Assembly: GCA_964431915.1 (NCBI GenBank)
Contig: CAYSLI010000001.1
Location: 111,240-175,239 of the forward strand
Direction of reading: 5' to 3'
Length of the DNA: 64,000 nucleotides
From: an uncultured Candidatus Saccharibacteria bacterium
Lineage (GTDB): Bacteria; Patescibacteriota; Minisyncoccia; Minisyncoccales; CAZKCU01
Every line of letters starts with the position of its first letter. The first letter of the stretch is position 1. Positions 1 to 64,000 of the stretch are shown in pieces. Both the position numbers and the translations under genes were made by a program. The notes beneath the pieces were generated by a model. That model saw nothing but the letters and a program-made list of their open reading frames with translations. It made no database searches and was not told the DNA's origin.

Positions 1-1
1 T

Positions 2-457
2 AATCAAAATAGCTTAAAAAAAATTAAAGGAACTGTTGAAGAGTTTTTTAAAAAGATGACTTTTGAAGTAGAAATTAAAATTTTGCCCCAAGAAAATCAA
101 ACCATCCCCATAAATTTAAAAACTTCAGAGCCACAGATTTTAATTGGAGAAAGAGGCCAAACGTTAACTGAAATTCAGCATCTTTTAAAAACAATATTAA
201 AAAGACAAATTGAAGAACCTTTTTTTATTGACCTTGATATTTCAGATTATAAAAAGAAAAAAAGCGAATATTTAAAAGAGATGGCAAGAGATGCTGCTGA
301 TGAGGTAGCCCTGTCTAAAAAAGAAAAACAGCTTCCTTCAATGCCGGCTTATGAAAGAAGAATTATTCATTTGGAGTTAGTGGAAAGAAGTAATATTACC
401 ACAGAAAGCATTGGGCAAGAGCCAGAAAGAAGAGTAGTAATAAAACCATACCCCTAA
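2..457 (+). CDS. Jag-like RNA-binding protein (KH + R3H), possibly 5'-partial
   Basis: ORF track 56..457. It has a KH-like GxxG ('ILIGERGQTL') and an R3H-like 'YERRIIHLEL'. The same frame has no stop back to position 2, so the true start may lie upstream of the window. Confidence 0.65.
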   Translation, partial: NQNSLKKIKGTVEEFFKKMTFEVEIKILPQENQTIPINLKTSEPQILIGERGQTLTEIQHLLKTILKRQIEEPFFIDLDISDYKKKKSEYLKEMARDAADEVALSKKEKQLPSMPAYERRIIHLELVERSNITTESIGQEPERRVVIKPYP

Positions 458-475
458 GTTTTCGCTGGCACGAAT

Positions 476-511
476 AAAAACCGTCCAGAAGAAAAACCTG
501 GACGGTTTTTT
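476..511 (+). terminator. Rho-independent terminator
   Basis: Hairpin ccgtccag/ctggacgg (481-488 / 498-505) followed by a T-run, directly after the Jag-like stop. Confidence 0.7.
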
Positions 512-552
512 ATACTAAAAGACTTGAGAAGGTGAACTTTCTATGACCAGAG

Positions 553-1593
553 CTACCGAAGTGAACCTGAGGATGAAGAGAGGACTGGAATAATAGTATA
601 CTGGGTGGCGCAAGATTCCTGATTTGTCCACCATAGCCCAAAGACCTTATGAAGACCGCACTGGCTTATCGGATGGTCTTTAAGGTTAGGCCAATTTCCA
701 CGACCTTCAAAAATTGCGTAGTATGGTCCACCTTTCACTGGTCCTTCCCGTACGCCAAAAAGAATCAACAAGTAATTGCCAGTAATCTTTAATGACCAAA
801 CGCCTTCTATATGAGGAGGTTCTCCGGGTTTAGTTGCTCCAGAATGGGGTGTGCATCCTTTGAACTCTGGTTCTGAGCAGAGTATGACTTCACCATAAGT
901 TTTTTCAACTTCCTGAAAGACAGTCAGTGAAGCATCTCGTCCCTCGGGAACGTCCACCGTTTTTGATTTAGTGGCTCCCTTACTCCTCCAAACTTTAGCG
1001 TTTCCTTCTCTTCCGACATCTTGGTGTAAAATTGCCCCGTAAGAATATTTTACTGCTGATTTTTCTATCGGATTAACGAATTTAATTTTTTTAATTTTTC
1101 CCTTTAATTCTCCAAGGTCAGATTGAGAGGTTTTGAAAACTCCTAATATGTTTTCATTTTCATCAAGTAGGTAAACGCCTGGCTCGGTGTATTCAAGTTC
1201 TGGCCAAACGACTAGTTCCAAATTCAGCATTACTAATTGGGGATTAATAGTGGTTAAAATTAGATAAGAAGAAAGTAAAATAACAAGCCCGATAACGCCG
1301 GCAAAAATTTGATCTTTAGCCTCTGTCTGGGCAGTTGGAGCTCCGACTGAGGTTATATAACGAAACCCGCCGTAAATTAAGGCTCCAAAAACGACTAAAC
1401 CGGCAATGGCAACGCTGAAATTAAAAATATATTTTATATATTGGGGGAGAACGGCCTGCTCTACTGTTTCTGGTCGCCAGCCGCCAATTTCTGGATATTC
1501 GATTTCAAGTTTGGCAAGAGAAAAACTTGCCAGAAATAAGGCCAAAAAAGCAACCGAGAGAAAAATTAAAATGTTTTTTTTAAGATTTGGCAT
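553..1593 (-). CDS. Membrane protein with N-terminal T4SS-pilin-like 2-TM module and a large C-terminal domain
   Basis: 346-aa ORF with a signal/TM segment followed by '...YGGFRYITSVGAP...AKDQIFAGVIGLVILLSSYLILTTINPQL'. This module is paralogous to the N-terminus of ORF 2441..4069. Confidence 0.6.
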   Translation of the reverse strand: MPNLKKNILIFLSVAFLALFLASFSLAKLEIEYPEIGGWRPETVEQAVLPQYIKYIFNFSVAIAGLVVFGALIYGGFRYITSVGAPTAQTEAKDQIFAGVIGLVILLSSYLILTTINPQLVMLNLELVVWPELEYTEPGVYLLDENENILGVFKTSQSDLGELKGKIKKIKFVNPIEKSAVKYSYGAILHQDVGREGNAKVWRSKGATKSKTVDVPEGRDASLTVFQEVEKTYGEVILCSEPEFKGCTPHSGATKPGEPPHIEGVWSLKITGNYLLILFGVREGPVKGGPYYAIFEGRGNWPNLKDHPISQCGLHKVFGLWWTNQESCATQYTIIPVLSSSSGSLR

Positions 1594-1621
1594 AATTCAA
1601 GATTATATATCTTACAATTTT

Positions 1622-2434
1622 TTAGTGGCAACAGAACCAATTATGAAAACTGGTGCAAACGGGTATTTCTTTATCATTTACTTTTTCCATTGTTTTTGTG
1701 TATCGGGGAAGGCCTCGGTCCATAACTGTATCGCAGTTCCAAAGTATTTTCACGATCTTCTCTCCTCGAGCAACTTTTTCCCAATTAGCTGGAGAAATAT
1801 AGCATTTATCAAATTCTTCTCTTGATAGGTCTAATTTTCTTCTGATGGCTTCTTGTATTGTTATGCTTAGATTAGGATTAACTATACACTGGGCTTTTTC
1901 CAGAATAGTCCTGATATCTTCATTTTCTTTTATACAAAGAGGTTCTACACTTTCATAAATCAATTTATATAATTTATCTTTAGCTGCCTGAATTTCTTCA
2001 TTAAGACGAGTAATTTCTGCAAATAACTCTTCTATTTTTTCTCTTCCTGGACAGACATCGCCCTGACAAGATTTTGAAACGCAGGCAATAGTGATATCCT
2101 TTATAGTAACAGCTTCACATTTTGGGGTGCAATTATCCATACTGCATTTTTTAGCCAACCCTTCCATTTCTTTTTGGGCTTTAATAAGATAATAAGAATT
2201 TGTTTCAATTATTTCAAGCCCTCTTACTATTTCTTTTAACAATTCCCCGGTTTTCTCCATTGCCTCTCCAACTGGAATTTCCCGGCCACATTTTAATTTT
2301 TCATAATCTATTTCTTCTTCCTCTCCTTCAGCGGCTAATGTGTCTTTATTTTGATTATAAAAGAAATTTAAAAATAAGAAAATAGCAATAAATAAAAATA
2401 AGGAAAGGGTAATTTTTAGAAATAAATTTTTCAT
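1622..2434 (-). CDS. Secreted cysteine-containing coiled-coil protein, unknown function
   Basis: 270-aa ORF with an N-terminal hydrophobic signal and many Cys. It is co-oriented within the T4SS-like cluster. Confidence 0.5.
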   Translation of the reverse strand: MKNLFLKITLSLFLFIAIFLFLNFFYNQNKDTLAAEGEEEEIDYEKLKCGREIPVGEAMEKTGELLKEIVRGLEIIETNSYYLIKAQKEMEGLAKKCSMDNCTPKCEAVTIKDITIACVSKSCQGDVCPGREKIEELFAEITRLNEEIQAAKDKLYKLIYESVEPLCIKENEDIRTILEKAQCIVNPNLSITIQEAIRRKLDLSREEFDKCYISPANWEKVARGEKIVKILWNCDTVMDRGLPRYTKTMEKVNDKEIPVCTSFHNWFCCH

Positions 2435-2440
2435 ACTTTA

Positions 2441-4069
2441 TTATTTCGGATACCCGGGAAAATAACCCGTCGTATTATTATAACAATCTTCTTTTATTGA
2501 TGGTTCTGATGGTAAAAAATCTTTAGGATCTAAAGGCTTAGTGTTTTTGTAGTCGCTGAAATTTTCTGCTGATGAGCCGTTTCGAACTTCGAAATGAAGA
2601 TGAGAACCGGTACTATAACCGGTGCTACCGCTTGTAGCAATTATTTGGCCAGCTACTACCCTATCTCCTCGTTTGACAGAGTATCCATTTAAATGGGCAT
2701 ATAAAGTTGAAAGTTCGAGCTTTTCGTGTGTGATAATTATAACGTTACCATAGCCTCCATTATAACCTCCGATCTGCCCAGCGAAAATTACTGTTCCATC
2801 AGCAACCGCATAAACTGGTGTACCAATAGGGGTTGAAAAGTCAAGACCTAGGTGAGGTCTTTCACACGCCCCCCCAACTGGCCGACATGCCCCAAAATCA
2901 CTTGAGCAGCTGAGGCGAGCCAGAGGTAGTGGCCAACCGAGTTTGCCGGGCTCAGCTGGAGGGGATTCTGGCCAACCTCCAATGGGCTCAGGAGGAAAAC
3001 CAGCGTCTCCTCCCCAGCGAAGCACTGAGGCAAGATAGATTATATCTTCATTCCCTTCTTCATTAAAATAAAACGTAATTGGGCCTTTAACTATCCGACC
3101 ATCTATCTCAATATCAATATTTTCCCAATCAGGAGGGGCAGTAGTCTCAAGCTCCTGAAAATGCCTGATTGCTAATAAGGTGTTATAACTAATTACCCCT
3201 GAAGCTGAACTCATTAAAAGTCCGGCTGCTTCTAATTGAAAAAGGTCATTAAGCAAGGAAATTTTGGCATTTGGTATTTCTTTTATTTCTTTTTCTAAAT
3301 TGGCAATTACCTGAGGCGTTTTTCCTATCGCGGTCTTTATTTGAAACTGATTATCTTTTCCCTTACATCCGGTTGCTGAACAACTGCGGCTACATTTTGA
3401 AGCACCACAGTCTGTTTCTGCGACCAAAGAATATATTTCTTCACTTAAAGCGTATAACTCATTTGCCGATTCTGCTGCTGCTTCCGCTGTTTGATAAGCA
3501 TAATCTAATTTTTCCTGTGCTTCCTTATTCAAGGCCGCATTCTCAATAATTATTCCGGTTGGAACCTGGAAATATGTTGGCACTTTCTCTTCAGCTAGTG
3601 GGGGAGGTTCTATTTCTGGAAAAGCAACTTTCTCTAATCCCGGAAGCCGAAAAATTGCCAGCTGGGGGTTGATAGTAGCTAAAATTAAATAAGAAGAAAG
3701 TAGAATAACCAGTCCTAAAATCCCTCCGGTAATTTGCTCTTTAGCAGAAATCATTTTAACCGGGGCGCCAGCTGAAATTAGATAAAGAAGACCTCCATAA
3801 ACTATTACCCCAAGAGCCAGCAAACCTGCAATCATTAGGGATAGGTAATAGAAATACTTTATATAGAGAGGAAGAGCCTGCTCTCCGGGGATTTCTCCTT
3901 TTTGAATTTTTTCAAGAAGAACCTGGGGAGAATCAACTCCAGGAAAGGGAAGAGAAGGATAATTTATTTCTGGAGGCCGAGGCTCAATTGCCAAAGTAAA
4001 ATTAGCCCAAAAGATAAAAAAAACAAAAAAAAGAAAAAAGAAGAAAAATTTTTGTTTTTTATTTCGCAT
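2441..4069 (-). CDS. T4SS-pilin-like N-terminal module fused to a C-terminal M23 (LytM-type) peptidase
   Basis: 542-aa ORF. The N-terminus carries 'YGGLLYLISAGAP...LSSYLILATINPQL'. The C-terminus carries 'HLGLDFSTPIGTPVYAVADGTV...YAHL...GSTGYSTGSHLHFEV', which matches the M23 HxxxD / HxH motifs. Confidence 0.8.
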   Translation of the reverse strand: MRNKKQKFFFFFLFFVFFIFWANFTLAIEPRPPEINYPSLPFPGVDSPQVLLEKIQKGEIPGEQALPLYIKYFYYLSLMIAGLLALGVIVYGGLLYLISAGAPVKMISAKEQITGGILGLVILLSSYLILATINPQLAIFRLPGLEKVAFPEIEPPPLAEEKVPTYFQVPTGIIIENAALNKEAQEKLDYAYQTAEAAAESANELYALSEEIYSLVAETDCGASKCSRSCSATGCKGKDNQFQIKTAIGKTPQVIANLEKEIKEIPNAKISLLNDLFQLEAAGLLMSSASGVISYNTLLAIRHFQELETTAPPDWENIDIEIDGRIVKGPITFYFNEEGNEDIIYLASVLRWGGDAGFPPEPIGGWPESPPAEPGKLGWPLPLARLSCSSDFGACRPVGGACERPHLGLDFSTPIGTPVYAVADGTVIFAGQIGGYNGGYGNVIIITHEKLELSTLYAHLNGYSVKRGDRVVAGQIIATSGSTGYSTGSHLHFEVRNGSSAENFSDYKNTKPLDPKDFLPSEPSIKEDCYNNTTGYFPGYPK

Positions 4070-4086
4070 AATTTAATCTAAATTTT

Positions 4087-4578
4087 TTATTCCTTACTTG
4101 TTGTTAACTCGGACCAGACCATCCAGGTCCAGAAAGGAAGGCCGCCAATTACAGGTAATATTTCTCCTATCACCGAAATGGCAAATTTTAATCCTCTTCT
4201 CCCTGCTATTTTCCCCATTCTTCTGAATGCTTTTACTGCTCCTTTTTTTACTTCGCGCCTTTCAATTACCTTTTCTTTCAGTCCTTCTATCTCAGCCATG
4301 CTTTGGGACCTGATTAAAATCCAGATTCCAAAAAAAATAAGCCCTATTACATCAGATATCCAGGAAGGAATTTCCCCAATTCCATAAGCAATGTCAAGGA
4401 CAAGAAAAATTACCCCGGCAATATCCAAAAGTATTGCAAAGGGTAACATTATAATTCCTTCGGGGCTCAAAAGGGCTCCTGTTTTTTTTGTCGCTTGTTC
4501 TAAAACTTTAAATTCTCCCGAAACCTCTTCTTCGGGAGCTTCCAGAGCTCCCTCCTCATTTATTTCGTATTCATTCAT
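4087..4578 (-). CDS. Small polytopic membrane protein, T4SS-locus associated
   Basis: 163-aa ORF with several hydrophobic helices, tightly packed between the M23 fusion gene and the VirB4-like gene. Confidence 0.45.
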   Translation of the reverse strand: MNEYEINEEGALEAPEEEVSGEFKVLEQATKKTGALLSPEGIIMLPFAILLDIAGVIFLVLDIAYGIGEIPSWISDVIGLIFFGIWILIRSQSMAEIEGLKEKVIERREVKKGAVKAFRRMGKIAGRRGLKFAISVIGEILPVIGGLPFWTWMVWSELTTSKE

Positions 4579-4595
4579 AATTTATTACATTTTCC

Positions 4596-6401
4596 TTATA
4601 ATTTTTCTTGAACTAATCTTTTTTTGGCTTCTTTTATTCTTAATACTTCTCCTGGAGCAGTGGTGATTAATTGGTCTTCAGAATAAGAGGCGACCACTCT
4701 AATTGCCACATGCTTTTGGCCGGCAAAAAAGACTCCCTCTCCAACTGCTGCCTCAAGCAACCTGAGTTTTTCCTCCTCGGTTAGGTTAAAAACCTTTTGA
4801 ATAGAATCAATCACTGCCGGAGGCTGTTTCATTAAAAGTTTCAAAGAGGAATTGTTAATAATTGGCTGGCCATAGTCAGACTTCATAAAATCAGAAACAT
4901 CTTGGGTAATGGTGGTTACCCCTAACCAATATTTTCTGGCTCTTTTGACAAGGCCATATAAGAAAGAAGCTCCATCTTCGGTCTGCATTAACCACCAGGC
5001 CTCATCAACAACTAAAATTCTTTTTTTCAACTCAGACTTGACTTTATTCCAGATATATCTCATAATTATAAACATAGCCATTGGCCTCAATTCTTCTTCC
5101 ATATCTCGAATTCCAAAAACAACAAATTTATTTTCCATTGAAATGTTTGAATAATTGTTAAAGAAGTTAGCATAGGTTCCTTTAGTGAATTTTCTTAGTC
5201 TTCTAACCAAACCTTCAGCTCCCTCCATAGTTTCTAAAACCTGCTCTAAATCCGACATCAAAGGAGGAGTAATTTTTGAAAAATCAGATTCCGGGGTAAT
5301 GTCTTTTGCGGCATAAGTTTCAGTCAGGGCCCGGTCCACAATTGCGTCTTCTTCCGGACTTAAACCTCCTAACATAATCCTTAATAAACCAACTAAATTC
5401 ATAATGTTTGACCTTAAGACATCGGCTGGTCTCTCATCTTCTCTTGGGATTGGCAAATCAAAAGGATTAATTCTGTCTGTTGAGGCAAGGGAAATATTAA
5501 AGAAAGAACCGCCGATAGCATCAGACAAAAACTTATATTCGTTTTCTGGGTCTAGAATTATAGCATCAATGTTTTGCATCAAAGAACGTAAAACCTCCAA
5601 CTTCACAAAAAATGACTTACCTGAGCCGGCTACTCCGAAAAAAACTTCATTGTAATTTTCCAAAGAAAATCTATCAAACAAAATTAGGGAATTATTGTGT
5701 TGGTTGATTCCGTATAAAATCCCTTCATTAGAGCTCAGGTCAAAAGAAATAAAGGGAAAGGAACTGGATAGGGGTTCAGTGTTCATTGGGGTATGAACTT
5801 GGAGCAAATCCAGACCATAAGGGGAGGTAGAAATAAAACCTTCCCTTTGTTGGAAGAGAGCCGGTTTTATATAGACTAATCTCCCTTCCAGAATTGACCT
5901 CAAAATAGTTTCAGTTTCTCTTAATTCTTTTTGGGTATCGCCATAAATAGTGAGATATAAGCCGAATCTAAACATTCTTTCCTGGGCAGACTGGAACTTG
6001 TCTCTTAAAGATTCTAAATCCCGGTAGGCAATTTCCAAGGATGGATCGCGAATTAATCCTTTTTCTTCTCTTTCCATAGTTTCGGACTGAACTTCAGTTA
6101 TCTTTTTCCTCAGTCGCTTTAAAATCTTACTTATATCAACCGGGTGGATGAAAAAAGAAATATCCATTGGAGTATCCAGATTAATAATCGGAGAAAACCA
6201 GTCTGTGCTTAGATATCTGGGATAGGAAAAAATAAAAAAAGATTTAGCCAGTTTTTCTCCAAGTTTGAGATAATTTTGAGATACTTCAATAGAGGCCGGA
6301 GCAATAATATCTTTGATTCCAACTGCCTCGGCTTCAAAAATCTTCTCTTGGGTTTCAGGTTTCTTTCTTAGAAATTTTTTGAAAAAATTTATCATTAACA
6401 T
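4596..6401 (-). CDS. VirB4/TrbE-like type IV secretion ATPase
   Basis: 601-aa ORF. It has Walker A 'GVAGSGKSFF', Walker B 'ILVVDEAWWLM', and a Gram-positive VirB4-like N-terminal pattern 'IAPASIEV...YLKLGEKLAKSFFIFSYPRYL'. Confidence 0.8.
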   Translation of the reverse strand: MLMINFFKKFLRKKPETQEKIFEAEAVGIKDIIAPASIEVSQNYLKLGEKLAKSFFIFSYPRYLSTDWFSPIINLDTPMDISFFIHPVDISKILKRLRKKITEVQSETMEREEKGLIRDPSLEIAYRDLESLRDKFQSAQERMFRFGLYLTIYGDTQKELRETETILRSILEGRLVYIKPALFQQREGFISTSPYGLDLLQVHTPMNTEPLSSSFPFISFDLSSNEGILYGINQHNNSLILFDRFSLENYNEVFFGVAGSGKSFFVKLEVLRSLMQNIDAIILDPENEYKFLSDAIGGSFFNISLASTDRINPFDLPIPREDERPADVLRSNIMNLVGLLRIMLGGLSPEEDAIVDRALTETYAAKDITPESDFSKITPPLMSDLEQVLETMEGAEGLVRRLRKFTKGTYANFFNNYSNISMENKFVVFGIRDMEEELRPMAMFIIMRYIWNKVKSELKKRILVVDEAWWLMQTEDGASFLYGLVKRARKYWLGVTTITQDVSDFMKSDYGQPIINNSSLKLLMKQPPAVIDSIQKVFNLTEEEKLRLLEAAVGEGVFFAGQKHVAIRVVASYSEDQLITTAPGEVLRIKEAKKRLVQEKL

Positions 6402-6410
6402 TAATAAAAT

Positions 6411-7055
6411 TTAAATAACTAATTCTCCGGGAAGCTCAGGGTAGTAACCAACTTCAGCTTCTTTAGGATGATGTAAACCCCAGAAAAGTTCAATAAGTTC
6501 AGGAGTGGTCAGGGGAACAGCCTGAAGACCGCATCTTCTTAAACCTAAAGCAACAAACTCCATTCTCTGCCAGAGTTGGCTTTTGCATCTTTGGAAGCCT
6601 TCCTTGGTTAGGGTAGGAATTTGGGGCATTTTTAATAATTTTTTTCCTTTAGCGGCAAGTCCCTGAGATTCAAAAAGGGTATATGGGACGACAACAAAGA
6701 AATTTTTTGTCAAAATAGCTCCTGTTTCCACTAAATGTTGTATAAACTCGTGATATTCAGCAGTTTGCATTTTCAAAAGTTCATTTTCTTGAGTTCTCTC
6801 TAACTCTTTTAATTTTTCAAGGTAACCGGTAATATTAAGTTTTCGGGATTGGGCGACAATTTGGCAGGAAAAATCCAGAGAATTCAAAAAACTTTGAAAT
6901 TGATACAAAATAGCATTCTGTTCGTCCTCAGACTTTAAGGCAAAATTAAGAGAAGAAACCATCAAAACTCCTCTTAGGGCTTTATTCTTTAAGATAAGAA
7001 CGCCTTTCCTAATTTGGTCAATTTCTAAAAATTGTTGGGTTGTTGGCTGTGCCAT
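6411..7055 (-). CDS. T4SS-associated protein, possibly a detached VirB4 N-terminal-like domain
   Basis: 214-aa ORF 9 nt upstream of the VirB4-like gene. The pattern 'LEIDQIRKGVLILKN...GVLMVSSLNFALKSEDEQNAI' resembles N-terminal regions of conjugative ATPases. This is from memory and was not searched. Confidence 0.4.
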   Translation of the reverse strand: MAQPTTQQFLEIDQIRKGVLILKNKALRGVLMVSSLNFALKSEDEQNAILYQFQSFLNSLDFSCQIVAQSRKLNITGYLEKLKELERTQENELLKMQTAEYHEFIQHLVETGAILTKNFFVVVPYTLFESQGLAAKGKKLLKMPQIPTLTKEGFQRCKSQLWQRMEFVALGLRRCGLQAVPLTTPELIELFWGLHHPKEAEVGYYPELPGELVI

Positions 7056-7059
7056 AATA

Positions 7060-7479
7060 TCATCTTATTCTCATTTCAATTTGAGTTGATAACTTCTTTA
7101 GTTTGCTTTTTTCGGCAAGTTTTAAGGTTGGCTCTTCTGAGGGCTCTTCTTTTTTGACCTTTTTTTCTTTTTTGATAATTTTTGGAGAAATTGCTTTCTT
7201 TTTCCAGAGATAAATTTTTGAAGAAAAAGAGAAATTCAAAAATTTTAGCAAAATACTTAAAAGAGGCTGACCGCCAATTTTTAAAAAGGCAAAAGCTAAA
7301 GCCCCAATTACTAAAAATATGGTAATTAAGGCGAAAGCTAAAGGACTTTTTGCTGCTAAATAGAAATAAAGGAAAAACAAAACTACTCCGGCTGCCCCTA
7401 AATAAAGAAACTGCTTGAAAGTTAAAGGGCCCACTATTTTTGCCTCCTTTTCAATAAATTGAGGAACTTGAAACCGCAT
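7060..7479 (-). CDS. PrgI/VirB3-like small membrane protein
   Basis: Internal ATG at 7479 gives 'MRFQVPQFIEKEAKIVGPLTFKQFLYLGAAG...' followed by TM helices and a K-rich tail. The longer ORF-track start (7629) would run through a consensus plus-strand promoter. Confidence 0.55.
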   Translation of the reverse strand: MRFQVPQFIEKEAKIVGPLTFKQFLYLGAAGVVLFFLYFYLAAKSPLAFALITIFLVIGALAFAFLKIGGQPLLSILLKFLNFSFSSKIYLWKKKAISPKIIKKEKKVKKEEPSEEPTLKLAEKSKLKKLSTQIEMRIR

Positions 7480-7541
7480 TTTTTTATAGAACCTATAAGC
7501 TACTTTTAATTCTACCACAAATAAAAAAAGCAACAAAGGGT

Positions 7542-7570
7542 TTGACAAAATTTTGGAGTGGTGATATAAT
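7542..7570 (+). promoter_or_regulatory. Consensus sigma70-type promoter with extended -10
   Basis: TTGACA (7542-7547), a 17-nt spacer, then TATAAT (7565-7570) preceded by TGa. An AAGGAGGAGG Shine-Dalgarno sequence lies before the ATG at 7660. Confidence 0.7.
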
Positions 7571-7659
7571 GTAGAAGCTAAGGAAAGAAGAAAAGGATTT
7601 CCTTGGCTTCTGGGTAATCCCAGAAACATTTAAAATTAAATAAGGAGGAGGTAAAAAAA

Positions 7660-8811
7660 ATGGCTGATAATGATGGTAAAGAAAAAAGGAAGGTATTCTC
7701 TTTTTTCGTTGTCGGATTATTGATAGTTGAAGAAAAGAAAAGAGTAGTCGTTGAAAGGTTCGGTGAATACTGTAGGACGCTTGATCCTGGCCTAAGGTTG
7801 ATACTTTTTCCTGGGATATTGGATCGTATCAAGGATGAGATTTTCATTGAACAAGAAACAATCCCACTTTTTCCAGAACCTATCAAAATTGACTTTAAAG
7901 ACGGATCAGCAACACCAAAGAATGTCAGAGCGTATATTGAAATTGACAGGCCAGATGATCCATATCTAACTAAGAAGGAAGCGAAGGAAAAAGCTGAGAA
8001 GAAAAAAGCTGAGAAGGAAAAAGAGATAACCGATAAAGAAAGAAAAAAGAGAGAAAAGAAAGAAAGAAAAAAAAGAGGAATTGGAGGAAGAACCGGGGTT
8101 TTTCGAGCGGTCTATCACATTAGAAAACGGAAAGAAGCTATTCGAGATCGATTAGAAAATGCAGTCAGAAGCTATTTAAATAAGCTTACCATCCAAGAGG
8201 GTATAGAAATGGCTCGAGGAGGTTATGACTTATTAGGGCCTAATGGAATCTCGAAAAAAGAAACCAACCGACTTAAAGGTGTTTTTGAAGATTGGGGAAC
8301 AATAGTTCATGCAATTACGATTGGTGATTTTGATTTAGAGCCGGATTTGGTGAGAGCAAGAGGAGAGCTGCATAAAAGACTAAAAGAAAGAGAGGCGGCT
8401 AAAGATGTAGCAAAAAGAAGGGCAAAAGAAACTGTAGGAGTATTAATTGAAATGATAACTGAGCAAACAGGAATATCTCAGGTATATCTTCAAAAAATGC
8501 TCAAAGAGAATCCAAATGAATTTATTACCAAATACAAAGATTTACTAAAACAGAACTTAGATCTAATTCACAGAAGAATGGCAATTGATGGAGACAGTTT
8601 TGTTGATATTCGAGTAGATGGAGCTCAAGGAGTAGAAAAGATGCTTTTGAATCTTTTTGCCGCTAAGGAAAGAATGCCGATGGGAGGAAAAGAGCCGCCA
8701 GGACCGAAAAAAGAGGGGTCGAAAGAAGAAACCGAAGAAGAAAAAGATGAGAAGTTATTTGAAGACCTCGCCGAAAAGTCAAGGGCTCTGAAAAAGGTAA
8801 AAGCTCGATAA
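7660..8811 (+). CDS. SPFH/band-7-like protein with a K/E-rich insertion
   Basis: 383-aa ORF. The N-terminal TM segment is followed by 'VVERFGEYCRTLDPGLRLILFPGILDRI', typical of stomatin/HflKC-type SPFH domains. Confidence 0.55.
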   Translation: MADNDGKEKRKVFSFFVVGLLIVEEKKRVVVERFGEYCRTLDPGLRLILFPGILDRIKDEIFIEQETIPLFPEPIKIDFKDGSATPKNVRAYIEIDRPDDPYLTKKEAKEKAEKKKAEKEKEITDKERKKREKKERKKRGIGGRTGVFRAVYHIRKRKEAIRDRLENAVRSYLNKLTIQEGIEMARGGYDLLGPNGISKKETNRLKGVFEDWGTIVHAITIGDFDLEPDLVRARGELHKRLKEREAAKDVAKRRAKETVGVLIEMITEQTGISQVYLQKMLKENPNEFITKYKDLLKQNLDLIHRRMAIDGDSFVDIRVDGAQGVEKMLLNLFAAKERMPMGGKEPPGPKKEGSKEETEEEKDEKLFEDLAEKSRALKKVKAR

Positions 8812-8823
8812 AAAAGAAAATAA

Positions 8824-8857
8824 GAAAGAGGGTTGCCTCCAACCCTCTTTTTATTTT
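8824..8857. terminator. Bidirectional hairpin terminator
   Basis: Stem aagagggttg/caaccctctt flanked by A- and T-runs, located between convergent genes. Confidence 0.65.
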
Positions 8858-8865
8858 TAATCTCT

Positions 8866-9315
8866 CTATTCAATTGGTTCACGGTATGTGTCTGTTCGTT
8901 TTGGAGGAGCTGGTTTAGTTTCTTTTGTTTTTTTAGCAGATGGTATTTCTTTTTTTTCTCTAAAAGTTATTTGAACTAAACTAAGAACTTTCTCCTCCAG
9001 GTCTTTAGCTAACTTTTGAGTAGTTTCTTTCGAAATATTTAAACGTTCTTGAAGGGTGGCAATAAATACGTCTTCGTTTCTGATCTTACCTTGGCTAACT
9101 TCTTTGAGTATTTTAGCGATATGAGGTCCGGGAAGATTTTCCCATCTTTCTTGGAACCCTTTTCTTTCTTCAACTGTTTTTATTGGGCCAAAACTTTCAA
9201 ATAGTTCTTTTATTGTCTCTAATCTGTACTTTTCTAAGAGGGACTCGATGATATCAGGAGTGCCTTCTGGAAAAACTCTTTTATTATTTCGATTTAATTT
9301 ATTATGGTTTTCCAT
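8866..9315 (-). CDS. Hypothetical protein
   Basis: 149-aa ORF with no motif I recognise. Confidence 0.4.
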   Translation of the reverse strand: MENHNKLNRNNKRVFPEGTPDIIESLLEKYRLETIKELFESFGPIKTVEERKGFQERWENLPGPHIAKILKEVSQGKIRNEDVFIATLQERLNISKETTQKLAKDLEEKVLSLVQITFREKKEIPSAKKTKETKPAPPKRTDTYREPIE

Positions 9316-9332
9316 GGTTTAATTAGTTAATA

Positions 9333-11099
9333 TTAAGCTATAAAGTCTGGATCTTGGATAATCCTCGTTTTCTGGGCTAAACGATGAGCCTCTTCGGTTT
9401 TTCTTGCTGCCTCTTGGGTTTTTCCTGCTACCCGTAGGGTTTTTGCGGTTGCCTGTAGATTAAGGTATTCTTGCTGAAGAGCCACTCCATTCTTTTTAAT
9501 CCCATTTTGTAAGGCTTCTTTTAGCTCATCGCTCCCTCGGTCCCTTGTAGCAGTAGCTTGTTTTACACTCATTGCTTTAATTACATCTAAATCTATGTCA
9601 TCGGCATGAGCTTGGGTGGCAAACTTTCTCGGATCGTATCCTCTAACTACACGTCGGAGGCTATCTTGGATACTTTCTCCCTTCTTTCTTTTTATTGCTG
9701 CTTGAGTTCTGAAAGGCATTCCTTCTGTTTCTTTTTTTTGTTCTTCCTTGCGTCGCTTAGCATAACCTAGTAGCGGTCTGCCAACTGTTTCTCTCAGAAA
9801 TGGCTTTGAAGCTGCCCGACGGCCAAGCCATTCAGCCTTTTCTGGAATTTTTAATCCCTTCTCAATTCCTCTTCCTGCTTTTTTTCCTGTCCATTTTCCA
9901 GCTGTTTTCACTCCTTTCTGGGCGACAGCAATAACTGCTGTAGCTCCCATAGCTGAAGTGGAAAGGGCAACAAAGAAACCAACAATAAGGAAGCCAATGG
10001 CTATTCCGTAAGGCAACAAGGTATTAACTAGATTAATTGTACCAACAGCAGGGACGCTCATTTCTGCTCCCTCTATTAAATTAGGTAAATCAGGACCCAT
10101 TATTTTTCCCTCATAAGAAAGCCCTATAAGGTAGCTGCTTAAATAGAGAAAGAAAGCAGCAGCTGCTCCAACAATGCACCATTGGATAAATTGATTCCAC
10201 CATAGTGAAAAAACTCTTCTAGTTGCTGGCAGGATATAACAAAAGAAAGCAATGGGAGATAAGATTACTAGCATCCAGATGACTATATAACGTAAAACAA
10301 AAAGAAGACTATAGACCAGAAATATAAGACCACTTATACCTCCAAAAACAATCAGACTAAAAGCTTTAGCAAGGGAAGTGGCATCTATCTCAAACCCTAC
10401 CACTTGCCAGCTGTTAAGAAATATAGCCCATTGCTCGCTCCATATACTTTCCACAAAATTAAGATTAACCATACCTCCTAAGAAAAAATTCATTATAATA
10501 TTTGAAGCATCAACCACAAGACCTAAAATAACCGGAGTAAAATTAATTAATAAGGCTATTCCAATCAAAAGAGGTAAAGTTTTTTGCCATTGGTATTCTC
10601 TAATTCTTAAGGCAGTAGCTAAACCGATAATAACCAAGATAATAATAAAGCCTATATTAGCTAAATCTCTTGTTAAAGTCCAACCAATTTGAAGAAGGGG
10701 GTTTCCAGCTGGATTAGTATAAGAAAGGACAATAAAGTTCGGGTGAGTAACTATAGCTAAGATTCCAATAGCCATACTAAGAAAAGCATTCGTTACTACC
10801 AAGAATATTTGGAGCACTGTTGTAGCAAGGGCCAGAGCAAGATTTCCGAGCGTTGAAAAAAACAGTTGCTCACCAGAAAAGTGATAGAGTATAGCTGCCG
10901 GAGGGCTGAATATAGCAATTAGAGCTTCCTTCCAATCTATCGCTGCAGCTGTTGCATGAAGGGGTAAAGCCAGCCCTAAAGCCAGGAGGAACAAAAAAAT
11001 CCCAAAATACAATCTTTGTTTTGGGAAAGTAGAAGTCGGGATTGACGATTTTTTGTTTAATCTAAAAGTTTTGGGGAGATTTTTTATTTTTTGAGCCAT
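9333..11099 (-). CDS. Large polytopic membrane protein, possibly VirB6/TrbL-like
   Basis: 588-aa ORF with many hydrophobic helices and a basic cytoplasmic tail. The VirB6 assignment rests on context only. Confidence 0.35.
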   Translation of the reverse strand: MAQKIKNLPKTFRLNKKSSIPTSTFPKQRLYFGIFLFLLALGLALPLHATAAAIDWKEALIAIFSPPAAILYHFSGEQLFFSTLGNLALALATTVLQIFLVVTNAFLSMAIGILAIVTHPNFIVLSYTNPAGNPLLQIGWTLTRDLANIGFIIILVIIGLATALRIREYQWQKTLPLLIGIALLINFTPVILGLVVDASNIIMNFFLGGMVNLNFVESIWSEQWAIFLNSWQVVGFEIDATSLAKAFSLIVFGGISGLIFLVYSLLFVLRYIVIWMLVILSPIAFFCYILPATRRVFSLWWNQFIQWCIVGAAAAFFLYLSSYLIGLSYEGKIMGPDLPNLIEGAEMSVPAVGTINLVNTLLPYGIAIGFLIVGFFVALSTSAMGATAVIAVAQKGVKTAGKWTGKKAGRGIEKGLKIPEKAEWLGRRAASKPFLRETVGRPLLGYAKRRKEEQKKETEGMPFRTQAAIKRKKGESIQDSLRRVVRGYDPRKFATQAHADDIDLDVIKAMSVKQATATRDRGSDELKEALQNGIKKNGVALQQEYLNLQATAKTLRVAGKTQEAARKTEEAHRLAQKTRIIQDPDFIA

Positions 11100-11146
11100 T
11101 GGAATATTGTACTACAAAATCTACAATTTGAAATCCTTAGTAATGA

Positions 11147-12001
11147 TTAATTAATTTTATAACTTTTTGTTAGATTTATCCAATCTTTAATAAATAAGGT
11201 TTCAGCTCTCTGAGTAGGTTGAATATTATTTTTTAGAAGCCAGGATTTAACTCCTTCCTTGTTCAATTCTAACTTTTTTGATAGGTTGTTGGCAAGTTGT
11301 TTTCTTGGTTGAGAAAAGCCAGCCTTGACGATTCTGAAAAGCCGTTGATTAAACGCTGATTTTCTCCGCTGATGAGATGCTGAGATGATATTTTGAATTT
11401 TTATAATCGCCGAATCTACTTTTGGCAAGGGCCAGAAAGATTTCTTTGAAACATAAGAAATAATCTTGGGCTTGGCATAAAATTGGACGGAAACAGCCAA
11501 GATATTCATTTTAGGAGGTCTGGCGCAAATCCTTTGAGCCACCTCTTTTTGAACCACTAAAATCATTAATTCTGGCGGCAATTTGGTTTCCAGGAACTTT
11601 CTGATTGCCGGAGCAGTAAGATAAAAAGGCAAATTAGCTACTACTTTATAGCCTTTAGCCTTTAATTTATAGGTTAGAGGATTAAATTTTAAAATATCTT
11701 CTTTTAAAATCTCAACATTTTTAACATTCCAACATTTCAACAGTTCCTTCAGTATGTCATACATTTTTAAATCTTTTTCTACGGCAATTAGCTTTTTTGC
11801 TTCTTTTGAGAGGTCCTGAGTTAAAGTTCCAATTCCTGGACCGATTTCCAAAACAATGTCTTTGATTTTGAGCCGGGCCGCCTTTATAATTTTTTTAATA
11901 ACAGCTTTGTTAGTCAAGAAATTCTGGCCAAGTCTTTTTGACGGCTGAGCATGGCGTTCTTTGAGCAATTTTTTAATATCTCTTTTTGAAGTTAAGTCCA
12001 T
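11147..12001 (-). CDS. rsmA: 16S rRNA (adenine1518/1519-N6)-dimethyltransferase
   Basis: 284-aa ORF with 'LGQNFL' and the SAM motif 'VLEIGPGIGTLT'. Confidence 0.9.
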   Translation of the reverse strand: MDLTSKRDIKKLLKERHAQPSKRLGQNFLTNKAVIKKIIKAARLKIKDIVLEIGPGIGTLTQDLSKEAKKLIAVEKDLKMYDILKELLKCWNVKNVEILKEDILKFNPLTYKLKAKGYKVVANLPFYLTAPAIRKFLETKLPPELMILVVQKEVAQRICARPPKMNILAVSVQFYAKPKIISYVSKKSFWPLPKVDSAIIKIQNIISASHQRRKSAFNQRLFRIVKAGFSQPRKQLANNLSKKLELNKEGVKSWLLKNNIQPTQRAETLFIKDWINLTKSYKIN

Positions 12002-12033
12002 TTATTCATTTTAGCACTAATTTCAGGGTTGTG

Positions 12034-12112
12034 CCCAGTAGTAGATTTTTGACTCGCTACGCGAAAATTAGTTTTTCTTTCAGAAAAACTCAGTCAAAAA
12101 TTCACTACTGGG
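12034..12112. repeat. 79-nt MITE-like long hairpin
   Basis: Terminal inverted arms cccagtagtagatttttgact / agtcaaaaattcactactggg have 2 mismatches. The inner stem is tttttct/agaaaaa. Confidence 0.6.
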
Positions 12113-12121
12113 TGTGGATAA
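12113..12121 (-). promoter_or_regulatory. Perfect DnaA-box 9-mer (TGTGGATAA = complement of TTATCCACA)
   Basis: Exact match, abutting the hairpin element and 5 nt upstream of TTGACT (12127). Confidence 0.4.
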
Positions 12122-12306
12122 GGCCCTTGACTTTAGGTCTTGGAATAGTAAACTGGAGAAAAGTGGTCAAAAAGCATAGGTAACTTTTAAAAACTATTCC
12201 TACACTACCACTAAAAAAAGCCTTTAAATGGCTTTCGAGCTGTTTAAAGCAAAAAATATACCAGATTGCCAAAAATAAGGGATCTCTAAAAGACCCCTTC
12301 CTTTAT

Positions 12307-13302
12307 TTGGGGATAATTTCAGCTATTTTGCTTCCAATTCTTCTTTTTGTCCCTCACTACTTTTGGTCAGAAGTAAATTCAATTGTGGTAGCTAAAAATT
12401 TAAGTGCTTCTCTTGCTAACCGGAGTAGTCAATCAGAGGGTAATGAGGAGCCATTTGTCGGGCCAATTCAAAACTCCTTAAAAGAATCACCGGATTTCCT
12501 TTTAATTCAAAAAAGCAGTCTGATGGCTTTTTCCCCTTCAGTTTTAATTACTCCTCAGGTCTTGGGAAGCTTATCTGGAGATTCCGAAAGTGAGTTGGCA
12601 ACCACCAACCGGGAAGAAATCATTGAATATACAGTTCAAACTGGCGATACTCTTTTGAGTATCGCTACTCATTTTGACATTTCTCTTAATACCTTGCTCT
12701 GGGCAAATGATTTAACTCAAAAATCAACAATTAAACCTGGCCAAAAACTTCTCATTCTGCCGGTTTCGGGAGTGATGCATATAGTAAAAAAAGGAGATAC
12801 AGTTGGCGGTATAGCCGAAAAATACAAGACAAGTCCCCAAAAAATCATTGAATTCAACGACCTTTCCGGCGATGGAGATATCGTAGTAAAAGAGATTTTA
12901 ATAATTCCTGACGGCAAATTTCTTTCAGTTCCAATTGTTCAAGAGGAACAGCCATCTCTCTCTACTAGTAATTTTTACGATAAATCTCATACTTATTCTT
13001 GGGGGCAATGTACTTGGTGGGTGGCTCAGAGAAGAATAATTCCTGGCTGGGGCAATGCTATAAACTGGTTAGACGGGGCAATCAGGTCTGGTTTTAAAGT
13101 TTGCAAAGGAAGTAATTGTATCCCTCGGGTGGGGGCAGTAATTTCTCTTAGCGGTCATAGATATTACGGCCACGTGGGCTATGTGGAAGAAGTGAGAGGG
13201 GACAAGGTTGTTTTTTCAGAAATGAATTATATCGGCTTAGGGAGAATGAATTATAGGACGCTGAGAGTAGGTTCACCTTCCATTAAAGGATATATTTATT
13301 AG
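12307..13302 (+). CDS. Cell-wall hydrolase with two LysM domains and a C-terminal CHAP domain
   Basis: 331-aa ORF. LysM motifs are 'YTVQTGDTLLSIATHF...' and 'HIVKKGDTVGGIAEKY...'. CHAP motifs are 'WGQCTWWVAQRR' and 'GHVGYVEEV'. The start codon (TTG) is uncertain. Confidence 0.8.
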   Translation: MGIISAILLPILLFVPHYFWSEVNSIVVAKNLSASLANRSSQSEGNEEPFVGPIQNSLKESPDFLLIQKSSLMAFSPSVLITPQVLGSLSGDSESELATTNREEIIEYTVQTGDTLLSIATHFDISLNTLLWANDLTQKSTIKPGQKLLILPVSGVMHIVKKGDTVGGIAEKYKTSPQKIIEFNDLSGDGDIVVKEILIIPDGKFLSVPIVQEEQPSLSTSNFYDKSHTYSWGQCTWWVAQRRIIPGWGNAINWLDGAIRSGFKVCKGSNCIPRVGAVISLSGHRYYGHVGYVEEVRGDKVVFSEMNYIGLGRMNYRTLRVGSPSIKGYIY

Positions 13303-14846
13303 GCCTCTCTTATTCTATATATTAAAGCTTCACTTAAATGGTTATAAGAAATGCTTTCTGAGCTATCTAAATCAGCAATAGTTCTGGCGACTTTCAGAAC
13401 TCGGTGATAACCTCGGGCAGAAAGTTTGCCAGAATCAACATAGTTTCTCAAAAGATTTTGGGATTTTGAATTAATCTGACAATATTTTTTTATTTGGGGA
13501 AGCTCCATCTCGGAATTGGTTTTTCCTTTCTTGAATCTTTCTCGCTGGATTCGGCGAGCGACCTTAACCCCCTCTCTTATTCTTAAACTGCTATTTTCCT
13601 CATCTGGAGCTGCCAATTTTTCGTATTTTAACTGGGGAACATTAATAAAAAGGTCAATCCTGTCCATCAGAGGTCCAGAGAGTTTTCGACGGTACATTGA
13701 AATTTGAGAAGGCGTACAAGTACATTTCTTTTCCGGGTCACCGTAGTATCCGCAGGGACAGGGGTTGGTTGCAGCTACCAGGGTGAATCGGGCTGGCAGG
13801 GTCAGAGAATGCCTTGCTCTTAGAATTGTAATTTTTCCTTCTTCAATCGGCTGGCGGAGACTCTCAAGGACGTCGCGATGGAATTCCGGGAATTCATCTA
13901 AAAATAAAACTCCCCGATGGGACAAGGTTATCTCTCCTGCTCTGGGAGGATTACCGCCGCCAATTAAGGCAACTTCTGAGGAAGTATGATGGGGAGCTCT
14001 GAAGGGCCTAAGGTTCAAGAGCGGTTTTTCCTTCGGCAGAAGACCGGCCACACTATAAATTTTTGTAACTTCTAATGATTCTTCAAAAGAAAGAGGAGGC
14101 AAAAGAGAAGGAATGGCTTTGGCTAAAAGTGTTTTCCCGGCGCCCGGAGGCCCCTCCATCAAAAGATTATGAGCTCCGGCAGCAACAATTTCCAGGGCTC
14201 TTTTGCCGTATTCCTGTCCCTTAATAAAACCTAAGCCAACAGGGTAATTCTGTTTTCCAAAAAAATCCTCTATTTTCACTTTAGGAGGAGATAGCTGAAT
14301 TTTTCCTTCCAAATAGTCAATAGCTTCTTTTAGGTTTTTGACTCCAATTACTTTTAGACTTTCGCTATCTGAACTGCCGGCCTTTATAGAAACCAGAGCA
14401 GCTTCTGGAGCATTGGCTTTGGGTAAGATTATTTCAGAAAAATTTTCTTCATTTTTTACTGCCAGAGCAATAGAGAGTGCCCCTTTAATTGGTCTTAATT
14501 TCCCATCTAAAGCTAACTCACCCAGAAAAATTTTATCTTTTAGGTCTAATCTTATTTGTTTGGAAGCTGCCAAAAAGCCCAAGGCAATAGGAAGGTCATA
14601 TAAAGACCCTTCTTTTTTTAAATCAGCTGGAGCAAGATTTACCAAAACTCGAATTGGCTGATGATGAGGAGATTGAAAGCCAGAACTTTTTATTGCCGCC
14701 CCCACCCTTTCTTTTGATTCTTCTACAGCTTTATCTGGAAGGCCAACGATTTCAAAATGCCTCAATCCATATGAGGCCTCTGTTTCTACTTCAATAATTT
14801 GAGCGTCTAAGCCGACGATGGCAGCTGAGAAAACTTTAGACGGCAT
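13299..14846 (-). CDS. comM: YifB/ComM-family Mg-chelatase-like ATPase
   Basis: 515-aa ORF with 'MEGPPGAGKTLLAK' and 'GVLFLDEFPEF', plus a Lon-like N-terminal domain. Confidence 0.85.
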   Translation of the reverse strand: MPSKVFSAAIVGLDAQIIEVETEASYGLRHFEIVGLPDKAVEESKERVGAAIKSSGFQSPHHQPIRVLVNLAPADLKKEGSLYDLPIALGFLAASKQIRLDLKDKIFLGELALDGKLRPIKGALSIALAVKNEENFSEIILPKANAPEAALVSIKAGSSDSESLKVIGVKNLKEAIDYLEGKIQLSPPKVKIEDFFGKQNYPVGLGFIKGQEYGKRALEIVAAGAHNLLMEGPPGAGKTLLAKAIPSLLPPLSFEESLEVTKIYSVAGLLPKEKPLLNLRPFRAPHHTSSEVALIGGGNPPRAGEITLSHRGVLFLDEFPEFHRDVLESLRQPIEEGKITILRARHSLTLPARFTLVAATNPCPCGYYGDPEKKCTCTPSQISMYRRKLSGPLMDRIDLFINVPQLKYEKLAAPDEENSSLRIREGVKVARRIQRERFKKGKTNSEMELPQIKKYCQINSKSQNLLRNYVDSGKLSARGYHRVLKVARTIADLDSSESISYNHLSEALIYRIREA

Positions 14847-14901
14847 ATTCGGAAGTTCGAATTTCGATTATAATGTAGACTTTAAACGTTACAAATAGAT
14901 T

Positions 14902-15264
14902 TTACTTTTGGCATTTTAGACAGAATCTGGCCTCAGGACAAACCTTGAGGCGCTCTCTTAAGATTTCCTTTCCGCACTTTTCGCAATTTCCATATTTCCC
15001 CTTTTTTATTTTCTCCAAAGCCACATTAATGTCTCTGAGTCTATTTTCAAGACTGAATTCAATCGGGAGTAAAGATTCGTATTGCTCGACTTCATCTGCT
15101 TCCTCTTCTAAATTGCCGCCATTGAATTTTGGGAAACGAGTCTCCCAATCTCCGGTTAGTTTTTTATCTTTTTTGGCAAAACTTTGAAGTTGTTCCTCAA
15201 CTGAAGTCCTTTCTTTCTCTAATTTCTCCTTTATTTTTTTAATAAAAAGTTTTTTCCTAAACAT
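14902..15264 (-). CDS. DksA/TraR-family C4 zinc-finger protein
   Basis: The C-terminus 'CEKCGKEI...CPEARFCLKCQ' is the zinc finger. The internal ATG at 15264 avoids overlap with the upstream gene. Confidence 0.7.
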   Translation of the reverse strand: MFRKKLFIKKIKEKLEKERTSVEEQLQSFAKKDKKLTGDWETRFPKFNGGNLEEEADEVEQYESLLPIEFSLENRLRDINVALEKIKKGKYGNCEKCGKEILRERLKVCPEARFCLKCQK

Positions 15265-15271
15265 ACGAGGA

Positions 15272-17692
15272 TTACAACTTATCAATTGTTTTTTTCATAC
15301 TTTCCAAAGAGCTTGTGAAAATGAAGTGACTACCTGTTATTAAATAACAAGCTTCAAAATCTTCCTCACCAAAAGCCTGGCAACGAATAACTCCCTGATG
15401 GTAAGCGGTTTTAGTAAAGTAATCTTTAAGAGCTGGTTTATCCTTGCCCAGAAAAGCGAAAAAACTTGATAGGTCTTTCTCCATTGTGTCTTCCCAGAAT
15501 CTTAGTATTTCTGGCAGTCCTTCTTTTGTTTCTATTTTCGTCACCAGGCCCAATCTGTTGCCTTCTTTTTGGGAATAAATAAACAAAGTGAACTCATCGC
15601 TTAATTTTTGATAAAAATCTTCCGGAGTTTTAGCTTGAAAAATATCCAAAAATTCTTTCAGGCCGGGGACTTTTTTCTTAGTTAAATCTTTTATTATAAT
15701 TCTGGTAAACTGGTCTTCCCCTAAGTCTTCTTTAAAGATCTGAGAAAGATAGATGAGGGTTTCTTCTGATTTTGTAATCTCGAAAGTTCGAATTATTTCA
15801 ACCGAGATTAAAGCTTCGGGGATAGCTATTTCTGGGACAATAATAATTTCTTTTTCGGGAGGAGCAGAGGGTGGCAGCGGTGGTTTTCTGATAAAAAGAA
15901 ACCAATACCAGAAGGTAGAAATTCCAGCTAAGGTAGCCAAAATTACGAAAAAAATTATAAACCTGGCCCAGAATTTTTCTCTCAGAGAGGGTTTTTGAGG
16001 AAGAGGACGGAAAATCTCGGTTGGCCGGGAAGGAACAGCAGGTTCTTCGATTTCTTTTGAAGGTCTTGGAACCTCTTTCATTTTTTTCTTTTTACCTTGA
16101 ATTCTTTCTAAGAATCTTTTTCTTTCTGCTTCTTCTCTCTCTTGAATTTCTGATAATTTTTCTTTTATTTTCTCTTTTTCTAATTTTTCTTTCTCTGTTT
16201 CTTTGCTCTCTTTCTCTGCCAAAGATTTAGCTCTGGTTTTTTCCAATCTTTTCTTCTCCTCCAATTTTAATCTTTCTATTTCTTTTCTTTTCTTTTCCTC
16301 AGTTTCTTTTCTTTCTTTTTCTTCTTCTTTTAGTTTTTCCCTTTCTTCTTCCTCTTTCTTTAATCTTTCTGCCTCTTTCTCTCTTTTTTCTTCTTCTTGG
16401 CGGAGTTTTTGCAAAAACTCCTCTTTTTTCCTCTTTTCAATTTCTGTTTCTTTCTTTTTTCCCTCAATTTCATCTTTTTTTAATAAGCGGTTAACCTCTT
16501 GTATCTTTTTTTGGAGTTCTGACTCTTTATTTCTTATCTTCTGATACCTCAAATCAACCTCTCTTAATTGAGCTTTTATTTTGTTAATTTCTTCTTCCCA
16601 TTCCCATCTTTCTTTTTCTGTCTGTCGTCTTTTTTCTTCTACCTTCCATCTTTTTGTTTCTATTTCTCTTCTTTCTTTAGATGTTTTTGTTTCTTTTTCT
16701 TTTTCTTCAATAGCTTTTTCTTCTCTTTCAATCTCTGCCTCCTTTTCTAAGACCTGGTCTAAGCTCTTTCTTAATTGAGCTTCTCTTTCTGAAAGCTGAG
16801 CTCTTTCTACTTCTAAGGGCTCTTTCTTTTCGGAAAGTTTCTCAAGCTCTTTTTCTAATTCAGCATTTTCTTTCTCCAATCTTATCTCCTCCTGCCTATC
16901 TGAAATTTTTCTCTTATTGTTTTTAATTTCTTCTTCTTTTCTCAGGAGTTTATGATACCTCAAATCAACCTCTCTTAATTGACCTTTTATTTTGTTAATT
17001 TCTTCTTCCCATTCCCATCTTTCTTTTTCTATCTGTCGTCTTTTTTCTTCTACCTTCCATCTTTTTGTTTCTATTTCTCTTCTTTCTTTAGATGTTTTTG
17101 TTTCTTTTTCTTTTTCTTCAATAGCTTTTTCTTCTCTTTCAATCTCTGCCTCTTTTTCTAAGACCTGGTCTAAGCTCTTTTTTAATTGAGCTTCTCTTTC
17201 TGAAAGCTGAACTCTTTCTATTTCTAAGGGCTCTTTCTTTTCGGAAAGTTTCTCAAGCTCTTTTTCTAATTCAGCTTTTTCTTCTTTTAATTCTATCTCT
17301 TCTTCCCCTCTTTTTTTCTTTTCCCCTTTGGCTTTCCGTGCTTCTTCCTCTCTTTTCTTAGCTTCTTCTATTTCTTTTCTTCTTTTTTCGGTTATCTTTC
17401 TTATTTCTTCTAATTTTTTATCTTCTGTAGTTTTTTTTAGAGCTTCGGCTCTTCTTTTTGCTTCCTCAGCCTTTCTCGTTTCCTCTTCAGCCTTTCTTCT
17501 TTCTTCCTCGATTTTTATCTTTTTTTCTTCTTCTCTCTTCAGTCTTTCCCTCTCTAATTTTTCTCCTTTAGCTTCTTCTCTTACTCTTTTTTCTTCTATT
17601 TCTCTTCTTGTTGTTCCTTCTCTGGCCCTAAGAATATCTCTTTCCATCGTTCTAATTTCCTCTCTTTTTAGAAATTCTTTTTTGCCATTCAT
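15272..17692 (-). CDS. Membrane-anchored E/K/R-rich coiled-coil protein with an internal 137-aa duplication
   Basis: 806-aa ORF. It has a roughly 560-aa charged region, one TM segment ('FWARFIIFFVILATLAGISTFWYWFLFI'), and a C-terminal domain of about 200 aa. Confidence 0.6.
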   Translation of the reverse strand: MNGKKEFLKREEIRTMERDILRAREGTTRREIEEKRVREEAKGEKLERERLKREEEKKIKIEEERRKAEEETRKAEEAKRRAEALKKTTEDKKLEEIRKITEKRRKEIEEAKKREEEARKAKGEKKKRGEEEIELKEEKAELEKELEKLSEKKEPLEIERVQLSEREAQLKKSLDQVLEKEAEIEREEKAIEEKEKETKTSKERREIETKRWKVEEKRRQIEKERWEWEEEINKIKGQLREVDLRYHKLLRKEEEIKNNKRKISDRQEEIRLEKENAELEKELEKLSEKKEPLEVERAQLSEREAQLRKSLDQVLEKEAEIEREEKAIEEKEKETKTSKERREIETKRWKVEEKRRQTEKERWEWEEEINKIKAQLREVDLRYQKIRNKESELQKKIQEVNRLLKKDEIEGKKKETEIEKRKKEEFLQKLRQEEEKREKEAERLKKEEEEREKLKEEEKERKETEEKKRKEIERLKLEEKKRLEKTRAKSLAEKESKETEKEKLEKEKIKEKLSEIQEREEAERKRFLERIQGKKKKMKEVPRPSKEIEEPAVPSRPTEIFRPLPQKPSLREKFWARFIIFFVILATLAGISTFWYWFLFIRKPPLPPSAPPEKEIIIVPEIAIPEALISVEIIRTFEITKSEETLIYLSQIFKEDLGEDQFTRIIIKDLTKKKVPGLKEFLDIFQAKTPEDFYQKLSDEFTLFIYSQKEGNRLGLVTKIETKEGLPEILRFWEDTMEKDLSSFFAFLGKDKPALKDYFTKTAYHQGVIRCQAFGEEDFEACYLITGSHFIFTSSLESMKKTIDKL
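16543..17277. repeat. Tandem direct repeat, 411-bp period, about 1.8 copies
   Basis: 'gatacctcaaatcaacctctcttaattga' occurs at 16543 and 16954. The antisense ORFs at 16568 and 16979 are near-identical. Confidence 0.85.
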
Positions 17693-17694
17693 AG

Positions 17695-19797
17695 TTATTT
17701 TTTAGCCTCTTTTAATGACAAATTTATTCTTCCTTGTTCATCAATTGAGATTACCTTTACCGGCAAAACATCGCCAATTTTAACCACATCTTCAACTCTT
17801 TTTACTCGATAAGGTGCTAGTTGAGAGATGTGAATTAGACCTTCTTGGCCCGGCAGAATTTCGACAAAAGCTCCAAAATCCAAAATCCTTTTTACTTTAC
17901 CCTGAAAAATTTCTCCAACCTTAATTTCCCTGGTAATATTTTTTATCCAGGAAAGGGCCTTTTTTGCTGCCTCTTCTTTTTCTGAGGTAATAAAAATAAG
18001 ACCCGAGGGCTGAATATCTATGGCAACTCCGGTTTCTTTCGTAATTTCATTAATTATTTTTCCACCAGGGCCTATGACCTCTCTGATTTTTTCTGGATTA
18101 ATTTGCAAGGTAAGAATTCTGGGGGCGAAGGGAGAAAGTTGGGCCTTGGGTTCTGGCAGCACTTCCTGGATTTTATTCAAGATTTGAAGTCTGATTTTTC
18201 TTCCTTGGGACAAAACTTCTTTTAAAATCTCTGGGGTAATGCCGGCAATTTTTACATCCATCTGGACAGCAGTTACTCCTTTTTTTGTCCCTGCTACTTT
18301 AAAATCCATGTCTCCATGATGGTCTTCTGGTCCTTGAATGTCAGTTAAGATTTTGTAATTACCCTTTTCATCAGTCATTAGACCTAAGGCGATTCCAGCT
18401 GCTGCAGCTTTTATTGGTACTCCGGCATCCATTAGGGCCAGAGAAGAGCTAGAAACCGAAGCCATAGAAGTTGAACCATTAGAAGAAAGAATTTCCGAAA
18501 CCACTCTCATTGTATAAGGGAACTCTTCAAAACTGGGGATTAGAGGTAAAAGGGCTCGCTCTACTAACATTCCGTGGCCAATATCTCTTCTTCCCGGGCC
18601 TCGCATTGGCCTAATTTCTCCAACTGAATAAGGAGGAAAATTATAATGGTGCATAAAACGCTTTTTAGTAACAATTTCCATTCCTTCCAATAATTGTTGA
18701 TCCCCTGGCCCTCCTAAAGTTAAGATAGACAGGGACTTTGTTTGGCCTCGGCAGAAAAGACCGGAACCATGAGTTCTTGGTAAAAGCCCAGCTTCAAGAT
18801 GAATTTCTCTTAGTTCATCTAATTTTCTGCCATCTGGCCTTTTCTCATGTAAAATAATATTTTCATGAATTAATCTGGAAATTTCTTTTTCAAAGAAATC
18901 CCGGGCATATTTTGCTTTTTCCATTTCCGGATATTTTTCTTCTATAAAATTGCAAAGCTCTTCTTTTAATTTATTTAGTTTCCCCGTCCGTTCAGTTTTT
19001 TCACTTTGATATATCGCTTTTTCTAAATTTTTGCCCAAAAATTTCCTAATTTCTTTCTCTAATTCCAAATCTTTTTCGGGAGCTTCAATAAGGACTTTCT
19101 CTTTCCCAACTTTTTTTATAATCTCTTTTTGAAAATCATAAATCTTTTTTAAATATTTTTCAGAAAATTCTAAAGCTTCTGAAATTAAGTTTTCCCCTAC
19201 TTCCTCAAAATTCCCTTCAACCATATTAACTAAAAATTTACCATTACTGTTGAAAAAGCCGGCAAAAATAAGGTCTATCTCGCTTTTTTCTCTATCTTCA
19301 TAGGTCGGATTGATAATAAATTGACCCTCTTTTCTGCCAACTCTAACTGCTGCCAGAGGGCCTGACCAGGGGATATCAGAAATTGAAAGAGATAGGGAAG
19401 TAGCGATTAGTCCAATAACATCAGGGTCGTTTTCGGCGTCCCAGGAAAGGACAGTGTTAATTACCTGAACTTCCCGAGCCAAATTTTCTGGAAATCTTGG
19501 TCGGATGACTCGGTCAATTAATCTGGCTGCGCAAATGGCTTCGTCTGAAGGACGGCCTTCTCTTTTGATATACCTGGGACCGCGAATTTTACCGGCAGCA
19601 TAATATCTTTCTTCGTAATCAACAGTCAGAGGAAAGAAATCTATCCCTTCCCTTTTAGATTCCGACATTACAGAAGTGGTTAAGACTAAAGTATCACCAT
19701 AGCTGACCAAAATATTGCCATTAGCTTGTTCAGCCAGATTTTTGATGTCAACACTTAATTCCCTATCATCAAGTTTTAATTTAAATTTATTCTCCAT
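17695..19797 (-). CDS. pnp: Polyribonucleotide nucleotidyltransferase (PNPase)
   Basis: 700-aa ORF with two RNase PH-like halves and KH and S1 ('GEIFQGKVKRILDFGAFVEI') domains at the C-terminus. Confidence 0.95.
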   Translation of the reverse strand: MENKFKLKLDDRELSVDIKNLAEQANGNILVSYGDTLVLTTSVMSESKREGIDFFPLTVDYEERYYAAGKIRGPRYIKREGRPSDEAICAARLIDRVIRPRFPENLAREVQVINTVLSWDAENDPDVIGLIATSLSLSISDIPWSGPLAAVRVGRKEGQFIINPTYEDREKSEIDLIFAGFFNSNGKFLVNMVEGNFEEVGENLISEALEFSEKYLKKIYDFQKEIIKKVGKEKVLIEAPEKDLELEKEIRKFLGKNLEKAIYQSEKTERTGKLNKLKEELCNFIEEKYPEMEKAKYARDFFEKEISRLIHENIILHEKRPDGRKLDELREIHLEAGLLPRTHGSGLFCRGQTKSLSILTLGGPGDQQLLEGMEIVTKKRFMHHYNFPPYSVGEIRPMRGPGRRDIGHGMLVERALLPLIPSFEEFPYTMRVVSEILSSNGSTSMASVSSSSLALMDAGVPIKAAAAGIALGLMTDEKGNYKILTDIQGPEDHHGDMDFKVAGTKKGVTAVQMDVKIAGITPEILKEVLSQGRKIRLQILNKIQEVLPEPKAQLSPFAPRILTLQINPEKIREVIGPGGKIINEITKETGVAIDIQPSGLIFITSEKEEAAKKALSWIKNITREIKVGEIFQGKVKRILDFGAFVEILPGQEGLIHISQLAPYRVKRVEDVVKIGDVLPVKVISIDEQGRINLSLKEAKK

Positions 19798-20300
19798 TAT
19801 TTTTTAAGTAAATATTTTTCCGGATTTTTTTCTAAATCAATAAATTCATCAACTATTTCTTTTAGGCGAGCCGAAGCCGATCTGCCAAAAGCAATAATTT
19901 CTACTCTTTTCCCACGATTTTTCAAATACTCAACTAACTGAATGAAATCGCCATCCCCTGAGGCCAAAACAATGGTATCAACACTGGGAGCGATTCTTAT
20001 AGCATCAACAGTAATTCCAACATCCCAATCAGCTTTTTTTAAACCGCCGTAAAACTCTTGTAAATCTCTGACTCTGGTTTCAATTCCTAGTTTGGTTAAA
20101 GCTTCGAAAAAAGGTTTTTCCTCTCCGGTTTTTGTTCTGACAACATAAGCAAAGGCCCGAATTAAACTCCTCTGGCTAACAGCTGATTTTAAAATTTCCC
20201 GAAAATTAACCCTGGCTTTATAGAGATTTTTGGCAGAGTGATAGAGATTCTGAACATCAATTAGAACTCCTACTCTTTGACCAATATGTTTAATAACCAT
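19797..20300 (-). CDS. NYN/LabA-like domain protein (putative RNase)
   Basis: 167-aa ORF with 'VGVLIDVQNLYHSAK' and 'VLASGDGDF'. Its stop overlaps the pnp start. Confidence 0.7.
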   Translation of the reverse strand: MVIKHIGQRVGVLIDVQNLYHSAKNLYKARVNFREILKSAVSQRSLIRAFAYVVRTKTGEEKPFFEALTKLGIETRVRDLQEFYGGLKKADWDVGITVDAIRIAPSVDTIVLASGDGDFIQLVEYLKNRGKRVEIIAFGRSASARLKEIVDEFIDLEKNPEKYLLKK

Positions 20301-20301
20301 G

Positions 20302-20568
20302 TTATTTTTTTAGTCCTATTTTTTTGACAATACTATTATACCTCTTTTTATCTTTTTCTTTTAAATAATTTAAAAACTTTCTCCTTTGGCTGACCATTTT
20401 TAACAAACCTCTTTTTGAATGGAAATCTTTAGGATGTTTTTTCAAATGTAAAAGCAATCTTTTAATTTCTTCTGAAAGCAAAGCAATCTGAACTTCGGGA
20501 GAGCCACTGTCTGTTTCGTGAAGTTTATACTTTTTGATTAATTCTTCTTTTTCTTTAGAAGTTAACAT
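20302..20568 (-). CDS. rpsO: 30S ribosomal protein S15
   Basis: 88-aa ORF with '[27 protein letters not shown]'. Confidence 0.95.
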
Positions 20569-20642
20569 AATTTTTTCTATTTCTAATTATACCTCAAATC
20601 AAAAAATAAACAAAAAAAACAAAAAGGCAAATTGCCCTTTTG

Positions 20643-20715
20643 TGCCCCCACCAGGACTCGAACCTGGAATCTTATCCTTAAGAGGGATCTGCTTCACCAA
20701 TTAAGCTATGGGGGC
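20643..20715 (-). tRNA. tRNA-Lys (CTT)
   Basis: Acceptor GCCCCCA/TGGGGGC, anticodon loop CTCTTAA, T-arm CCAGGTTCGAGTCCTGG. Confidence 0.85.
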
Positions 20716-20722
20716 AGTTTTG

Positions 20723-21205
20723 TTAAAGTTTTATTGGACATTTAATTGAAAACCAGCCCTCTCTTAAACCAGTCCAATCAGCTATTCCAATAGCCATAAA
20801 AATCGTATTGATAATCAACCAAGCGCCAAAGATTATGGCCAGACCTATAACGGTTGAAGTCAATATTCTTTTTGCGAGGTCCAATCTTGCCGGACTTCCT
20901 CCGGCAAAAAGGAACATAAACCCGCCAATGGTAAACATTAAAACCCCAATTACGATAACCAGTTTCAGAATAAAATCTAAAATACCTCTAAACATCACAA
21001 GAAAATGACAGAATTGACAAGGCAATCTTACTTCTTCTGATTCGCCCGGGGCCAAAGGTTTGTCCGCAGATTTACCACAAGGGACTAACCCCTCATAATA
21101 AATTGTCTTGTCGTAGCCTTGATAGCTACTTAAAGCCAAACCAATTGAAGGAAAAAGCAAGCTTACTAAAAAAGTTATTAAAAATAAAATCTTTAAATTT
21201 TTCAT
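20723..21205 (-). CDS. Stand-alone T4SS-pilin-like (TrbC/VirB2-like) membrane protein
   Basis: ATG at 21205, signal peptide, 'LVPCG...LPCQFCHFLVMF', and two TM helices containing 'FLFAGGSPARLDLAKRIL'. The longer ORF-track start overlaps a tRNA. Confidence 0.65.
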   Translation of the reverse strand: MKNLKILFLITFLVSLLFPSIGLALSSYQGYDKTIYYEGLVPCGKSADKPLAPGESEEVRLPCQFCHFLVMFRGILDFILKLVIVIGVLMFTIGGFMFLFAGGSPARLDLAKRILTSTVIGLAIIFGAWLIINTIFMAIGIADWTGLREGWFSIKCPIKL

Positions 21206-21249
21206 TATTTTACTATAAACTAATAACTTAAAAATAACAACTGAGAAAG

Positions 21250-21321
21250 TGCCCCCGGAAGGACTCGAACCCTCAACTACACGTCCGAAGCGTGTCGTGT
21301 TATCCATTATACCACGGGGGC
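21250..21321 (-). tRNA. tRNA-Arg (TCG)
   Basis: Acceptor GCCCCCG/CGGGGGC, anticodon stem ACACG/CGTGT, loop CTTCGGA. Confidence 0.85.
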
Positions 21322-21328
21322 ATAGTTT

Positions 21329-21350
21329 CCAGAGAACCGTTCTCTGTAAT
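21329..21350. repeat. Palindromic element family A, partial copy
   Basis: ccagagaaccgttctctgtaat. The core is shared with the copies at 24291 and 29378. Confidence 0.7.
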
Positions 21351-21404
21351 TCTAAGTTTAACAAATATTTGAAAAAAATCAATTCTCAAGGTATGATTTA
21401 ATTG

Positions 21405-22871
21405 ATGCAAATTCCAAAGGAAGTAAAATTTGTTATTGATAAGTTGAAAAAAGCTGGTTTTGAGGCTTATATTGTTGGAGGATGTGTTCGGGATTTACTT
21501 TTAGGAGTAACACCTGAAGATTGGGACATAGCCACCAATGCTAAACCCGGAGAAATTGGCAAGATTTTTTTGAGGAGTTTTAGTGACAACAAATTTGGTA
21601 CAGTTACTGTTTTAACAGGTAGTGAAAACCAAAAATTAAAAGAAATTGAGATTACTCCTTATAGAATTGATGAGAAATATACAGATAAAAGGCACCCCGA
21701 TAAAATTCGCTGGGCTAAAACCATAAAAGAAGACTTAGCCAGAAGAGATTTTACTATTAATGCTATGGCCTTAGGCCTGTCGGTATCTGATACCGACAAA
21801 CTTAGTGATCCTTTTGAAGGGCAAAAAGATTTAAAAAATAAAATCATCAGAGCAGTTGGTAATCCCGAAGATAGATTTTCCGAGGATGCTCTGAGGATGA
21901 TGAGGGCAGTGAGATTTGCCGTAACCCTGGGCGAGGGGTGGAAGATTGAACCAAAAACCGCCCAAGCTATTAAAAAAAATGCTCCCTGGCTTCAGGCAAT
22001 TTCTAAAGAGAGAATTAGAGATGAACTTTTAAAAATTATTATGGATGAAAAAGCGGCCGATGGCTTAGAGTTTTTGAGAAAACTTTCCCTTTTAAAATAT
22101 ATTGTCCCTGAATTAGAAGAGGGCTATAAAGTAACCCAAAATAAGCACCATATTTATGATTGCTATGAGCATAGCCTTTTTTCTTTAAAATATGCAGCTA
22201 AACGGGATTTTAATAAATATGTCAGATTGGCCAGTTTATTCCACGATATTGCCAAACCCCGGGCCAAAAGAGGCAAGGGACTAAATGCCACTTTTTATGG
22301 CCATGAAATTTTAGGAGCAAAAATGACTTTGCAGATATTAAATCGCTTAAAATTTCCCAAAAAAGATATTGAAAAAATTGCCAAGCTCGTCAGATATCAT
22401 CTTTTTTATTATCATCCAGCAGAAGTTGGGGAGAGTTCAGTCAGAAGATTGGTTCGTCAGGTTGGACCAGAGAATATGGAAGAATTATTGCAAGTGAGGA
22501 TGGCTGATCGAATTGGTTCTGGTTGTCCAAAAGCCGAACCCTATAAATTGCGACATTTGAAATATATTATAGAGAAAGTATCGCAAGACCCGATTTCAGT
22601 AAAGATGCTAAAAATAAAAGGGGAGGATGTAATGAAGATTTTAGATATTCCCGGTGGCCCTAAAATAGGATGGGTTTTAGATATTTTGCTGGGCTATGTA
22701 TTAGCTGACCCTAAAAAAAATAAAAAAGATTTTTTAGAAAAGGAAATTAAGAAATTAGCTAAATTATTAGATAAGAAATTAAAAGAGAAAGCTCAAAAAT
22801 CAAGAGAAGAAAGAGAAAAATTAGAGATGAAAAAAGATGAGATGACAAAGCAAAAGTATTGGGTAACGTAA
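21405..22871 (+). CDS. cca: CCA-adding enzyme / poly(A) polymerase family nucleotidyltransferase with HD domain
   Basis: 'GGCVRDLLLG', 'RRDFTINAMA', and HD 'LFHDIAKP'. ATG at 21405. Confidence 0.85.
   Translation: MQIPKEVKFVIDKLKKAGFEAYIVGGCVRDLLLGVTPEDWDIATNAKPGEIGKIFLRSFSDNKFGTVTVLTGSENQKLKEIEITPYRIDEKYTDKRHPDKIRWAKTIKEDLARRDFTINAMALGLSVSDTDKLSDPFEGQKDLKNKIIRAVGNPEDRFSEDALRMMRAVRFAVTLGEGWKIEPKTAQAIKKNAPWLQAISKERIRDELLKIIMDEKAADGLEFLRKLSLLKYIVPELEEGYKVTQNKHHIYDCYEHSLFSLKYAAKRDFNKYVRLASLFHDIAKPRAKRGKGLNATFYGHEILGAKMTLQILNRLKFPKKDIEKIAKLVRYHLFYYHPAEVGESSVRRLVRQVGPENMEELLQVRMADRIGSGCPKAEPYKLRHLKYIIEKVSQDPISVKMLKIKGEDVMKILDIPGGPKIGWVLDILLGYVLADPKKNKKDFLEKEIKKLAKLLDKKLKEKAQKSREEREKLEMKKDEMTKQKYWVT
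21777..21799. repeat. Palindromic element family B, copy inside the cca CDS
   Basis: ctgtcggtat-ctg-ataccgacaa, encoding 'LSVSDTDKL'. Confidence 0.7.
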
Positions 22872-22894
22872 CAAAATCAAAAAGCAAATATTTA

Positions 22895-22965
22895 CGGGCT
22901 GTAGTGTAATGGTAGCACGAGTTCTTCGGGAGAATTTAGTTCCGGTTCAAATCCGGACAGCCCGA
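22895..22965 (+). tRNA. tRNA-Pro (CGG)
   Basis: Acceptor CGGGCTG/CAGCCCG, anticodon loop TTCGGGA. Confidence 0.8.
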
Positions 22966-22967
22966 CC

Positions 22968-23039
22968 GGGCCTGTAGTTCAGTGGTAGAATACTCGCTTC
23001 GCATGCGAGAGATCGTGGGTTCGAATCCCACCGGGTCCA
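22968..23039 (+). tRNA. tRNA-Ala (CGC)
   Basis: Acceptor with a G3:T70 wobble, anticodon stem CTCGC/GCGAG, loop TTCGCAT. Confidence 0.85.
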
Positions 23040-23137
23040 CACTTTCGAAAAGTCAAATTGAACGGGGTTTTAGGCAAAAAATCAATTGGCGATTTTGTGC
23101 CAGTGGAGCTGGCGGTAAAAGAAAAAATTTTTATTTT

Positions 23138-23956
23138 ATGACTAAAAGATTAGTAAAAAAATATTATCAAGAATACGGAATGAAAGAGTGGAAAAGATTA
23201 ACTCAAGACCCATATCATAAATTAGAATTTGATACCACTTTACATTTTCTTAAAAAATATCTTCCAAAGAAGGGGTTAATTTTAGATGCCGGCGGCGGAC
23301 CCGGAAGATATACAATTGAATTGGCGAAATTGGGATACAATGTTGTCTTATTAGATTTGACTCCAGAATTATTACACATCGCAAAAAGAAAAATTAAAAA
23401 AGAAAAAGTTCAAAACAAAGTCAAACAAATTATACAAGGATCCATCGATAATCTCTCCATGTTCGAAAATAACACTTTTGATACTGTCATTTGTCTCGGT
23501 GGGGCATTATCTCATATCGTGGACAAGAAACAAAGAGAAAAAGCAATTGATGAGTTAGTTAGAGTCACGAGGAAGAATGCTCCAGTCTTCGTTTCCGTAA
23601 TTGGAAGGTTAGCAGTTTTGGTTAGTGAACTAATTTGTTTCCCCGAAGAAATAGAAATTAAGAAAGTGTTTCAAAAAGTTAGAGATACAGGAGATTATCA
23701 GGGTGGCTATGGATTTGCACCTTGCCATTTCTCCTTGCCTAAAGAATTAAGAGAATCATTCGAAAGAAGAAAAGTAAGAATTTTAGAAATAGGTGGCCTT
23801 GAAGGTTTATCTACTGCTCATCCGAAAGAAACAAATAGACTTTTTAAAAAACATCCGAAAGCTTGGAAAGTCTGGTGGGAGACACATTTAAAAACTTGTA
23901 CCCATCCTGTAGCTGTTGGTATTAGCGAGCATTTTATGATAATTTGCAAAAAATAG
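23138..23956 (+). CDS. Class I SAM-dependent methyltransferase
   Basis: ATG at 23138 lies downstream of tRNA-Ala. SAM motif 'ILDAGGGPGRYTIELAKLGYNVVLLDL'. Confidence 0.8.
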   Translation: MTKRLVKKYYQEYGMKEWKRLTQDPYHKLEFDTTLHFLKKYLPKKGLILDAGGGPGRYTIELAKLGYNVVLLDLTPELLHIAKRKIKKEKVQNKVKQIIQGSIDNLSMFENNTFDTVICLGGALSHIVDKKQREKAIDELVRVTRKNAPVFVSVIGRLAVLVSELICFPEEIEIKKVFQKVRDTGDYQGGYGFAPCHFSLPKELRESFERRKVRILEIGGLEGLSTAHPKETNRLFKKHPKAWKVWWETHLKTCTHPVAVGISEHFMIICKK

Positions 23957-24061
23957 TTTATAAAGAATTTGCCGCCAAAGGAAAACTTGAAATTGTCAAA
24001 GAACGCGGCGAAAAATGTTCGAGCTAATTTAATAATAGTTTACCCTCTTGGAAATTATACG

Positions 24062-24092
24062 TCGTCTGTCGGTATCTGATACCGACAGACGA
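24062..24092. repeat. Palindromic element family B, intergenic copy
   Basis: tcgtctgtcggtat-ctg-ataccgacagacga, a 14-bp perfect stem. Confidence 0.8.
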
Positions 24093-24102
24093 AAACGAAT
24101 TT

Positions 24103-24501
24103 ATGGATTCAAGGAAAATTGGAAATTTTGGTGAGAATATCGCCTGTTATTATTTAAAAAATAAAGGATATAAAATTTTAGATAAGAATTATTTCAGAAA
24201 ATGGATTCAGGGACCTCAAAAGGGAGAGATTGACATGATAACTCAAAAAGATGATAATATTCATTTTATCGAGGTGAAAACTCTGACTGAAAATTACAGA
24301 GAACCGTTCTCTGTAATTTTCCCCGAAGATAAGGTTAACTTTCAGAAGCAAAAACAATTAATAAAAATAGCCCAGGATTGGCTTTCAGAAAAGAAAATTC
24401 CTCTGGAATCTAAATGGCAAATTGACGTAGTGGCAATTAAAATTGATTTAGGCTTAAAGAAAGCTAAAATTCGCCATATTCAGAATGCGATTGGGGCTTG
24501 A
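24103..24501 (+). CDS. yraN: YraN-family (UPF0102) endonuclease-like protein
   Basis: 132-aa ORF with 'GENIACYYLKNKGYKILDKN', 'GEIDMI' and 'IHFIEVKT'. Confidence 0.75.
   Translation: MDSRKIGNFGENIACYYLKNKGYKILDKNYFRKWIQGPQKGEIDMITQKDDNIHFIEVKTLTENYREPFSVIFPEDKVNFQKQKQLIKIAQDWLSEKKIPLESKWQIDVVAIKIDLGLKKAKIRHIQNAIGA
24291..24319. repeat. Palindromic element family A, copy inside the yraN CDS
   Basis: aaattacagagaa-ccg-ttctctgtaattt, identical to the 29-mer at 29378-29406. It encodes 'ENYREPFSVIF'. Confidence 0.85.
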
Positions 24502-24618
24502 CCCTCCCAAATTTTCAAAAAAAACTTAGGCGGGCTTGACAATAAGATTTCCTTTTTTTAAACTAAAAATAGTTAATAAATTTGGAATTTCTGTCCGTTG
24601 GAAACGGACATTATTTTT

Positions 24619-25878
24619 ATGAATTCTAAACCATCTCAGAATAAAGACATAGACCTCAAAAGTTTTACTTTGGCAATTTCCCAGATTGCTGAAGAAAAAG
24701 GAATCTCTAAAGAAAAAGTCATCGAAACTATTGAGCAGGCTTATGCCGCTGCCTATAAAAAAGATCATGGAAAGAGAGGCCAGGTTATTCGAGCTAAGAT
24801 TTCTCCAGAATCAGGCGAAGTTAAATTTTGGCAAGTAAAATTAGTGGTAGATGATTCAATGATTCTTTCTGAGGAAGAGTTGGAAAAACTTAAGGAAAAG
24901 AAGATTGAGAAAGAACCATCGCAAAAAGAAAAGCTCCATTTTAATCCAGAAAAACATATTATGGTAAAAGAGGCAAAGAAAGTAAAACCAAAGATTAAAC
25001 CGGGGAAAGAATTAGAGATGGTTTTAGAGATTCATAAAGATTATGGTCGGATTGCTGCTCAGACAGCAAAACAGGTGATTTTACAAAAAATTAGGGAGGC
25101 GGAAAGGGAAGCAATTTTTGGAGAATATAAGTCAAAGGAAGGAGAAATAATCTCTGGAATTGTTCAGAGAATCGAGGGAAGAAACATCTTTTTAGACATT
25201 GGCAAAACTTTGGGAGTATTGCCAAGAGAAGAACAGGTTCCTGGAGAATTTTATCGGCCTGGCCAAAGAATTAAAGCCTATATTCTAAAAGTTGAAGAGA
25301 GTCCAAGAGGGCCGGTAGTACTTTTATCAAGGGCCTATCCTAAACTAATTTCTAAGCTTTTTGAATTGGAAGTTCCGGAAATTTCGACCGGGCAAGTTTT
25401 AATCAAGTCGATTGCCAGGGAGGCTGGGTCTCGGTCAAAAATTGCGGTTTTTTCTGAAACTGAAGGAATTGATCCAATAGGAAGTGCGGTCGGCCAAAAA
25501 GGGACCAGAGTTGGAGCGGTAATCTCAGAACTTGGGGGAGAAAAAATAGATATTATTGAATATTCTAAAGAACCAGAAAGGTTCATTGCCAACTCCCTCT
25601 CTCCGGCTAAAGTTTTGGAAGTTAAAATTGAGCCCAAAAATAAAGCGGTAGCTATTGTCCCTGAAGATCAATTATCTTTAGCTATTGGCAGAGATGGCCA
25701 AAATGTTAGATTGGCTGCCAAACTAACTGGCTGGAAGATTGACGTCAGAAGTCCGGAAGGCGAGAAAGAAGAAGGCGAGAAAGAAGAAGGCGAGAAAGAA
25801 GAAGGCGAGAAAGAAAAGAAAGAGCCAAAGACTAAAGAAAAAAAAGAAACTAAGAAGAAAAAACCAAGTAAAAAATAG
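24619..25878 (+). CDS. nusA: Transcription termination/antitermination factor NusA
   Basis: S1 domain ('GEIISGIVQRIEGRNIFLDIG') and two KH domains. ATG at 24619 (the ORF track starts at TTG 24598). The tail is K/E-rich. Confidence 0.9.
   Translation: MNSKPSQNKDIDLKSFTLAISQIAEEKGISKEKVIETIEQAYAAAYKKDHGKRGQVIRAKISPESGEVKFWQVKLVVDDSMILSEEELEKLKEKKIEKEPSQKEKLHFNPEKHIMVKEAKKVKPKIKPGKELEMVLEIHKDYGRIAAQTAKQVILQKIREAEREAIFGEYKSKEGEIISGIVQRIEGRNIFLDIGKTLGVLPREEQVPGEFYRPGQRIKAYILKVEESPRGPVVLLSRAYPKLISKLFELEVPEISTGQVLIKSIAREAGSRSKIAVFSETEGIDPIGSAVGQKGTRVGAVISELGGEKIDIIEYSKEPERFIANSLSPAKVLEVKIEPKNKAVAIVPEDQLSLAIGRDGQNVRLAAKLTGWKIDVRSPEGEKEEGEKEEGEKEEGEKEKKEPKTKEKKETKKKKPSKK
25756..25815 (+). repeat. 4 x 15-bp in-frame tandem repeat (gaaggcgagaaagaa)
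   Basis: Encodes (EGEKE)x4 in the NusA tail. Confidence 0.9.
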
Positions 25879-25886
25879 CCAATATT

Positions 25887-27869
25887 ATGCTATATCTTTC
25901 CATCATTGTTTCTCTTTTTACTATAGTTTTTGTTATCTTTTTGATTCGGAAAATAAATCAGGCCTCTTCTGGTTCTGAGAAAATGGTCAAAATTTCTCAG
26001 TCCATTAGAAAGGGAGCTGGAGCTTTTTTAAAAAGAGAATTTAAAATAATGGCTCTGGTTTTTGTTTTGATTGCTTTTTTACTTGGTTTAACGACAAAGA
26101 CTTTTTCAGCAGCTTTTGTTTTCTTAATTGGAGCAGGAGTATCAAGTATAGCCGGTTTTATTGGGATGATGATTTCCACCCGGGCAAATTCCCGGGTAGC
26201 TAATGCCGCCAGAACGAATTTTCCAAAAAGTTTTCAGATTGCTTTCTCTGGAGGAAAGGTTATGGGTTTTTTGGTGGTTGGCCTGGGATTATTGGGAATA
26301 TCAGTAATTTGGCTTTTTTGTAAAGATACTCAGCTTTTACTTCGCTATGCTTTCGGCGCTTCTCTGGTTGCTCTTTTTATGAGAGTGGGAGGGGGGATTT
26401 TTACCAAATCAGCTGATGTGGGAGCAGATTTAGTAGGAAAAGTTGAGAAAGGAATTCCCGAAGATGACCCCAGAAACCCGGCAGTAATTGCTGACAATGT
26501 TGGAGATAATGTAGGAGATATTGCCGGAATGGGTTCTGACCTTTTTGAATCCTATGTTTCAGCCATTATTGCGGCAATAGTTATTGGAGTGGTGGCATTT
26601 GGAGAAAAAGGTCTTTTTTTACCCCTGATTTTGGCCTCAGCTGGAATTTTGAGTTCGATTATCGGCAGCTTTTTTGTAAAAATTTCCAAAGACCTCCAGA
26701 AAAAACCATTTCCAGAACAAACTGAGCAAATCCGAAAAGCCATGGGAAAAGGGGTGATTGCAGCTAACGTTTTAATGGCTGTGGCTGCCTACTTCATAAT
26801 TTCAAATTTGTTTGGAGAGATTGGGTTATTCTGGGCGCTTTTGGCCGGTCTGGGAGTTGGTTTTTTGATTGGTAAGAGCAGTGAATACTATACTTCAGCA
26901 GAAAAGAAACCCGTACAAGATATTGCCAAAGCCTCTCAAATTGGAGCTTCAACGGTAATTATTGAAGGGTTGGCAGTGGGAATGAAAAGCGTTGCCTTGC
27001 CAGTGCTGGGAGTAGCCATTGCCACCCTCCTTGCTTATTATTTTGGCGGACTATATGGAATTGCCATAGCTTCAGTAGGAATTCTGGCAGTTTTGGGAAT
27101 AAATCTGTCTACAGATTGCTACGGTCCCATTGTTGATAACGCTGCCGGGATTTCAGAGATGGCCGGCCTGGAACAAGAAGTTCGCCAGAGAACAGAATCC
27201 TTAGATGCGGTGGGAAACACTACTGCCGCTACCGGAAAAGGATTTGCCATAGGGTCAGCCGCCTTGGTGGCTTTGGCCTGGTTGAGTACCTATTTTGAAG
27301 TAGCTAATCTTCAAATAATCAGTCTTTTAGATTCTAAAGTAATTGCCGGTCTTTTTATTGGAGCTGGACTTTCTTTCTTATTTTGTTCCCTCTCTCTAAA
27401 AGCAGTAGGTCGGGGGGCTCAGGAAGTAGTTAAAGAAGTAAGAAGACAATTCCGGGAAATCCCTGGCATAATGGAAGAGCAGGCCGAGCCGGATTATGAC
27501 AGCTGCGTGGATTTAATCACCAAAAAATCCTTAAAGGAAATGATTTTGCCCGGGATTTTGGTTATTTTGGTTCCGATTTTATCGGGGATTATTTTAGGAG
27601 TTGAGGCCTTAGGCGGAGTTTTGGCCGGCAGTTTAATTACGGGATTTTTATTGGCTTTGTTTATGGCTAATGCCGGAGGAGCTTGGGATAACGCTAAAAA
27701 ATTCATTGAGGCTGGTAATTTAGGAGGAAAAGGGTCTGAGGCTCATAAGGCCGCAGTGATTGGCGATACGGTTGGAGACCCATTCAAAGACACCGCCGGT
27801 CCTTCTTTGAATATTTTAATAAAATTAGTTGGTATAATCTCTTTAATCTTCCTTCCGTTTTTCTTGTAA
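25887..27869 (+). CDS. hppA: Membrane-bound H+/Na+-translocating pyrophosphatase
   Basis: 660-aa polytopic ORF with 'DNVGDNVGD', 'GGAWDNAKK' and '[11 protein letters not shown]'. Confidence 0.95.
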
Positions 27870-27898
27870 AGAATTAATAGGGAAGTTTTAGCAAGCAT

Positions 27899-28765
27899 AT
27901 GGAAACTTCAATTAAAAAACTGCCAAAGTCTCAAATTGAAATTTTAGTCAGGGTTCCGGTTGAAGAATTTAATAATTTTGTTGAAAAGGCAACTTTGGAT
28001 TTGGCAAAAGACCTTGAAATTAAAGGGTTTCGCAAAGGTATGGCGCCAAAGGAAATAGTTGAAAAGGAAATTGGCCCGGGAAGAATTTTAGAAACAGCTG
28101 CTAATCAAGCAATAAAAGAAAATTACTTCAAGGCAATTTCGGAAAATAAGATTGAAGCTATTTCTAAACCTGAAATTGAAGTTTTAAAACTGGCTCCTGG
28201 AAATCCCTTTGAATTTAAGGCCAAAATTTCGGTTTTGCCCGAAGTCAAATTGCCAGATTACAAACAGATTGCTTCTCAAGTTAAGAGAAGGGAAGTTGTA
28301 GTTACCAAAGAAGAAATCGAAAGATTGAAAGCGGAGAAAGAGAGGATTGAAAAAGAAAGAATCCGCCAGGAAATCTTAGATAAAATAGCTGAAAATTCTC
28401 AGATTGAGATTTCCGAAGTTTTAGTAGAATCAGAAAAAAAGCGAATGCTTGAGAGTTTAAAGCAGCAAGTTCCCCAAATGCTTCAGATTAAATTCGAGGA
28501 TTACTTGGCTAAAACAAATAAGACCGAAAAAGAATTATTGGACTCTTTTTTGCCGGAAGCTCAAAGAAAAATCAAAAACTCTCTGGTCTTGAAAGAAATT
28601 GAAAGGAGAGAGAATATTGAGGTTTCAGAGAAAGAAATAAAAGAAGAGATAGATAAAATTTCCAAAACTTATCCCAATCTTGACCAAAACCAATTAAAAG
28701 ATTATAGTGAAAGCGTCATCAGAAACAATAAAACTTTTCAATTTTTAGAAAATTTTGTTAAATAA
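27899..28765 (+). CDS. tig: Trigger factor, short form lacking the PPIase domain
   Basis: The N-terminal ribosome-binding signature 'GFRKGMAPK' is followed directly by C-domain-like sequence. The protein is only 288 aa. Confidence 0.8.
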
Positions 28766-28769
28766 ATTT

Positions 28770-29354
28770 ATGGTTTTAATTCCAACCGTCATCGAAAAAT
28801 CTCAACATGGAGAGAGAGCCTATGATATTTACTCCCGACTTTTAAAAGAAAGAATTATTTTTTTGGCAGGTCCCATTACTGATGTTGTGGCTAATTCAGC
28901 CATTGCCCAAATGCTTTTTTTGGCCAGCCAAAATCCCAACAAAGATATCCAGCTTTATATTAATACCCCGGGAGGTTCGGTTACTGCAGGTTTAGCAATC
29001 TACGATACTATGCAATATGTTAAATGCCCTATTTCTACTGTCTGCGTTGGATTAGCAGGTTCAATGGGAGCGACTTTACTAGCTGCTGGAGAAAAGGGAA
29101 AGCGTTTTGCCCTGCCCAATGCTGAAATTTTACTGCATCAGGTGGCAGGCGGAGTTACTGGCGCGGCGGTAGAGATTGAAATTACGGCGAAACAAATTAT
29201 TAAAATAAAAGAAAAGTTAAATAAAATCTTAGCCAAACATTCCGGCCAACCTCTGGAAAAAGTAGAAAAAGATACTGACCGAGATTTTTATTTGTCGGCC
29301 GATGGAGCAAAAGAATACGGAATTATTGACGAGGTGATTAAAACAAAAGAATAA
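28770..29354 (+). CDS. clpP: ATP-dependent Clp protease proteolytic subunit
   Basis: '[22 protein letters not shown]' and the catalytic context 'GLAGSMGA'. ATG at 28770. Confidence 0.95.
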
Positions 29355-29377
29355 AATTAATAGCTGAGATAATTAAC

Positions 29378-29408
29378 AAATTACAGAGAACCGTTCTCTG
29401 TAATTTTT
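29378..29408 (+). terminator. Family A palindrome acting as the clpP terminator
   Basis: An 11-13 bp stem aaattacagagaa/ttctctgtaattt followed by a T-run. Confidence 0.7.
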
Positions 29409-29422
29409 ATTACCCGGGCTAC

Positions 29423-29451
29423 TTGACAAATTCTCTGAAATGGTGTAATCT
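29423..29451 (+). promoter_or_regulatory. Cassette promoter P1
   Basis: TTGACA-17 nt-TAATCT. A 30-nt block, TTGACAAATTCTCTGAAATGGTGTAAT, is conserved in P2-P4. Confidence 0.65.
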
Positions 29452-29495
29452 AGTAATAGAATATTACAAATTTTATATAGAAAGAGGTGAAAAGA

Positions 29496-29735
29496 ATGGA
29501 TGATTTATACAAGAAGTCCTTCCTACCACTTTTAGGAATTTTCGGTGGGTTGGCCTGGTTGGTAGCTGGTTTTATAATACTAGTCTGTCCTCCACAAGTA
29601 ATTCAGTGGGCAGGGTTTAATTTCTTTGTTATTGGCCTTGTTTTGCTTATTATCAGCGTTTGTTATTTTGTTAACATCACCGGTGATGAAAATTCAAGAC
29701 TTATAAGGAAATTGAATAAAAAAAGGATAGGATAG
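29496..29735 (+). CDS. Small two-TM membrane protein
   Basis: 79 aa from ATG 29496, with an AAAGAGG Shine-Dalgarno sequence 8 nt upstream. It has two hydrophobic helices. Confidence 0.5.
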   Translation: MDDLYKKSFLPLLGIFGGLAWLVAGFIILVCPPQVIQWAGFNFFVIGLVLLIISVCYFVNITGDENSRLIRKLNKKRIG

Positions 29736-29752
29736 GATCATGTTACTGAAAT

Positions 29753-29789
29753 AAAACCCCTGAATCTTGTTTAGAATTCAGGGGTTTTT
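29753..29789 (+). terminator. Rho-independent terminator
   Basis: Stem cccctgaat/attcagggg followed by TTTTT. Confidence 0.75.
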
Positions 29790-29820
29790 ACTAACTTCAT
29801 TAGAAAATGAAAATTATGAC

Positions 29821-29849
29821 TTGACAAATTCTTTGAAATAGTGTAAAAT
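29821..29849 (+). promoter_or_regulatory. Cassette promoter P2
   Basis: TTGACA-17 nt-TAAAAT, in the conserved block. Confidence 0.65.
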
Positions 29850-29926
29850 TCTAAATAAAAGTTAGTGAATTAGATATTCACTCGACGCTTAATAATTTAA
29901 TATAGGAAGAAAAGAAGGTGATACTG

Positions 29927-30394
29927 ATGGCAAGAAAAGTATTAATTACAGGAATTATTCTTGTCCTGATAGCGTTAGTGACCCTAGGCATTGATATGTA
30001 TAATAGTTGCCCGAGAAAACCAATCTCTGTTTCTAAAACTCCCGAAGAAAAAACATTAGAAATGGAAAAGCTGGAAAAAGTAGGCTATTTGGTAGATTCG
30101 GAAGAATTTTTGGGCGGCTTTACCACGGGCGGTGTAGTAGAAGAAATTTTTGAAAACGCGCTTGTCATCCAAAGACTTAATGAGAAAGGAGAAGAAATAC
30201 TTGTAACGGTTCCGGTTGCTCAAGATGCAGAAATTACTTCCGGGAAGAAGGAAATTGCCTTTGAGGAAATAAAAAAAGGAGATGAAGTTTTTGTTTTGTT
30301 AAACCAGATGCAGGTAATTCTTTCGGGCGTTCCTTTAGAAGGAGTTTACGTTAATGTATCGGCACCAGAAGATTTGTTACTATCAGTGGAATGA
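29927..30394 (+). CDS. N-terminally anchored membrane protein, paralog family (155 aa)
   Basis: 'MARKVLITGIILVLIALVTLGIDM...' is highly similar to ORF 30726..31190. Confidence 0.6.
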   Translation: MARKVLITGIILVLIALVTLGIDMYNSCPRKPISVSKTPEEKTLEMEKLEKVGYLVDSEEFLGGFTTGGVVEEIFENALVIQRLNEKGEEILVTVPVAQDAEITSGKKEIAFEEIKKGDEVFVLLNQMQVILSGVPLEGVYVNVSAPEDLLLSVE

Positions 30395-30409
30395 ATAATT
30401 CACGAAAGA

Positions 30410-30449
30410 AAAGAGGTAAAAAAGCAATTTTTTTACCTCTTTTACTTTT
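30410..30449 (+). terminator. Hairpin terminator
   Basis: Stem agaggtaaaaa/tttttacctct followed by T-rich sequence. Confidence 0.65.
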
Positions 30450-30470
30450 CTCAATTAGAAATTTTTTCAT

Positions 30471-30499
30471 TTGACAAATTCTCTAAAATGGTGTAATAT
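30471..30499 (+). promoter_or_regulatory. Cassette promoter P3
   Basis: TTGACA-17 nt-TAATAT, in the conserved block. Confidence 0.65.
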
Positions 30500-30544
30500 T
30501 AAATTACTTAGTTAGTATCATTTAAAATTTAAAAGGTGATAGCA

Positions 30545-30694
30545 ATGATTCAAATGAAAGAAAAGAGGATAATTATTATGGCAATTATTGGGATTGCCGG
30601 AATTATCGGGATTATTGTTGGCTTGGTTGCAATAAATAATTTTGTTGATTTGAAAAGAATAATAGTATGGGATATTGTTTTTTTGGGGTTATAG
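30545..30694 (+). CDS. Mini-protein (49 aa, single TM), not in the ORF track
   Basis: My own translation is MIQMKEKRIIIMAIIGIAGIIGIIVGLVAINNFVDLKRIIVWDIVFLGL*. It is paralogous to the mini-ORF at 31351. Confidence 0.5.
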   Translation: MIQMKEKRIIIMAIIGIAGIIGIIVGLVAINNFVDLKRIIVWDIVFLGL

Positions 30695-30725
30695 CTTATT
30701 ACCCTAAAAGAAAGGAGTGATAATA

Positions 30726-31190
30726 ATGCGAATAGGAAAAATAGCAATTACAGGAATTATTCTTGCCCTGATAGCGTTAGTGACTCTAGGCATTGATATG
30801 GTTGATACATATAACAGTTATCCAAGAAAGCCAATGTCTGTTTCTAAAACTCCCGAAGAAAAAACACTAGAAATGGAAAAGCTACAGAAGGTAAGTTCTT
30901 TGACAGATTCAGAAGAATTTTTGGGTGGCTTCAGTACTGGCGGTGTAGTAGAAGAAGTTTTTGAAAACGCTCTTGTCATCCGAAAATTTAACGAAAAAGG
31001 AGAGGAAATATTTGTAACGGTTCCGGTTGCTCAAGATGCAGAAATTACTTCCGGGAAGAAGGAAATTGCCCTTAACAAAATAAAACCGGGAGATAAAGTA
31101 TTTATTTTGTTAAATCAAATGCAGGTAATTTTGTCAGGTTGTCCTCTGGAGGGAGTTTATATTGACGTATCGGTGCCAGAGCAGATTTAA
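30726..31190 (+). CDS. N-terminally anchored membrane protein, paralog family (154 aa)
   Basis: 'MRIGKIAITGIILALIALVTLGIDM...'. An AAAGGAG Shine-Dalgarno sequence lies 8 nt upstream of ATG 30726. Confidence 0.6.
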   Translation: MRIGKIAITGIILALIALVTLGIDMVDTYNSYPRKPMSVSKTPEEKTLEMEKLQKVSSLTDSEEFLGGFSTGGVVEEVFENALVIRKFNEKGEEIFVTVPVAQDAEITSGKKEIALNKIKPGDKVFILLNQMQVILSGCPLEGVYIDVSVPEQI

Positions 31191-31206
31191 AATGAGTAAT
31201 TCAAAA

Positions 31207-31238
31207 AAGAGAGGTAAATTTTACATTTGCCTCTCTCT
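31207..31238 (+). terminator. Hairpin, weak terminator
   Basis: Stem agagagg/cctctct without a clean T-run. Confidence 0.4.
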
Positions 31239-31267
31239 TGCTTTCTCACCTTTAGAAAGTCTTTAAT

Positions 31268-31296
31268 TTGACAAATTTTATAAAATAGTGTAGAAT
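31268..31296 (+). promoter_or_regulatory. Cassette promoter P4
   Basis: TTGACA-17 nt-TAGAAT, in the conserved block. Confidence 0.6.
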
Positions 31297-31350
31297 TCAG
31301 TTAGTAAAATATTTAAAATTCAACATGGAAGAAAGAAGAAAGTGATTGTA

Positions 31351-31491
31351 ATGAAGGAGAAAAGGATATTAATTTCAGGAATTATTGGGATTATTGGCTT
31401 AGTTGTAGTCTTAGTTCTAATAAATATTTTTATTTACGATTTAAGACCAACAGTAAGAGTCTGGGACATTGTTTGGTTATGGGGTTTTTAA
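31351..31491 (+). CDS. Mini-protein (46 aa, single TM), not in the ORF track
   Basis: My own translation is MKEKRILISGIIGIIGLVVVLVLINIFIYDLRPTVRVWDIVWLWGF*. It shares the MKEKRI start and the VWDIV C-terminal motif with the mini-ORF at 30545. Confidence 0.5.
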   Translation: MKEKRILISGIIGIIGLVVVLVLINIFIYDLRPTVRVWDIVWLWGF

Positions 31492-31520
31492 AAATATCTA
31501 AAAAAGTTCAATAATTCAAG

Positions 31521-31553
31521 AAAGAGGTAATACAAAAGTATTGCCTCTTTTTG
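31521..31553 (+). terminator. Hairpin terminator
   Basis: Stem aaagaggtaatac/gtattgcctcttt followed by TT. Confidence 0.6.
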
Positions 31554-31608
31554 CAAAAATTTTTAAAAATATTATTTAACTAAATACCATTTAAAATAGT
31601 TCTTTAGT

Positions 31609-31708
31609 TACCCGAGCTGCAGCGAAGGGTGGAATCGAAGAAGATTTCTTCTTCTCTACCTTCGCTTTCGTTACGCGAAAGTTTGGTGAAGAACGGATGT
31701 TCTTCGAG
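31609..31708 (-). repeat. GC-rich multi-hairpin element family C, about 100 nt, intergenic
   Basis: The reverse complement ends in ...CCCTTCGCTGCAGCTCGGGTA. It contains the hairpins gaagaag/cttcttc, tttcg/cgaaa and gaagaac/gttcttc. Confidence 0.7.
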
Positions 31709-31717
31709 TTATCCACA
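31709..31717 (+). promoter_or_regulatory. Perfect DnaA-box 9-mer TTATCCACA
   Basis: Exact match abutting the family C element. Confidence 0.4.
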
Positions 31718-31737
31718 AGCCCTTTATTTTTTTAATT

Positions 31738-31809
31738 GTGGTATAATGATATTGACATTATACTATAATTTGTAATTATGATATAATAATTATGGTATAA
31801 TTGTATAAT
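31738..31809 (+). promoter_or_regulatory. Cluster of five TATAAT hexamers, three in TGnTATAAT context
   Basis: TATAAT occurs at 31742, 31764, 31782, 31796 and 31804. Confidence 0.5.
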
Positions 31810-31833
31810 AAATAAAGTAAGATTTCCAAACCT

Positions 31834-31904
31834 CGTAGAGAAATTTCGAATTGCTTCGCAAATCTAATTTTTCTCTAGAAAAATCTTTTCGAAATTCTTC
31901 TACG
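31834..31904 (+). ncRNA. Structured 5' leader (putative three-way junction) upstream of ORF 31953
   Basis: The outer 17-bp stem cgtagagaaatttcgaa / ttcgaaattcttctacg has 1 mismatch and 1 G-U pair. It encloses the hairpins ttgc-ttc-gcaa and atttttc/gaaaaat. Confidence 0.35.
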
Positions 31905-31952
31905 GGGAAAGGTCGAAAATCCCAAATAATTAAAAATTTAAAAATAAAAATT

Positions 31953-32477
31953 ATGAATAAAAAAACAACTATTGTTATTGCTATCCTCATTGCTATTTTT
32001 GTAATAGGGATAAGTTATTATGTTGGTTTGAATGTGGGGAGCCAAAAAATAACTCCAGGAACGGAGAAAGGAACAGTAGCAGAGAAAATAGAAAAAATGG
32101 ATTCTTTACTGGCTTCAGAAGCAATTCGGTGGGTGCTTTCTGTTAGCGGCACTGTGAAAGAAATATCTGGTCGTAATTTAACCGTTGCAGGACTTACTGA
32201 GACAGGAGAAGAAACACCTTCTTTAGTAATTCCAATTAGCCAGGAGGCAAAAATCACTTCCGATTATATTCTGCCAACAGGAGCTGCAGCAGAAGAGATA
32301 ACAGGCACAATTACTACTGCTGATGGAAAAGCATACAACTTGGGCGAAAAAGAAATCGGTCTTGAAGAGATTAAAGCAGAAGATAATGTTTTTATTTCTT
32401 TGAATTTAAAACCAGATTATACCGTAGAGGGAACCGAAGTTCGGGTGTCGCCAGTGGATTTGGTACCAACAGAGTAA
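31953..32477 (+). CDS. N-terminally anchored membrane protein, distant paralog of 29927 and 30726
   Basis: ATG at 31953 gives 'MNKKTTIVIAILIAIFVIG'. It shares the pattern G.V.EI...L.V......GEE....(V/I)P..Q.A.ITS....EI..EEIK..D.VF..LN with the two paralogs. Confidence 0.55.
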   Translation: MNKKTTIVIAILIAIFVIGISYYVGLNVGSQKITPGTEKGTVAEKIEKMDSLLASEAIRWVLSVSGTVKEISGRNLTVAGLTETGEETPSLVIPISQEAKITSDYILPTGAAAEEITGTITTADGKAYNLGEKEIGLEEIKAEDNVFISLNLKPDYTVEGTEVRVSPVDLVPTE

Positions 32478-32509
32478 AATAATCGTCTGAAAATTTATTG
32501 GAATAATAA

Positions 32510-35500
32510 ATGAATAAGAAAATAATTCTTATTTCTATAATTTTTGCTTTTCTGATAACTCTTATTCCCTTAAGAGTTGATTGGTCTTTTGATAAATCCT
32601 TAAAGGACGGTCTGGTTAGTACTAAACTGTCTTCGATTACTTATCGCCTAAATTACTGTAGCGCAGGTTGGTATAGCTATAACTGTTCTTGTTCTGGCAA
32701 CTATCGTCAAAGGAAATATTGTACCAGTTATGGCGGCTGTGGTTCCTGCTATAGGTATAAAAACTGTGGCTCCACTACTTATGGTTCCTGGAGCTATTAT
32801 TGTTCAGGGAGTAATTTGCGCCGAAAAAGAACTATTTACTACCGAGGTTGCTCGGGAAACTCTTGTTATTACTATACTGGCACCGGTAGTGAGCATGTAA
32901 GAAGCTGTGGCTCAACTACTTATGGTTCCTGGAGCTATTATTGTTCTGGGAGTAATTTGCGCCGAAAAAGAACTATTTACTACCGAGGTTGCTCAGGAAG
33001 TTCTTGTTATTACTATACTGGCACCGGTAGTGAGCATGTAAGAAGCTGTGGCTCAACTACTTATGGTTCCTGGAGCTATTATTGTTCTGGGAGTAATTTG
33101 CGCCGAAAAAGAACTATTTACTACCGAGGTTGCTCAGGAAGTTCTTGTTATTACTATACTGGCACCGGTAGTGAGCATGTAAGAAGCTGTGGCTCAAGAA
33201 CTTCCACTACTACTTATTACTGCTCCGGAAATACCCTCAAAAAAAAGGTGGTCTATTCCGGAGGCTGCTCTGGGACTTCATGTCGGAGCGACAGCACCTA
33301 CTATTATACTGTAAAAGACTGTGGCTCAAGGACCTGTACCTCTCGCACTTATTATTGTAGTGGAGACCGCCTCTGGTATAAATATACTTGCTCTGGAGGA
33401 TGTTCAGGAACTTCTTGCCGTGCGACCATTAACTACGCTTATTTGTCAAAAGACTGTGGCTCAAGAACTTCCACTACTACTTATTACTGCTCCGGAAATA
33501 CCCTCAAAAAAAAGGTGGTCTATTCCGGAGGCTGCTCTGGGACTTCATGTCGGAGCGACAGCACCTACTATTATACTGTAAAAGACTGCGGCTCAGATGA
33601 GTATGGAAGTTGGGGCAGTAATTATTGTAAATATGGCGATGTTTACCATAAGAGAATTATTGTTTACAGAGGGTGTTCAGGAACTGATTGTTACGAAAAT
33701 ACTGAAGGAGATGAACAAAGAGTTGAATATTGTAGTTTAGGTTGTAAAGAAGGAATGTGTATTACGGGATTATGTATTTCTCATGGTGATTGTGGTAGAT
33801 GCTATTATTGTCAGAGGTGGCCGCTTTGCACTGGCGTCTCTGGGGGTGTACCATGGATAGGTCCGTGCTGTCGTCCCACAGAGGGAGTTAATCAGAATGT
33901 TTGTGGGCAAAACCCTCGCGAGAAAGGTTCTTATTGTTCTCAGCAAGAAGGGTATTATCAAGGTTGCGTTGGTGTCTACAACGCCTGTCATGGAGGAGTT
34001 ACTTGTGGTTATGGAAATGTGTGTAACGTTTTGGAGCACATTTCCGGTTGTGGCAAGATTAATTGCACTTCTGATAATTACTGTGTTGGAAACAAGATTT
34101 ATGCAAAGACTACCTGCTCTGGAGGTTGCTCAGGAGGTGATTGCTTGGAAGATCGCACTTATGAATATTATTTAACTGACTGCGGTCCAAGAACTTACAT
34201 AGATAGTTATTACTGCTCAGGAAATAAGGTTTATAAGAAGAGAGTCTATTCCGGAGGCTGTTCAGGAGGTGAATGCACAGAGGATAGCATTTATACCTAT
34301 TATCAAGAAGACTGTGGGACGAGTGATTATAAATACCGTATTTCAGGAGGCTGGCAGCAAAGGGCGTGGTGTAGTAGAGGTTGCTCAAATGGTTCTTGTT
34401 ATGAAAACTGTGGTTCTTGGTCAAACTATCTACAGGACTGCGGGCACACTTGCCTAAGTCATGGCACAGCTTCTGTTGGCTGGCCTGATTGTTCCTGTAG
34501 CAGACGGAGTCCAGCTTCAGGTTATGAAATAATTGGAAGGTGGAATACCTATGATTGCGGCAATAACTGCACAGGTTACAGAAAAACTGGCTGTTCTTGC
34601 ACAAGTTGGGCTGACCGCTCCTGCGGAGGAGGCAGTTGTTCTGCTTACCAAAGACAGCAAACTCGCACCTGTACCCCTTCTGGCTGTGATAAAGAATCTC
34701 GATGTGTATCTGACTCTGCCTGTGGTTGTTCTTGTACAGGTTGGGTTAACCGCTCCTGTGGTGGAGGCAGTTGTTCTGCCACCCAAAGACAGCAAACTCG
34801 AACCTGTACTCCTTCAGGCTGTGATTCTGAATCTCAGTGCGTGGCTGACAGCGCATGCGTTTCCTCTCCCATTCTTAATTTAACAGCTGATCCTTCTTCA
34901 ATTACCCAAGGACAATTCTCAACTCTTCAGTGGTCTTCTATTAATACAACCAGTTGTACCTGGACAGCCGGTTTATCAGGGGGAGCTGCAACTTCTGGCA
35001 ATAGAGCGGTTAACCCTTCTACTACCACCACTTACTCAATGAGTTGTACTGGTCTTGGTGGAAATGCTTCAGGTAGTGCTATAGTTAATGTTTCTCCATT
35101 AATCAATCAGTCTCCTTCAGCAACTAATCTCAAGGTAGTCCAGCCAGATTATTGTCTTTCCGGGCCAACAGGTTTTTTCTCCTGGACCTTTACTGACCCT
35201 GACCCTGGAGATACCCAATCTGCCTACCGAGTTCAGGTAGATAACAATAGTAATTTCTCTTCACCTGAAGATGATTCTGGAAAAGTAACCTCAAGCTCTA
35301 ATTCCTATGCCACTATCTTGGGTAAATTGAAATATAACAATACATATTACTGGAGATTAAAGGTCTGGGATTCAAAAGGCCTTGATTCTATTTGGATTTC
35401 AGGTCCCAGCTTTACCACTCCAACACATGCCTATCCTGAAATTGACTTTAGCTGGTCTCCATTTAAACCAAGCGTTGACGAAGAGGTTTTATTCGTTGAC

Positions 35501-35728
35501 CAATCAACTGTCTATGGAGGAACTACAAAAGAAAGCTGGTCTTGGACTTTCCAAGATGGCAGCCCGGACAGTTCTGCAGAGCAAAACCCAATAGCCAAAT
35601 TCTCTTCCACCGGCGAAAAAGACATTACTCTCAGAGTTACTGACTCTGATGGTTTCTCCTGTTCTCGCGCTAAAACCTTAAACAGCCAGCTTCCTCTTCC
35701 TATCTGGAAAGAGATTGCGCCATTTTAG
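32510..35728 (+). CDS. Giant cysteine-rich modular surface protein (Cys-module repeats, 2 TSP1-like repeats, Ig-like, FN3-like and PKD-like C-terminal domains)
   Basis: 1072-aa ORF with an N-terminal TM/signal. It has about 10 modules of 44-47 aa built around 'YYCSG..L..K...Y.GGCSG.SC'. The C-terminus 'IDFSWSP...VLFVDQS...WTFQDGS...ITLRVTDSDG' is PKD-like. Confidence 0.8.
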   Translation: MNKKIILISIIFAFLITLIPLRVDWSFDKSLKDGLVSTKLSSITYRLNYCSAGWYSYNCSCSGNYRQRKYCTSYGGCGSCYRYKNCGSTTYGSWSYYCSGSNLRRKRTIYYRGCSGNSCYYYTGTGSEHVRSCGSTTYGSWSYYCSGSNLRRKRTIYYRGCSGSSCYYYTGTGSEHVRSCGSTTYGSWSYYCSGSNLRRKRTIYYRGCSGSSCYYYTGTGSEHVRSCGSRTSTTTYYCSGNTLKKKVVYSGGCSGTSCRSDSTYYYTVKDCGSRTCTSRTYYCSGDRLWYKYTCSGGCSGTSCRATINYAYLSKDCGSRTSTTTYYCSGNTLKKKVVYSGGCSGTSCRSDSTYYYTVKDCGSDEYGSWGSNYCKYGDVYHKRIIVYRGCSGTDCYENTEGDEQRVEYCSLGCKEGMCITGLCISHGDCGRCYYCQRWPLCTGVSGGVPWIGPCCRPTEGVNQNVCGQNPREKGSYCSQQEGYYQGCVGVYNACHGGVTCGYGNVCNVLEHISGCGKINCTSDNYCVGNKIYAKTTCSGGCSGGDCLEDRTYEYYLTDCGPRTYIDSYYCSGNKVYKKRVYSGGCSGGECTEDSIYTYYQEDCGTSDYKYRISGGWQQRAWCSRGCSNGSCYENCGSWSNYLQDCGHTCLSHGTASVGWPDCSCSRRSPASGYEIIGRWNTYDCGNNCTGYRKTGCSCTSWADRSCGGGSCSAYQRQQTRTCTPSGCDKESRCVSDSACGCSCTGWVNRSCGGGSCSATQRQQTRTCTPSGCDSESQCVADSACVSSPILNLTADPSSITQGQFSTLQWSSINTTSCTWTAGLSGGAATSGNRAVNPSTTTTYSMSCTGLGGNASGSAIVNVSPLINQSPSATNLKVVQPDYCLSGPTGFFSWTFTDPDPGDTQSAYRVQVDNNSNFSSPEDDSGKVTSSSNSYATILGKLKYNNTYYWRLKVWDSKGLDSIWISGPSFTTPTHAYPEIDFSWSPFKPSVDEEVLFVDQSTVYGGTTKESWSWTFQDGSPDSSAEQNPIAKFSSTGEKDITLRVTDSDGFSCSRAKTLNSQLPLPIWKEIAPF
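32764..33186 (+). repeat. 3 x 141-bp near-identical tandem repeat
   Basis: ctgtggctc(c/a)actacttatgg occurs at 32764, 32905 and 33046. Each unit is 47 aa. Confidence 0.9.
33187..33588 (+). repeat. 267-bp period repeat, 1.5 copies, with a 135-bp identical block
   Basis: 33187-33321 is identical to 33454-33588. Each block contains an A8 tract (33239-33246 and 33506-33513). Confidence 0.9.
34592..34861 (+). repeat. 2 x 135-bp repeat encoding TSP1-like Cys modules
   Basis: 'CSCT(S/G)W..RSCGGGSCSA.QRQQTRTCTPSGCD.ES.CV.DSAC' occurs twice. Confidence 0.8.
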
Positions 35729-35799
35729 TAGGGTATAGCCAGCAGGGTTTAGTTTGTGCTTAACTTAGTTAAGCACAAAACTCCGTTTCATTAAAAGAG

Positions 35800-35827
35800 A
35801 ACCCCGCTTTTGAATGCGGGGTTTTTT
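35800..35827 (+). terminator. Rho-independent terminator
   Basis: Stem ccccgc/gcgggg followed by TTTTTT. Confidence 0.8.
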
Positions 35828-35854
35828 GACAAACTTTAAAAAATCCTTTAATAT
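35826..35854 (+). promoter_or_regulatory. Sigma70-type promoter for rny
   Basis: TTGACA-17 nt-TAATAT. Confidence 0.6.
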
Positions 35855-35952
35855 TAAAATAGGATAAAATTAAATTCGGACTTCGGTATTAATTCACTAT
35901 AAAACTTTTAATCTTTTGGAAATGTTGAGATACCAAATCTCCGACAAAAAAT

Positions 35953-37482
35953 ATGAATCAATTTATTCCACTTTTAGTGGGCATAGTTTCTGTGGTAATA
36001 GGAGTTGTTTTGGGTTATTATGCTCGTCAGTCAATTGCCAGAAGAGATTACGACACCTTAGAAGCAAAAATTCAAAAAAGAATTTCTCAGGTAAAAACTG
36101 AGACGGGAGCTCTTTTGGCCCAGGCCAAAGAAAAGGCCTCCCAGATTTTAGAGAAAGCTAAAGCTGAGGCAGATACAAGGAGTGAGGAACTTTTTAAAAC
36201 AGAAAGACTTTTACTAAGGAGAGAAAATGTTTTAAATGAGAAGCTTTCAGATTATGAGAAAAAAGAAGCCGAGTTTCGCCAAAAAGTAGAAAAGCTCAAA
36301 GGGATAAAAGAAACTTTAGAAAATCTAAAAGAGAAAGCTCGTGAAAATTTAGAAAAGATTTCTGGACTTTCCAAGAAAGAGGCGCGAAAAGAGTTATTTG
36401 ATGATCTGGAAAAAGCGTACCAGAAAGAAATTTTTGAGAGAATGAAGAAATTAGAATCTGAAGGCCAGGAGCGATTTGAAAAGAGAGCCAAAGAATTATT
36501 AGCTTTATCTATTCAGAAATGCGCCATTTCTCAGGCTCAGGAGATTACTACTACAACCCTATCTTTACCTTCTGAAGAAATTAAGGGAAGAATTATTGGT
36601 AAAGAAGGAAGAAACATTAGAGCTTTTGAAAAATTAACCGGTGTGGAAATAATAGTTGATGAAACTCCCGAAGCTGTGGTTATTTCGGGCTTTGACCCGA
36701 TTAGAAGGCAGATTGCTAAAGTAGCCCTGGAAAAGCTGATCCGGGATGGCAGAATTCATCCAGCCAGGATTGAAGAGATTGTGAAGAGGGCAGAATCGGA
36801 AATATCCTCTCAAATAAAAGAAGCCGGAGAGCAGGCTGTTTATGATGCAGGATTTGTTGGCCTTGATCCAAAGATTATTCAATTGTTAGGAAGATTACGT
36901 TTCCGAACTAGCTACGGCCAGAATGTTTTGCTTCATTCTATTGAAGTTTCTCTTCTGGCTTCAGCTCTTGCTGCTGAAATTGGGGGAAAGATTCAGGTTT
37001 GTAAAAAAGCAGGGTTACTCCATGATATTGGCAAGGCCGTTGATCATCAGGTTGAAGGTTCTCATACTGATATTGGCATTAAAATTTTAGAAAAATTTGG
37101 AGTAGAGAAAGAAGTTATTGACGCTATGAAATCCCATCACGAAGAATATCCCTACGAAAGTTTAGAGGCAATAATTGTTCAGGTTGCTGATCAAATTTCA
37201 GGAGCCAGGCCAGGAGCAAGAAAAGATACCTTAGAGAGTTATCTCAAAAGACTGGGTGAACTGGAGCAGATTGCTAATTCTTTTGCCGGGGTAGAAAAAA
37301 GTTATGCTATTCAGGCTGGCAGAGAGATTCGAGTTTTCGTTAAGCCAGAGGAGATAGATGACCTCCAGGCAAAAAAAATAGCTAAAGATATTGCCAATAG
37401 AATTCAAGAAGAACTAAGGTATCCTGGAGAAATTAAAGTCAACGTTATAAGAGAAAGCAGGGTGATAGAATACGCAAAATAA
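35953..37482 (+). CDS. rny: Ribonuclease Y
   Basis: 509-aa ORF with an N-terminal TM, coiled coil, KH domain ('IGKEGRNIRAFE') and HD domain ('LLHDIGKA'). Confidence 0.95.
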   Translation: MNQFIPLLVGIVSVVIGVVLGYYARQSIARRDYDTLEAKIQKRISQVKTETGALLAQAKEKASQILEKAKAEADTRSEELFKTERLLLRRENVLNEKLSDYEKKEAEFRQKVEKLKGIKETLENLKEKARENLEKISGLSKKEARKELFDDLEKAYQKEIFERMKKLESEGQERFEKRAKELLALSIQKCAISQAQEITTTTLSLPSEEIKGRIIGKEGRNIRAFEKLTGVEIIVDETPEAVVISGFDPIRRQIAKVALEKLIRDGRIHPARIEEIVKRAESEISSQIKEAGEQAVYDAGFVGLDPKIIQLLGRLRFRTSYGQNVLLHSIEVSLLASALAAEIGGKIQVCKKAGLLHDIGKAVDHQVEGSHTDIGIKILEKFGVEKEVIDAMKSHHEEYPYESLEAIIVQVADQISGARPGARKDTLESYLKRLGELEQIANSFAGVEKSYAIQAGREIRVFVKPEEIDDLQAKKIAKDIANRIQEELRYPGEIKVNVIRESRVIEYAK

Positions 37483-37486
37483 TTGA

Positions 37487-37536
37487 AGGTCGCTGAAAGC
37501 TTCGCCTTCATCTCTCATCCTCGCTTTGCTCGGGTA
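37487..37536 (+). repeat. Family C element, degenerate copy
   Basis: ...cttcgccttc...cctcgctttgctcgggta shares the GCTCGGGTA 3' signature. Confidence 0.5.
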
Positions 37537-37548
37537 ATTGAGAATTGG

Positions 37549-37576
37549 AAAACGGCTCACTTGAGCCGTTTTCTGT
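37549..37576 (+). terminator. Rho-independent terminator after rny
   Basis: Stem aaaacggctc/gagccgtttt. Confidence 0.8.
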
Positions 37577-37645
37577 TCTGTTTGGAATATATTTATGACT
37601 TCGCTCGAACTCATTTTATCAGAAATTCCTGATAGAAACCAGTGT

Positions 37646-37665
37646 CCGCCGCCGCAGGCGGCGGG
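37646..37665. repeat. All-GC hairpin (ccgccgcc-gca-ggcggcgg)
   Basis: An 8-bp G/C stem in AT-rich surroundings. Its right flank 'cagaccgaaaacgaaat' resembles the flank of the family B copy at 24086. Confidence 0.6.
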
Positions 37666-37695
37666 TAGAAACAGACCGAAAACGAAATGGCTCGC

Positions 37696-37738
37696 GGGCA
37701 AAAAATTTCCTTCCCTATGACCTCTCTATTTTTTGCCC
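37696..37738. repeat. Inverted repeat gggcaaaaaat / attttttgccc with a 21-nt loop
   Basis: An 11-bp perfect stem, 20 nt upstream of the operon promoter. Confidence 0.6.
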
Positions 37739-37757
37739 ACTCGCCGGACGAAAAAGA

Positions 37758-37786
37758 TTTACAAAATTGGCAGGATGTAGTATATT
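37758..37786 (+). promoter_or_regulatory. Candidate promoter of the TS-like/QueC-like/CYTH operon
   Basis: TTTACA-17 nt-TATATT, 32 nt before ATG 37819. Confidence 0.5.
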
Positions 37787-37818
37787 TGAATCATTACTTT
37801 TATAGTTAAACTAAAACT

Positions 37819-38562
37819 ATGTATGTTAAATTAGAACCATTCGGCTGGAATATCTATGGCGAGACAATAGGTGGCACTTGGTTAAGTTTGGTTGAAGCGA
37901 TTAATAAAAACGGGGTTTTAACCGAAGATGAAGATAGAAAACGATTGAGCTTGCAGAATATTCGTATAAAATCAGCAACGCAATCTTTTCCTGATCCTCT
38001 TATTGAAAAATATGGAAACAAAAAGAATGTTGATGAAATAATCAATCTTACATTCAATGAAGAAATAATGCACGACTTTGATGTTGTACCTTCGTTTAGT
38101 CCTGGTAGTAAAAGTTATTACGCGAGATTAAAAGATTGGGGAATGATAGATTTTGTCGTGGCAAGATTAGCTGAAATTCCAGAATCGAAAAAAGCAATTA
38201 TGAGCTTTGTGAGACAAGAAGACTATCAAAGAACATTAGAGAGACCCAAAGACGATTATCTGCCTTGCATAACTACAGTTCAATTTAGACTTATTAAGAT
38301 TAGCGATGAAAGAGGATATCACATGAACACATTGTTCAATGCAAGATCAATAGACGCATATCAAAAAGCTGGTGGCAATTTTGTCGCAATTTCTCTTTTA
38401 TCAAAGGAGGTGGCTGGGCGGTTAACAGAAAAATTAAAAACTCAGATCTGGGCTGGTCCATTAGACGGATTTTTGACGGATGCCCATATTTACCAAGAAA
38501 GTATTGAGGGAGCGAAAGAGATAATCAAATTATATAAGCACTATGATCAAAATACTGAATAA
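37819..38562 (+). CDS. Thymidylate synthase-fold protein (short, archaeal-like ThyA/pyrimidine hydroxymethylase family)
   Basis: 247 aa. It has 'DYLPCITTVQF' (the P-C-H-like catalytic Cys context). 'NARSIDAYQKAGGNFVAISLL' aligns with TS '[20 protein letters not shown]'. 'TDAHIY' aligns with 'GDAHLY'. Confidence 0.7.
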   Translation: MYVKLEPFGWNIYGETIGGTWLSLVEAINKNGVLTEDEDRKRLSLQNIRIKSATQSFPDPLIEKYGNKKNVDEIINLTFNEEIMHDFDVVPSFSPGSKSYYARLKDWGMIDFVVARLAEIPESKKAIMSFVRQEDYQRTLERPKDDYLPCITTVQFRLIKISDERGYHMNTLFNARSIDAYQKAGGNFVAISLLSKEVAGRLTEKLKTQIWAGPLDGFLTDAHIYQESIEGAKEIIKLYKHYDQNTE

Positions 38563-39448
38563 ACAAGGAGAGATAAAAATCAAGGGCAAGGTGAATGAGG
38601 ATGTAAGTCTGCTTAAAATTTACAGCAATATCTTGAAAGGCAAAAGAGGATATGTTGTTAAAATGCCAAAAAAAGGCGAAAGCGTTGTTGTCTGTTTGTC
38701 TGGCGGCCAAGATTCTGTTGCTAATATAGGAATACTGCTAAAAGAGTTTGGTTTAAATGTTTACCCGTTTTTTATCAACAGGGGTCAGTCAAACTACAAA
38801 TACGAAAAGAAAGCAGTAGATTATTTCAACCGATTTTATAAAAGAAAATTTTCAAAGCTTTACCACAATTACAAAGAGATAACCGTTATGACACCGGGAG
38901 TGGAGTACAAAGATTTATTGAGAAAAACAAAAAGAATGATGGATGATATTCCGTTAAATCACAACATATCTTATCCGGCAAGAGGACCAATAGTGTTTTT
39001 GACCGGAATGGAATACGGTTATTCCTTAAAAGCGATAGGAGTTGAAGTGAAAACAGTTTTCGCCTCTAATATGAGCTCGGATTTTTCCTACCATTGTTCT
39101 CAAACTTGGGTTAGGTTGATGAACATATTATTTTGCCAAATACTGAACGACTGGACTTGGCAGTTTATATCTTTGCCAATAGAAACGGAGTTCGGAAATT
39201 ATTTTGATAAAAATGTTTTCATAAAATGGGCTTACGAAAATGGGGTACCCTTACACAAAGCAAGAACCTGTGTTAAGTCCTTTGATATTGAATGCGGCGA
39301 TTGTCCCACTTGTTGGGACCGGCGGAGGGGATATAAAGAGGCGGGAGTGAAAGACCCGACAAAATATAGGTTCCCGATGTCTGAAAAATACCCAACATAT
39401 TATGATCACGAAAAAGAAGAAAAACATGAAAAAAGAAATAGAAGTTAA
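38543..39448 (+). CDS. QueC-like PP-loop ATPase
   Basis: 'VVVCLSGGQDSV' is the SGGxDS PP-loop. The C-terminal Cys cluster 'CVKSFDIECGDCPTCWDRRRGYKEAGVKDP' matches the QueC Zn site. An alternative start is at 38663. The ORF overlaps the upstream gene by 20 nt. Confidence 0.7.
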   Translation: MIKILNKQGEIKIKGKVNEDVSLLKIYSNILKGKRGYVVKMPKKGESVVVCLSGGQDSVANIGILLKEFGLNVYPFFINRGQSNYKYEKKAVDYFNRFYKRKFSKLYHNYKEITVMTPGVEYKDLLRKTKRMMDDIPLNHNISYPARGPIVFLTGMEYGYSLKAIGVEVKTVFASNMSSDFSYHCSQTWVRLMNILFCQILNDWTWQFISLPIETEFGNYFDKNVFIKWAYENGVPLHKARTCVKSFDIECGDCPTCWDRRRGYKEAGVKDPTKYRFPMSEKYPTYYDHEKEEKHEKRNRS

Positions 39449-39974
39449 AATCGAATTAACGCCGAAAGAGTTTAATGATCTCACTAGAAGTTTCGGTAAT
39501 TTTCATTTTGAAAGAACCTTTGGTTATTTCAAAGAAGATTTTTCAAACATCAAGGACGGCATTTTCCCGAGAATAAAATATGTGGAAGGGGAGAAAAAAG
39601 AGATTATTTTAACTGTGAAAAGAAAAACAAAAGAGAACGCTCAATTTTTTGAACGAGAAGAAATGGAAGTAAAAATAAAAGAAGAAAAAGATATCGAAAC
39701 TTTAAGAGAGATATTGAAATCTTTAGGTTTTAGCAAAGAAATTATTTTTGAAAAGAAACGAAAAAATGTTCTAAAAGATGATATGCTTATTTCTTTTGAT
39801 GAGCTTCCTTTCGGTTTTTTTGTCGAGTTTGAGGGAAAGCCGGAAACAATAAATAAATATCTCGGTGAATTCGATTTTGCAGATCGACCGCGGATTACGA
39901 AGGCATATCTTGGTCTGTGGGAAGAATATAGAAAGGCTCATAATACGACAGACGAAAATTGTGTGTTTAAATAA
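39426..39974 (+). CDS. CYTH-domain protein (CyaB/ThTPase triphosphate tunnel family)
   Basis: 'MKKEIEVKIEL' carries the ExExK signature. It also has 'ILTVKRK', 'REEMEV' and 'ISFDELPFGFFVEFEG'. It overlaps the upstream gene. Confidence 0.75.
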   Translation: MKKEIEVKIELTPKEFNDLTRSFGNFHFERTFGYFKEDFSNIKDGIFPRIKYVEGEKKEIILTVKRKTKENAQFFEREEMEVKIKEEKDIETLREILKSLGFSKEIIFEKKRKNVLKDDMLISFDELPFGFFVEFEGKPETINKYLGEFDFADRPRITKAYLGLWEEYRKAHNTTDENCVFK

Positions 39975-40096
39975 AAAAAGAATCGCGCAGTGAGTTGATC
40001 GCCTGAAGGTCCTACGGGACTTTTGTTGTTTGTGTATTGAAGTGTTTTGCAATAACCTGATACCCGTGCTATACAGGTTCTAGAAAGGAGGGAGTA

Positions 40097-40396
40097 ATGC
40101 CATTAAGAAAAGGCTTGCTGAAAGGAAAAAAGGTGAGATCAAAGCACTCTACCTTCAGTCCAGAGGCGGTTTTCATTATTGAAACCGCAAAGAAGGAACA
40201 TGAAATCACGAGGGTGGTTCCAGCTCAGGTAACCGGAAGGGGCGGAAAGAAAAGTATCAAGATCCAAAAGGTTCCAGTAGGCCTCAAAGTCGTCGTGCGC
40301 GGATCAACTGGCGCACAGGTCGTCTGGATTTATACTAGTGCCCAGGACTCCGTTGAACAAATACTCAGAGAGGCTTGGGCAAAGGCGGGGTGGTAG
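40097..40396 (+). CDS. Small basic protein, unknown function (possibly DUF2103-like)
   Basis: 99 aa with a strong AAAGGAGGGAG Shine-Dalgarno sequence. GC is about 49% by hand count over 290 nt. The patterns 'SKHST' and 'GLKVVVRGSTGAQVVWIYTS' recall a family I cannot verify. Confidence 0.45.
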   Translation: MPLRKGLLKGKKVRSKHSTFSPEAVFIIETAKKEHEITRVVPAQVTGRGGKKSIKIQKVPVGLKVVVRGSTGAQVVWIYTSAQDSVEQILREAWAKAGW

Positions 40397-40483
40397 CGAT
40401 ACTCCGCCTTTTTTTTGGACTTATGCCTTGACTCGGTTAATTTTCCGTGAGTTAAAAAGGAGCACGCGGTTTACCGTGTGCTT

Positions 40484-40753
40484 TTATGTGCATATCTTGT
40501 GACACAGCGCTTGGTGCATACAGAAAGCAAAAAGCGTCTCTGTGGCTGTCGGGTTCTCGTTATCCTCATTGCGTATAAAGCAAAAAGGTATACTGAGCTC
40601 CCTGGCTTGCGAAACAGCAACATCAATTTCCATCTTCTGTTCTTGAATCAGAAAGTTAATGTTGCGCTTACGGTCATACCGATCGTGTGCGTCCTTGAGG
40701 CGACGACGCAGGATAGTATGAGGATTCGCGACAATGACCGCTATCGCAAGCAT
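40484..40753 (-). other. Uncertain 89-aa ORF in the GC-rich islet, possible gene remnant
   Basis: The frame continues upstream through one TAG to the tRNA-Gly boundary without a start codon. I recognise no motif. Confidence 0.15.
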
Positions 40754-40835
40754 CTGTTCCTTATCCTACGATTGTATTTGACGGATTCCATATTCTTTAC
40801 CTTCGATGTTAAAGTATACAAAATGTCCATCAGCA

Positions 40836-40906
40836 AGCGGGTGAGGGGAGTCGAACCCCTCTCATCAGATTGGAAATCTGAGGTAATACCGATATACGAC
40901 ACCCGC
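40836..40906 (-). tRNA. tRNA-Gly (TCC)
   Basis: Acceptor GCGGGTG/CACCCGC, discriminator T, anticodon stem TCAGA/TCTGA, loop TTTCCAA. Confidence 0.85.
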
Positions 40907-40985
40907 AACGTAATAATTTACGATTCGTAAATTAAACACTGCTGAAACGTGTAAATTTTCATTGAAAATTTATTACGTTTCGCAT

Positions 40986-41056
40986 TCGGGGTGCCGAGAT
41001 TCGAACTCGGGCTAAATCTTCCCAAAAGACTCGTGCTACCATTACACCACACCCCG
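40986..41056 (-). tRNA. tRNA-Pro (TGG)
   Basis: Acceptor CGGGGTG/CACCCCG, anticodon loop TTTGGGA. Confidence 0.8.
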
Positions 41057-41109
41057 TATTTTATAATCTAAATCTATCATATTTTCACTTGTTTTTCAAA
41101 TATGCTACA

Positions 41110-42108
41110 ATGGAGTTAGTGAACTTCAAGAAAGTTTTAAGCCAATTAAGTATCCTCGCTCAGTGCAGACGCTATGGCCTTTCTCTTTGGCAGTGTCCCC
41201 AATTTCTTTTTTTAATAATGGGAATAATTATTATTGGAACAGCCGTTATTGCCTATGCCATAGGTAACCGCTATATTGAAGATCCTACCCTAATATCTTT
41301 GATTATACTTTTATTAACCGCGATTTTGCTTATTATTACTTTTATTATAATTCAGGGCTTTGAGAGGTTGGCTGAGGCAAATAGAATGAAATCAGAGTTT
41401 ATCAGTGTGGTTTCTCATCAATTAAGAAGTCCCCTCTCTAATTTAAGATGGGCGATTGAGCTTTTAATGTCGGGCAGAATTGGCAAGATTGAGGAAAAAC
41501 AAACAGAATACTTTAAGATTTTAAAAGAAAATAATAGTCGGATGGAGGAGTTAGTCTCAGATTTATTAACGGTTTCAAGAATTGAACAAAGAACTCTCCC
41601 CTTAAAAAAGCGAGAGTTTTCTTTAGAGAATTTAATAAAAAATTTAATCTTAGAATTTAAACCTCTTATTCAGGCCTCAAATGTTGAGGTAAAATTCAAG
41701 AGTGAGGAGGATTTACCAGAGATTCTTGCTGACCCCTCTCAAATTAGATTAGTAATTGGAAATCTCTTAGACAATGCCATTCGTTATATTCCTGCCCGCC
41801 AGTCGCCTGGGGCCGACAGACCGATTGCAGGCGGGAAAGATAAAGGTGAAGTTAGAATAAAACTTGAAAAGAAAGGGGGGAAACTTTATTTTGAAATTGC
41901 AGATAATGGTGTAGGTATTCCTAAAGAAGATAAAAAATATATTTTCCAAAAATTTTTCCGTTCAAAAAATGTCTTGAAATATCAAACCCAGGGATCAGGA
42001 TTGGGTCTTTATATTACCAAAGCCATTGTTGAAAAATCAGGGGGGAAAATTGGATTTTCAAGCCAAGAGGGAGTTGGGTCGACCTTTTGGTTTTCTTTGC
42101 CCTGTTAA
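41110..42108 (+). CDS. Sensor histidine kinase
   Basis: Two TM segments, HisKA 'FISVVSHQLRSPL', N-box 'LLDNAIRY', G-boxes 'DNGVGIP' and 'GSGLGL'. ATG at 41110. Confidence 0.85.
   Translation: MELVNFKKVLSQLSILAQCRRYGLSLWQCPQFLFLIMGIIIIGTAVIAYAIGNRYIEDPTLISLIILLLTAILLIITFIIIQGFERLAEANRMKSEFISVVSHQLRSPLSNLRWAIELLMSGRIGKIEEKQTEYFKILKENNSRMEELVSDLLTVSRIEQRTLPLKKREFSLENLIKNLILEFKPLIQASNVEVKFKSEEDLPEILADPSQIRLVIGNLLDNAIRYIPARQSPGADRPIAGGKDKGEVRIKLEKKGGKLYFEIADNGVGIPKEDKKYIFQKFFRSKNVLKYQTQGSGLGLYITKAIVEKSGGKIGFSSQEGVGSTFWFSLPC
41792..41836. repeat. GC-rich hairpin insertion inside the kinase ATPase domain
   Basis: The cccgcc...ggcggg stem encloses 'agtcgcctggggccgacagaccgattgca'. The insert encodes 'ARQSPGADRPIAGG' between the N-box and the G1-box. 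Confidence 0.6.
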
Positions 42109-42156
42109 ATGCCGCTTTGCGGCAATTTCGCCAAAGGCGAAATTATTTAACAGGGC
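42099..42156 (+). ncRNA. 58-nt perfect three-way-junction hairpin element overlapping the kinase stop codon
   Basis: The outer 12-bp stem is gccctgttaaat/atttaacagggc. The inner hairpins are gccgc-ttt-gcggc and aatttcgcc-aaa-ggcgaaatt, with no unpaired linker. Confidence 0.5.
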
Positions 42157-42179
42157 GAACCAATAAAATAATTAAAATT

Positions 42180-42548
42180 ATGAAGAAGATACTTTTCATA
42201 GAAGACGAATCTGCACTCCAAAAAACCTTTGGAGAAATTTTAAGCCAAGAGGGTTATGAAATGATTCCAGCCTTAGACGGACAAACAGGGCTGAAAATGG
42301 CTAAGACTAAAAAACCCGACCTGATTTTGTTAGATTTAATTTTACCCAGAGTCCACGGTTTTGAGGTTTTAAAACAACTAAAAGAAGACTCTGAAACAAA
42401 AGAAATTCCAGTTATTATCTTGACCAATCTTGAAGAAATAGGAGATGTTGATAAAGCAATTGGGCTGGGAGCGACCACTTATTTAGTGAAAGCCCAATAC
42501 ACCTTGGAAGAAGTTTTAGAAAAAATTAAGAAAGCCCTTGGTAAATAG
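42180..42548 (+). CDS. Single-domain response regulator (CheY-like receiver)
   Basis: 'KKILFIEDE', 'DLILLDLILP', 'PVIILT' and 'YLVK'. ATG at 42180. Confidence 0.85.
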   Translation: MKKILFIEDESALQKTFGEILSQEGYEMIPALDGQTGLKMAKTKKPDLILLDLILPRVHGFEVLKQLKEDSETKEIPVIILTNLEEIGDVDKAIGLGATTYLVKAQYTLEEVLEKIKKALGK

Positions 42549-42560
42549 TTTACAACTGAA

Positions 42561-44309
42561 ATGAGGGTTGAGCTCCAACAACTAAAAGCTTTTCTCCTGG
42601 ATGCTGGTTTAGTTACTAAAGACCAGTTTGAGAAAGCCCTAAAAAAAGCAGAAAAAACCGGCCAGAAAGTCGGAGATGTTTTAGTTTCAGATGGTTTAAT
42701 TACCCAAGAAGAGCTAATTAAACTCGAAGCCTATATTTTAGGAATTCCTTTTATAAACTTAGAAAAAGAAAAAATCTCGCCAGAAGTTCTAAAATTTATT
42801 CCTGAACCAATTGCCAGAAGTCATAATATTATTGCCTTTAGAAAAAAGGGAAATAATTTAGAAGTGGCTATGCTTGACCCGGAAGATTTAAGAACCATTG
42901 AATTTGTTAAAAAGACAGCAAATTTAAAAATTCTGCCAAGGCTGACTACTCCAGATTCTATTAAAAATGTTTTAAATCAATACCAAAAAAGCCTCGAGGC
43001 TGAATTCGGGGAAATTATCAAAAAGGAAGCCGGGGTTATTAAACCGATAAAGGAAGAGGAAGTAGTTGAGGAGAAAGAAGAACTTTTGAAAGCAGCCGAA
43101 GAACTACCAGTGGTTAGGATTGTCGATACTTTAATGAAGCACGCAATTTTACAGCGAGCTTCTGATATCCATATAGAACCCCTGGAAAAAGAAGTTATAG
43201 TCCGCTATCGAATCGATGGTATTTTACATGATGCCATGACTCTTCCTAAACAAGTTAGCTCAGGAATTGTAGCCAGAATAAAAGTTCTCTCTAATTTAAA
43301 GTTAGACGAGCATCGACTTCCCCAGGATGGTCGTTTTAAGATAGAAACCGAGGATTACAGATACTCGATTAGAGTTTCGGTTTTGCCAGTTTTTGACGGA
43401 GAAAAAATTGTTATGAGACTATTGCCTGAAACCGCCAAGGCTCTTACCTTAGAGGGATTAGGTTTAAGAGACGAAGCCTTAGAAAGAGTTCAGGATAATT
43501 TAAGAAAACCGGTAGGGATGATTCTTATTACCGGGCCAACCGGCTGCGGGAAAACCACCTCTTTGTATGCCATGATGGAAATTTTAAATGTTCCCGGGGT
43601 AAATATCTCGACTGTTGAAGACCCAATTGAATATCGAATGCCAAGAATTAACCAAACTCAGGTTAATTCAAAAATTGGTTTAACCTTTGCTTCAGGTCTT
43701 AGATCTTTGGTTCGTCAGGACCCAGATATTATTATGGTCGGAGAAATTAGGGATAAAGAAACTGCTGGTTTAGCTATTAATGCCGCTTTAACTGGCCATT
43801 TAGTCTTATCTACTTTGCATACTACCGATGCTGCCGGCGCCATCCCCAGATTAATCGATATGAAGACCGAGCCATTTTTGCTTTCCTCAACTCTTGAAAT
43901 TATTTTAGCCCAGAGACTGGTCAGAAAATTTTGTAAAGAAAAAACTAAGTACACTCTAAAAGAATCGGAACTAAAAAATTTGGAAAAATATTGCGATTTA
44001 GGCCGGATTCTAAAAATTTTGAAGGAAGAAAAATTAGTAAAAGCGAAAGCCAGTTTTAAGGAAATCGAATTTTATCGGCCAAAACCCACCAAGGAATGCC
44101 CGGAGGGTTATAGCGGCCGGATTGGGATTTTCGAAGTTTTAAATATTACTGAGACCATAAAAGAACTAATTGTTAAAGAAGCAACCTCTGATCAAATTCA
44201 GGCCCAGGCCCAAAAAGAAGGAATGAGAATAATGATTGAGGACGGGTTTATCAAAGCTGCCCAGGGAATAACCTCAATTGAAGAAGTCTTGAGGGTCATT
44301 ATTGAATAA
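42561..44309 (+). CDS. pilB: Type IV pilus assembly ATPase PilB/GspE family
   Basis: 582 aa with Walker A 'GPTGCGKTT', 'MVGEIRD' and the Asp/His boxes. Confidence 0.9.
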   Translation: MRVELQQLKAFLLDAGLVTKDQFEKALKKAEKTGQKVGDVLVSDGLITQEELIKLEAYILGIPFINLEKEKISPEVLKFIPEPIARSHNIIAFRKKGNNLEVAMLDPEDLRTIEFVKKTANLKILPRLTTPDSIKNVLNQYQKSLEAEFGEIIKKEAGVIKPIKEEEVVEEKEELLKAAEELPVVRIVDTLMKHAILQRASDIHIEPLEKEVIVRYRIDGILHDAMTLPKQVSSGIVARIKVLSNLKLDEHRLPQDGRFKIETEDYRYSIRVSVLPVFDGEKIVMRLLPETAKALTLEGLGLRDEALERVQDNLRKPVGMILITGPTGCGKTTSLYAMMEILNVPGVNISTVEDPIEYRMPRINQTQVNSKIGLTFASGLRSLVRQDPDIIMVGEIRDKETAGLAINAALTGHLVLSTLHTTDAAGAIPRLIDMKTEPFLLSSTLEIILAQRLVRKFCKEKTKYTLKESELKNLEKYCDLGRILKILKEEKLVKAKASFKEIEFYRPKPTKECPEGYSGRIGIFEVLNITETIKELIVKEATSDQIQAQAQKEGMRIMIEDGFIKAAQGITSIEEVLRVIIE

Positions 44310-45530
44310 ATGCCTAAATATTTCTTCACAGCCAAATCTCTAAAAGGAGAGCCAAAATCAGGAACTTTAGAAGCTAAAGACAAGTCAGAATTGGCCAGAG
44401 CCCTTCGTCAAGAAGGCTATGTTTTAATTTCGGCAAGTTTAGAAGGGGAAGAGATTAAAAGAAAAAAATTCAAAATCTCTTTGCCATTTTTAGGAAGGGT
44501 TTCCTTAACTGAGAAAATGATGTTTACCAGAAATTTACAGGTAATGATTGCAGCTGGTATTTCTTTGCCCAGGGCTCTAGGAATTTTAGCCCTACAGACA
44601 AAAAGTAAAAAATTCGAGAAGGCCCTATTTAATGTGTCCAAAGAGATAACCAGAGGAAAAAGTTTCTCTGACTCTTTACAAAAACACCCCGATATTTTCC
44701 CTGAGGTTTTTACTAGTATGGTAAAAGTTGGAGAAGAGGCTGGAACTCTGGAAGAAGTTTTAAAAACTTTAACTCAGCAGATGGAAAGAGAATATGAATT
44801 AAAATCAAAAATAAAAGGGGCAATGATTTATCCAGCCGTCATCATTTTCGCCATGCTCGGCATTGGATTTTTGATGTTAGTTATGGTTGTTCCCAGATTA
44901 GCAGAAACTTTTAGGGAGTTGAACGTTGAACTTCCTCCTACTACTAAATTGGTAATTTCCTTTGGCACTTTTTTAGCTGAAAAATGGTTTTTTGGTATTT
45001 TAATGGCCATTGGAATTTTCTTTGTCTTTCGGATAATTTTAAAAACAAAAAAAGGAAAGAGAATGATAGACTCTCTGTTTCTAAAAATTCCTATTATTTC
45101 TCCAATTATTAAAAAAACTAATTCTGCTTCCACCGTTAGGACCTTAAGCTCTCTTTTTGCCTCAGGAGTTCCCATTGTCAGGGCTTTGGAGATTGTTTCG
45201 GGATCCTTGGGGAATATTTATTTTCGAGAGGCAATGGCAGAATCTGCTGAAAAAGTCAGGAAAGGAAGTAAGCTTTCTGAAGCCCTAAAACCCTATCAAG
45301 ATATTTACCCTTCGATAATTATTCAGATGATTGAAGTTGGGGAAGAGACCGGGGAGACTTCAGACGTTTTGGGAAAACTGGCTGATTTTTTTGAGACTGA
45401 AGTAGGAAATGCTACTAAAAACTTATCAGCTGTAATAGAACCTATTTTGATGCTTATTATTGGGGCAGTGGTTGGCTTTTTTGCCATCTCAATGGTCCAG
45501 CCAATGTATTCAATGCTGGGGGCCATATGA
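44310..45530 (+). CDS. pilC: Type IV pilus platform protein PilC/GspF family
   Basis: 406 aa with two GspF-type repeats ('VKVGEEAGTLEEVL' and 'IEVGEETGETSDVL'). Confidence 0.9.
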   Translation: MPKYFFTAKSLKGEPKSGTLEAKDKSELARALRQEGYVLISASLEGEEIKRKKFKISLPFLGRVSLTEKMMFTRNLQVMIAAGISLPRALGILALQTKSKKFEKALFNVSKEITRGKSFSDSLQKHPDIFPEVFTSMVKVGEEAGTLEEVLKTLTQQMEREYELKSKIKGAMIYPAVIIFAMLGIGFLMLVMVVPRLAETFRELNVELPPTTKLVISFGTFLAEKWFFGILMAIGIFFVFRIILKTKKGKRMIDSLFLKIPIISPIIKKTNSASTVRTLSSLFASGVPIVRALEIVSGSLGNIYFREAMAESAEKVRKGSKLSEALKPYQDIYPSIIIQMIEVGEETGETSDVLGKLADFFETEVGNATKNLSAVIEPILMLIIGAVVGFFAISMVQPMYSMLGAI

Positions 45531-46879
45531 TCAAAAATCAAGAATCAAAAATCAAGAATCAAAAATCTTTTACTTTAATTGATGTTCTGGTTGGAACTTT
45601 TTTGATTTTGATTGTTTTTCTGGGAATTTTTGGCGCCTATCAGCTAAGTTTAAAAGTGGTCGGTCTTTCTAAAGCCAAGATTACTGCTACTGCCTTGGCT
45701 AATCAAAAAATCGAATTAGTCAGAAATTTGGCCTACAATGATGTTGGAACAATTGGCGGAATTCCCTCAGGAATCATTTCTCAGACAGAAACAGTAACTC
45801 AAAATAATATTAATTATACTGTAAAAACCACAATAGTTTATATTGATGACTCTTTTGATGGATTAGCTCCTGATGATACCTTGTCTTCAGATTATAAAAG
45901 AGTAAAAGTCAAAGTTTCCTGGCCGGGCAGATTTTTAGGAGAGATTGCTCTAATCACTGATGTGGTTCCCAAAGGAGTGGAATCAGAAATCGGAGGAGGA
46001 ACTCTATCTTTCACTGTTTTTGATGCTTCAGGAGTTGGAATTAGCCAGGCGAATTTACATATTATAAATAACCAAGTTATTCCAACTATTGACGCCTGGT
46101 ACCAAACTGATAGTTATGGAGATTTAATAATACCCGGTGCTCCCGCTTCCCTTGAGAGTTATCAAATTACGGCCAGCAAGACAGGATATAGCGCTGATAG
46201 AACCTATGGGAAAGAAGAGGTAGATAGTCCTTCAAAACCCCACGCCACTGTATTTGAGGGGCAGGTAACCAGCCTGAGTTTTAGTATTGATAAAGTAAGT
46301 TCAATGATAGTTGAAACCCGAGGAAGTAAAGGTCAGGGCTATCCACCTGTTCATAATGCCTTTTTTAGTTTAACCGGAGCAAAAATAATCGGCAATGATT
46401 CTGAAGGAAAGCCGGTATGTAAATATTCTCAAAATCATACTACCAATGGTCCGGCCAAAATAGAAATCTCTGGTTTAGAATGGGATTCTTATAGTTTTTA
46501 TGTGGATAAATCTGCTACTGGTTTAGATTTAATAAGTATTGAATCTCCACCAGGTACTGAAACTTCTCAGCCAGTAGATCTTTTGCCAGATAGCACCAAG
46601 GAGGTTCGATTAGTCTTAAAGGCGGAAAATACCCTTTTAGTTGGGGTAAAGGATTCCTCGAGCGGAAATCCTATTTTTGCTGCTTCAGTTAGGACTTACA
46701 ACACTTCTCTGGGATATGATCAAACTCAGCCAACTGATGAGATTGGTCAGACTTTTTTCATTCCTTTGGAGGCCGCCATTTATAATTTAGAAATAACTGC
46801 TACTGGCTATCAAAGTTATACGGGTCAGGTTTCGGTTTCTGGAACTACCACCGAGACAGTGAATTTAGTCGTCTTATGA
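45527..46879 (+). CDS. Large prepilin-type (pseudopilin-like) protein
   Basis: Prepilin N-terminal motif 'KSFTLIDVLVGTFLILIV'. 450 aa. The start overlaps the pilC stop. Confidence 0.7.
   Translation: MIKNQESKIKNQKSFTLIDVLVGTFLILIVFLGIFGAYQLSLKVVGLSKAKITATALANQKIELVRNLAYNDVGTIGGIPSGIISQTETVTQNNINYTVKTTIVYIDDSFDGLAPDDTLSSDYKRVKVKVSWPGRFLGEIALITDVVPKGVESEIGGGTLSFTVFDASGVGISQANLHIINNQVIPTIDAWYQTDSYGDLIIPGAPASLESYQITASKTGYSADRTYGKEEVDSPSKPHATVFEGQVTSLSFSIDKVSSMIVETRGSKGQGYPPVHNAFFSLTGAKIIGNDSEGKPVCKYSQNHTTNGPAKIEISGLEWDSYSFYVDKSATGLDLISIESPPGTETSQPVDLLPDSTKEVRLVLKAENTLLVGVKDSSSGNPIFAASVRTYNTSLGYDQTQPTDEIGQTFFIPLEAAIYNLEITATGYQSYTGQVSVSGTTTETVNLVVL
45530..45567 (+). repeat. 14-bp tandem repeat (atcaaaaatcaaga), 2.7 copies, immediately after the start codon
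   Basis: Units lie at 45530-45543 and 45544-45557, with a partial unit at 45558-45567. Confidence 0.9.
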
Positions 46880-47457
46880 AAAGAGCTTTTACTTTAATTG
46901 AAACTTTAGTGGCTATTTTTGTTTTTGCTCTGGCCATGGGAGCAGTTTTTGGATTGGTCACTCTTGGCTATCGAACCCAGAGTTATACTTTTCAGCAATC
47001 GACCGCTATTAATGAAACCAGAAGAGGAATTGAAATTATGGTTAGAGAAATAAGGGAGGCGAGAGGAGCAGATGATGGCTCCTATATTATTGAGAAAGCC
47101 GAGGATTTTGAATTTATTTTTTATTCAGATATTGACAAAGACAATGCCGTAGAAAGGGTAAGGTATTTTATTGAAGGAACTAATTTTAAAAAAGGGGTGA
47201 TAGATCCAAGTGGCTGGCCGATAAAGTATGATTTGAAGGAAGAGAAGCTTTTTATTTTATCGCAGTATGTCCAAAATCAGCCGCCAATTTTTAAATATTA
47301 TGATAGTCAGGGAATTGAACTTTCTCCACCAGCCAGATTAAAAGATACCAAATTAATGAGGGTTTATTTGGTTATTAATGTTGACCCAAATCGGCCTCCC
47401 CAGGATTTTGTTTTAGAATCAAGTGTCCAAATTAGAAATCTTAAAACCAATCTCTAA
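46876..47457 (+). CDS. Prepilin-type N-terminal cleavage/methylation domain protein (minor pilin-like)
   Basis: 'MKRAFTLIETLVAIFVFALAMG'. Confidence 0.75.
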   Translation: MKRAFTLIETLVAIFVFALAMGAVFGLVTLGYRTQSYTFQQSTAINETRRGIEIMVREIREARGADDGSYIIEKAEDFEFIFYSDIDKDNAVERVRYFIEGTNFKKGVIDPSGWPIKYDLKEEKLFILSQYVQNQPPIFKYYDSQGIELSPPARLKDTKLMRVYLVINVDPNRPPQDFVLESSVQIRNLKTNL

Positions 47458-47464
47458 GATATAT

Positions 47465-48850
47465 ATGAAAAGGGATATGAAAAATCAGAAAGGTACCATT
47501 ATAACTTTGGTTTTGGTATTTGGGGCAATTTTTATAATTTTGCTTGGCGGACTTCTAAGTTTTATTCTTTTGCAGTTAAGGCAATCTCAGCAAAAAGTTG
47601 CCTGGGAGGAGGCTCTTCAGGTTGCTGAAGCTGGAGTAAATTATAGCAGATGGCATCTTGCTCACGCCCCAAAAGATTTTAATTTCTCTGGAATCAAAGA
47701 TTTCAAAGACCCCGAAGGTGCTATCATTGGGAAATATCAATTGGAAATTGTTCCTCCCACTGGTTGCGATCAGGCAGTTAAAATTAAATCAATCGGCTGG
47801 AGATTAGATTTTCCTAATTTAGATAGAACCCTACAGGTAAAATATACCAAACCAGCCCTGGCTAAATATGGATTTTTAACTAATTCCAATGCCTGGTTTG
47901 GACCGGAAGAAGAATTGAAAGGTTCTTTCCATTCCAATGGCGGAATAAGAATGGATGGGGAACAAAATAGTTTGGCTACATCAGCTAAACAAACTTATAT
48001 TTGTGGGACTGAACATGGCTGCTCGCCTCCCGAAGAAAAACCAGGAATCTGGGGAGAAGGAGAGGGAGGTGAGGAAGGGTTATGGCAATTCCCGGTATCT
48101 AATATAGATTTCACCAGTATTACTCGGGATTTAGCTGAATTAAAAACCGCTGCCCAAAGTTCTGGAATTTATTTAGGGAGTTTCGACCCTGGTTATCATC
48201 TCAAGTTTTTGAGTAATGGAACATTCGACGTTTGTAAGATAGAGAGCTTGAAACCAAGGGTCTGGGGGCATGATGGAGAGGAATGGGTTTATGAATCAAA
48301 TGATATTTCAACCGAGGGGCTCTGTGAAAATTATACTTTACCTCCTGATTGTGCTCCCATTTTTATTGAAGCCAATACCTGGGTCCAAGGTGATGTCCTG
48401 GGAAGAGTAACAGTGGTGGCAGCTAAGCTCCCAGATATTCCTGGACAGGAAGCAAAAATTGTAATTTCAGGGGATATAAATTATGTCAGTCAAAATTCAG
48501 TTTTGGGATTAATTGGCCAAAAAGATATTTTAATTCCACTTTATTCTCCTGATAGATTAGAAATAAAGGCAGCCCTCCTAGCTCAAAAGGGTCATGTTTT
48601 CAGATATTATTATCCTAAATGGTCTCAGGAACCTTATAAGACCTATGCTATCAGAGATTATATCGAGACTTATGGTTCAATCATTACCAATACTATTTGG
48701 ACTTTTACTTGGGTGGACTCAGAAGGGGATGTAGTTTCAGGTTATGAAGAAACTGAAATGAGCTACAACCCCGATTTAACTTACAACCCCCCACCTTATT
48801 TTCCGGTTTCTGGAGAATATGAAATTATTGGCTGGGAGGAAATACAATAA
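47465..48850 (+). CDS. Pilus-associated large protein with an N-terminal TM (PilX-like N-terminus)
   Basis: ATG at 47465 gives 'KGTIITLVLVFGAIFIILLGGLL'. The pilus assignment rests on operon context. Confidence 0.5.
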   Translation: MKRDMKNQKGTIITLVLVFGAIFIILLGGLLSFILLQLRQSQQKVAWEEALQVAEAGVNYSRWHLAHAPKDFNFSGIKDFKDPEGAIIGKYQLEIVPPTGCDQAVKIKSIGWRLDFPNLDRTLQVKYTKPALAKYGFLTNSNAWFGPEEELKGSFHSNGGIRMDGEQNSLATSAKQTYICGTEHGCSPPEEKPGIWGEGEGGEEGLWQFPVSNIDFTSITRDLAELKTAAQSSGIYLGSFDPGYHLKFLSNGTFDVCKIESLKPRVWGHDGEEWVYESNDISTEGLCENYTLPPDCAPIFIEANTWVQGDVLGRVTVVAAKLPDIPGQEAKIVISGDINYVSQNSVLGLIGQKDILIPLYSPDRLEIKAALLAQKGHVFRYYYPKWSQEPYKTYAIRDYIETYGSIITNTIWTFTWVDSEGDVVSGYEETEMSYNPDLTYNPPPYFPVSGEYEIIGWEEIQ

Positions 48851-48890
48851 AAATTTCCAATTTCCAATTCCTGTAATATAATTGAATTAG

Positions 48891-49988
48891 ATGCTCAATT
48901 TCCTTAATTTAAAACCGGAGGCATTTGGGATGGATATTTCTGACTTGTCTCTAAAAATCATCAAACTCAAAAAAAAGCGAGGAGTTTTAGGTTTGGCTTC
49001 TTTTGGAGAGGTAAAGATTAAATCAGGAATAATCGAAGAGGGAGAAATTAAAGACGAAGAAGCTCTGGCAAAAATTATTAGAGAAGCAATTTTAAAAGTA
49101 AAAGGGGAAAAATTGAAAACAAAATATCTAGTTTGTTCTCTGCCTGAAGAAAAAGCCTTTTTACAGGTAATTCAGATGCCCAAAATGACAGGAGAGGAGT
49201 TAAAAAAGGCAGTCAGGTTTGAAGCGGAAAATTACATTCCTCTACCTGTTGAAGAAACTTATTTAGACTTCCAAATAGTTCAGCCTTTCTACAATCATCT
49301 CGACCACCTTGATGTTTTAATTGCTGCTTTACCCAAAAAAACAATAGATCCTTATGTAGTTTCAATTAAAAAAGCTGGTTTTATTCCCAAAGTCTTAGAA
49401 ATTGAATCTCAGTCAATCTCTCGGGCTTTGGTAAAAAATGAAGTAAGTCCTTTCTCTATTCTTCTAATTGACATAGGAATTAGCAGAACCAGTTTCATCA
49501 TTTTTTCTGGCCATTCTTTAAGGTTTACCTCATCTATCCCAATTACCTCTCAAAAATTAACTGAAGCCATTTCCAAGAGTTTAGGAGTTGATTCAGCCGA
49601 GGCAGAAAAACTAAAAGTAAAGTATGGTATTCAAGCTGATAGAGGGAATATCGGAAAAGAAATTTCCGAAGCATTAATTCCTGCCCTGACCGATTTAATA
49701 GAACAAGTTAAAACTCATCTTAGATATTATCAAACTCATACTTTCCATGAGCATCTTCCTCCTGGTGGTGAGAGGGTAGAAAAGATTTTCCTTTGTGGAG
49801 GAGGAGCTAACCTTAAAGGATTAGATGATTTTCTTTCTTCGGAATTAAAAATTCCCGTAGAGCTCGGCAATCCCTGGATAAATATTTTACCAAGACCTTT
49901 AAAAGAGGTGCCAGAGCTGCCCTATGAGAAATCGCTAAGATATACAACGGCCTTGGGATTGGCTTTAAGAGGAATCAAAGAAAAATAA
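48891..49988 (+). CDS. pilM: Type IV pilus assembly protein PilM
   Basis: 365 aa with an actin-like ATPase pattern and 'IFLCGGGANLKGL'. Confidence 0.8.
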   Translation: MLNFLNLKPEAFGMDISDLSLKIIKLKKKRGVLGLASFGEVKIKSGIIEEGEIKDEEALAKIIREAILKVKGEKLKTKYLVCSLPEEKAFLQVIQMPKMTGEELKKAVRFEAENYIPLPVEETYLDFQIVQPFYNHLDHLDVLIAALPKKTIDPYVVSIKKAGFIPKVLEIESQSISRALVKNEVSPFSILLIDIGISRTSFIIFSGHSLRFTSSIPITSQKLTEAISKSLGVDSAEAEKLKVKYGIQADRGNIGKEISEALIPALTDLIEQVKTHLRYYQTHTFHEHLPPGGERVEKIFLCGGGANLKGLDDFLSSELKIPVELGNPWINILPRPLKEVPELPYEKSLRYTTALGLALRGIKEK

Positions 49989-50054
49989 TCTTCAATAAAT
50001 GTTCAATGAATTTTCAATTCATTTCACCTCTCATAAATCTTTAGATTTATTTCG

Positions 50055-50582
50055 ATGATAAATTTATTGCCGCCACAACAAAAACAAGAACTTTTAGAAG
50101 AAGAGAGAATTAAACTAATTTTAATTTTAGAAATTCTTTTGCTGGTTTTTCTTATCTTTCTTTCTTTAATTTTATTTTCAATAAAGATTTACATTTCAGG
50201 ACAGGCAGAATATCAAAAAATTCTTGCAAATTTAGGGGGAAAAGAGTTTTCTCAGAGTGAGGCTCTTAAAGAGAAACTCAATTCAATTAATCAAGACCTT
50301 TTTAAAATAGATTCTTTCTATCAAGGTCAGTTTAATTTAACTAAGTTTCTGGGACGAGTTTCAAAGATTATTCCTGAAGGAATATATTTAAACTCTTTTT
50401 CTTATCAAAAGGATGCTTCTCAAATAACCCTTTCTGGTTTTTCTCCGACTGTGGAAGTTTTGGTTGATTTTAAAGAGAATCTTGAAAAACAAGGGGATTT
50501 TAAAGAAATTCGTTTTCCCTCCTCTGTCTGGGTTGAATTAGTCGACATTGATTTTGACGTTACTTTTCAAATTACCAAGTAG
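50055..50582 (+). CDS. pilN: PilN-like protein
   Basis: 'MINLLPPQQKQE' followed by a single TM. Confidence 0.7.
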   Translation: MINLLPPQQKQELLEEERIKLILILEILLLVFLIFLSLILFSIKIYISGQAEYQKILANLGGKEFSQSEALKEKLNSINQDLFKIDSFYQGQFNLTKFLGRVSKIIPEGIYLNSFSYQKDASQITLSGFSPTVEVLVDFKENLEKQGDFKEIRFPSSVWVELVDIDFDVTFQITK

Positions 50583-50608
50583 CTTGTAATTTTTACTTCT
50601 ATCTAACT

Positions 50609-51181
50609 ATGAATCTAAATAAAAAAATAATTTTTACTTCGGAAATCCCTGGGATAATAGGGTTAATTTTTATCTTTCTAATAATTTATCCATTGTTTAA
50701 TAATATTAAAAAAAATTCTGAGACTTTTATTTCTCAAAAAAGAGAATTAGCTTTACTAGAGATTGAAATCGAAAACCTGGAAAAATTTGAAAAGATTTAC
50801 CAGACCCATTACCAAAATTTAGAAAAAATTGATAAATTATTTATTAATCCGGAAATTCCTACAGACATTATTGAATTTGTTGGTTTTCTGAGAAAAATTG
50901 CTAAGGATTCTCAGATTTCGATTGATATTTCCTCCTCGACTCCAAAAAAACAAATTGTCGCTGATCCTTGGTCTTCCATAACTTTTCAGGTGGCTTTAAA
51001 GGGGAGGTTATCTAATTTTGAGAAATTTCTTGAAAAATTAGAAACCAGCCCTTATTTAATAGAAATTCTTAATTTAAATATTAGGAGATTAACCGAAAAA
51101 GGAGTTAAGCCAGAAAAATTTGAAGAATTCTCTCTGGCAGATACTGATATCTCTTTATCGATAAAAGTCTTCACTAAATGA
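50609..51181 (+). CDS. PilO-like protein
   Basis: 190 aa with a TM and coiled coil, positioned after pilN. Confidence 0.5.
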   Translation: MNLNKKIIFTSEIPGIIGLIFIFLIIYPLFNNIKKNSETFISQKRELALLEIEIENLEKFEKIYQTHYQNLEKIDKLFINPEIPTDIIEFVGFLRKIAKDSQISIDISSSTPKKQIVADPWSSITFQVALKGRLSNFEKFLEKLETSPYLIEILNLNIRRLTEKGVKPEKFEEFSLADTDISLSIKVFTK

Positions 51182-51474
51182 AAATTCCCAAAATAAAATT
51201 TAATAAAATTAAAATCTTCTTTAAAAAACTTCCAAGAATTTTAGGGGAGAATACTTTTTTGACTTTCCTGTTTCTTTTATTTTTGTCCCTAATTTTGGGT
51301 GGTATTGTTTTCTATAAATACAGTATTTTGGCAGAGAAAGCAGAACCCCAAATCATTAAAAAACCTCTTCAATTTGAAGAAAAAACCTACCAAAAAATAT
51401 TAAATGAATGGGAGGCCAGGGGAAGAAGATTTGAAGAAACTGAATTAAAAGAATACCCCGATCTCTTTAGGTAA
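51178..51474 (+). CDS. Small single-TM protein, pilus-operon associated
   Basis: 98-aa ORF whose start overlaps the stop of the PilO-like gene. Confidence 0.45.
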   Translation: MKIPKIKFNKIKIFFKKLPRILGENTFLTFLFLLFLSLILGGIVFYKYSILAEKAEPQIIKKPLQFEEKTYQKILNEWEARGRRFEETELKEYPDLFR

Positions 51475-51578
51475 GGCGAAGAGAACTCCGTCCTCTTCTT
51501 CACCCTTCGCCTGCGGCTCGGGTAGGCGAAGATAACTCCGTCCTCTTCTTTAACTTCGCTTCCTACAGAAGCTCGTTG
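51475..51578 (+). repeat. Family C element, two tandem units
   Basis: GGCGAAGAGAACTCCGTCCTCTTCTTCACCCTTCGCCTGCGGCTCGGGTA is followed by the variant GGCGAAGATAACTCCGTCCTCTTCTTTAACTTCGC.... Confidence 0.8.
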
Positions 51579-51618
51579 ACTAAAGTAAGGATTTTAGGTA
51601 GAATGATTGGGTAAAAAT

Positions 51619-51690
51619 GCCCTCATAGTTCAATGGATAGAACACAGGGTTTCTAACCCTGGAATAGAGGTTCGACTCCTCTTGAGGGCA
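51619..51690 (+). tRNA. tRNA-Arg (TCT)
   Basis: Acceptor GCCCTCA/TGAGGGC, anticodon stem CAGGG/CCCTG, loop TTTCTAA. Confidence 0.85.
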
Positions 51691-51694
51691 CATA

Positions 51695-51727
51695 GTAGTC
51701 TGTCGGTATCAAATACCGACAGACTAC
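51695..51727. repeat. Palindromic element family B, copy between two tRNAs
   Basis: gtagtctgtcggtat-caa-ataccgacagactac, a 15-bp perfect stem. Confidence 0.8.
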
Positions 51728-51751
51728 GGACAGACATATTGATAAATTTAT

Positions 51752-51823
51752 GGTGGTCGTAGCTTAATGGCAAAGCTCCTGACTGTGGCTCAGGTGATGG
51801 GAGTTCGATTCTCCTCGACCACC
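51752..51823 (+). tRNA. tRNA-His (GTG) with encoded G-1
   Basis: G-1 pairs with C73. Acceptor GTGGTCG/CGACCAC, anticodon loop CTGTGGC. Confidence 0.85.
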
Positions 51824-51900
51824 CAAAGTTCGAATAAAAAAAGCAGCCTTAGGGCTATTTTTAATTCGTGTGGGCGCATTTCTAGTGTGCTTTTTAGATG

Positions 51901-52929
51901 CTACTTTTTCTCTTCTAATGTTACTTTTAAATCTATCTCTTTCTTTTCTCTTAAGATTTTGAAAGCGACCTTCTCACCGATTTTGAATTTCTGTAGAATG
52001 TTCGCTAAGGGATTTTTTTTAGTAATCTTTTTTCCTTCAATTTCTAAGATTATATCAAATTCTTTAATTCCTGCTTTTTCAGCTGTTGAATCTTTAATTA
52101 CTGCTGTCTCTCCTAACCTTTCCCTCATAACTAAAGCCCCATAATCAACCGGTAGTTTATTTTGTTCAGCTATCTGTTTGTTCAAAATAATATATCTTAT
52201 TCCCAGGAATGGTCTTTTAATTTTTCCATATTTTTTAACTTCTTTCAGGTCTTTTTTGGCATAGTTAATCGGAATAGCAAAACCAAGGTTTTGGGCTCCC
52301 ATAACCATAGCCGTATTAATTCCAATTACCTCACCTGTCATATTGACCAAGGGACCTCCTGAATTTCCAGGATTAATAGCAGCATCAGTTTGAATTAAAC
52401 CTTTTAACCTGGAAGCTTCTCGGGAGAGACTACTATAGGCAGCAATAAACCGGGATAATCCCGAAACAATTCCGGCTGAAATTGTATCATGAAATTCTCC
52501 TAAAGGATTCCCAACAGCAATGACTTCTTCTCCAAGTTCAATTTTATCTGAATTACCCAATTCTAAATAAGGGCAATTTTTTTCTTTGATTTTCAGAATA
52601 GCAATATCGTTAATTGGATCCCGGGAAATAACTTTGGCTGGATATTTTTTGGTTGGCTCTAAAATAACAGTATAATCGGCTTCAGGGTCAGATACAACAT
52701 GTTGTGAGGTTAAGATATGACCATCGCTTGAGATAATAAAAGCAGAACCTCCCCCAATTTTTGTTTTTTCCTTTCTCCCTTTTTTTATTCTGGGGACAAT
52801 AAAGCTCTTTTCGCCAGAAGGAAAAAAATAAAAACCATCTACTTTTGGCAAATCTTTGGAAATAATAACAGTAATTACTGCTGGGCAAACCTTTTTTGCT
52901 ACTTTAATAATAGGTGACTTTTCTGTCAT
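51901..52929 (-). CDS. HtrA/DegP-family serine protease with PDZ domain
   Basis: 342 aa with 'TSQHVV', 'DIAILKI' and 'GNSGGPLVN', plus a C-terminal PDZ-like region. Confidence 0.9.
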   Translation of the reverse strand: MTEKSPIIKVAKKVCPAVITVIISKDLPKVDGFYFFPSGEKSFIVPRIKKGRKEKTKIGGGSAFIISSDGHILTSQHVVSDPEADYTVILEPTKKYPAKVISRDPINDIAILKIKEKNCPYLELGNSDKIELGEEVIAVGNPLGEFHDTISAGIVSGLSRFIAAYSSLSREASRLKGLIQTDAAINPGNSGGPLVNMTGEVIGINTAMVMGAQNLGFAIPINYAKKDLKEVKKYGKIKRPFLGIRYIILNKQIAEQNKLPVDYGALVMRERLGETAVIKDSTAEKAGIKEFDIILEIEGKKITKKNPLANILQKFKIGEKVAFKILREKKEIDLKVTLEEKK

Positions 52930-53012
52930 AGATTTATTTTATCATCAAACTCTATTGTCAACAAGCAGAAAATTTGCTACCCTTATATTAGAAATTAAAA
53001 ATTATTGTTTTT

Positions 53013-53085
53013 GCCCCTGTAGCTCAATGGATTAGAGTACAGGTTTCCTAAACCTGGGATATAGGTTCAACTCCTATCAGGGGCA
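53013..53085 (+). tRNA. tRNA-Arg (CCT)
   Basis: Acceptor GCCCCTG/CAGGGGC, anticodon stem CAGGT/ACCTG, loop TTCCTAA. Confidence 0.85.
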
Positions 53086-53107
53086 CCTCGGAAATTAAAA
53101 ATGAAGA

Positions 53108-53178
53108 GGGCCCGTGGTATAGAGGTAACACGCGACTATGGCATAGTTGAGTCCGGGGTTCAATTCCCCGCGGGTCCA
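53108..53178 (+). tRNA. tRNA-Ala (GGC)
   Basis: G3:T70 wobble in acceptor GGGCCCG/CGGGTCC, anticodon loop ATGGCAT. Confidence 0.75.
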
Positions 53179-53184
53179 AAAAAG

Positions 53185-53258
53185 GCCGGAGTAGCTCAGT
53201 GGTAGAGCACTTCTCTGAAAAAGAAGGGGTTTCGTGGGTTCGATTCCCACCTCCGGCA
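53185..53258 (+). tRNA. tRNA-Phe (GAA)
   Basis: Acceptor GCCGGAG/CTCCGGC, anticodon stem CTTCT/AGAAG, loop CTGAAAA. Confidence 0.85.
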
Positions 53259-53263
53259 CAAAC

Positions 53264-53338
53264 GCGGGAGTAGTTCAGTGGTAGAACGTCTCGTTGCCAA
53301 CGAGAAGATCGCGGGTTCGACTCCCGTCTCCCGCTCCA
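53264..53338 (+). tRNA. tRNA-Gly (GCC), CCA encoded
   Basis: Acceptor GCGGGAG/CTCCCGC, discriminator T followed by CCA, anticodon loop TTGCCAA. Confidence 0.85.
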
Positions 53339-53348
53339 AGGCCAACCC

Positions 53349-53377
53349 TTGACAAGCTATTGTGGATAAGCTAATAT
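53349..53377 (+). promoter_or_regulatory. Promoter with a DnaA-box 9-mer in its spacer
   Basis: TTGACA-17 nt-TAATAT. TGTGGATAA lies at 53361-53369. Confidence 0.5.
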
Positions 53378-53405
53378 GTTAAAACCCCCTTTCGGGGGTT
53401 TTAAG

Positions 53406-54077
53406 ATGAGTACGAACTTAAATTATCAGGATATTTCCCCTGATGAGGGAAAGTCTCGTGTTTCCATCCCTCTATCGGGGCTTACTATTCTGATTATTAT
53501 AGTAATTGTTGGAATTTTAGTCGGGATTTTACTAATTTTTGAGCCCGCAACAAAAAATGCTGAGGCTAATTTAGTTGAGGGCGAAGAGGATAAATCCTTT
53601 TCTTCCCCTTTCGCTGTTGCTCGGGAGGGCGAAGAAAATAGATTTTCTTCTTCCCCTTTCGCTGTTGCTCGGGAGGTTGAGATTAAAGAAATATCCCAGG
53701 TCTTAGAGAAAGGATTGCCTCTTTTACAAGGAAATAGTCTTTTAGCAATTTCTACTCCTTCTAATCCAGAACCTCAAACCGTCAAAAAAATAAGGGTAGT
53801 TATTACTGCTTATTCTAGTACGATAGATCAAACCGACTTAGATCCTTTTGTAACTGCTGCCGGTACCTGGGTTAGAGAAGGAATTGTTGCTAACAATAAG
53901 TATCCCTTTGGAACAGAAATTAGGATTCCAGAAATCTATGGTGAGAAAGTTTTTGTGGTTGAAGATAGAATGAGTTGGAAAAAAGGGAAATATCATATTG
54001 ATATTTGGTTTCCTTCTTATTGGGAAGCCCTAAATTTTGGAACAAAGAGAACCTACATTGAGGTTTTGGAAAGTTAA
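53406..54077 (+). CDS. Membrane-anchored 3D-domain (MltA/YuiC-like) cell-wall protein
   Basis: ATG at 53406, a TM segment, and C-terminal 'ITAYSSTIDQTDLDPFVTAAGT...GTEIRIP...VVEDRM...HIDIWF'. Confidence 0.75.
   Translation: MSTNLNYQDISPDEGKSRVSIPLSGLTILIIIVIVGILVGILLIFEPATKNAEANLVEGEEDKSFSSPFAVAREGEENRFSSSPFAVAREVEIKEISQVLEKGLPLLQGNSLLAISTPSNPEPQTVKKIRVVITAYSSTIDQTDLDPFVTAAGTWVREGIVANNKYPFGTEIRIPEIYGEKVFVVEDRMSWKKGKYHIDIWFPSYWEALNFGTKRTYIEVLES
53580..53675 (+). repeat. Family C element, 2 x 48-nt in-frame tandem units inside a CDS
   Basis: GGCGAAGAGGATAAATCCTTTTCTTCCCCTTTCGCTGTTGCTCGGGAG occurs twice and encodes 'GEEDKSFSSPFAVARE / GEENRFSSSPFAVARE'. Confidence 0.85.
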
Positions 54078-54086
54078 CTTAAAAAT

Positions 54087-54124
54087 GAAAAAAGCCCCGC
54101 GAGAAATCTCGCGGGGCTTTTTTT
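54087..54124. terminator. Bidirectional Rho-independent terminator
   Basis: Stem aagccccgcgaga/tctcgcggggctt flanked by A- and T-runs. Confidence 0.85.
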
Positions 54125-54154
54125 GTGTGCCGCGGGTGGGACTTACATCGATAA

Positions 54155-54916
54155 TTAAACGAAGAGAGTCTTGGATGTTGCTCGTTGATTTAAATGCCAA
54201 CCGATTTTTGAGGGATAATTTTGTTTTATATAACCACGCCTTTTAATTGATTTCCATTTCTCAAAAACTTGCCGTTTACGCGAGAGATATAAAGTTGGAT
54301 TATTCCCATACATAAATTCAGCTATTTTTTCACAATCATCAATATAAAAGTAAATCGTATATAAAGGAATTTTTCCTTTCTTATGTTCTTCCTTATGAAT
54401 TGTTTTTAAAGAAATTTTCAAATTTTTGCAAAGTTTCTGATTAAAATCAGTAATAAAAGGTAAACTAGAACTTACAAATCCAGCTTTAATTTGGGGGACT
54501 TTATTGACATTGTAAATATAAATAGAGCCATCACCGTCAAAAAATCCCCGAACAAAATCAGGAAAATATTTATCCGGAACTTTTATTGGATACAAATTAT
54601 AAGTTTTTCTGGGTTGAATTCCTAAATTCAATAAATCTTTAGTTATTATATGGTTACGAATTTGTAATTGATATCCGTTATTATCCGCTTTTCGAGATTT
54701 TTTACTAATCTTATGTTCAGATTCTAGTGTTTCTTTAAGCAAATATAAGTGCTTCAAATCAACAGAAGTTATATTTAATGTAAAAGGATGGCTTTTTCTA
54801 TCTTTACTTATTGCAATACAACCATCGGCTACAATATAACCTAAAACATAACTCATCTCGGAGTTCCATTTTTTAAAGAAGTTTTGGTTAATGTGCCTTG
54901 TATATACATTTCCCAT
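54155..54916 (-). CDS. LAGLIDADG-family homing endonuclease (two-motif, free-standing)
   Basis: 253 aa with 'LGYIVADGCI' and 'FVRGFFDGDGSI'. It starts 14 nt after the tRNA-Leu 3' end. Confidence 0.85.
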   Translation of the reverse strand: MGNVYTRHINQNFFKKWNSEMSYVLGYIVADGCIAISKDRKSHPFTLNITSVDLKHLYLLKETLESEHKISKKSRKADNNGYQLQIRNHIITKDLLNLGIQPRKTYNLYPIKVPDKYFPDFVRGFFDGDGSIYIYNVNKVPQIKAGFVSSSLPFITDFNQKLCKNLKISLKTIHKEEHKKGKIPLYTIYFYIDDCEKIAEFMYGNNPTLYLSRKRQVFEKWKSIKRRGYIKQNYPSKIGWHLNQRATSKTLFV

Positions 54917-54929
54917 ATTTTAAAAAATG

Positions 54930-55016
54930 TGCCGGGGGCGGGAGTCGAACCCGCACGGACTTTTTTAAGTCCAAGGGGTTTTAAGCCCCTCGAGTCTACC
55001 ATTTCTCCACCCCGGC
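54930..55016 (-). tRNA. tRNA-Leu (TAA)
   Basis: Acceptor GCCGGGG/CCCCGGC, anticodon loop CTTAAAA, long variable arm GGACTTAAAAAAGTCC. Confidence 0.85.
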
Positions 55017-55017
55017 G

Positions 55018-55090
55018 AGGCCACGGTCGGATTTGCACCGACGTATACCTCTTTTGCAGAGAGGCGCCTTAGCTACTTGGCTACGTGGCC
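55018..55090 (-). tRNA. tRNA-Cys (GCA)
   Basis: Acceptor GGCCACG/CGTGGCC, discriminator T, anticodon loop CTGCAAA. It is separated from tRNA-Leu by 1 nt. Confidence 0.85.
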
Positions 55091-55123
55091 ATAACTCGCA
55101 TTTTAACAATTTTTAAACCTTTT

Positions 55124-55489
55124 TCAAGGATTCTTACTATTCTTTATTTTTTCTAAAATCTCTTCGACCCTTCCGGCTTCAACTGTTTCTCTCTCTTCTA
55201 GGAATCTAATCCGAGGAACCGGCCTCATTTTTAATCTTCTATTAATTTTTTGTTGTAACTCGTAAATTTTCTGATTTAAAGTTTTCAAGACCAGTTGCTC
55301 TTTATCTTCCGGCACCGTACTAATAAAAACCTTACTTTCTCTCAAATTGGGCGATGTATCAACCTTGGTGATGGTTACTAAAATATCTTTTGGACGCCAC
55401 CCTCCCTCCTCCCAATCAGTCTCTCGCAAAAGAATCTGGGAAAGCTCCTTTTTTATGAGTTGGTTAACACGCTGAATGCGCTTAGACAT
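55124..55489 (-). CDS. rbfA: Ribosome-binding factor A
   Basis: ATG at 55489 gives 'MSKRIQRVNQLIKKELSQIL'. The gene lies downstream of infB. Confidence 0.85.
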   Translation of the reverse strand: MSKRIQRVNQLIKKELSQILLRETDWEEGGWRPKDILVTITKVDTSPNLRESKVFISTVPEDKEQLVLKTLNQKIYELQQKINRRLKMRPVPRIRFLEERETVEAGRVEEILEKIKNSKNP

Positions 55490-55530
55490 ACTACGATTTA
55501 TCGGAGCACATAACAACTTATGTGCTCGAT

Positions 55531-57072
55531 TTAAAGTTCTCCTTTTTTCCTCTCTTCAGCATAAATTATTAAAACATCATCCTCTTCAATTTTGATATCT
55601 CCTTCATATAATAGACCGCATTCCTCTCCCTTTTTAACTCTTTCTGCGTCTTTTTTGTTTCGCTGGAGATTAATAATCCTTCCCTGACCGACCTTTTCTT
55701 CTCCCCTAAAAATTTCAACTAATGCCCCTTTTTTAATTTCTCCCTCAATAACTTTTCCTCCTAAAATTTGGCGATTTTTCTCAGTTCTAAAAATTGCTGA
55801 AATCTTAACCTTTCCGAAATCAACTCTGACCACTTCTGGCTTAATAATTTTTTCCATTATTTTCCGAACTCCCTCAACTAATTCATAAATTACTTCAAAT
55901 CCTATTATTTTAATTTTTTCTCTTTCAGCTAACAGCTGAGCAATTGGATTTGTTTTTACTCGAAAAGCTAAAACTTGAGCCTTAGCCCCTTTGGCTAACT
56001 TAATGTCAGATTCATTTGTCTCGCCGACCTCAGATTTTAGAATTCTTAAGGCAACTTTTTCTTGGGGAAGTTCCTTTAGAACTTCTTCAATAGCTTCAAG
56101 CGATCCCAAGACATCAGCTTTTAAAATTAAATTTAAGACTCTTTGCGAGGGCTTAACAGAAAATGCTGGTGAAACTTTTTTTTCTGGTTTTTGAAGATGA
56201 TTTTTAGCCAATTCAATATCAGAAAAAACTCTAAATTTCTCTCCGACCTTAGGAACATTTTCAAAGCCAAAAACAACTACCGGCATTGAAGGAGAAGCTT
56301 CTTTTAAAGCAATCTCTTGAAAATTTTCTAAGTTTTTCACTTTTCCAAAACAAGAATCAGTTCCAATGATATCCCTTGGTCTTAAAATTCCATTATCTAA
56401 AAGTAAGGTAGCGGTTGGTCCTCTCTGGGGATCCAAATAGGCCTCAATTACTGCCCCTTCAGCTGGCATTGCTATATTTCCTTTTAATTGCTCCATCTCA
56501 GCCACCAGTAATATTAATTCCAAAAGGCCTTCAATTCCTTGACCGGTCTTTGCTGAAACCTTAGTTGAGGGAACTTTCCCTCCCATTGACTCAACCAAAA
56601 TATTCTCTTGGGATAATTCTCTTTTAACTCTTTCTGGGTCAGCTGTAGGTTTATCAATTTTATTTATTGCCACAATTAAGGGCAGACCTGATTTTTTAAT
56701 ATGGGATAAAGCTTCTTTTGTCTGAGTTTTTACTCCTTCATCAGCCGCCACCACTAAAATGGCAATATCAGCAACTTTGGCTCCCCTGGAACGCATGGCT
56801 GAAAAGGCCTCATGACCGGGTGTATCAATAAAAGTAATTGATTTTCCCTGATGCTCAATCTCATAAGCTCCAATATGTTGGGTAATTCCTCCTGCTTCTC
56901 TTTCAATAATTTTTAGGTCTTTAATTGCTTCAAGTAAACTTGATTTTCCATGATCGATATGGCCTAAAACTACTACTATTGGTGGACGAATTATTAAATT
57001 TTCCTTTTTTTCTGCAATCATAATTAAAAAAGGGCGTTCTTTATCTATTAATTTTTGTCTTTGAAAGCTCAT
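55531..57072 (-). CDS. infB: Translation initiation factor IF-2 (short N-terminus)
   Basis: 513 aa with the GTPase motifs 'GHIDHGKSSLL', 'DTPGH' and 'NKID'. Confidence 0.95.
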   Translation of the reverse strand: MSFQRQKLIDKERPFLIMIAEKKENLIIRPPIVVVLGHIDHGKSSLLEAIKDLKIIEREAGGITQHIGAYEIEHQGKSITFIDTPGHEAFSAMRSRGAKVADIAILVVAADEGVKTQTKEALSHIKKSGLPLIVAINKIDKPTADPERVKRELSQENILVESMGGKVPSTKVSAKTGQGIEGLLELILLVAEMEQLKGNIAMPAEGAVIEAYLDPQRGPTATLLLDNGILRPRDIIGTDSCFGKVKNLENFQEIALKEASPSMPVVVFGFENVPKVGEKFRVFSDIELAKNHLQKPEKKVSPAFSVKPSQRVLNLILKADVLGSLEAIEEVLKELPQEKVALRILKSEVGETNESDIKLAKGAKAQVLAFRVKTNPIAQLLAEREKIKIIGFEVIYELVEGVRKIMEKIIKPEVVRVDFGKVKISAIFRTEKNRQILGGKVIEGEIKKGALVEIFRGEEKVGQGRIINLQRNKKDAERVKKGEECGLLYEGDIKIEEDDVLIIYAEERKKGEL

Positions 57073-57434
57073 ACAGTTTCCATAGCTTTTTCGATGGCTG
57101 ATTTCTCTTCCTTAGATAAAGAATATTTTGAAAGGCTTGCTTTTACTGATTTTCCGTAAATTCTGTTTCCTTCCCGGGTATAAAGACTGGTGATTACTAT
57201 TCCGTCATTATTTCCATCAAGCAAAGCAATAGAAAAACTTTGGTCACTCCCCACTTCTGAGAAAGGATTAAATCTTACTATGCCGACTTTCTGAATTGAA
57301 AACTTACTTTCTTCTTTTAGATTCTCTAATTCTTTTGAAAGTTTTTCAAAGCTTTTCTCCAAATTCTTAAAATAAGCCAAAATCTCCCTAAAGTTCTCTG
57401 GCTCCTTTTTTCTTTTTTTAAAAAAATTGAACAT
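57069..57434 (-). CDS. DUF4446-like protein
   Basis: ATG at 57434 gives 'VRFNPFSEVGSDQSFSIALLDGNNDGIVITSLY'. The longer ORF-track start reads through a family C element. Confidence 0.55.
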   Translation of the reverse strand: MFNFFKKRKKEPENFREILAYFKNLEKSFEKLSKELENLKEESKFSIQKVGIVRFNPFSEVGSDQSFSIALLDGNNDGIVITSLYTREGNRIYGKSVKASLSKYSLSKEEKSAIEKAMETV

Positions 57435-57452
57435 TGAAATAAATTGAAAATT

Positions 57453-57503
57453 GGCGAAGAGAACTTTGTTCTCTTCTTTAACCTTCGCACTTCGTGCTCG
57501 GTT
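57453..57503 (+). repeat. Family C element, intergenic
   Basis: GGCGAAGAGAACTTTGTTCTCTTCTTTAACCTTCGCACTTCGTGCTCGGTT. Confidence 0.75.
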
Positions 57504-57539
57504 CATTGAACATAATTTTCTTTTCTTATACTCTTTTGT

Positions 57540-58259
57540 TTAATCATTTTGTTTCTTTGCCACTACCAGAACACCATGCATTTTCGACATTTTTTCCAGA
57601 AAACCTGTCTCAATCAATCTTGTTTTCTTTTTTGCTATTTTCAAAGACAAACCATAGAAAATATCTGAAACTCTTATAGAAAACTCTGGTGCTCTGCTTA
57701 AAAAGAAAACCGTTAGCTTATCAAAAAAATGGCTCTTTGTCCTTAGGCCATGTTCGCTAATTGCAATAATTTTCAATTTAGCCCGGGACAACTTCTCTAT
57801 CAGCTCTTTAGCTCCGTATCTCCTCATATGGCCACAAGCTTTGTCAAAATCATTATACAAACTTTTCTGAAGAGGCACTGAAAAAATAAACTTCCCTTTG
57901 TTTTTCAAAATTCTTCCTACCTCATTTAAGACTCGTTGGTCATTCGCAATATGTTCTAAAACATCAAAGCCGCAGACTAAATCAAAATACTGATCAGGAA
58001 AAGATGTGCCTTCTAGAGAAGATTTCATAGCATTTGCGCCCAATTCTTTTAAGCGATTTGTCGCCTCTCCGTTAGTATCCAGAAAGACAGAAGCAAAAAA
58101 TGGAAGCTTGGGACGCGCCCCAGACCCGAATTCGAGCAACCTATCTTTTGGTTTAATAAATTTTCTCAAAATCTGCCATTCGGGATATTCTTTATAATCC
58201 CTGACCCTAACAGCTCGCCATAACTTGTCGTATAACAATTCATTATTAAGTATTTCCAT
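57540..58259 (-). CDS. Class I SAM-dependent methyltransferase
   Basis: 239 aa with 'LLEFGSGARP' and 'FDLVCGFDVLEHI'. Confidence 0.75.
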   Translation of the reverse strand: MEILNNELLYDKLWRAVRVRDYKEYPEWQILRKFIKPKDRLLEFGSGARPKLPFFASVFLDTNGEATNRLKELGANAMKSSLEGTSFPDQYFDLVCGFDVLEHIANDQRVLNEVGRILKNKGKFIFSVPLQKSLYNDFDKACGHMRRYGAKELIEKLSRAKLKIIAISEHGLRTKSHFFDKLTVFFLSRAPEFSIRVSDIFYGLSLKIAKKKTRLIETGFLEKMSKMHGVLVVAKKQND

Positions 58260-58268
58260 ATTTTTTAG

Positions 58269-58356
58269 CGGTGGGGGTGAGATTCGAACTCACGGTGGCC
58301 TTGTTGACCACAATGGTTTTCGAAACCATCCCTTTAAACCACTCAGGCACCCCACC
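58269..58356 (-). tRNA. tRNA-Ser (CGA)
   Basis: Acceptor GGTGGGG/CCCCACC, discriminator G, anticodon loop TTCGAAA, long variable arm. Confidence 0.85.
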
Positions 58357-58440
58357 ACTTCTCTACACGATGAAGCGTTTCGCACTGTTTTGATTTTTAA
58401 ATCATCTTTAAGATACCATTTTTTTATTTAAAAATCAATA

Positions 58441-58463
58441 AAAACCTCGAATTCGAGGTTTTT
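58441..58463. terminator. Palindromic hairpin terminator
   Basis: aaaacctcgaattcgaggtttt. Confidence 0.6.
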
Positions 58464-58539
58464 GGTGGGCACTACAGGATTTGAACCTGTGACCTTCGCG
58501 ATGTAAGCGCGACGCGCTAAACCACTGCGCCAAGTGCCC
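58463..58539 (-). tRNA. tRNA-Val (TAC), CCA encoded
   Basis: Acceptor GGGCACT/AGTGCCC, then A and CCA, anticodon loop CTTACAT. Confidence 0.85.
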
Positions 58540-58572
58540 CCGTTAAATTTGTTTTATAAATCTATTAAATTG

Positions 58573-58655
58573 TGGGCGAGGAGGGACTCGAACCCTCACG
58601 CCAAAATGGCCTACGCACCTCAAGCGTAGATGTCTGCCTGTTCCATCACTCGCCC
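58573..58655 (-). tRNA. tRNA-Leu (GAG)
   Basis: Acceptor GGGCGAG/CTCGCCC, anticodon loop TTGAGGT, long variable arm. Confidence 0.8.
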
Positions 58656-59116
58656 ATTTTTTCTTTAATTTCTTTAGGTTTTTCTGTTTTTTCTTTCTTT
58701 TCTTCGATTGGTTTTTCTTTAACTACGGACTCGGTAAATTCTTTTGTTTTCAATCTCGCCTTTCTTCCTTTAACCTTTCTTAAATAATAAAGTTTTGCTC
58801 TCCTTACTCTCCCTCTTTTTATAATTTCTATCTTTTCTATGGTAGGGGAGTGGAAAGGGAATGTTTTTTCTACTCCAATTCCTGAAATTACTTTTCTTAC
58901 TGCAATTGTAGATCCAATTCCTTTACCATGTTTTTTAGCAATCACCAGTCCCTCGAAGGTCTGTATTCTTTCTTTATATTCTTTTGTTACAGATGATTTA
59001 CTTTTCTTTGAAACTTCTTTGATTTTTTGATAAATCCGAACAGTATCACCCGGTCGAATATCGGGTAAGTTAGTCTTTAATTGGGATTTAATAAAAGTCT
59101 CAAGTTTTGTAGCCAT
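58646..59116 (-). CDS. rplS: 50S ribosomal protein L19 with a K/E-rich C-terminal extension
   Basis: 'IRPGDTVRIYQKIKE...ERIQTFEGLVIAKKHGKGIGSTIAVRK'. The last 10 nt overlap the tRNA-Leu 5' end. Confidence 0.9.
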   Translation of the reverse strand: MATKLETFIKSQLKTNLPDIRPGDTVRIYQKIKEVSKKSKSSVTKEYKERIQTFEGLVIAKKHGKGIGSTIAVRKVISGIGVEKTFPFHSPTIEKIEIIKRGRVRRAKLYYLRKVKGRKARLKTKEFTESVVKEKPIEEKKEKTEKPKEIKEKMGE

Positions 59117-59188
59117 AATTAATTTTCAATCAATGTTGAATCTTTAAACTTTCAAACATTTAAGAATTTAAAATTCATTTAAAATTTA

Positions 59189-59911
59189 TCATTCAGCATT
59201 TAAAATTCCTAATACACGTTTTAGTTCTTTTGGTAAACCTGACTTGAATTCTTTAACTTGGTTGCTTGGTAATTGAATTTTAAGATAGGTGGCGTGTAAA
59301 AATTGTCTTTTTAATTCTTTAGGGCAGGGCTGGTTTTTAAATCCATATAGTTTGTCACCGGCTATGGGGTGTCCCAAATAAGCAAAATGGGTTCTAATCT
59401 GATGCTTCCTGCCCGAAAGAGGCTTAACCTCAATTAAATCATAATCTTTAAATCTTTGCAACACTTTATATTTGGTAACAGCAATTCTTTTTCCTTGGGA
59501 GCCTGGTTCATGAGGCAAGTATACTTTTTGTTTCCTTCTGTCTCCTGGTGAGCGGCCAATAAGGGTTTCAATTACCCGAGCCGCAGGCGAAGAAAACTCT
59601 GTTTTCTTCTTTACCTCCGCTTTCATAAATGAAAGCTTGGTGGGTGAAGAAGAGGATTTATCCTCTTCGCCTACACCTTTATTATTTTTCAGATTGCCGA
59701 TTGCCAGGGCTAAATATTTCTTTCTTACTTTTCTGTTTTTAAATTGTTCTTGCAAGAAATCTAAGGCCCTATCGTTTTTCGCTATCAATAAAACTCCCGA
59801 AGTGTCTTTATCTAATCTGTGAACCCTTTTTTTAAAGTCGTCAGAATTTACCCCTGCTGGTTTATCAATTACTAAAACATTTTCATCTTCATAAAGAATA
59901 TTAAACTTCAT
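59189..59911 (-). CDS. RluA/RluD-family pseudouridine synthase carrying a 33-aa element-derived insertion
   Basis: 'HRLDKDTSGVLLIAKN' and 'LSGRKHQIRTHFAYLGHPIAGDKLYG'. The insertion lies between 'IGNLKNNKG' and 'VIETLIGR'. Confidence 0.85.
   Translation of the reverse strand: MKFNILYEDENVLVIDKPAGVNSDDFKKRVHRLDKDTSGVLLIAKNDRALDFLQEQFKNRKVRKKYLALAIGNLKNNKGVGEEDKSSSSPTKLSFMKAEVKKKTEFSSPAARVIETLIGRSPGDRRKQKVYLPHEPGSQGKRIAVTKYKVLQRFKDYDLIEVKPLSGRKHQIRTHFAYLGHPIAGDKLYGFKNQPCPKELKRQFLHATYLKIQLPSNQVKEFKSGLPKELKRVLGILNAE
59573..59671 (-). repeat. Family C element, 99 nt, in-frame inside the rluD-like gene
   Basis: The sense strand reads GGCGAAGAGGATAAATCCTCTTCTTCACCC...GCTTTCATTTATGAAAGC...GAAGAAAACAGAGTTTTCTTCGCCTGCGGCTCGGGTA. 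Confidence 0.85.
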
Positions 59912-59912
59912 G

Positions 59913-59986
59913 TGGGCGCTGAGGGATTTGAACCCACGACCTTCTCGATGTCACCGAGACGCGCTAAACCACTGCGCCAAGCGCCC
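59913..59986 (-). tRNA. tRNA-Val (GAC)
   Basis: Acceptor GGGCGCT/AGCGCCC, anticodon loop GTGACAT. Confidence 0.8.
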
Positions 59987-59992
59987 TTGGGG

Positions 59993-60064
59993 TGCGCGTG
60001 GCAGGGATTGAGCCTGCGACCTCGGCTTTATAAGAGCCGCGCTCTACCACTGAGCTACACGCGC
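59993..60064 (-). tRNA. tRNA-Ile (TAT)
   Basis: Acceptor GCGCGTG/CACGCGC, anticodon stem CGGCT/AGCCG, loop CTTATAA. The T-loop CTCAATC is atypical. Confidence 0.7.
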
Positions 60065-60066
60065 AT

Positions 60067-61962
60067 TTATACTTGTCTAATTTTTACTTTTACTGGCTTT
60101 TCAGTTTTTGGCAAGGATTTCTTGTAGGCTGTTTTCCTTTCTCCTTTAATTAAACTCTCAAATTCCTCTTTTTCAATGGTTTCTTTTTTAATTAAAGTTT
60201 TGGCAATCTTTTCAAGCAACTTTTTGTTTTTAGTTAAAATCTTTTTAGATTTCTGTTCAGCATCTTTAATAAACTTTGCTACTTCTTTATCAATCTGAGC
60301 AGCAACTTTTTCAGAGTAATTTCTTTGTTCTGAGATTTCTTTTCCCAAAAAGACAAGTTCTTCCTTTTCACCAAAAGAAACAGGTCCTAAAGCAGACATA
60401 CCGTATTCTTTAACTAATTTTCTGGCTAAATCAGAAGCCCTTTTTAAATCATTAGCTGCTCCGGTGGTAATTTCTTTAAATTTCAATTTTTCAGCGCAGT
60501 ATCCACCGAGTAGAGTTGCCATTTCAGCTAAAAATTCTTTTTTGGTCTTAATTTTTCTTTCCTCAACTGGCATTTTTAAAGTGTAGCCAGCAGCTGGCCC
60601 CCGGGCAACAATTGAAATTTTCCTAACCGACTCAGCTTCTGGCAGAGAAGCAGAAACCAAAGCGTGGCCTGCTTCATGAAAAGCAGCAATTTCTTTTTCT
60701 TTTTTGGATAAGATATGACTTTTTCTTTCAGGACCCAATAAAACTTTTTCAATTGATTCTAAAAACTCTTCTTGATAAATTTGATTTTTATTTCTTCTGG
60801 CAGCTAAGATCGCTGCTTCATTAACTACATTAGCTACATCAGCTCCGGAAAATCCTGGGGTACGCTCTGCAATTTCTCTTAAATTAACATTTAAGGCTAA
60901 GGGTTTCCCTCGACAGTGAATTTTTAAAATTTCTTCTCGGTCATTAATATCAGGCATATCTAGGACTACTTTCCTATCAAATCGGCCAGGTCTCAACAGG
61001 GCAGGGTCGAGGACGTCCGGGCGATTTGTAGCCGCGCAAACTATTAATTTTGTGTCTCTTTCAAAACCATCCATTTCCACTAAAATTTGATTTAGCGTTT
61101 GTTCTCTTTCGTCATGTCCTCCGCCAATTCCAGCTCCCCGGTGTCTGCCAATAGCGTCAAGCTCATCAATGAAAACAATTGAAGGAGCCGCTTTTTTAGC
61201 AGTAGCAAATAAATCTCTCACTCGGGAACTCCCAACCCCAACAAACATTTCGACGAATTCAGAACCGGCGATTGAAAAGAAAGGTACGCTAGCTTCTCCT
61301 GCTACGGCTCTTGCTAATAAAGTTTTACCAGTTCCAGCTGCCCCCATTAATAGAACTCCTCTTGGTATCCGTGCTCCCATTGCTAAATATTTTTTGGGAT
61401 TTTTTAAGAAATCAACGATTTCTTTTAATTCTTCTTTTGCTTCTTTTAGACCGGCCACATCTTTGAAAGTAATTTTTTCTTTTGGATGACCTTCTGCTCC
61501 AAAAAGCCGGGCTCTGGCTTTGGTAAAACTAAATGCCTGAGTAGCTCCAGCTTTTGCCTGGCGGAGGATAAAAAAGAAAAAGAAACCAAAAAGTAAAAGA
61601 GGCAGCAAACCAAGGAGCAAAAGAGGTCCCAGCCAAGAGAAAACCCCTTGCTTTTCTTCTTTAATGTCGGTCTCTACTTTGTTTATTTTTTCTTCATTTA
61701 CTCCATAGGCTATCAGGGTTTCTCGAAGACCGGCTTCTGGCTCTTTTCTTGATTTTGCTTTGGTTTCATCATGATATTCAATAGAAAGTCCTGAGCCGAA
61801 GGCAGTAATTTTTTTAACTTTCTCCTGATTAACTTCTTCAACTAATTGAGTTAAAGAAATTTCTTTTTCTTTTTCAAGAGGTGAAATAAATAAGGTAAAG
61901 ATACCCGAGATAATCAGGAGAATTAAAATTACGAAAATAAAATTTTTAATTAAATTCTTCAT
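60067..61962 (-). CDS. ftsH: ATP-dependent zinc metalloprotease FtsH
   Basis: 631 aa with '[11 protein letters not shown]', 'IVFIDELDA', the SRH region, and 'HEAGHAL'. Confidence 0.95.
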
Positions 61963-62011
61963 TTAGTGAGGTTTAATTTATTAAACCGAAGCTGGAGATG
62001 AAGCTTTAGCT

Positions 62012-63121
62012 TCATGGACTTTCCACTAATTTTAAACTCATTCGGTGTTCTTTTGGGTCAATTGATAAAATCTGAAAATCATATTTTTTATCAATCTCTA
62101 AAATTTCTTCCATTTTAGATTTTGTTCCAAATTCGGAAATATGGACCAGTCCTTGGATTTTTGGGGTAATCTGAATAAAGGCACCAAAAGGATTAAATTT
62201 AGTTACCTTAGCCGAAACCTTATCGCCTTTTTTATATTTTTTCTCAATATTTTTCCAGGGATCTCTCTTTAGAGCTTTTAAAGATAAAAAGACTTTATTA
62301 TCTGAAATTTCAATAATCTTTGCTCGAATTTTTTGCCCAACCTTGACAATTTCAGAAGGGTCCTGAACTATTGCCCAATCAAATTCGGAGATATGGATTA
62401 AACCCTCTAGCCCTTTGCCAAAAACCATGAAAGCTCCAAAGTCAACCAGCCCGCTAATTTCTCCCTCAACTGTATCTCCTACTTTATAGCCCTTTAAAGA
62501 CTCTTTTATTTTCTCAATTTCTTTTGCTTTTTCAGATAAAATAAGAACCCGTTTCCCTTCACCCGGCAGAATCTTGTTTCTTGCTCTACTCGAAATAAAT
62601 TTTCTCTCTTTTTGGGAAAGATTAAGGATTTTTACTTCCAATTCTTTTCCTATAAATTTTTGAAGCCCTCTTAAAATTTTTAATGAATCTCCTCCTTCGA
62701 CCCGAGGATAGTGTTCTGGAGATAATTGTGATACTGGCAAAAAAGCAGGAGTCCCTAAAATCTCTGTCAGTAATCCTCCCTTATTTGCTCCCGAAATTTT
62801 AACTTTCACGGTCTCATTTTTTTCTTTTTTTTCTTTGAGGGCTTCCCAGGTGAGTTCTTGTCCAGCTTGTTTTAAAGATAATTCAATATAGCCTTCTTCA
62901 TTTTCGAGATCTACTATTTTTACAAAAATACTATTACCAATTTTTAAATCTTTTAAACTATTCTTAGCTTCTTGGAACTCTTTTCCATAAATTATTCCTG
63001 TTCCCAGGGGCCCTAAATCTAAAAAAACAGACGAGCGTCCTTTACCAATAATTTGGCCCTCAAGAATTTCACCAACTTTCGGTGGCTTCAATAAATTATT
63101 TTTTTCAAAAATATCCTTCAT
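62012..63121 (-). CDS. rpsA: 30S ribosomal protein S1 (four S1 domains)
   Basis: Repeated S1 motifs ('GEILEGQIIG', 'VEGEISGLVDFGAFMVF', 'VSAKVTKFNPFGAFIQI'). ATG at 63121. Confidence 0.85.
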   Translation of the reverse strand: MKDIFEKNNLLKPPKVGEILEGQIIGKGRSSVFLDLGPLGTGIIYGKEFQEAKNSLKDLKIGNSIFVKIVDLENEEGYIELSLKQAGQELTWEALKEKKEKNETVKVKISGANKGGLLTEILGTPAFLPVSQLSPEHYPRVEGGDSLKILRGLQKFIGKELEVKILNLSQKERKFISSRARNKILPGEGKRVLILSEKAKEIEKIKESLKGYKVGDTVEGEISGLVDFGAFMVFGKGLEGLIHISEFDWAIVQDPSEIVKVGQKIRAKIIEISDNKVFLSLKALKRDPWKNIEKKYKKGDKVSAKVTKFNPFGAFIQITPKIQGLVHISEFGTKSKMEEILEIDKKYDFQILSIDPKEHRMSLKLVESP

Positions 63122-63178
63122 ATTACGGATTATAACGAACTTTATTGATTTTTTCAAGAGTTATGATAAAATTAAGTA

Positions 63179-63820
63179 ATGCAAATTACTTGGTACGGTC
63201 AATCTTGCTTTAAAATAATAACTAACCAAAAGAAAAACAACCCGGTAAATATTGTTATTGACCCCTTTGATGAGACTCTTGGGTTAAAACTTCCTTCAAT
63301 AGAGGCTGATATTTTATTAATCACTCATCATGATAATTCTAAGACAATAAAAAGCAATCCCTTTTTAATCGATGGCCCGGGAGAGTATGAGATAAAAGAA
63401 ATCTTCCTTCAGGGGATTTTCTCTTTCCACGATGATTCTCAGGGAAGGCAGAGAAAAAACAATACTATTTATACCATTGCCACAGAAGAAATGAAACTTT
63501 GTCATCTCGGAGATATTGGCCAAAAAGAGTTGGCCCCAGACCAACTCGAAAAAATCAATAACATTGATATTTTAATGATTCCAATCGGAGGAGTTTATAC
63601 CATTGACTCAAAGACAGCTGCAAAGATAATTTCTCAAATTGAACCTAAAATTATAATTCCAATGCATTACCAAATTCCAAAATTAAAGTTAAAACTGGAA
63701 GGAGTTGATAAATTTTTAAAAGTGATGGGAATGAAAAGACCAGAGACCTTAAATAAATTATTAATTAAGAAAAAAGATTTATCAGAAGAGGGGATGAAAG
63801 TGGTGGTATTAAAACCCTAA
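63179..63820 (+). CDS. Metallo-beta-lactamase-fold hydrolase (UPF0173-like)
   Basis: 213 aa with 'MQITWYGQSCFKI' and 'ADILLITHHD'. Confidence 0.75.
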   Translation: MQITWYGQSCFKIITNQKKNNPVNIVIDPFDETLGLKLPSIEADILLITHHDNSKTIKSNPFLIDGPGEYEIKEIFLQGIFSFHDDSQGRQRKNNTIYTIATEEMKLCHLGDIGQKELAPDQLEKINNIDILMIPIGGVYTIDSKTAAKIISQIEPKIIIPMHYQIPKLKLKLEGVDKFLKVMGMKRPETLNKLLIKKKDLSEEGMKVVVLKP

Positions 63821-64000
63821 ATGTTACAAAAACTTCGAAATCAACCAGAATATATAAGGAAGATAATCCTTTGGTTAGTAGTTGTTATAATTTCGTTAGG
63901 GCTTCTGATTTGGTGGGTAAAGACCTCTCAACAAAGAATAAAAAGCTTTGAAGCAGAAGGTCTTCAAAAAGAATTTAAAATACCTTCTTTTAATAAAAAA
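63821..64000 (+). CDS. Hypothetical membrane protein, 3'-partial at the window edge
   Basis: ATG at 63821 gives 'MLQKLRNQPEYIRKIILWLVVVIISLGLLIWW...'. The frame is open to the end of the window. Confidence 0.4.
   Translation, partial: MLQKLRNQPEYIRKIILWLVVVIISLGLLIWWVKTSQQRIKSFEAEGLQKEFKIPSFNKK

Follow-up and report, generated by a model that had tools for sequence, protein, structure and literature searches.

A short two-hairpin repeat between and within genes of Nealsonbacteria-type CPR bacteria: probably a non-autonomous, REP/RPE-like insertion element

CPR bacteria (Patescibacteria) live with very small, streamlined genomes, where one would expect few selfish repeats. RPEs are about 100–150 bp long and reside in Rickettsia; we know of no transposase for them, and the same is true of the element described here. 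REPs are short (20–40 nt) imperfect palindromes, and a REP family normally flanks its RAYT. IS608 and ISDra2 have no terminal inverted repeats (TIRs) and carry subterminal imperfect hairpins that differ from one another; they insert without target duplication beside a specific 4–5-nt sequence, present on one side only, and a cleavage sequence related to it is found at the opposite end. The Correia/NEMIS, ERIC, BOX and Nezha elements have TIRs and (Correia) TA duplications, or a modular structure. RPEs are described as palindromic repeats often found both between genes and, in frame, inside unrelated housekeeping genes, whose proteins thereby gain a peptide segment, and bacterial MITEs as small non-autonomous elements that land by or within genes and alter expression or make in-frame fusions (PMC10969869). 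REPs, extragenic by definition, are usually tagged with GTAG or CGTC (PMC3733652); the biology of REPs and RAYTs is treated in PMC3116915, PMC3337134 and PMC5581495. Our full-text literature search found no description of repeats such as the one reported here in Nealsonbacteria or CPR bacteria.

The window, a 64-kb stretch of DNA, contains six loci that an initial annotation had assigned to one GC-rich repeat family, and all six do share a single family, with 8 clear units and 2–3 decayed ones. An independent repeat search placed 51475, 51525, 53627, 57453 and 59586 together as family D18, CTTCGC-N2-12-GCTCGG has 4 matches in the window where shuffles predict 0.03, and a covariance model (CM) trained on copies from other genomes and then run on the window recovered the window copies. 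The elements are also GC-richer than their surroundings, as had been claimed (mean 53% in the units vs 37% in the surrounding DNA and genome).

Units are 45–54 nt long, with main size classes of 54, 48 and 45 nt (lengths of 99–105 nt arise only by nesting), and follow the layout (R)GGC-[GAAGAGnnn-loop-nnnCTCTTC]-TTC-[ACC-(TTC)-GC-stem-loop-stem-GC-(TC)-GGT]: a 9-bp hairpin (hairpin 1) is followed by an interrupted, sequence-variable hairpin (hairpin 2) with an ACC/GGT foot. Covariation supports three helices, namely hairpin 1, hairpin 2 and the pairing of the linker ACC with the GGT of the GCTCGGT signature: pairing holds in 97.1% of stem cells and compensatory changes are seen at 12 of 15 pairs, a result that none of 500 shuffles equals; the ACC/GGT helix has 16 double changes, again matched by 0 of 500 shuffles. 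The GCTCGG(G/T)T signature first noticed at the 3′ end is therefore present but is not a free tail, since its GC closes hairpin 2 and its GGT pairs with the linker. A second proposal, that GGCGAAG can instead pair with CTTCGCC in an outer helix and so create mutually exclusive folds, is not borne out: that helix shows 0 compensatory changes and does no better than shuffles, leaving the alternative folds without covariation support. The two ends of a unit are unlike one another, the 5′ end reading GGCGAAGAG-hairpin 1, or (A/G)GGCGAAG, and the 3′ end hairpin 2-GCTCGGT. No GTAG (or CGTC) tetranucleotide was found at a unit end; position −2 relative to the 5′ end is unconstrained.

We consider it probable that this family is a non-autonomous, selfish, REP/RPE-like insertion element of a Nealsonbacteria-type CPR lineage, moved by single-strand HUH/Y1 transposition. 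The element inserts immediately 5′ of T-WWW-T(G/A)A, with neither TIRs nor a consistent duplication; mobilisation would probably be of the single-strand "peel-and-paste" kind, carried out in trans by a transposase of the IS200/IS605-RAYT (HUH/Y1) type that recognises the folded hairpins together with a target/cleavage motif on one side only. The earlier suggestion of a REP/MITE-like, lineage-specific mobile element stands as to mobility (the copies are dispersed, filled and empty sites exist, and one site holds 0, 1 or 2 units), but strict membership in either the REP or the MITE class fails.

Several described systems each share part of this picture. Like RPEs, the element is a palindromic selfish repeat of a reduced, AT-rich genome with recurrent in-frame insertion in unrelated protein genes; it is set apart from them by size (45–54 nt) and host, CPR bacteria being an unrelated phylum, and by having a target motif on one side only and an exact position ahead of start codons. 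With REPs and REPINs it shares a GC-rich palindromic make-up (in units of 45–54 nt rather than 20–40 nt), high copy number, hairpins kept by compensatory change and inverted doublets, here in the form of nested composites, and, as in REP-RAYT systems, its lineage has RAYT-like Y1_Tnp genes, some of them on contigs that bear the element. Unlike REPs, it starts RGGCGAAG without GTAG, consists of two different hairpins plus the ACC/GGT foot, and has about one fifth of its copies inside genes; moreover, the RAYT-like genes here are flanked by other palindromes. The ends of IS200/IS605 elements offer a further parallel: all four sequence-level features of IS608 and ISDra2 are matched. Flipped, the strand reads TCA/TTA-WWW-A^CCGAGC ... 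TCTTCG-CCTA^ (junctions marked ^). The element differs from IS200/IS605 members in carrying no tnpA or tnpB (Y1_Tnp genes exist in the lineage, none of them linked to element ends) and in its target, since T-WWW-TRA exceeds targets such as TTAC or TTGAT in length and is less strict. Known PATEs, the gene-less derivatives of that family, are also much larger than this unit.

Two tandem units in the window lie between a coding region and a tRNA gene. The first (51475..51524, + strand; CM 51473-51522, 40.5 bits), of the short hairpin-2 class (GCC-TGC-GGC), begins directly after the TAA stop (51472-51474) of ORF 51178..51474, and the second (51525..51578, +; CM 51523-51579, 68.3 bits), of the long class (GCTTCC-TAC-AGAAGC), has tRNA-Arg(TCT) 40 nt downstream. 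The orthologous site in L007 is filled too, with a different internal make-up. A single intergenic unit of 51 nt (57453..57503, +; CM 57451-57504, 51.7 bits) is predicted to fold into hairpin 1 plus an extended hairpin 2 (z = −3.7). It runs antisense to the genes on either side, both on the minus strand, and ends up 19 nt upstream of where a DUF4446 gene starts. L012 lacks it: the orthologous spacer there has AAAAATT^CATTGAACAT as its empty site. ORFs can extend spuriously through the element, ORF 57069..57506 being one example.

Both of the loci reported as in-frame insertions in coding sequences were confirmed as such. In the gene for a 3D-domain protein (53376..54077), two successive 48-nt units were found, EGEEDKSFSSPFAVAR at 53580..53627 (+; CM 53578-53617, 27.2 bits) and EGEENRFSSSPFAVAR at 53628..53675 (+; CM 53626-53675, 30.8 bits); the insert is missing from the ortholog in the complete, 639-kb genome CP179888.1 (the L007 comparison), whose empty site is TTAGTTGAG^GTTGAGATT. 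The second locus, a 99-nt stretch within the RluC/D-like gene 59189..59911 (−), is one of two that had been read as three-hairpin composites of about 100 nt. The loci are real, but each proved to consist of two units, one of them sitting within the other in inverted orientation. Here the outer unit (59573..59671, −; CM 59626-59673(−), 30.7 bits) is interrupted at CACCC^CTTCGCC by the inner unit (59586..59641, +; CM 59584-59643, 58.5 bits), which, together with the rest of the insert, is translated antisense. The whole adds 33 codons in frame (GVGEEDKSSSSPTKLSFMKAEVKKKTEFSSPAARV), in line with the roughly 38 extra residues at this position in a comparison with RluC/D structures, and its DNA is predicted to fold with −22.9 kcal/mol (z = −6.0). 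The other composite, 100 nt long and intergenic, pairs an inner unit at 31632..31689 (+; CM 34.3 bits) with a partly decayed outer unit at 31609..31708 (−; CM 31609-31659(−), 16.7 bits), which ends in GCTCGGGTAA followed by CTAAAG (fold z = −3.5).

Two further copies are more eroded. The degenerate copy at 37487..37536 (+; CM 17.8 bits, E = 5e-4), 4 nt past the stop of the RNase Y gene 35953..37482 (Pfam RNase_Y_N/HD/KH), retains CTCGC-TTT-GCTCGGGTA and an ATTGA target motif, having lost hairpin 1 and any stable fold. A weaker, tentative candidate at 61963..62021 (−; CM 17.3 bits, E = 7e-4) fills the spacer from the stop of an S1-protein gene to the start codon of FtsH, whose ATG follows immediately on its 3′ side.

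Across 187 non-tandem sites, the 3′ flank has T at +1 (81%) and +5 (67%), G (61%) or A (34%) at +6 and A at +7 (94%), which together give T-WWW-T(G/A)A; this motif is already there in empty sites, and WTGA occupies +4..+7 in 36% of sites vs 1% of the background. The target rule is statistical, in that about 40% of sites are without G at +6 and some are without the motif altogether. The motif is mimicked by three sequences: TAAATGA, the local context of start codons; TAGGCGA, with which the element itself begins; and GGTGAAG, the linker in reverse complement. In consequence, copies pile up exactly 3 nt before starts, form head-to-tail arrays and nest in inverted orientation.

Presence and absence were also compared at further sites. 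The CCA-adding-enzyme gene of L009 has an insert for which the window ortholog, ORF 21402..22871, is the empty counterpart, and a composite adjoining tRNA-Gly in L007 forms another filled/empty pair with the window; on its two sides, 9 nt from the tRNA 3′ end are found in duplicate, which the no-duplication rule leaves unexplained. Filled/empty pairs taken alone are compatible with either insertion or precise deletion. Orthologs of the 3D-domain protein, 64–98% identical to the window protein, carry 0, 1 or 2 units at one site. In genome contigs, the exact pattern has 24 matches, all in CPR MAGs (Candidatus Nealsonbacteria, MAGs named only "bacterium" and MAGs labelled Saccharibacteria, one of whose element-bearing contigs is syntenic with the window). 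The family is thus dispersed over several Nealsonbacteria-type genomes; it is carried by at least 120 metagenome contigs, CM matches number 83 + 182, and the element makes up roughly 1% of DNA. Five matches to a looser pattern in viral contigs were all due to chance, with no hairpin and no GCTCGG.

RAYT-like Y1_Tnp (PF01797) genes are present on the element-bearing contigs L100, L129, L067/L089 and L071, as well as in a Nealsonbacteria genome. In a search of about 1 Mb, none of the six loci (L100, L129, L067, L089, L071 and L151) had its RAYT-like gene flanked by the element; all six are flanked by other palindromes, of the type AATCT...AGATT, and the 20 kb around the Nealsonbacteria gene of L151 held no copy. 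In L100, L129 and L151, the hairpins beside the RAYT-like genes lead into (A)TTGAG, a sequence similar to the target of the element. A regular expression for HUH plus Tyr returned nothing among the first 391 ORFs and, on the metagenome loci, RAYT-like genes whose flanks belong to a different palindrome family. We saw neither tnpA nor tnpB between or beside element ends, nor any autonomous version in which genes separate a 5′ half from a 3′ half. One candidate for such a split, L011 2257, turned out to be a whole unit; it belongs to the GGCGATGA subfamily and overlaps the 3′ end of a radical-SAM gene.

That a cognate transposase was not found would suit an origin in host processes alone, by slippage, template switching at hairpins, microhomology-driven copy-and-paste or gene conversion, with the "target" being microhomology to the element's 5′ end (YGAAG). 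The 3′ flank does often resemble that end (TGAAG or CGAAG vs GGCGAAG), and both the 0/1/2 polymorphism at one site and the arrays of 3–4 units in L026 and L018 look like slippage. We nevertheless think this explanation unlikely: slippage cannot seed unlinked sites in more than 200 contexts, the boundaries are identical at independent sites, and insertion is precise almost to the nucleotide relative to T-WWW-TRA even where the likeness to the 5′ end is reduced to GA.

The position of many copies relative to genes raises a different alternative to transposition. ATG lies at +4 in 43 sites, 28 of which open real ORFs, and these 28 copies stand in sense orientation exactly 3 nt upstream of the start codon, while some others abut stop codons. 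Most window genes have no Shine-Dalgarno sequence and have AT-rich upstream regions, so there is no need to invoke a Shine-Dalgarno role for the GGAAG of hairpin 2; for the same reason, a structure in the leader could matter. This placement, together with the strong covariation in three helices, would fit cis-acting motifs at the RNA level (leaders for SD-less genes, 3′ stabilisers or terminators, or RNase Y processing sites), an extension of the structured-RNA family that the initial annotation had offered as its alternative. As an account of the family we find it improbable. Mismatches in the stems are G·T in 13 cases and A·C in 15, and because the two are equally frequent, a DNA palindrome is favoured over a selected RNA. 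Copies lie in both orientations relative to genes, the unit at 57453 being antisense to its neighbours; those in coding sequences also take both orientations and are translated, in four frames. Presence or absence differs among close orthologs, and window copies with decayed hairpins persist. Rfam has no match for the element: only tRNAs reach the gathering score, and raising E to 1 gives only sub-threshold chance matches at the elements. A secondary, exapted role at the RNA level is compatible with these observations. We rejected the idea of a "mobile start codon", with ATG as part of the element, since empty sites already have the motif and its position can equally hold TTGA, TAA or CGA variants.

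A classical MITE, that is, a deletion derivative of a DDE-transposase IS with TIRs, cut-and-paste movement and a target-site duplication (TSD), is very unlikely. Inverted termini (GGCGAAGA...TCTTCGCC) do exist, but only in the nested composites of about 100 nt; single units, the large majority, have no TIRs (GGCGAAG vs GCTCGGT). TA often stands at both ends of short-class units (TA^GGCG...GGG^TA), but there is no consistent or fixed duplication, because the junction ambiguity is GAG(G) in one empty/filled pair and TT in another. Direct repeats of 6–7 nt at 37487 (TAATTGA) and 53580 (GTTGAG) had suggested TSDs; we dropped these for a pre-existing target motif because the L007 empty site already holds GTTGAGGTTGAG and the 57453/L012 pair has only TT. 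The flanks are also unequal, the 5′ flank being free of any motif beyond a constraint at position −1 and the 3′ flank strongly constrained, and we saw no parent IS. Like Correia/NEMIS, ERIC, BOX and Nezha, the element is a small repeat that lies beside or within genes, but the single unit has neither TIRs nor a fixed duplication.

About one fifth of the copies (~20%) are intragenic and lie in frame in housekeeping genes. At least 18 insertions in coding sequences, each within a long ORF that has 40 or more codons on both sides, use four reading frames, and the hosts, confirmed by Pfam, include AlaRS, ThrRS, UvrA, UvrB (with two insertions), UvrC, PGM/PMM and FtsZ. The length of 154 of 216 units (71%) is a multiple of 3 nt and usually up to five reading frames are stop-free; 16–33 residues are added to housekeeping proteins, with predicted peptides such as GEEDKSSSxPFAxAR and TELPQEAKVKKRTKFSSP. 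Gene-borne copies survive when the frame is kept. In-frame copies with open frames in so many proteins, and the predominance of lengths divisible by three, could suggest that GEEDKSSSxPFAxAR is a selected coding module acquired for its function, with the non-coding copies as pseudo-copies, but this is hardly credible given that four frames of the same DNA give unrelated peptides, that most copies are intergenic, that base pairing rather than codons is conserved, and that orthologs function with 0, 1 or 2 units.

If the family is a selfish insertion element, as we think probable, it would be a second, independent case of "selfish DNA in protein-coding genes", this time in a reduced genome unrelated to Rickettsia, where a 50-nt element accounts for about 1% of the DNA and has copies in aminoacyl-tRNA synthetases, UvrABC and FtsZ and immediately ahead of start codons. 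With two hairpins and a one-sided target, it would provide a compact, defined substrate for testing RAYT-like Y1 activity from uncultivated bacteria. Repeats of this kind can break assemblies, create spurious ORF extensions and account for lineage-specific protein insertions, and their presence/absence patterns provide strain-level markers. More speculatively, and with a rather low chance of being right as a whole, the element might be a CPR-specific, HUH/Y1-mobilised two-hairpin cassette whose target coincides with the SD-less start context TAAATGA, and which, persisting vertically in a semi-domesticated state, rebuilds the 5′ leaders of essential genes and generates surface insertions in housekeeping proteins. 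Were this so, the rebuilt leaders would set the translation or mRNA stability of essential genes, the element, with open frames and a length divisible by three, would act quite generally as a source of surface insertions, and it would be a semi-domesticated replicator similar to REPIN-RAYT yet working inside genes. As a separate observation on the window, its GC skew tracks gene orientation.

Units of this GC-rich, two-hairpin repeat of about 50 nt differ between close relatives at exact sites (L-numbers denote other contigs or loci with element matches or RAYT-like genes). The 3D-domain protein gene (ORF 53376..54077) carries two in-frame units at 53580-53675, whereas the CP179888.1 ortholog is empty and reads TTAGTTGAG^GTTGAGATT; orthologs 64-98% identical to the window protein hold 0, 1 or 2 sixteen-residue units at this one site, a variation found in more than one sub-clade. 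The 57453-57503 unit is missing from the orthologous spacer of L012 (AAAAATT^CATTGAACAT), and the CCA-adding enzyme has an in-frame copy in L009 and none in the window (ORF 21402..22871). In L007, the piece compared as the CP179888.1 ortholog, a two-unit composite that the window lacks separates tRNA-Gly from the 3D gene, and one unit with two nested insertions stands where the window has two tandem units after a pilus-operon ORF (51475-51578). The boundaries of these differences are exact to the unit, and they show that units have been repeatedly gained (or precisely lost) over a time scale of 10-15% sequence divergence. The repeat is a dispersed, polymorphic DNA element that keeps its hairpins, and very probably mobile selfish DNA.

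All six loci of the initial annotation (51475-51578, 57453-57503, 37487-37536, 53580-53675, 31609-31708 and 59573-59671) read as described on direct sequence inspection. An automatic repeat search places five copies in one family (D18), the sub-pattern CTTCGC-N2-12-GCTCGG occurs 4 times versus 0.03 in shuffles, and the units have 53% GC within a window of 37% GC, in line with the claimed enrichment. Trained on 19 copies (A2, R1), of which 18 come from other genomes and a single one from the window, a covariance model recovers every listed copy, adds one decayed candidate (61963-62021), and finds about 90 copies in 174 kb around genome matches, with a further 182 across 630 kb of metagenome loci. 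A strict 25-base pattern derived from the window copies gave 24 matches in one-genome-per-species bacterial and archaeal contigs, exclusively in CPR MAGs (several Nealsonbacteria, unnamed 'bacterium' and some labelled Saccharibacteria, of which contig L009 is syntenic with the window), and matched at least 120 metagenome contigs; in viral contigs a looser pattern gave chance matches only. Full-text literature searches for repeats of this kind in CPR bacteria, Nealsonbacteria included, returned no description.

The unit consensus from an 83-copy alignment (A4) is (A/G)GGC-GAAGAGnnn-(loop)-nnnCTCTTC-TTC-ACC-TTC-GC-(stem-loop-stem)-GC-TC-GGT. Hairpin 1 is 9 bp long; hairpin 2 is free in sequence and length (GCTTCC/GGAAGC, GTCCCGC/GCGGGAC, GTTTTTAT/ATAAAAAC), is reduced to GCC-TGC-GGC or GC-TTC-GC in the short classes, and is surrounded by invariant TTCG and CTCGGT. 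Both are overwhelmingly supported by covariation, with 97.1% of cells paired, compensatory changes in 12 of 15 pairs, 148 double-change cells and none of 500 shuffles as good. The linker ACC forms a third helix with the GGT of the previously noted 3′ signature, which also covaries (ACC/GGT, ATC/GAT, ACCC/GGGT; 16 double changes; 0/500 shuffles) and which the consensus, folded as DNA, forms at minimum energy. The alternative outer helix once proposed, GGCGAAG/CTTCGCC, shows zero compensatory change, no better than shuffles, and conservation of its two sides alone explains why 89% of cells pair; in GGCGATGA variants the altered base covaries with its partner in hairpin 1 instead of with the linker. 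The suggestion of a structured-RNA family is disfavoured: the element matched no Rfam family, and its stem mismatches (13 G·T, 15 A·C) show no wobble excess on the strand as given, an argument for maintenance of the palindrome at the DNA level over a selected RNA.

Insertion follows a one-sided rule. The ends of single units are unlike each other, so there are no terminal inverted repeats in the 83-copy alignment, and the search for target-site duplications left two clean pairs ambiguous by GAG(G) and TT only, hence no fixed target duplication. Across 187 unique non-tandem sites, counted after CTCGG(G), the 3′ flank has T at +1 (81%) and +5 (67%), G (61%) or A (34%) at +6, and A at +7 (94%); WTGA fills +4..+7 in 36% of them versus 1% of background, and the 5′ flank is unconstrained except for A/G at -1. 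Both empty sites already hold the 3′-flank motif, which makes it a property of the target, not of the element. At the composite beside tRNA-Gly (L007:2600-2760, reverse strand; window counterpart 53320-53345), a 9-nt stretch of the tRNA 3′ end (CACCCGCTC) is duplicated so as to stand on both sides, with no encoded CCA in the copy nearer the tRNA; the no-duplication rule leaves this unexplained. An AT-rich motif of ATTGAAA/CATTGAACAT repeats occurs in several spacers and once within coding sequence (window 57400-57452, 57504-57513; L012 ~7420-7470, ~3030-3066; L009 ~4391-4420), and the element is inserted at two different positions within it.

The element also targets its own sequence, producing arrays and nests. 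Head-to-tail arrays of 2-4 units (window 51475-51578, L026, L018) are explained by the target rule because the next unit's TAGGCGA gives YGA at +5..+7. The annotated composites of about 100 nt with three hairpins (31609-31708, 59573-59671) are indeed present, and each consists of a unit inverted inside another unit's linker, at CACC(C)^CTTCGC; here the linker's reverse complement, GGTGAAG, gives TGA. Another genome has this architecture in a different gene (L028, which an RluD query matches through the element-encoded peptide alone), and further nested forms occur in L007, L026 and L028.

Gene starts in the window typically have the context WWWATGA with AT-rich, SD-less leaders, and start codons accordingly fall at exactly +4 after the element at 43 sites, 28 of which open real ORFs. 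Genes that begin at this position include UvrA, ThrRS, a TsaD-like gene, L36 and a type IV pilin, and the window FtsH starts directly after the weak candidate at 61963-62021. Such copies may have been co-opted. Long ORFs hold at least 18 independent copies in four reading frames, encoding GEEDKSSSxPFAxAR and KAKxTSSSSSPSL (both sense) or TELPQEAKVKKRTKFSSP and NRASxGSEGEEE..LFA (both antisense). Hosts confirmed by Pfam are AlaRS, ThrRS, UvrA, UvrB (two insertions), UvrC, phosphoglucomutase/phosphomannomutase and FtsZ, with a P-type ATPase and a Clp-type ATPase assigned by eye; the window RluC/D-like protein (ORF 59189..59911(-)) has ~38 extra residues at the insert position relative to solved RluC/RluD structures. 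Unit length is a multiple of 3 nt in 154 of 216 cases (classes of 54, 48 and 45 nt, with boundaries from empty sites), and one sense frame lacks stops in 96% of units, as do four other frames in 67-80%, which helps account for survival in coding DNA. In two genomes (L011:2255-2305; L017:872-922), a radical-SAM (AmmeMemoRadiSam-like) gene is overlapped at its 3′ end by a GGCGATGA...GCTCGCGTA subfamily copy, which provides the gene's final ~10 codons and stop codon.

Taken together, the hairpins, the lack of inverted repeats and duplications, the one-sided target and the self-targeting suggest mobilisation by single-strand HUH/Y1 'peel-and-paste' transposition, which is established for IS608 and ISDra2; we tentatively propose that a Y1/HUH enzyme moves the element. 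The same mechanism has been proposed for REP/REPIN-RAYT systems, RAYT being the REP-associated Y1 transposase (PMC3116915, PMC3337134, PMC5581495). Read on the flipped strand, as TCA/TTA-WWW-A|CCGAGC-hp2'-...-hp1'-CTCTTCG-CCTA| (hp, hairpin), the element has a target resembling its far-end sequence, just as the two cleavage sites, left and right, of an IS200/IS605 element are alike. Five metagenome contigs that bear the element, and also a Nealsonbacteria genome, carry RAYT-like genes with a Y1_Tnp domain (PF01797; about 235-255 aa), members of a family of >5,000 relatives, the named ones including Nealsonbacteria, Harrisonbacteria and Wolfebacteria. None of the RAYT-like genes examined is bracketed by the element, each having its own AATCT-hairpin-AGATT palindromes; 20 kb around one of them contained no copy, and a search for a split, gene-carrying version found none. 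In three, (A)TTGAG follows the flanking hairpin, reminiscent of the element's target.

The bracketing palindromes are ~25 nt long, of the form AATCT-stem-loop-stem-AGATT (L100:560-620, 1340-1410; L129:978-1010, 1718-1750; L067:2306-2350; L071 flanks of 1501-2235; L151:9960-9995, 10193, 10715-10745). L100 and L129 carry the RAYT cassette at one shared site, before TTGAGTTTTCCACA, in opposite orientations and with different hairpins.

The initial reading as a REP/MITE-like mobile element stands in substance, given the filled and empty sites, but the element is neither a REP nor a DDE-type MITE. It resembles REP/REPINs or IS200/IS605-derived elements in its hairpins, lack of inverted repeats and duplications, and one-sided target; however, it is intragenic, is without the GTAG tag and flanks no RAYT gene examined. 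A DDE-type MITE is rejected by the lack of inverted repeats and target-site duplications. In behaviour it is like the Rickettsia palindromic elements (RPEs), which insert in-frame into housekeeping genes of a reduced genome (PMC10969869). It is a new, well-defined family combining REP-like size, a probably REP-like mechanism and RPE-like behaviour in an uncultivated CPR lineage.

The window is contained in Logan metagenome assembly SRR8556479, and its synteny at 82-91% identity with CP179888.1, a complete genome from 'Candidatus Nealsonbacteria bacterium ER9H13parc1', assigns it to a CPR/Patescibacteria bacterium. Its genes are dense bacterial housekeeping (PilM/N/O-like, IF2, RbfA, FtsH, L19, RNase Y, S1, RluC/D-type pseudouridine synthase), with 19 tRNA genes. 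Among the latter, ARAGORN called a tRNA-Ile with anticodon TAT (59990-60065 (-)); this tRNA is rare in bacteria, where AUA is normally read by a lysidine-modified CAT tRNA. Most window genes have no Shine-Dalgarno sequence and an AT-rich upstream WWWWATGA (e.g., 32510, 44310, 17695(-), 4087(-)), and their starts often abut a stop codon or overlap it as ATGA; the sole clear strong Shine-Dalgarno sequence is at 7660 (AAGGAGGAGG), and the paralogs at 29918 and 30717 (ORFs 29918..30394 and 30717..31190, 86% identical across 300 nt) have weaker purine-rich stretches before them. A promoter-like motif, TTGACAAATTCTCTAAAATGGTGTAATAT (-35 box plus extended -10), is repeated upstream of small paralogous genes (29398-29458, 29796-29856, 30446-30506, 31243-31303, 35825-35861). 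The 3D-domain gene is separated from a tRNA pair by a free-standing LAGLIDADG-type ORF (54155-54916 (-)), for which the contig annotation lists faint Pfam LAGLIDADG_1/3 matches. The 1072-aa ORF 32510..35728 contains large tandem repeats of 141-nt and 135-nt units, 81-99% identical (32761-34857), and the 806-aa ORF 15272..17692(-) a 411-nt duplication together with long low-complexity sequence that is purine/pyrimidine-rich and of Glu/Lys type (16100-17650). Two further palindromes, each present twice, could act as terminators or make up a second REP-like family: GTAGTCTGTCGGTATCAAATACCGACAGACTAC, at 51692-51728 (between tRNA-Arg and tRNA-His) and 24060-24090, and AAATTACAGAGAACCGTTCTCTGTAATTT, at 24290-24319 and 29378-29407. 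The arms of GTAGTCTGTCGGTATCAAATACCGACAGACTAC are 94% complementary, and it begins GTAG, as classical REPs do.

Follow-up and report, generated by a model that had tools for sequence, protein, structure and literature searches.

An in-frame composite hairpin repeat in the rluA gene of a Nealsonbacteria/Paceibacteria-like CPR bacterium

An intact gene for an RluA-family pseudouridine synthase, located in the 64-kb window (the whole stretch of DNA analysed, 64,000 nucleotides), carries 99 nucleotides that close relatives lack. We consider it probable (about 0.82) that these 99 nt were acquired recently, as a composite copy belonging to a dispersed, non-autonomous family of hairpin-forming repeats specific to Nealsonbacteria/Paceibacteria-like CPR bacteria. 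The insertion would have occurred between the conserved ATT GAA ACC (I-E-T) and the Gly/Val codon before it, at a beta-hairpin turn of the synthase.

Results

The insert lies in frame in an intact pseudouridine synthase gene

The original prediction had placed a repeat copy, in frame, in an RluA/RluD-type gene. Coordinates and content were checked, and positions 59573-59671 indeed comprise 99 nt, exactly 33 in-frame codons. The region contains the following features:

59189..59911, minus strand: RluA-family pseudouridine synthase gene, 240 aa, intact, with the catalytic HRLD motif (PF00849, E=7e-27)
59573..59671, minus strand: composite (doublet) element within rluA, 99 nt or 33 codons, without counterpart in L041, L042 and L002, whose flanks agree in all other respects
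59643..59671, minus strand: head of the outer (sense) copy (nhmmer, model positions 1-33, E=2e-9; hairpin census)
59586..59640, plus strand: complete inner copy, antisense (nhmmer, model positions 1-42, E=4e-8)
59573..59585, minus strand: tail of the outer copy, TGCGGCTCGGGTA, with the conserved CTCGG end and the peptide AARV
59565..59572, minus strand: target-side flank ATTGAAAC (I-E-T codons), already there in empty alleles

By its PF00849 domain, fold and catalytic Asp, the host protein is an RluA-family pseudouridine synthase. Its PDB matches were RluC, RluD and RluA (E 1e-25 to 1e-18), and H31, R32, L33 and D34 were invariant across the orthologue alignment. The AF2 model (pLDDT 84) has an RluD/RluC-type fold and was matched by Foldseek to 11wx_A (E=9e-20, TM 0.75). 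The 33 inserted codons encode GEEDKSSSSPTKLSFMKAEVKKKTEFSSPAARV, residues 81-113, bordered by ...GNLKNNKGV on one side and IETLIGR on the other. As had been stated for canonical family members, solved homologues are short at this point (~6 residues vs ~40 in the host protein). In the model, pLDDT fell below 50 solely at residues 77-109, which are flanked by strands 63-71 and 112-121; the rest was confident. The model shows the insert as a loop of low confidence where a beta-hairpin turns, and this predicted surface or loop location is the one expected of an insertion resembling the Rickettsia palindromic elements (RPE). Integrity of the ORF suggests that the 33 residues are translated and, together with the conserved catalytic residues, that the enzyme probably retains its activity despite the insert. 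An assembly artefact was dismissed as the source of the insert, because the exact 240-aa protein is present on four contigs that fall into different length classes.

On the minus strand the element reads GGCGAAG...CTCGGGTA, with a folding energy of -50.2 kcal/mol (z = -6.5). The outer head comprises GGCGAAG, the hairpin GAAGAGGA/TAAA/TCCTCTTC and TTCACC and encodes GEEDKSSSSP. The inner copy, composed of GGCGAAGAAAAC-TCT-GTTTTCTTC TTTACCTCCGC, the tail hairpin TTTCAT-AA-ATGAAA and GCTTGG, gives KLSFMKAEVKKKTEFSSP when read on the gene strand. The outer tail and that of the copy at 51506-51524 have the same sequence, and the nested antisense-in-sense layout recurs in L043, L005 and L003. GTA plus the flank at 59565..59572 forms GTAATTGA, in agreement with the right-flank consensus of the repeat family. 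The insert had also been proposed to share its reading frame with the copies in ORF 53376..54077. This holds for the first 10 codons, which are in frame with both of those copies (GEEDKSFSSP and GEENRFSSSP), and fails for the second half, where an antisense copy is nested in the sense copy.

Close relatives carry precisely empty alleles

Presence/absence polymorphism had been suggested as a check, and the RluA orthologues proved to be polymorphic. The syntenic relative L041 (97.6% nucleotide identity over 12 kb) lacks exactly the 99 nt, with identical flanks, and its rluA is ~99% identical outside two insertion sites. In L042, another close relative, precisely the 33-aa segment is missing, again between identical flanks, and BLASTP against the closest relative gave a single clean 33-residue gap. 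These data support a recent acquisition of the rluA insertion. A homologous 33-aa segment in orthologues free of the family would have spoken against a repeat. The opposite was found: close relatives are empty, and the extra residues of filled orthologues are recognisable copies of the same repeat.

Among 120 orthologues, one and the same codon position is either empty or holds a short form of ~17 aa or a long form of ~33-38 aa, and filled alleles are scattered over at least 10 clades, in which they have near-identical empty sisters. As a refinement of the original prediction, this codon appears to have been filled or emptied many times independently. The flanks of the rluA in the window agree with those of its own empty relatives, not with those of other filled alleles. 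In pairs of filled alleles, the inserts reach the same level of identity as the host enzymes, a comparison that does not separate 'ancient' from 'recurrent'. A separate 48-nt copy is located at codon ~6 of rluA in L041, L002, L043 and L016. The junction of the 99-nt insert is ambiguous, with GTA at both sides. The empty alleles of the closest relatives have GAA where the filled allele has GTA...GTA, so that a simple insertion requires a Val-type ancestor or one additional substitution.

The insert belongs to a dispersed family with a covarying hairpin

In the window, the pattern TTCGC..CTCGGGTA occurs four times (0 expected). Besides the rluA element, the following copies were located:

31608..31706, minus strand: intergenic long-form (doublet) copy with sense and nested antisense units
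37488..37536, plus strand: degenerate copy 3' of the RNase Y gene, ending in ...CTCGGGTAATTGAG
51475..51576, plus strand: two tandem intergenic short-form copies (51475-51521 and 51525-51576)
53580..53675, plus strand: two tandem in-frame short-form copies (53580-53624 and 53628-53672; GEEDKSFSSPFAVARE / GEENRFSSSPFAVARE) in ORF 53376..54077
57453..57501, plus strand: short-form copy in antisense to the DUF4446 gene, at whose 5' end it lies
61965..62020, minus strand: related but degenerate element whose head reads CATGAAGC-TAAA-GCTTCATC, lying between the genes for S1 and FtsH; L041 lacks it

The copies at 51475..51576 sit between the stop of ORF 51178..51474 and a promoter (TTGACT-N17-TAGAAT) followed by a tRNA (promoter/tRNA at 51619); L041 has one unit only at this locus. 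Orthologues of ORF 53376..54077 contain one copy in L042 and L043 and two in L041. The label '3D-domain' given earlier to this ORF was not borne out by Pfam, which had no hit at E<=1, C-terminal domain included. The copy at 57453..57501 probably creates a spurious 23-codon N-terminal extension of the DUF4446 protein, whose orthologues in L042 and L043 have 121-122 aa.

The family unit measures ~45-50 nt. Its conserved 5' block is followed by a covarying hairpin of 7-11 bp, in which the 5' arm is purine and the 3' arm pyrimidine; next come the core TTCACCCTTCGC and a tail hairpin of variable make-up, and CTCGG forms the end. The order is G[GT]C[GA]AAG, hairpin, TTCACC(C)TTCGC, short or hairpin tail, CTCGG(GTA). 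Tail hairpins frequently have TTCG-type loops, and the family termini TAGGCGAAG and TACCCGAGC agree at 5/9 positions. Hairpin statistics were obtained from a direct hairpin census and a gapless 45-nt alignment, as MAFFT on mixed-length copies misplaces loops. A head stem of 7-11 bp was present in 43/43 copies, built from 32 distinct hairpin arms. Paired cells amounted to 97.2% (87.6% in shuffles) and cells changed on both sides to 78 (23 in shuffles); neither value was reached in any of 500 shuffles. Compensatory changes were found at 5/8 hairpin pairs, with a covariation of 0.369 vs 0.179. In the proposed comparison of constraint on peptide and hairpin, the data favour the nucleotide hairpin, which is conserved through compensatory changes, while the peptide is not. 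A search of 51000-62200 with the covariance models of Rfam 15 returned tRNAs and sub-threshold chance hits only and left the elements unmatched, and no publication on the repeat family was found in the literature. The data support a previously undescribed family, specific to Nealsonbacteria/Paceibacteria-like CPR bacteria. One complete genome with the family is CP179888.1 (Ca. Nealsonbacteria ER9H13parc1, 639 kb).

We give next to no credence to the idea that the 33 residues are an old lineage-specific loop under protein-level selection, similar to other loci by low-complexity coincidence. The E/K/S-rich low-complexity composition and the many orthologues with an insert at the same codon would fit such a loop, but the segment is missing from a 97.6% identical genome, its nucleotide sequence is common to intergenic copies, filled alleles are polyphyletic, and residue changes track base-pairing (e.g. 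D/S to N/F, EED..SSS to DEA..ASS). The empty alleles of L041 and other relatives and the hairpin covariation refute this reading.

The strong covariation could also mean that the elements are kept for their usefulness, either as exapted cis-acting DNA or RNA structures with a hairpin conserved for function in situ, or as selectable surface-loop variation. Candidate roles are mRNA stabilisers, attenuators and terminators, or, as has been proposed for REPs, binding sites for the nucleoid or topoisomerase. The frequent TTCG-type loops, the position of intergenic copies just 3' of stop codons and directly 5' of promoters (e.g. 51475-51576), and the host-enzyme level of insert identity among filled rluA alleles point in the same direction. 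However, covariation is equally expected if hairpin-competent masters alone can transpose, many sites differ in presence or absence between 97.6-99.9% identical genomes, the host genes are unrelated, and copy number varies between one and two tandem units. We regard maintenance by function as unlikely.

Copies reside in unrelated housekeeping genes

In a metagenome survey, 104/120 loci were genuine, with 294 copies in total. A copy was counted as genic when it lay well inside an ORF of at least 150 aa with a confident Pfam domain. By this definition 123/294 copies (42%) are genic, in bona fide housekeeping genes that are mutually unrelated (MurB, GyrA, FtsZ, RecA, RpoB, IF-2, Mur enzymes, RluA and others). 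The two usual stop-free frames are used by 96 of these 123 copies (78%). The lengths of genic copies are divisible by 3 (48 and 99 nt), and intergenic copies have 47-52 nt. On viral contigs, 35 degenerate matches to the core pattern were seen, none of them backed by the element HMM, and these were therefore taken as chance matches. The RPE-like in-frame insertion claimed at the outset is supported by the intact rluA ORF and the dispersed in-frame copies in unrelated genes, and an RPE-analogous process in a CPR-like genome is supported by the clean indel against close relatives and by the genic share of the copies. The survey supports that this behaviour is general and not peculiar to rluA.

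In the rluA copy, the palindrome of purine and pyrimidine arms leaves one sense frame and one antisense frame free of stops, and the encoded peptide is hydrophilic and rich in E, K, D and S. In-frame copies in permissive loops may therefore be translated as disordered surface insertions and survive, and gene-breaking copies would be purged.

The mature protein might lack the insert, through either excision from the mRNA or ribosomal bypassing. The latter is exemplified by T4 gene 60 and by the 'byp' elements in the mitochondria of yeasts; in Magnusiomyces mitochondria, where the genomes are AT-rich, it affects GC-rich palindromic inserts. This precedent and the very stable hairpin of the insert speak for such a process. 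A skipped insert would need no frame constraint, yet genic copies keep to multiples of 3 and mostly to the two stop-free frames, and neither take-off/landing codon pairs nor intron features were seen. Removal or bypassing is very improbable.

Copies are gained or lost without target duplication and share a flank signature

Contigs L086 and L124, which come from time-series metagenomes (Ga0210xxx) and are 99.9% identical, carry 45-nt indels that are reciprocal, occupy identical targets and leave no target duplication; at both sites, A and B, the junction ambiguity is at most 1 nt. Counted from the CTCGG end, the right flank has R at +7 in 98% and A at +8 in 82-84% of sites (144-179 sites), and the insertion-site consensus is GTANTTRA. 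Position -1 is A or G in 159/177 copies. Identity of the 3-nt flanks was 24% vs 7.5% expected, a significant excess, yet orthologous sites are not independent. The fixed-distance R-A signature indicates an enzyme-like target choice. Integration of the repeat would be site-selective for R-A at +7/+8 and, wherever the junction is unambiguous, free of target duplication.

No transposase was detected by Pfam in 40 ORFs of the 64-kb window, nor among nine ORFs bracketed by copies (Mur ligases, RF, L6, S1, PrsW, GtrA and others). A tblastn search over 543 kb with an IS200 TnpA probe, a weak test, gave no match, and about 1.3 Mb of sampled sequence yielded neither a RAYT nor a REPtron. Integron attC-like, IS91-like and Xer/dif-like mechanisms were dismissed for lack of matching motifs; a GTTC target, considered for IS91, is present solely at the L086/L124 sites.

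The nested L086/L124 events could represent ectopic gene conversion between repeat copies as an alternative to transposition. More generally, most spread and loss might go back to homologous recombination or gene conversion, acting among the repeat copies as well as among the alleles of different strains, with no dedicated transposase. The negative transposase searches would then be expected, the L086/L124 indels have identical flanks of at least 15 nt from the host repeat, rluA flanks are strongly conserved among orthologues, and substitutions are clustered beside both rluA insertion sites. Gene conversion, however, cannot explain how copies first entered unique sequence in dozens of genes that are unrelated to each other. 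The filled allele of the window is flanked as its own clade and unlike other filled alleles, and the R-A signature is found at 98% of sites. Recombination as the main route is distinctly unlikely. For the preferred reading, a non-autonomous hairpin repeat, mobilisation would occur in trans by a separate enzyme, with single-strand HUH/Y1 (IS200/IS605-RAYT-like) chemistry as the most plausible route.

Discussion

CPR/Patescibacteria are among the bacteria with the smallest, most streamlined genomes, and their conserved genes are known to contain insertions that have found no explanation. If the 99 nt are a recently acquired repeat copy, at least one CPR lineage has an active selfish repeat family with about 0.4 copies per kb, more than 40% of which are predicted translated parts of essential proteins (IF-2, RecA, RpoB, FtsZ, GyrA, Mur enzymes, RluA). 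Dozens of apparently independent fill and empty events at one codon would constitute a natural experiment on the tolerance of loop insertions, and copies may serve as presence/absence markers for strain resolution. For MAG annotation and orthologue alignment, copies give spurious N-terminal extensions and inflated protein-length variation. The family also makes testable what moves REP-like elements where no RAYT is evident. A bolder and rather doubtful extension would place the repeats in a new class of hairpin elements that select their sites, moved either by an enzyme unrelated to known RAYT/IS200 transposases or by an activity of host replication or repair. A GTANTTRA-like target, common in conserved coding sequence, would cause the same codons of essential genes to be hit repeatedly in independent CPR lineages, and the palindrome would be adapted for harmless translation. 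The family would then continually supply CPR proteins with disordered loops.

RPEs were reportedly described by Ogata et al. in 2000 and 2002. RPE-1 to RPE-10 of Rickettsia are palindromic repeats of ~100-150 nt, often in frame in housekeeping genes; the RPE peptide is predicted at the protein surface, and truB, a pseudouridine synthase gene, is among the hosts (PMC10969869, PMC3733652). The present family likewise consists of dispersed palindromes lying in frame in unrelated housekeeping genes that stay intact, in a reduced host genome. It differs in its host phylum (CPR/Patescibacteria, Ca. Nealsonbacteria/Paceibacteria, vs Alphaproteobacteria), in its shorter, bipartite hairpin-core-hairpin unit of 45-50 nt with doublets formed by nesting, in ongoing activity that leaves 97.6-99.9% identical genomes polymorphic, and in its ends, G[GT]C[GA]AAG and CTCGG(GTA), with no CGTC terminal tag. 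Having neither this tag nor a Rickettsia host, it is not an RPE proper, and the likeness would be one of analogous behaviour that does not imply homology.

IS-derived MITEs are small, non-autonomous and dispersed and occasionally give in-frame fusions (PMC10969869), all of which applies here. In contrast to MITEs defined by terminal inverted repeats and duplications of fixed length, the family lacks clear terminal inverted repeats (5/9) and a consistent target duplication, and the sequences searched revealed no parent IS. A further comparison is with the ends of the IS200/IS605 family, whose member IS608 provides the mechanism cited in PMC3116915, and with their miniature derivatives. Like these, the repeats have hairpin ends, are gained and lost precisely with no target duplication (L086/L124) and lie beside a short flank signature, although no tnpA was found and the R-A signature lies 6 nt from the end instead of abutting it. 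In general, IS200/IS605 ends are structure-defined hairpins, gain and loss are precise and without target duplication, and insertion occurs beside a short signature.

REP and REPIN elements owe their mobility to RAYT (Y1/HUH) transposases (Bertels & Rainey 2011, PMC3116915; Di Nocera et al. 2013, PMC3733652), and intragenic REP copies are known, pseudouridine synthase genes included (PMC3116915, PMC3733652). The CPR family deviates in its conserved 12-nt core and second hairpin after the first, in the lack of a RAYT/REPtron in the sequence sampled, and in its 42% genic copies, whereas REPs are by definition mostly extragenic. It shares with them a short imperfect palindrome that is conserved in structure, conserved flanking nucleotides, clusters and tandem arrays, and indels without target duplication. 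For the REP tag GTAG the picture is mixed: GTAG precedes GCGAAG in the rluA copy and in filled L043, L044 and L003, but in the flank table, judged by eye, only a minority of about a quarter of copies has it. As in REPINs, the inverted doublets at 59573-59671 and 31608-31706 fold as a long hairpin or an alternative 'clover'. The original comparison with RPEs can thus be refined: in architecture, the family is nearer to REP/REPIN than to RPE.

An in-frame insert in an intact pseudouridine synthase gene

The ORF at 59189..59911 (- strand) is intact and encodes 240 aa with a PF00849 pseudouridine synthase domain (Pfam, E=7e-27). A PDB search gave RluC, RluD and RluA as its top solved-structure relatives. 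On the - strand, 59573..59671 reads GGCGAAGAGGATAAATCCTCTTCTTCACCCACCAAGCTTTCATTTATGAAAGCGGAGGTAAAGAAGAAAACAGAGTTTTCTTCGCCTGCGGCTCGGGTA; these 33 codons encode GEEDKSSSSPTKLSFMKAEVKKKTEFSSPAARV, flanked by ...GNLKNNKGV and IETLIGR, which confirms the original observation of an exact in-frame 33-codon segment. GC content is 46%, against 35% in the remainder of rluA. Only sense frame 1, which is in use, and antisense frame 2 are free of stops. The element folds at -50.2 kcal/mol (z=-6.5), far stabler than shuffles.

Canonical synthases had been said to carry only a few residues at this site. In PDB alignments, positions 72 and 113 of the RluA from the window are matched to residues 111 and 118 of the 11wx_A chain, so that ~34 residues are surplus, in agreement with this claim. 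An AlphaFold2 model built with a 70-sequence alignment (mean pLDDT 84, pTM 0.79) structurally resembles RluD, RluC and RluA (11wx_A, E=9e-20, TMq 0.75), and all family-invariant columns are retained, H31-R32-L33-D34 among them. Values of pLDDT <50 are confined to residues 77-109, which sit at a hairpin turn between strands 63-71 and 112-121, as expected from the proposed loop location.

Copies and anatomy of the repeat family

Further copies in the window were located with BLAST, by a search for repeats and with an nhmmer profile run iteratively.

Copies in the window, and parts of the 99-nt rluA copy
31608-31706, -: doublet copy, intergenic
~37488-37536, +: degenerate copy
51475-51521 and 51525-51576, +: tandem copies, intergenic
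53580-53624 and 53628-53672, +: tandem copies in frame in ORF 53376..54077
57453-57501, +: short-form copy, 5' end of DUF4446 gene
61965-62020, -: degenerate copy
59671-59643: outer sense head of the 99-nt doublet
59586-59640, +: complete antisense unit with hairpin tail, inside the doublet
59585-59573: outer tail of the 99-nt doublet

The anatomy of the unit was derived from 43, later at least 81, copies. It begins with G[GT]C[GA]AAG and a head hairpin of 7-11 bp with a purine-rich 5' arm, a pyrimidine-rich 3' arm and loops such as TAAA, TTCG or GAA, followed by TTCACC(C)TTCGC. The tail is either short (TGCGG) or a separate hairpin with compensated stems (GCTTCC-TTCG-GGAAGC, GCAC-TTCG-GTGC, GTTCCC-ATAAAT-GGGAAC, GCCCG-TCAAAG-CGGGC), and the unit ends with CTCGG, in most copies followed by GTA. 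The rluA copy is a doublet in which an antisense unit lies within a sense unit, one CTTCGCC being common to both. Cleanly nested forms of this architecture are present in the rluA insert of locus L043 and at L005 5172-5260 and L003 4171-4250.

In the 51525-51618 region, the second intergenic copy directly adjoins a canonical sigma-70-type promoter (TTGACT-N17-TAGAAT) of the tRNA at 51619, and TTGAC-like boxes adjoin several further copies (L003 5961, L016 13451). The DUF4446 ORF (57069-57506, -), listed at 145 aa, starts within or upstream of the antisense copy (MNRARSAKVKEENKVLFA...). Since orthologues without a copy have 121-122 aa, its true start is probably Met25, a case of an N terminus over-extended by a repeat. 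ORF 53376-54077 (+) had been labelled a 3D-domain gene; no Pfam match supported this label, even at E<=1 on the C-terminal domain. Its tandem copies number two in the window and in L041, and one in L042 and L043.

Conservation of nucleotide structure

Head stems of filled orthologues, GAAGAGGA/TCCTCTTC (window), GATGAAGC/GCTTCATC (L044) and GATGAAAC/GTTTCATC (L003), are altered on both sides at three positions. The inner unit of the window doublet and its L043 counterpart differ in the sequence of both hairpins, and both hairpins are preserved. Covariation was quantified with 81 distinct gap-free 45-nt copies, for which no structure-guided alignment was needed. Of the cells, 97.2% were paired (shuffles, 87.6±0.6%) and 78 showed changes on both sides (shuffles, 23±3.7); the covariation score was 0.369 (shuffles, 0.179; slid registers, <=0.193). 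None of 500 shuffles reached the observed values. Of 8 pairs, 5 were compensatory. Because pairing is kept, coding copies undergo linked, non-conservative amino-acid replacements (D..S to N..F; EED-K-SSS to DEA-K-ASS), contrary to what purifying selection on the peptide would give. With regard to the suggested comparison of peptide and hairpin, the alignments indicate that it is the nucleotide structure, rather than the peptide, that is conserved.

Presence and absence among relatives

Among the best 120 rluA homologues, three states occur at the exact insert position: empty alleles reading KG-x-IETL, inserts of ~17 aa (VGDEAKASSSPFAAARV, VGEEDKSSSSPFAAARV, VVKEDKSSSSPFANARV and others) and inserts of 33-38 aa (homologues P0001, P0004, P0005, P0015 and P0036). 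The closest homologue is encoded on L041, a relative's contig syntenic with the window (97.6% identity across 12,022 aligned bases), and this alignment is interrupted precisely at the 99-nt element. The empty allele reads ...AAAGGTG AA ATTGAAACCCTTATTGGCCGC, the filled one ...AAAGGTG TA[GGCGAAG...CTCGGG]TA ATTGAAACCCTTATTGGCCGC. Another close relative, L042, shares 25 + 21 identical flanking bases with the window around the insert. The anticipated presence/absence polymorphism was thereby found.

The 12-kb comparison with L041 contains three further element-related indels: a short-form copy of 48 nt, in frame at rluA codon ~6, that L041 has and the window lacks and that explains why P0002 has 223 aa; one tandem unit against two at 51.5 kb; and a 56-nt element at 62.0 kb. 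Both rluA insertions are present in P0004 from L043 (256 aa).

The 48-nt copy marks a second hot spot in rluA, past codon ~5 (MQPKI[IVKEDKSSSPSFAAAR]LYEDEN, L041 10016-10063). It is also filled in L002 9956-10000, L043 148-192 and L016 3224-3268, and empty in the window (~59896). The 12 nt to the left of the copy show strong divergence from the allele in the window.

In a neighbour-joining tree without the insert columns, which is indicative only for a 200-aa protein, filled alleles fall in at least 10 separate clades, with very close filled/empty sister pairs (P0001/P0002, P0004/P0018, P0037/P0089). When the identity of inserts was set against that of their hosts, ancient and recurrent insertion could not be told apart. 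The window flanks (ACC CTT ATT GGC CGC) are of the type of its own empty relatives, other filled alleles reading ACT TTA ..., and its outer head differs from the 53580 copy of the same genome at two positions only, orthologues' inserts being less similar. Flanks and head thus favour independent, site-directed insertions over one ancient insertion or the import of a filled allele.

Mobility and target choice

Two near-identical metagenome contigs, L086 and L124, show collinearity, with 11 mismatches over 11.4 kb (99.9% identical). They are distinguished by two reciprocal 45-nt indels that have identical targets and lie 2.7 kb from each other.

Reciprocal 45-nt indels
L086: ~3546 / 6241-6285
L124: 8175-8219 / ~5476

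Each is an antisense unit at TCGAAGAACATTCGTTC^TTCTCCACCC within another copy, and lacks a target duplication, as the junction ambiguity is <=1 nt. Both contigs have a third such nested site in the filled state. For nested copies of this kind, ectopic gene conversion is a serious alternative.

Flanks were analyzed at 144-179 distinct, non-nested sites. On the right, 98% have R at +7 and 82-84% have A at +8, with the consensus GTA-NTT-RA; [AGT]YTRA at +4..+8 was found in 32% against a background of 2% (P ~1e-50). In rluA, the bases of this motif are the conserved ATT GAA (I-E) codons, already there in empty alleles, and thus represent a target signature. An exact match to the consensus is seen in the Val-type empty allele GTAATTGA, as in L005, whose rluA site is empty; this possibly explains repeated insertion at the same codon. 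The rluA junction is ambiguous, with GTA on both sides of the element; since GAA stands there in the nearest empty alleles, the filled allele requires either an ancestor of the Val type or one additional substitution. Three-nt flank identity was 24% against 7.5% expected, an excess confounded by orthologous sites.

No transposase or recombinase gene was found within the 64-kb window or among the ORFs adjoining bracketing copies, and an IS200 probe, a weak test, detected no transposase in 543 kb. Because the element has hairpin ends and a target motif close by, and is gained and lost with no duplication of the target, its mobility would most resemble single-strand HUH/Y1 transposition (IS200/IS605, REPIN-RAYT).

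Spread through genes and genomes

The host lineage is Ca. Nealsonbacteria/Paceibacteria, with copies in L002, L003, L004, L005, L007, L011 and L016 among 39 species-representative loci examined. IF-2 of L005 (12860-14548, -) contains three in-frame copies, two in antisense frame directly ahead of the G domain with no intervening start codon and one sense copy mid-protein; HSP20 of L005 (306-995, +) contains one.

A metagenome scan with a family-specific pattern gave minimum figures among the matches listed: at least 294 copies (~0.4 per kb) in 104 genuine loci of 120 (mean GC 37%). When copies were counted that lie 15 or more codons from either end of an ORF of 150 aa or longer, 123 of these 294 listed copies (42%) were genic, 63 in the sense GEEDKSSSSPFAAAR and 33 in the antisense TRAAAKGEEEDLSSSP frame. 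The 71 ORFs scanned as hosts are genuine genes. The other 16 loci were rejected as high-GC chance matches without support. Viral contigs gave chance matches only.

Host ORFs (71 scanned, among the matches listed)
4 each: MurB
3 each: PilB-type ATPase, Pol I 5'-3' exonuclease, S1
2 each: GyrA, PGK, PBP transpeptidase, Pol III delta', GrpE, NusA, GPI, Mur ligases, FtsZ
1 each: RecA, RpoB, CTP synthase, GluRS, FtsW, enolase, others

Other repeats and inserts

An 802-nt segment (54143-54945), missing in L041, carries a LAGLIDADG endonuclease ORF (54155..54916, PF14528/PF00961), adjoins the 3' end of tRNA-Leu(taa) (54929-55016) and opens with a near-duplicate of the tRNA 3' end. At the IF-2 stop codon, a 33-nt insertion (55501-55533), not in L041, is another small palindrome, GAGCACATAA-GTTG-TTATGTGCTC, with the 7-nt direct repeat TAAATCG on both sides. 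L002, the complete Nealsonbacteria genome, has at 13319-13383 a palindromic insert of another kind (CTACAACCCGCCCACCGCGTCCTCCCACCTTCGGCGGGCCCCGGCG, GC-rich, 43-46 nt) that is absent from the window and L042 and may represent a second repeat family. Two perfect-palindrome families at gene ends, AAATTACAGAGAACCGTTCTCTGTAATTT (21327-21357, 24286-24319, 29378-29407) and GTCTGTCGGTATC..GATACCGACAGAC (24060-24090, 51698-51728), are probably terminators. A promoter-like motif (TTGACAAATTCT.TGAAAT.GTGTAAT; 29398-31303) occurs four times upstream of paralogous small ORFs without Pfam match (29918..30394 and 30717..31190), within 300-nt direct repeats at 29991/30802. The 1072-aa ORF 32510..35728 contains 141-nt tandem repeats and further direct repeats (32761-33203, 33187-34321).

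Comparison with known systems

No Rfam model matches the elements. The literature searched, of limited coverage and including a 2025 cross-phylum REP survey (PMC12306157), yielded no such repeats in CPR/Patescibacteria, and in this sense the family appears undescribed. In-frame copies in unrelated housekeeping genes, and the genic share of the listed copies, support the original reading of the element as similar to Rickettsia palindromic elements (RPEs). This reading is refined in four points: the copy is a doublet, of REPIN-like architecture, its codon is a recurrent hot spot, and rluA has a second one. The case presents an active, abundant selfish element that colonises genes of a streamlined CPR genome, and supplies natural data of unusual clarity on how insertions are tolerated and targets chosen.

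The likeness to RPEs lies in palindromic repeats, here presumably translated, within housekeeping genes of a reduced genome (PMC10969869); in contrast to RPEs proper, the family lacks the CGTC tag and occurs in another taxon. Unlike MITEs, it has neither TIRs nor a consistent target duplication. It differs from classical REPs in being 42% genic (at least 294 copies listed), in its inconsistent GTAG tag and in that no RAYT was found. In architecture it is nearer to REP/REPIN elements (PMC3116915) than to RPEs, and near also to the intragenic GTAG/CGTC REPs of Di Nocera et al., for which pseudouridine synthase genes are recurrent hosts (PMC3733652).
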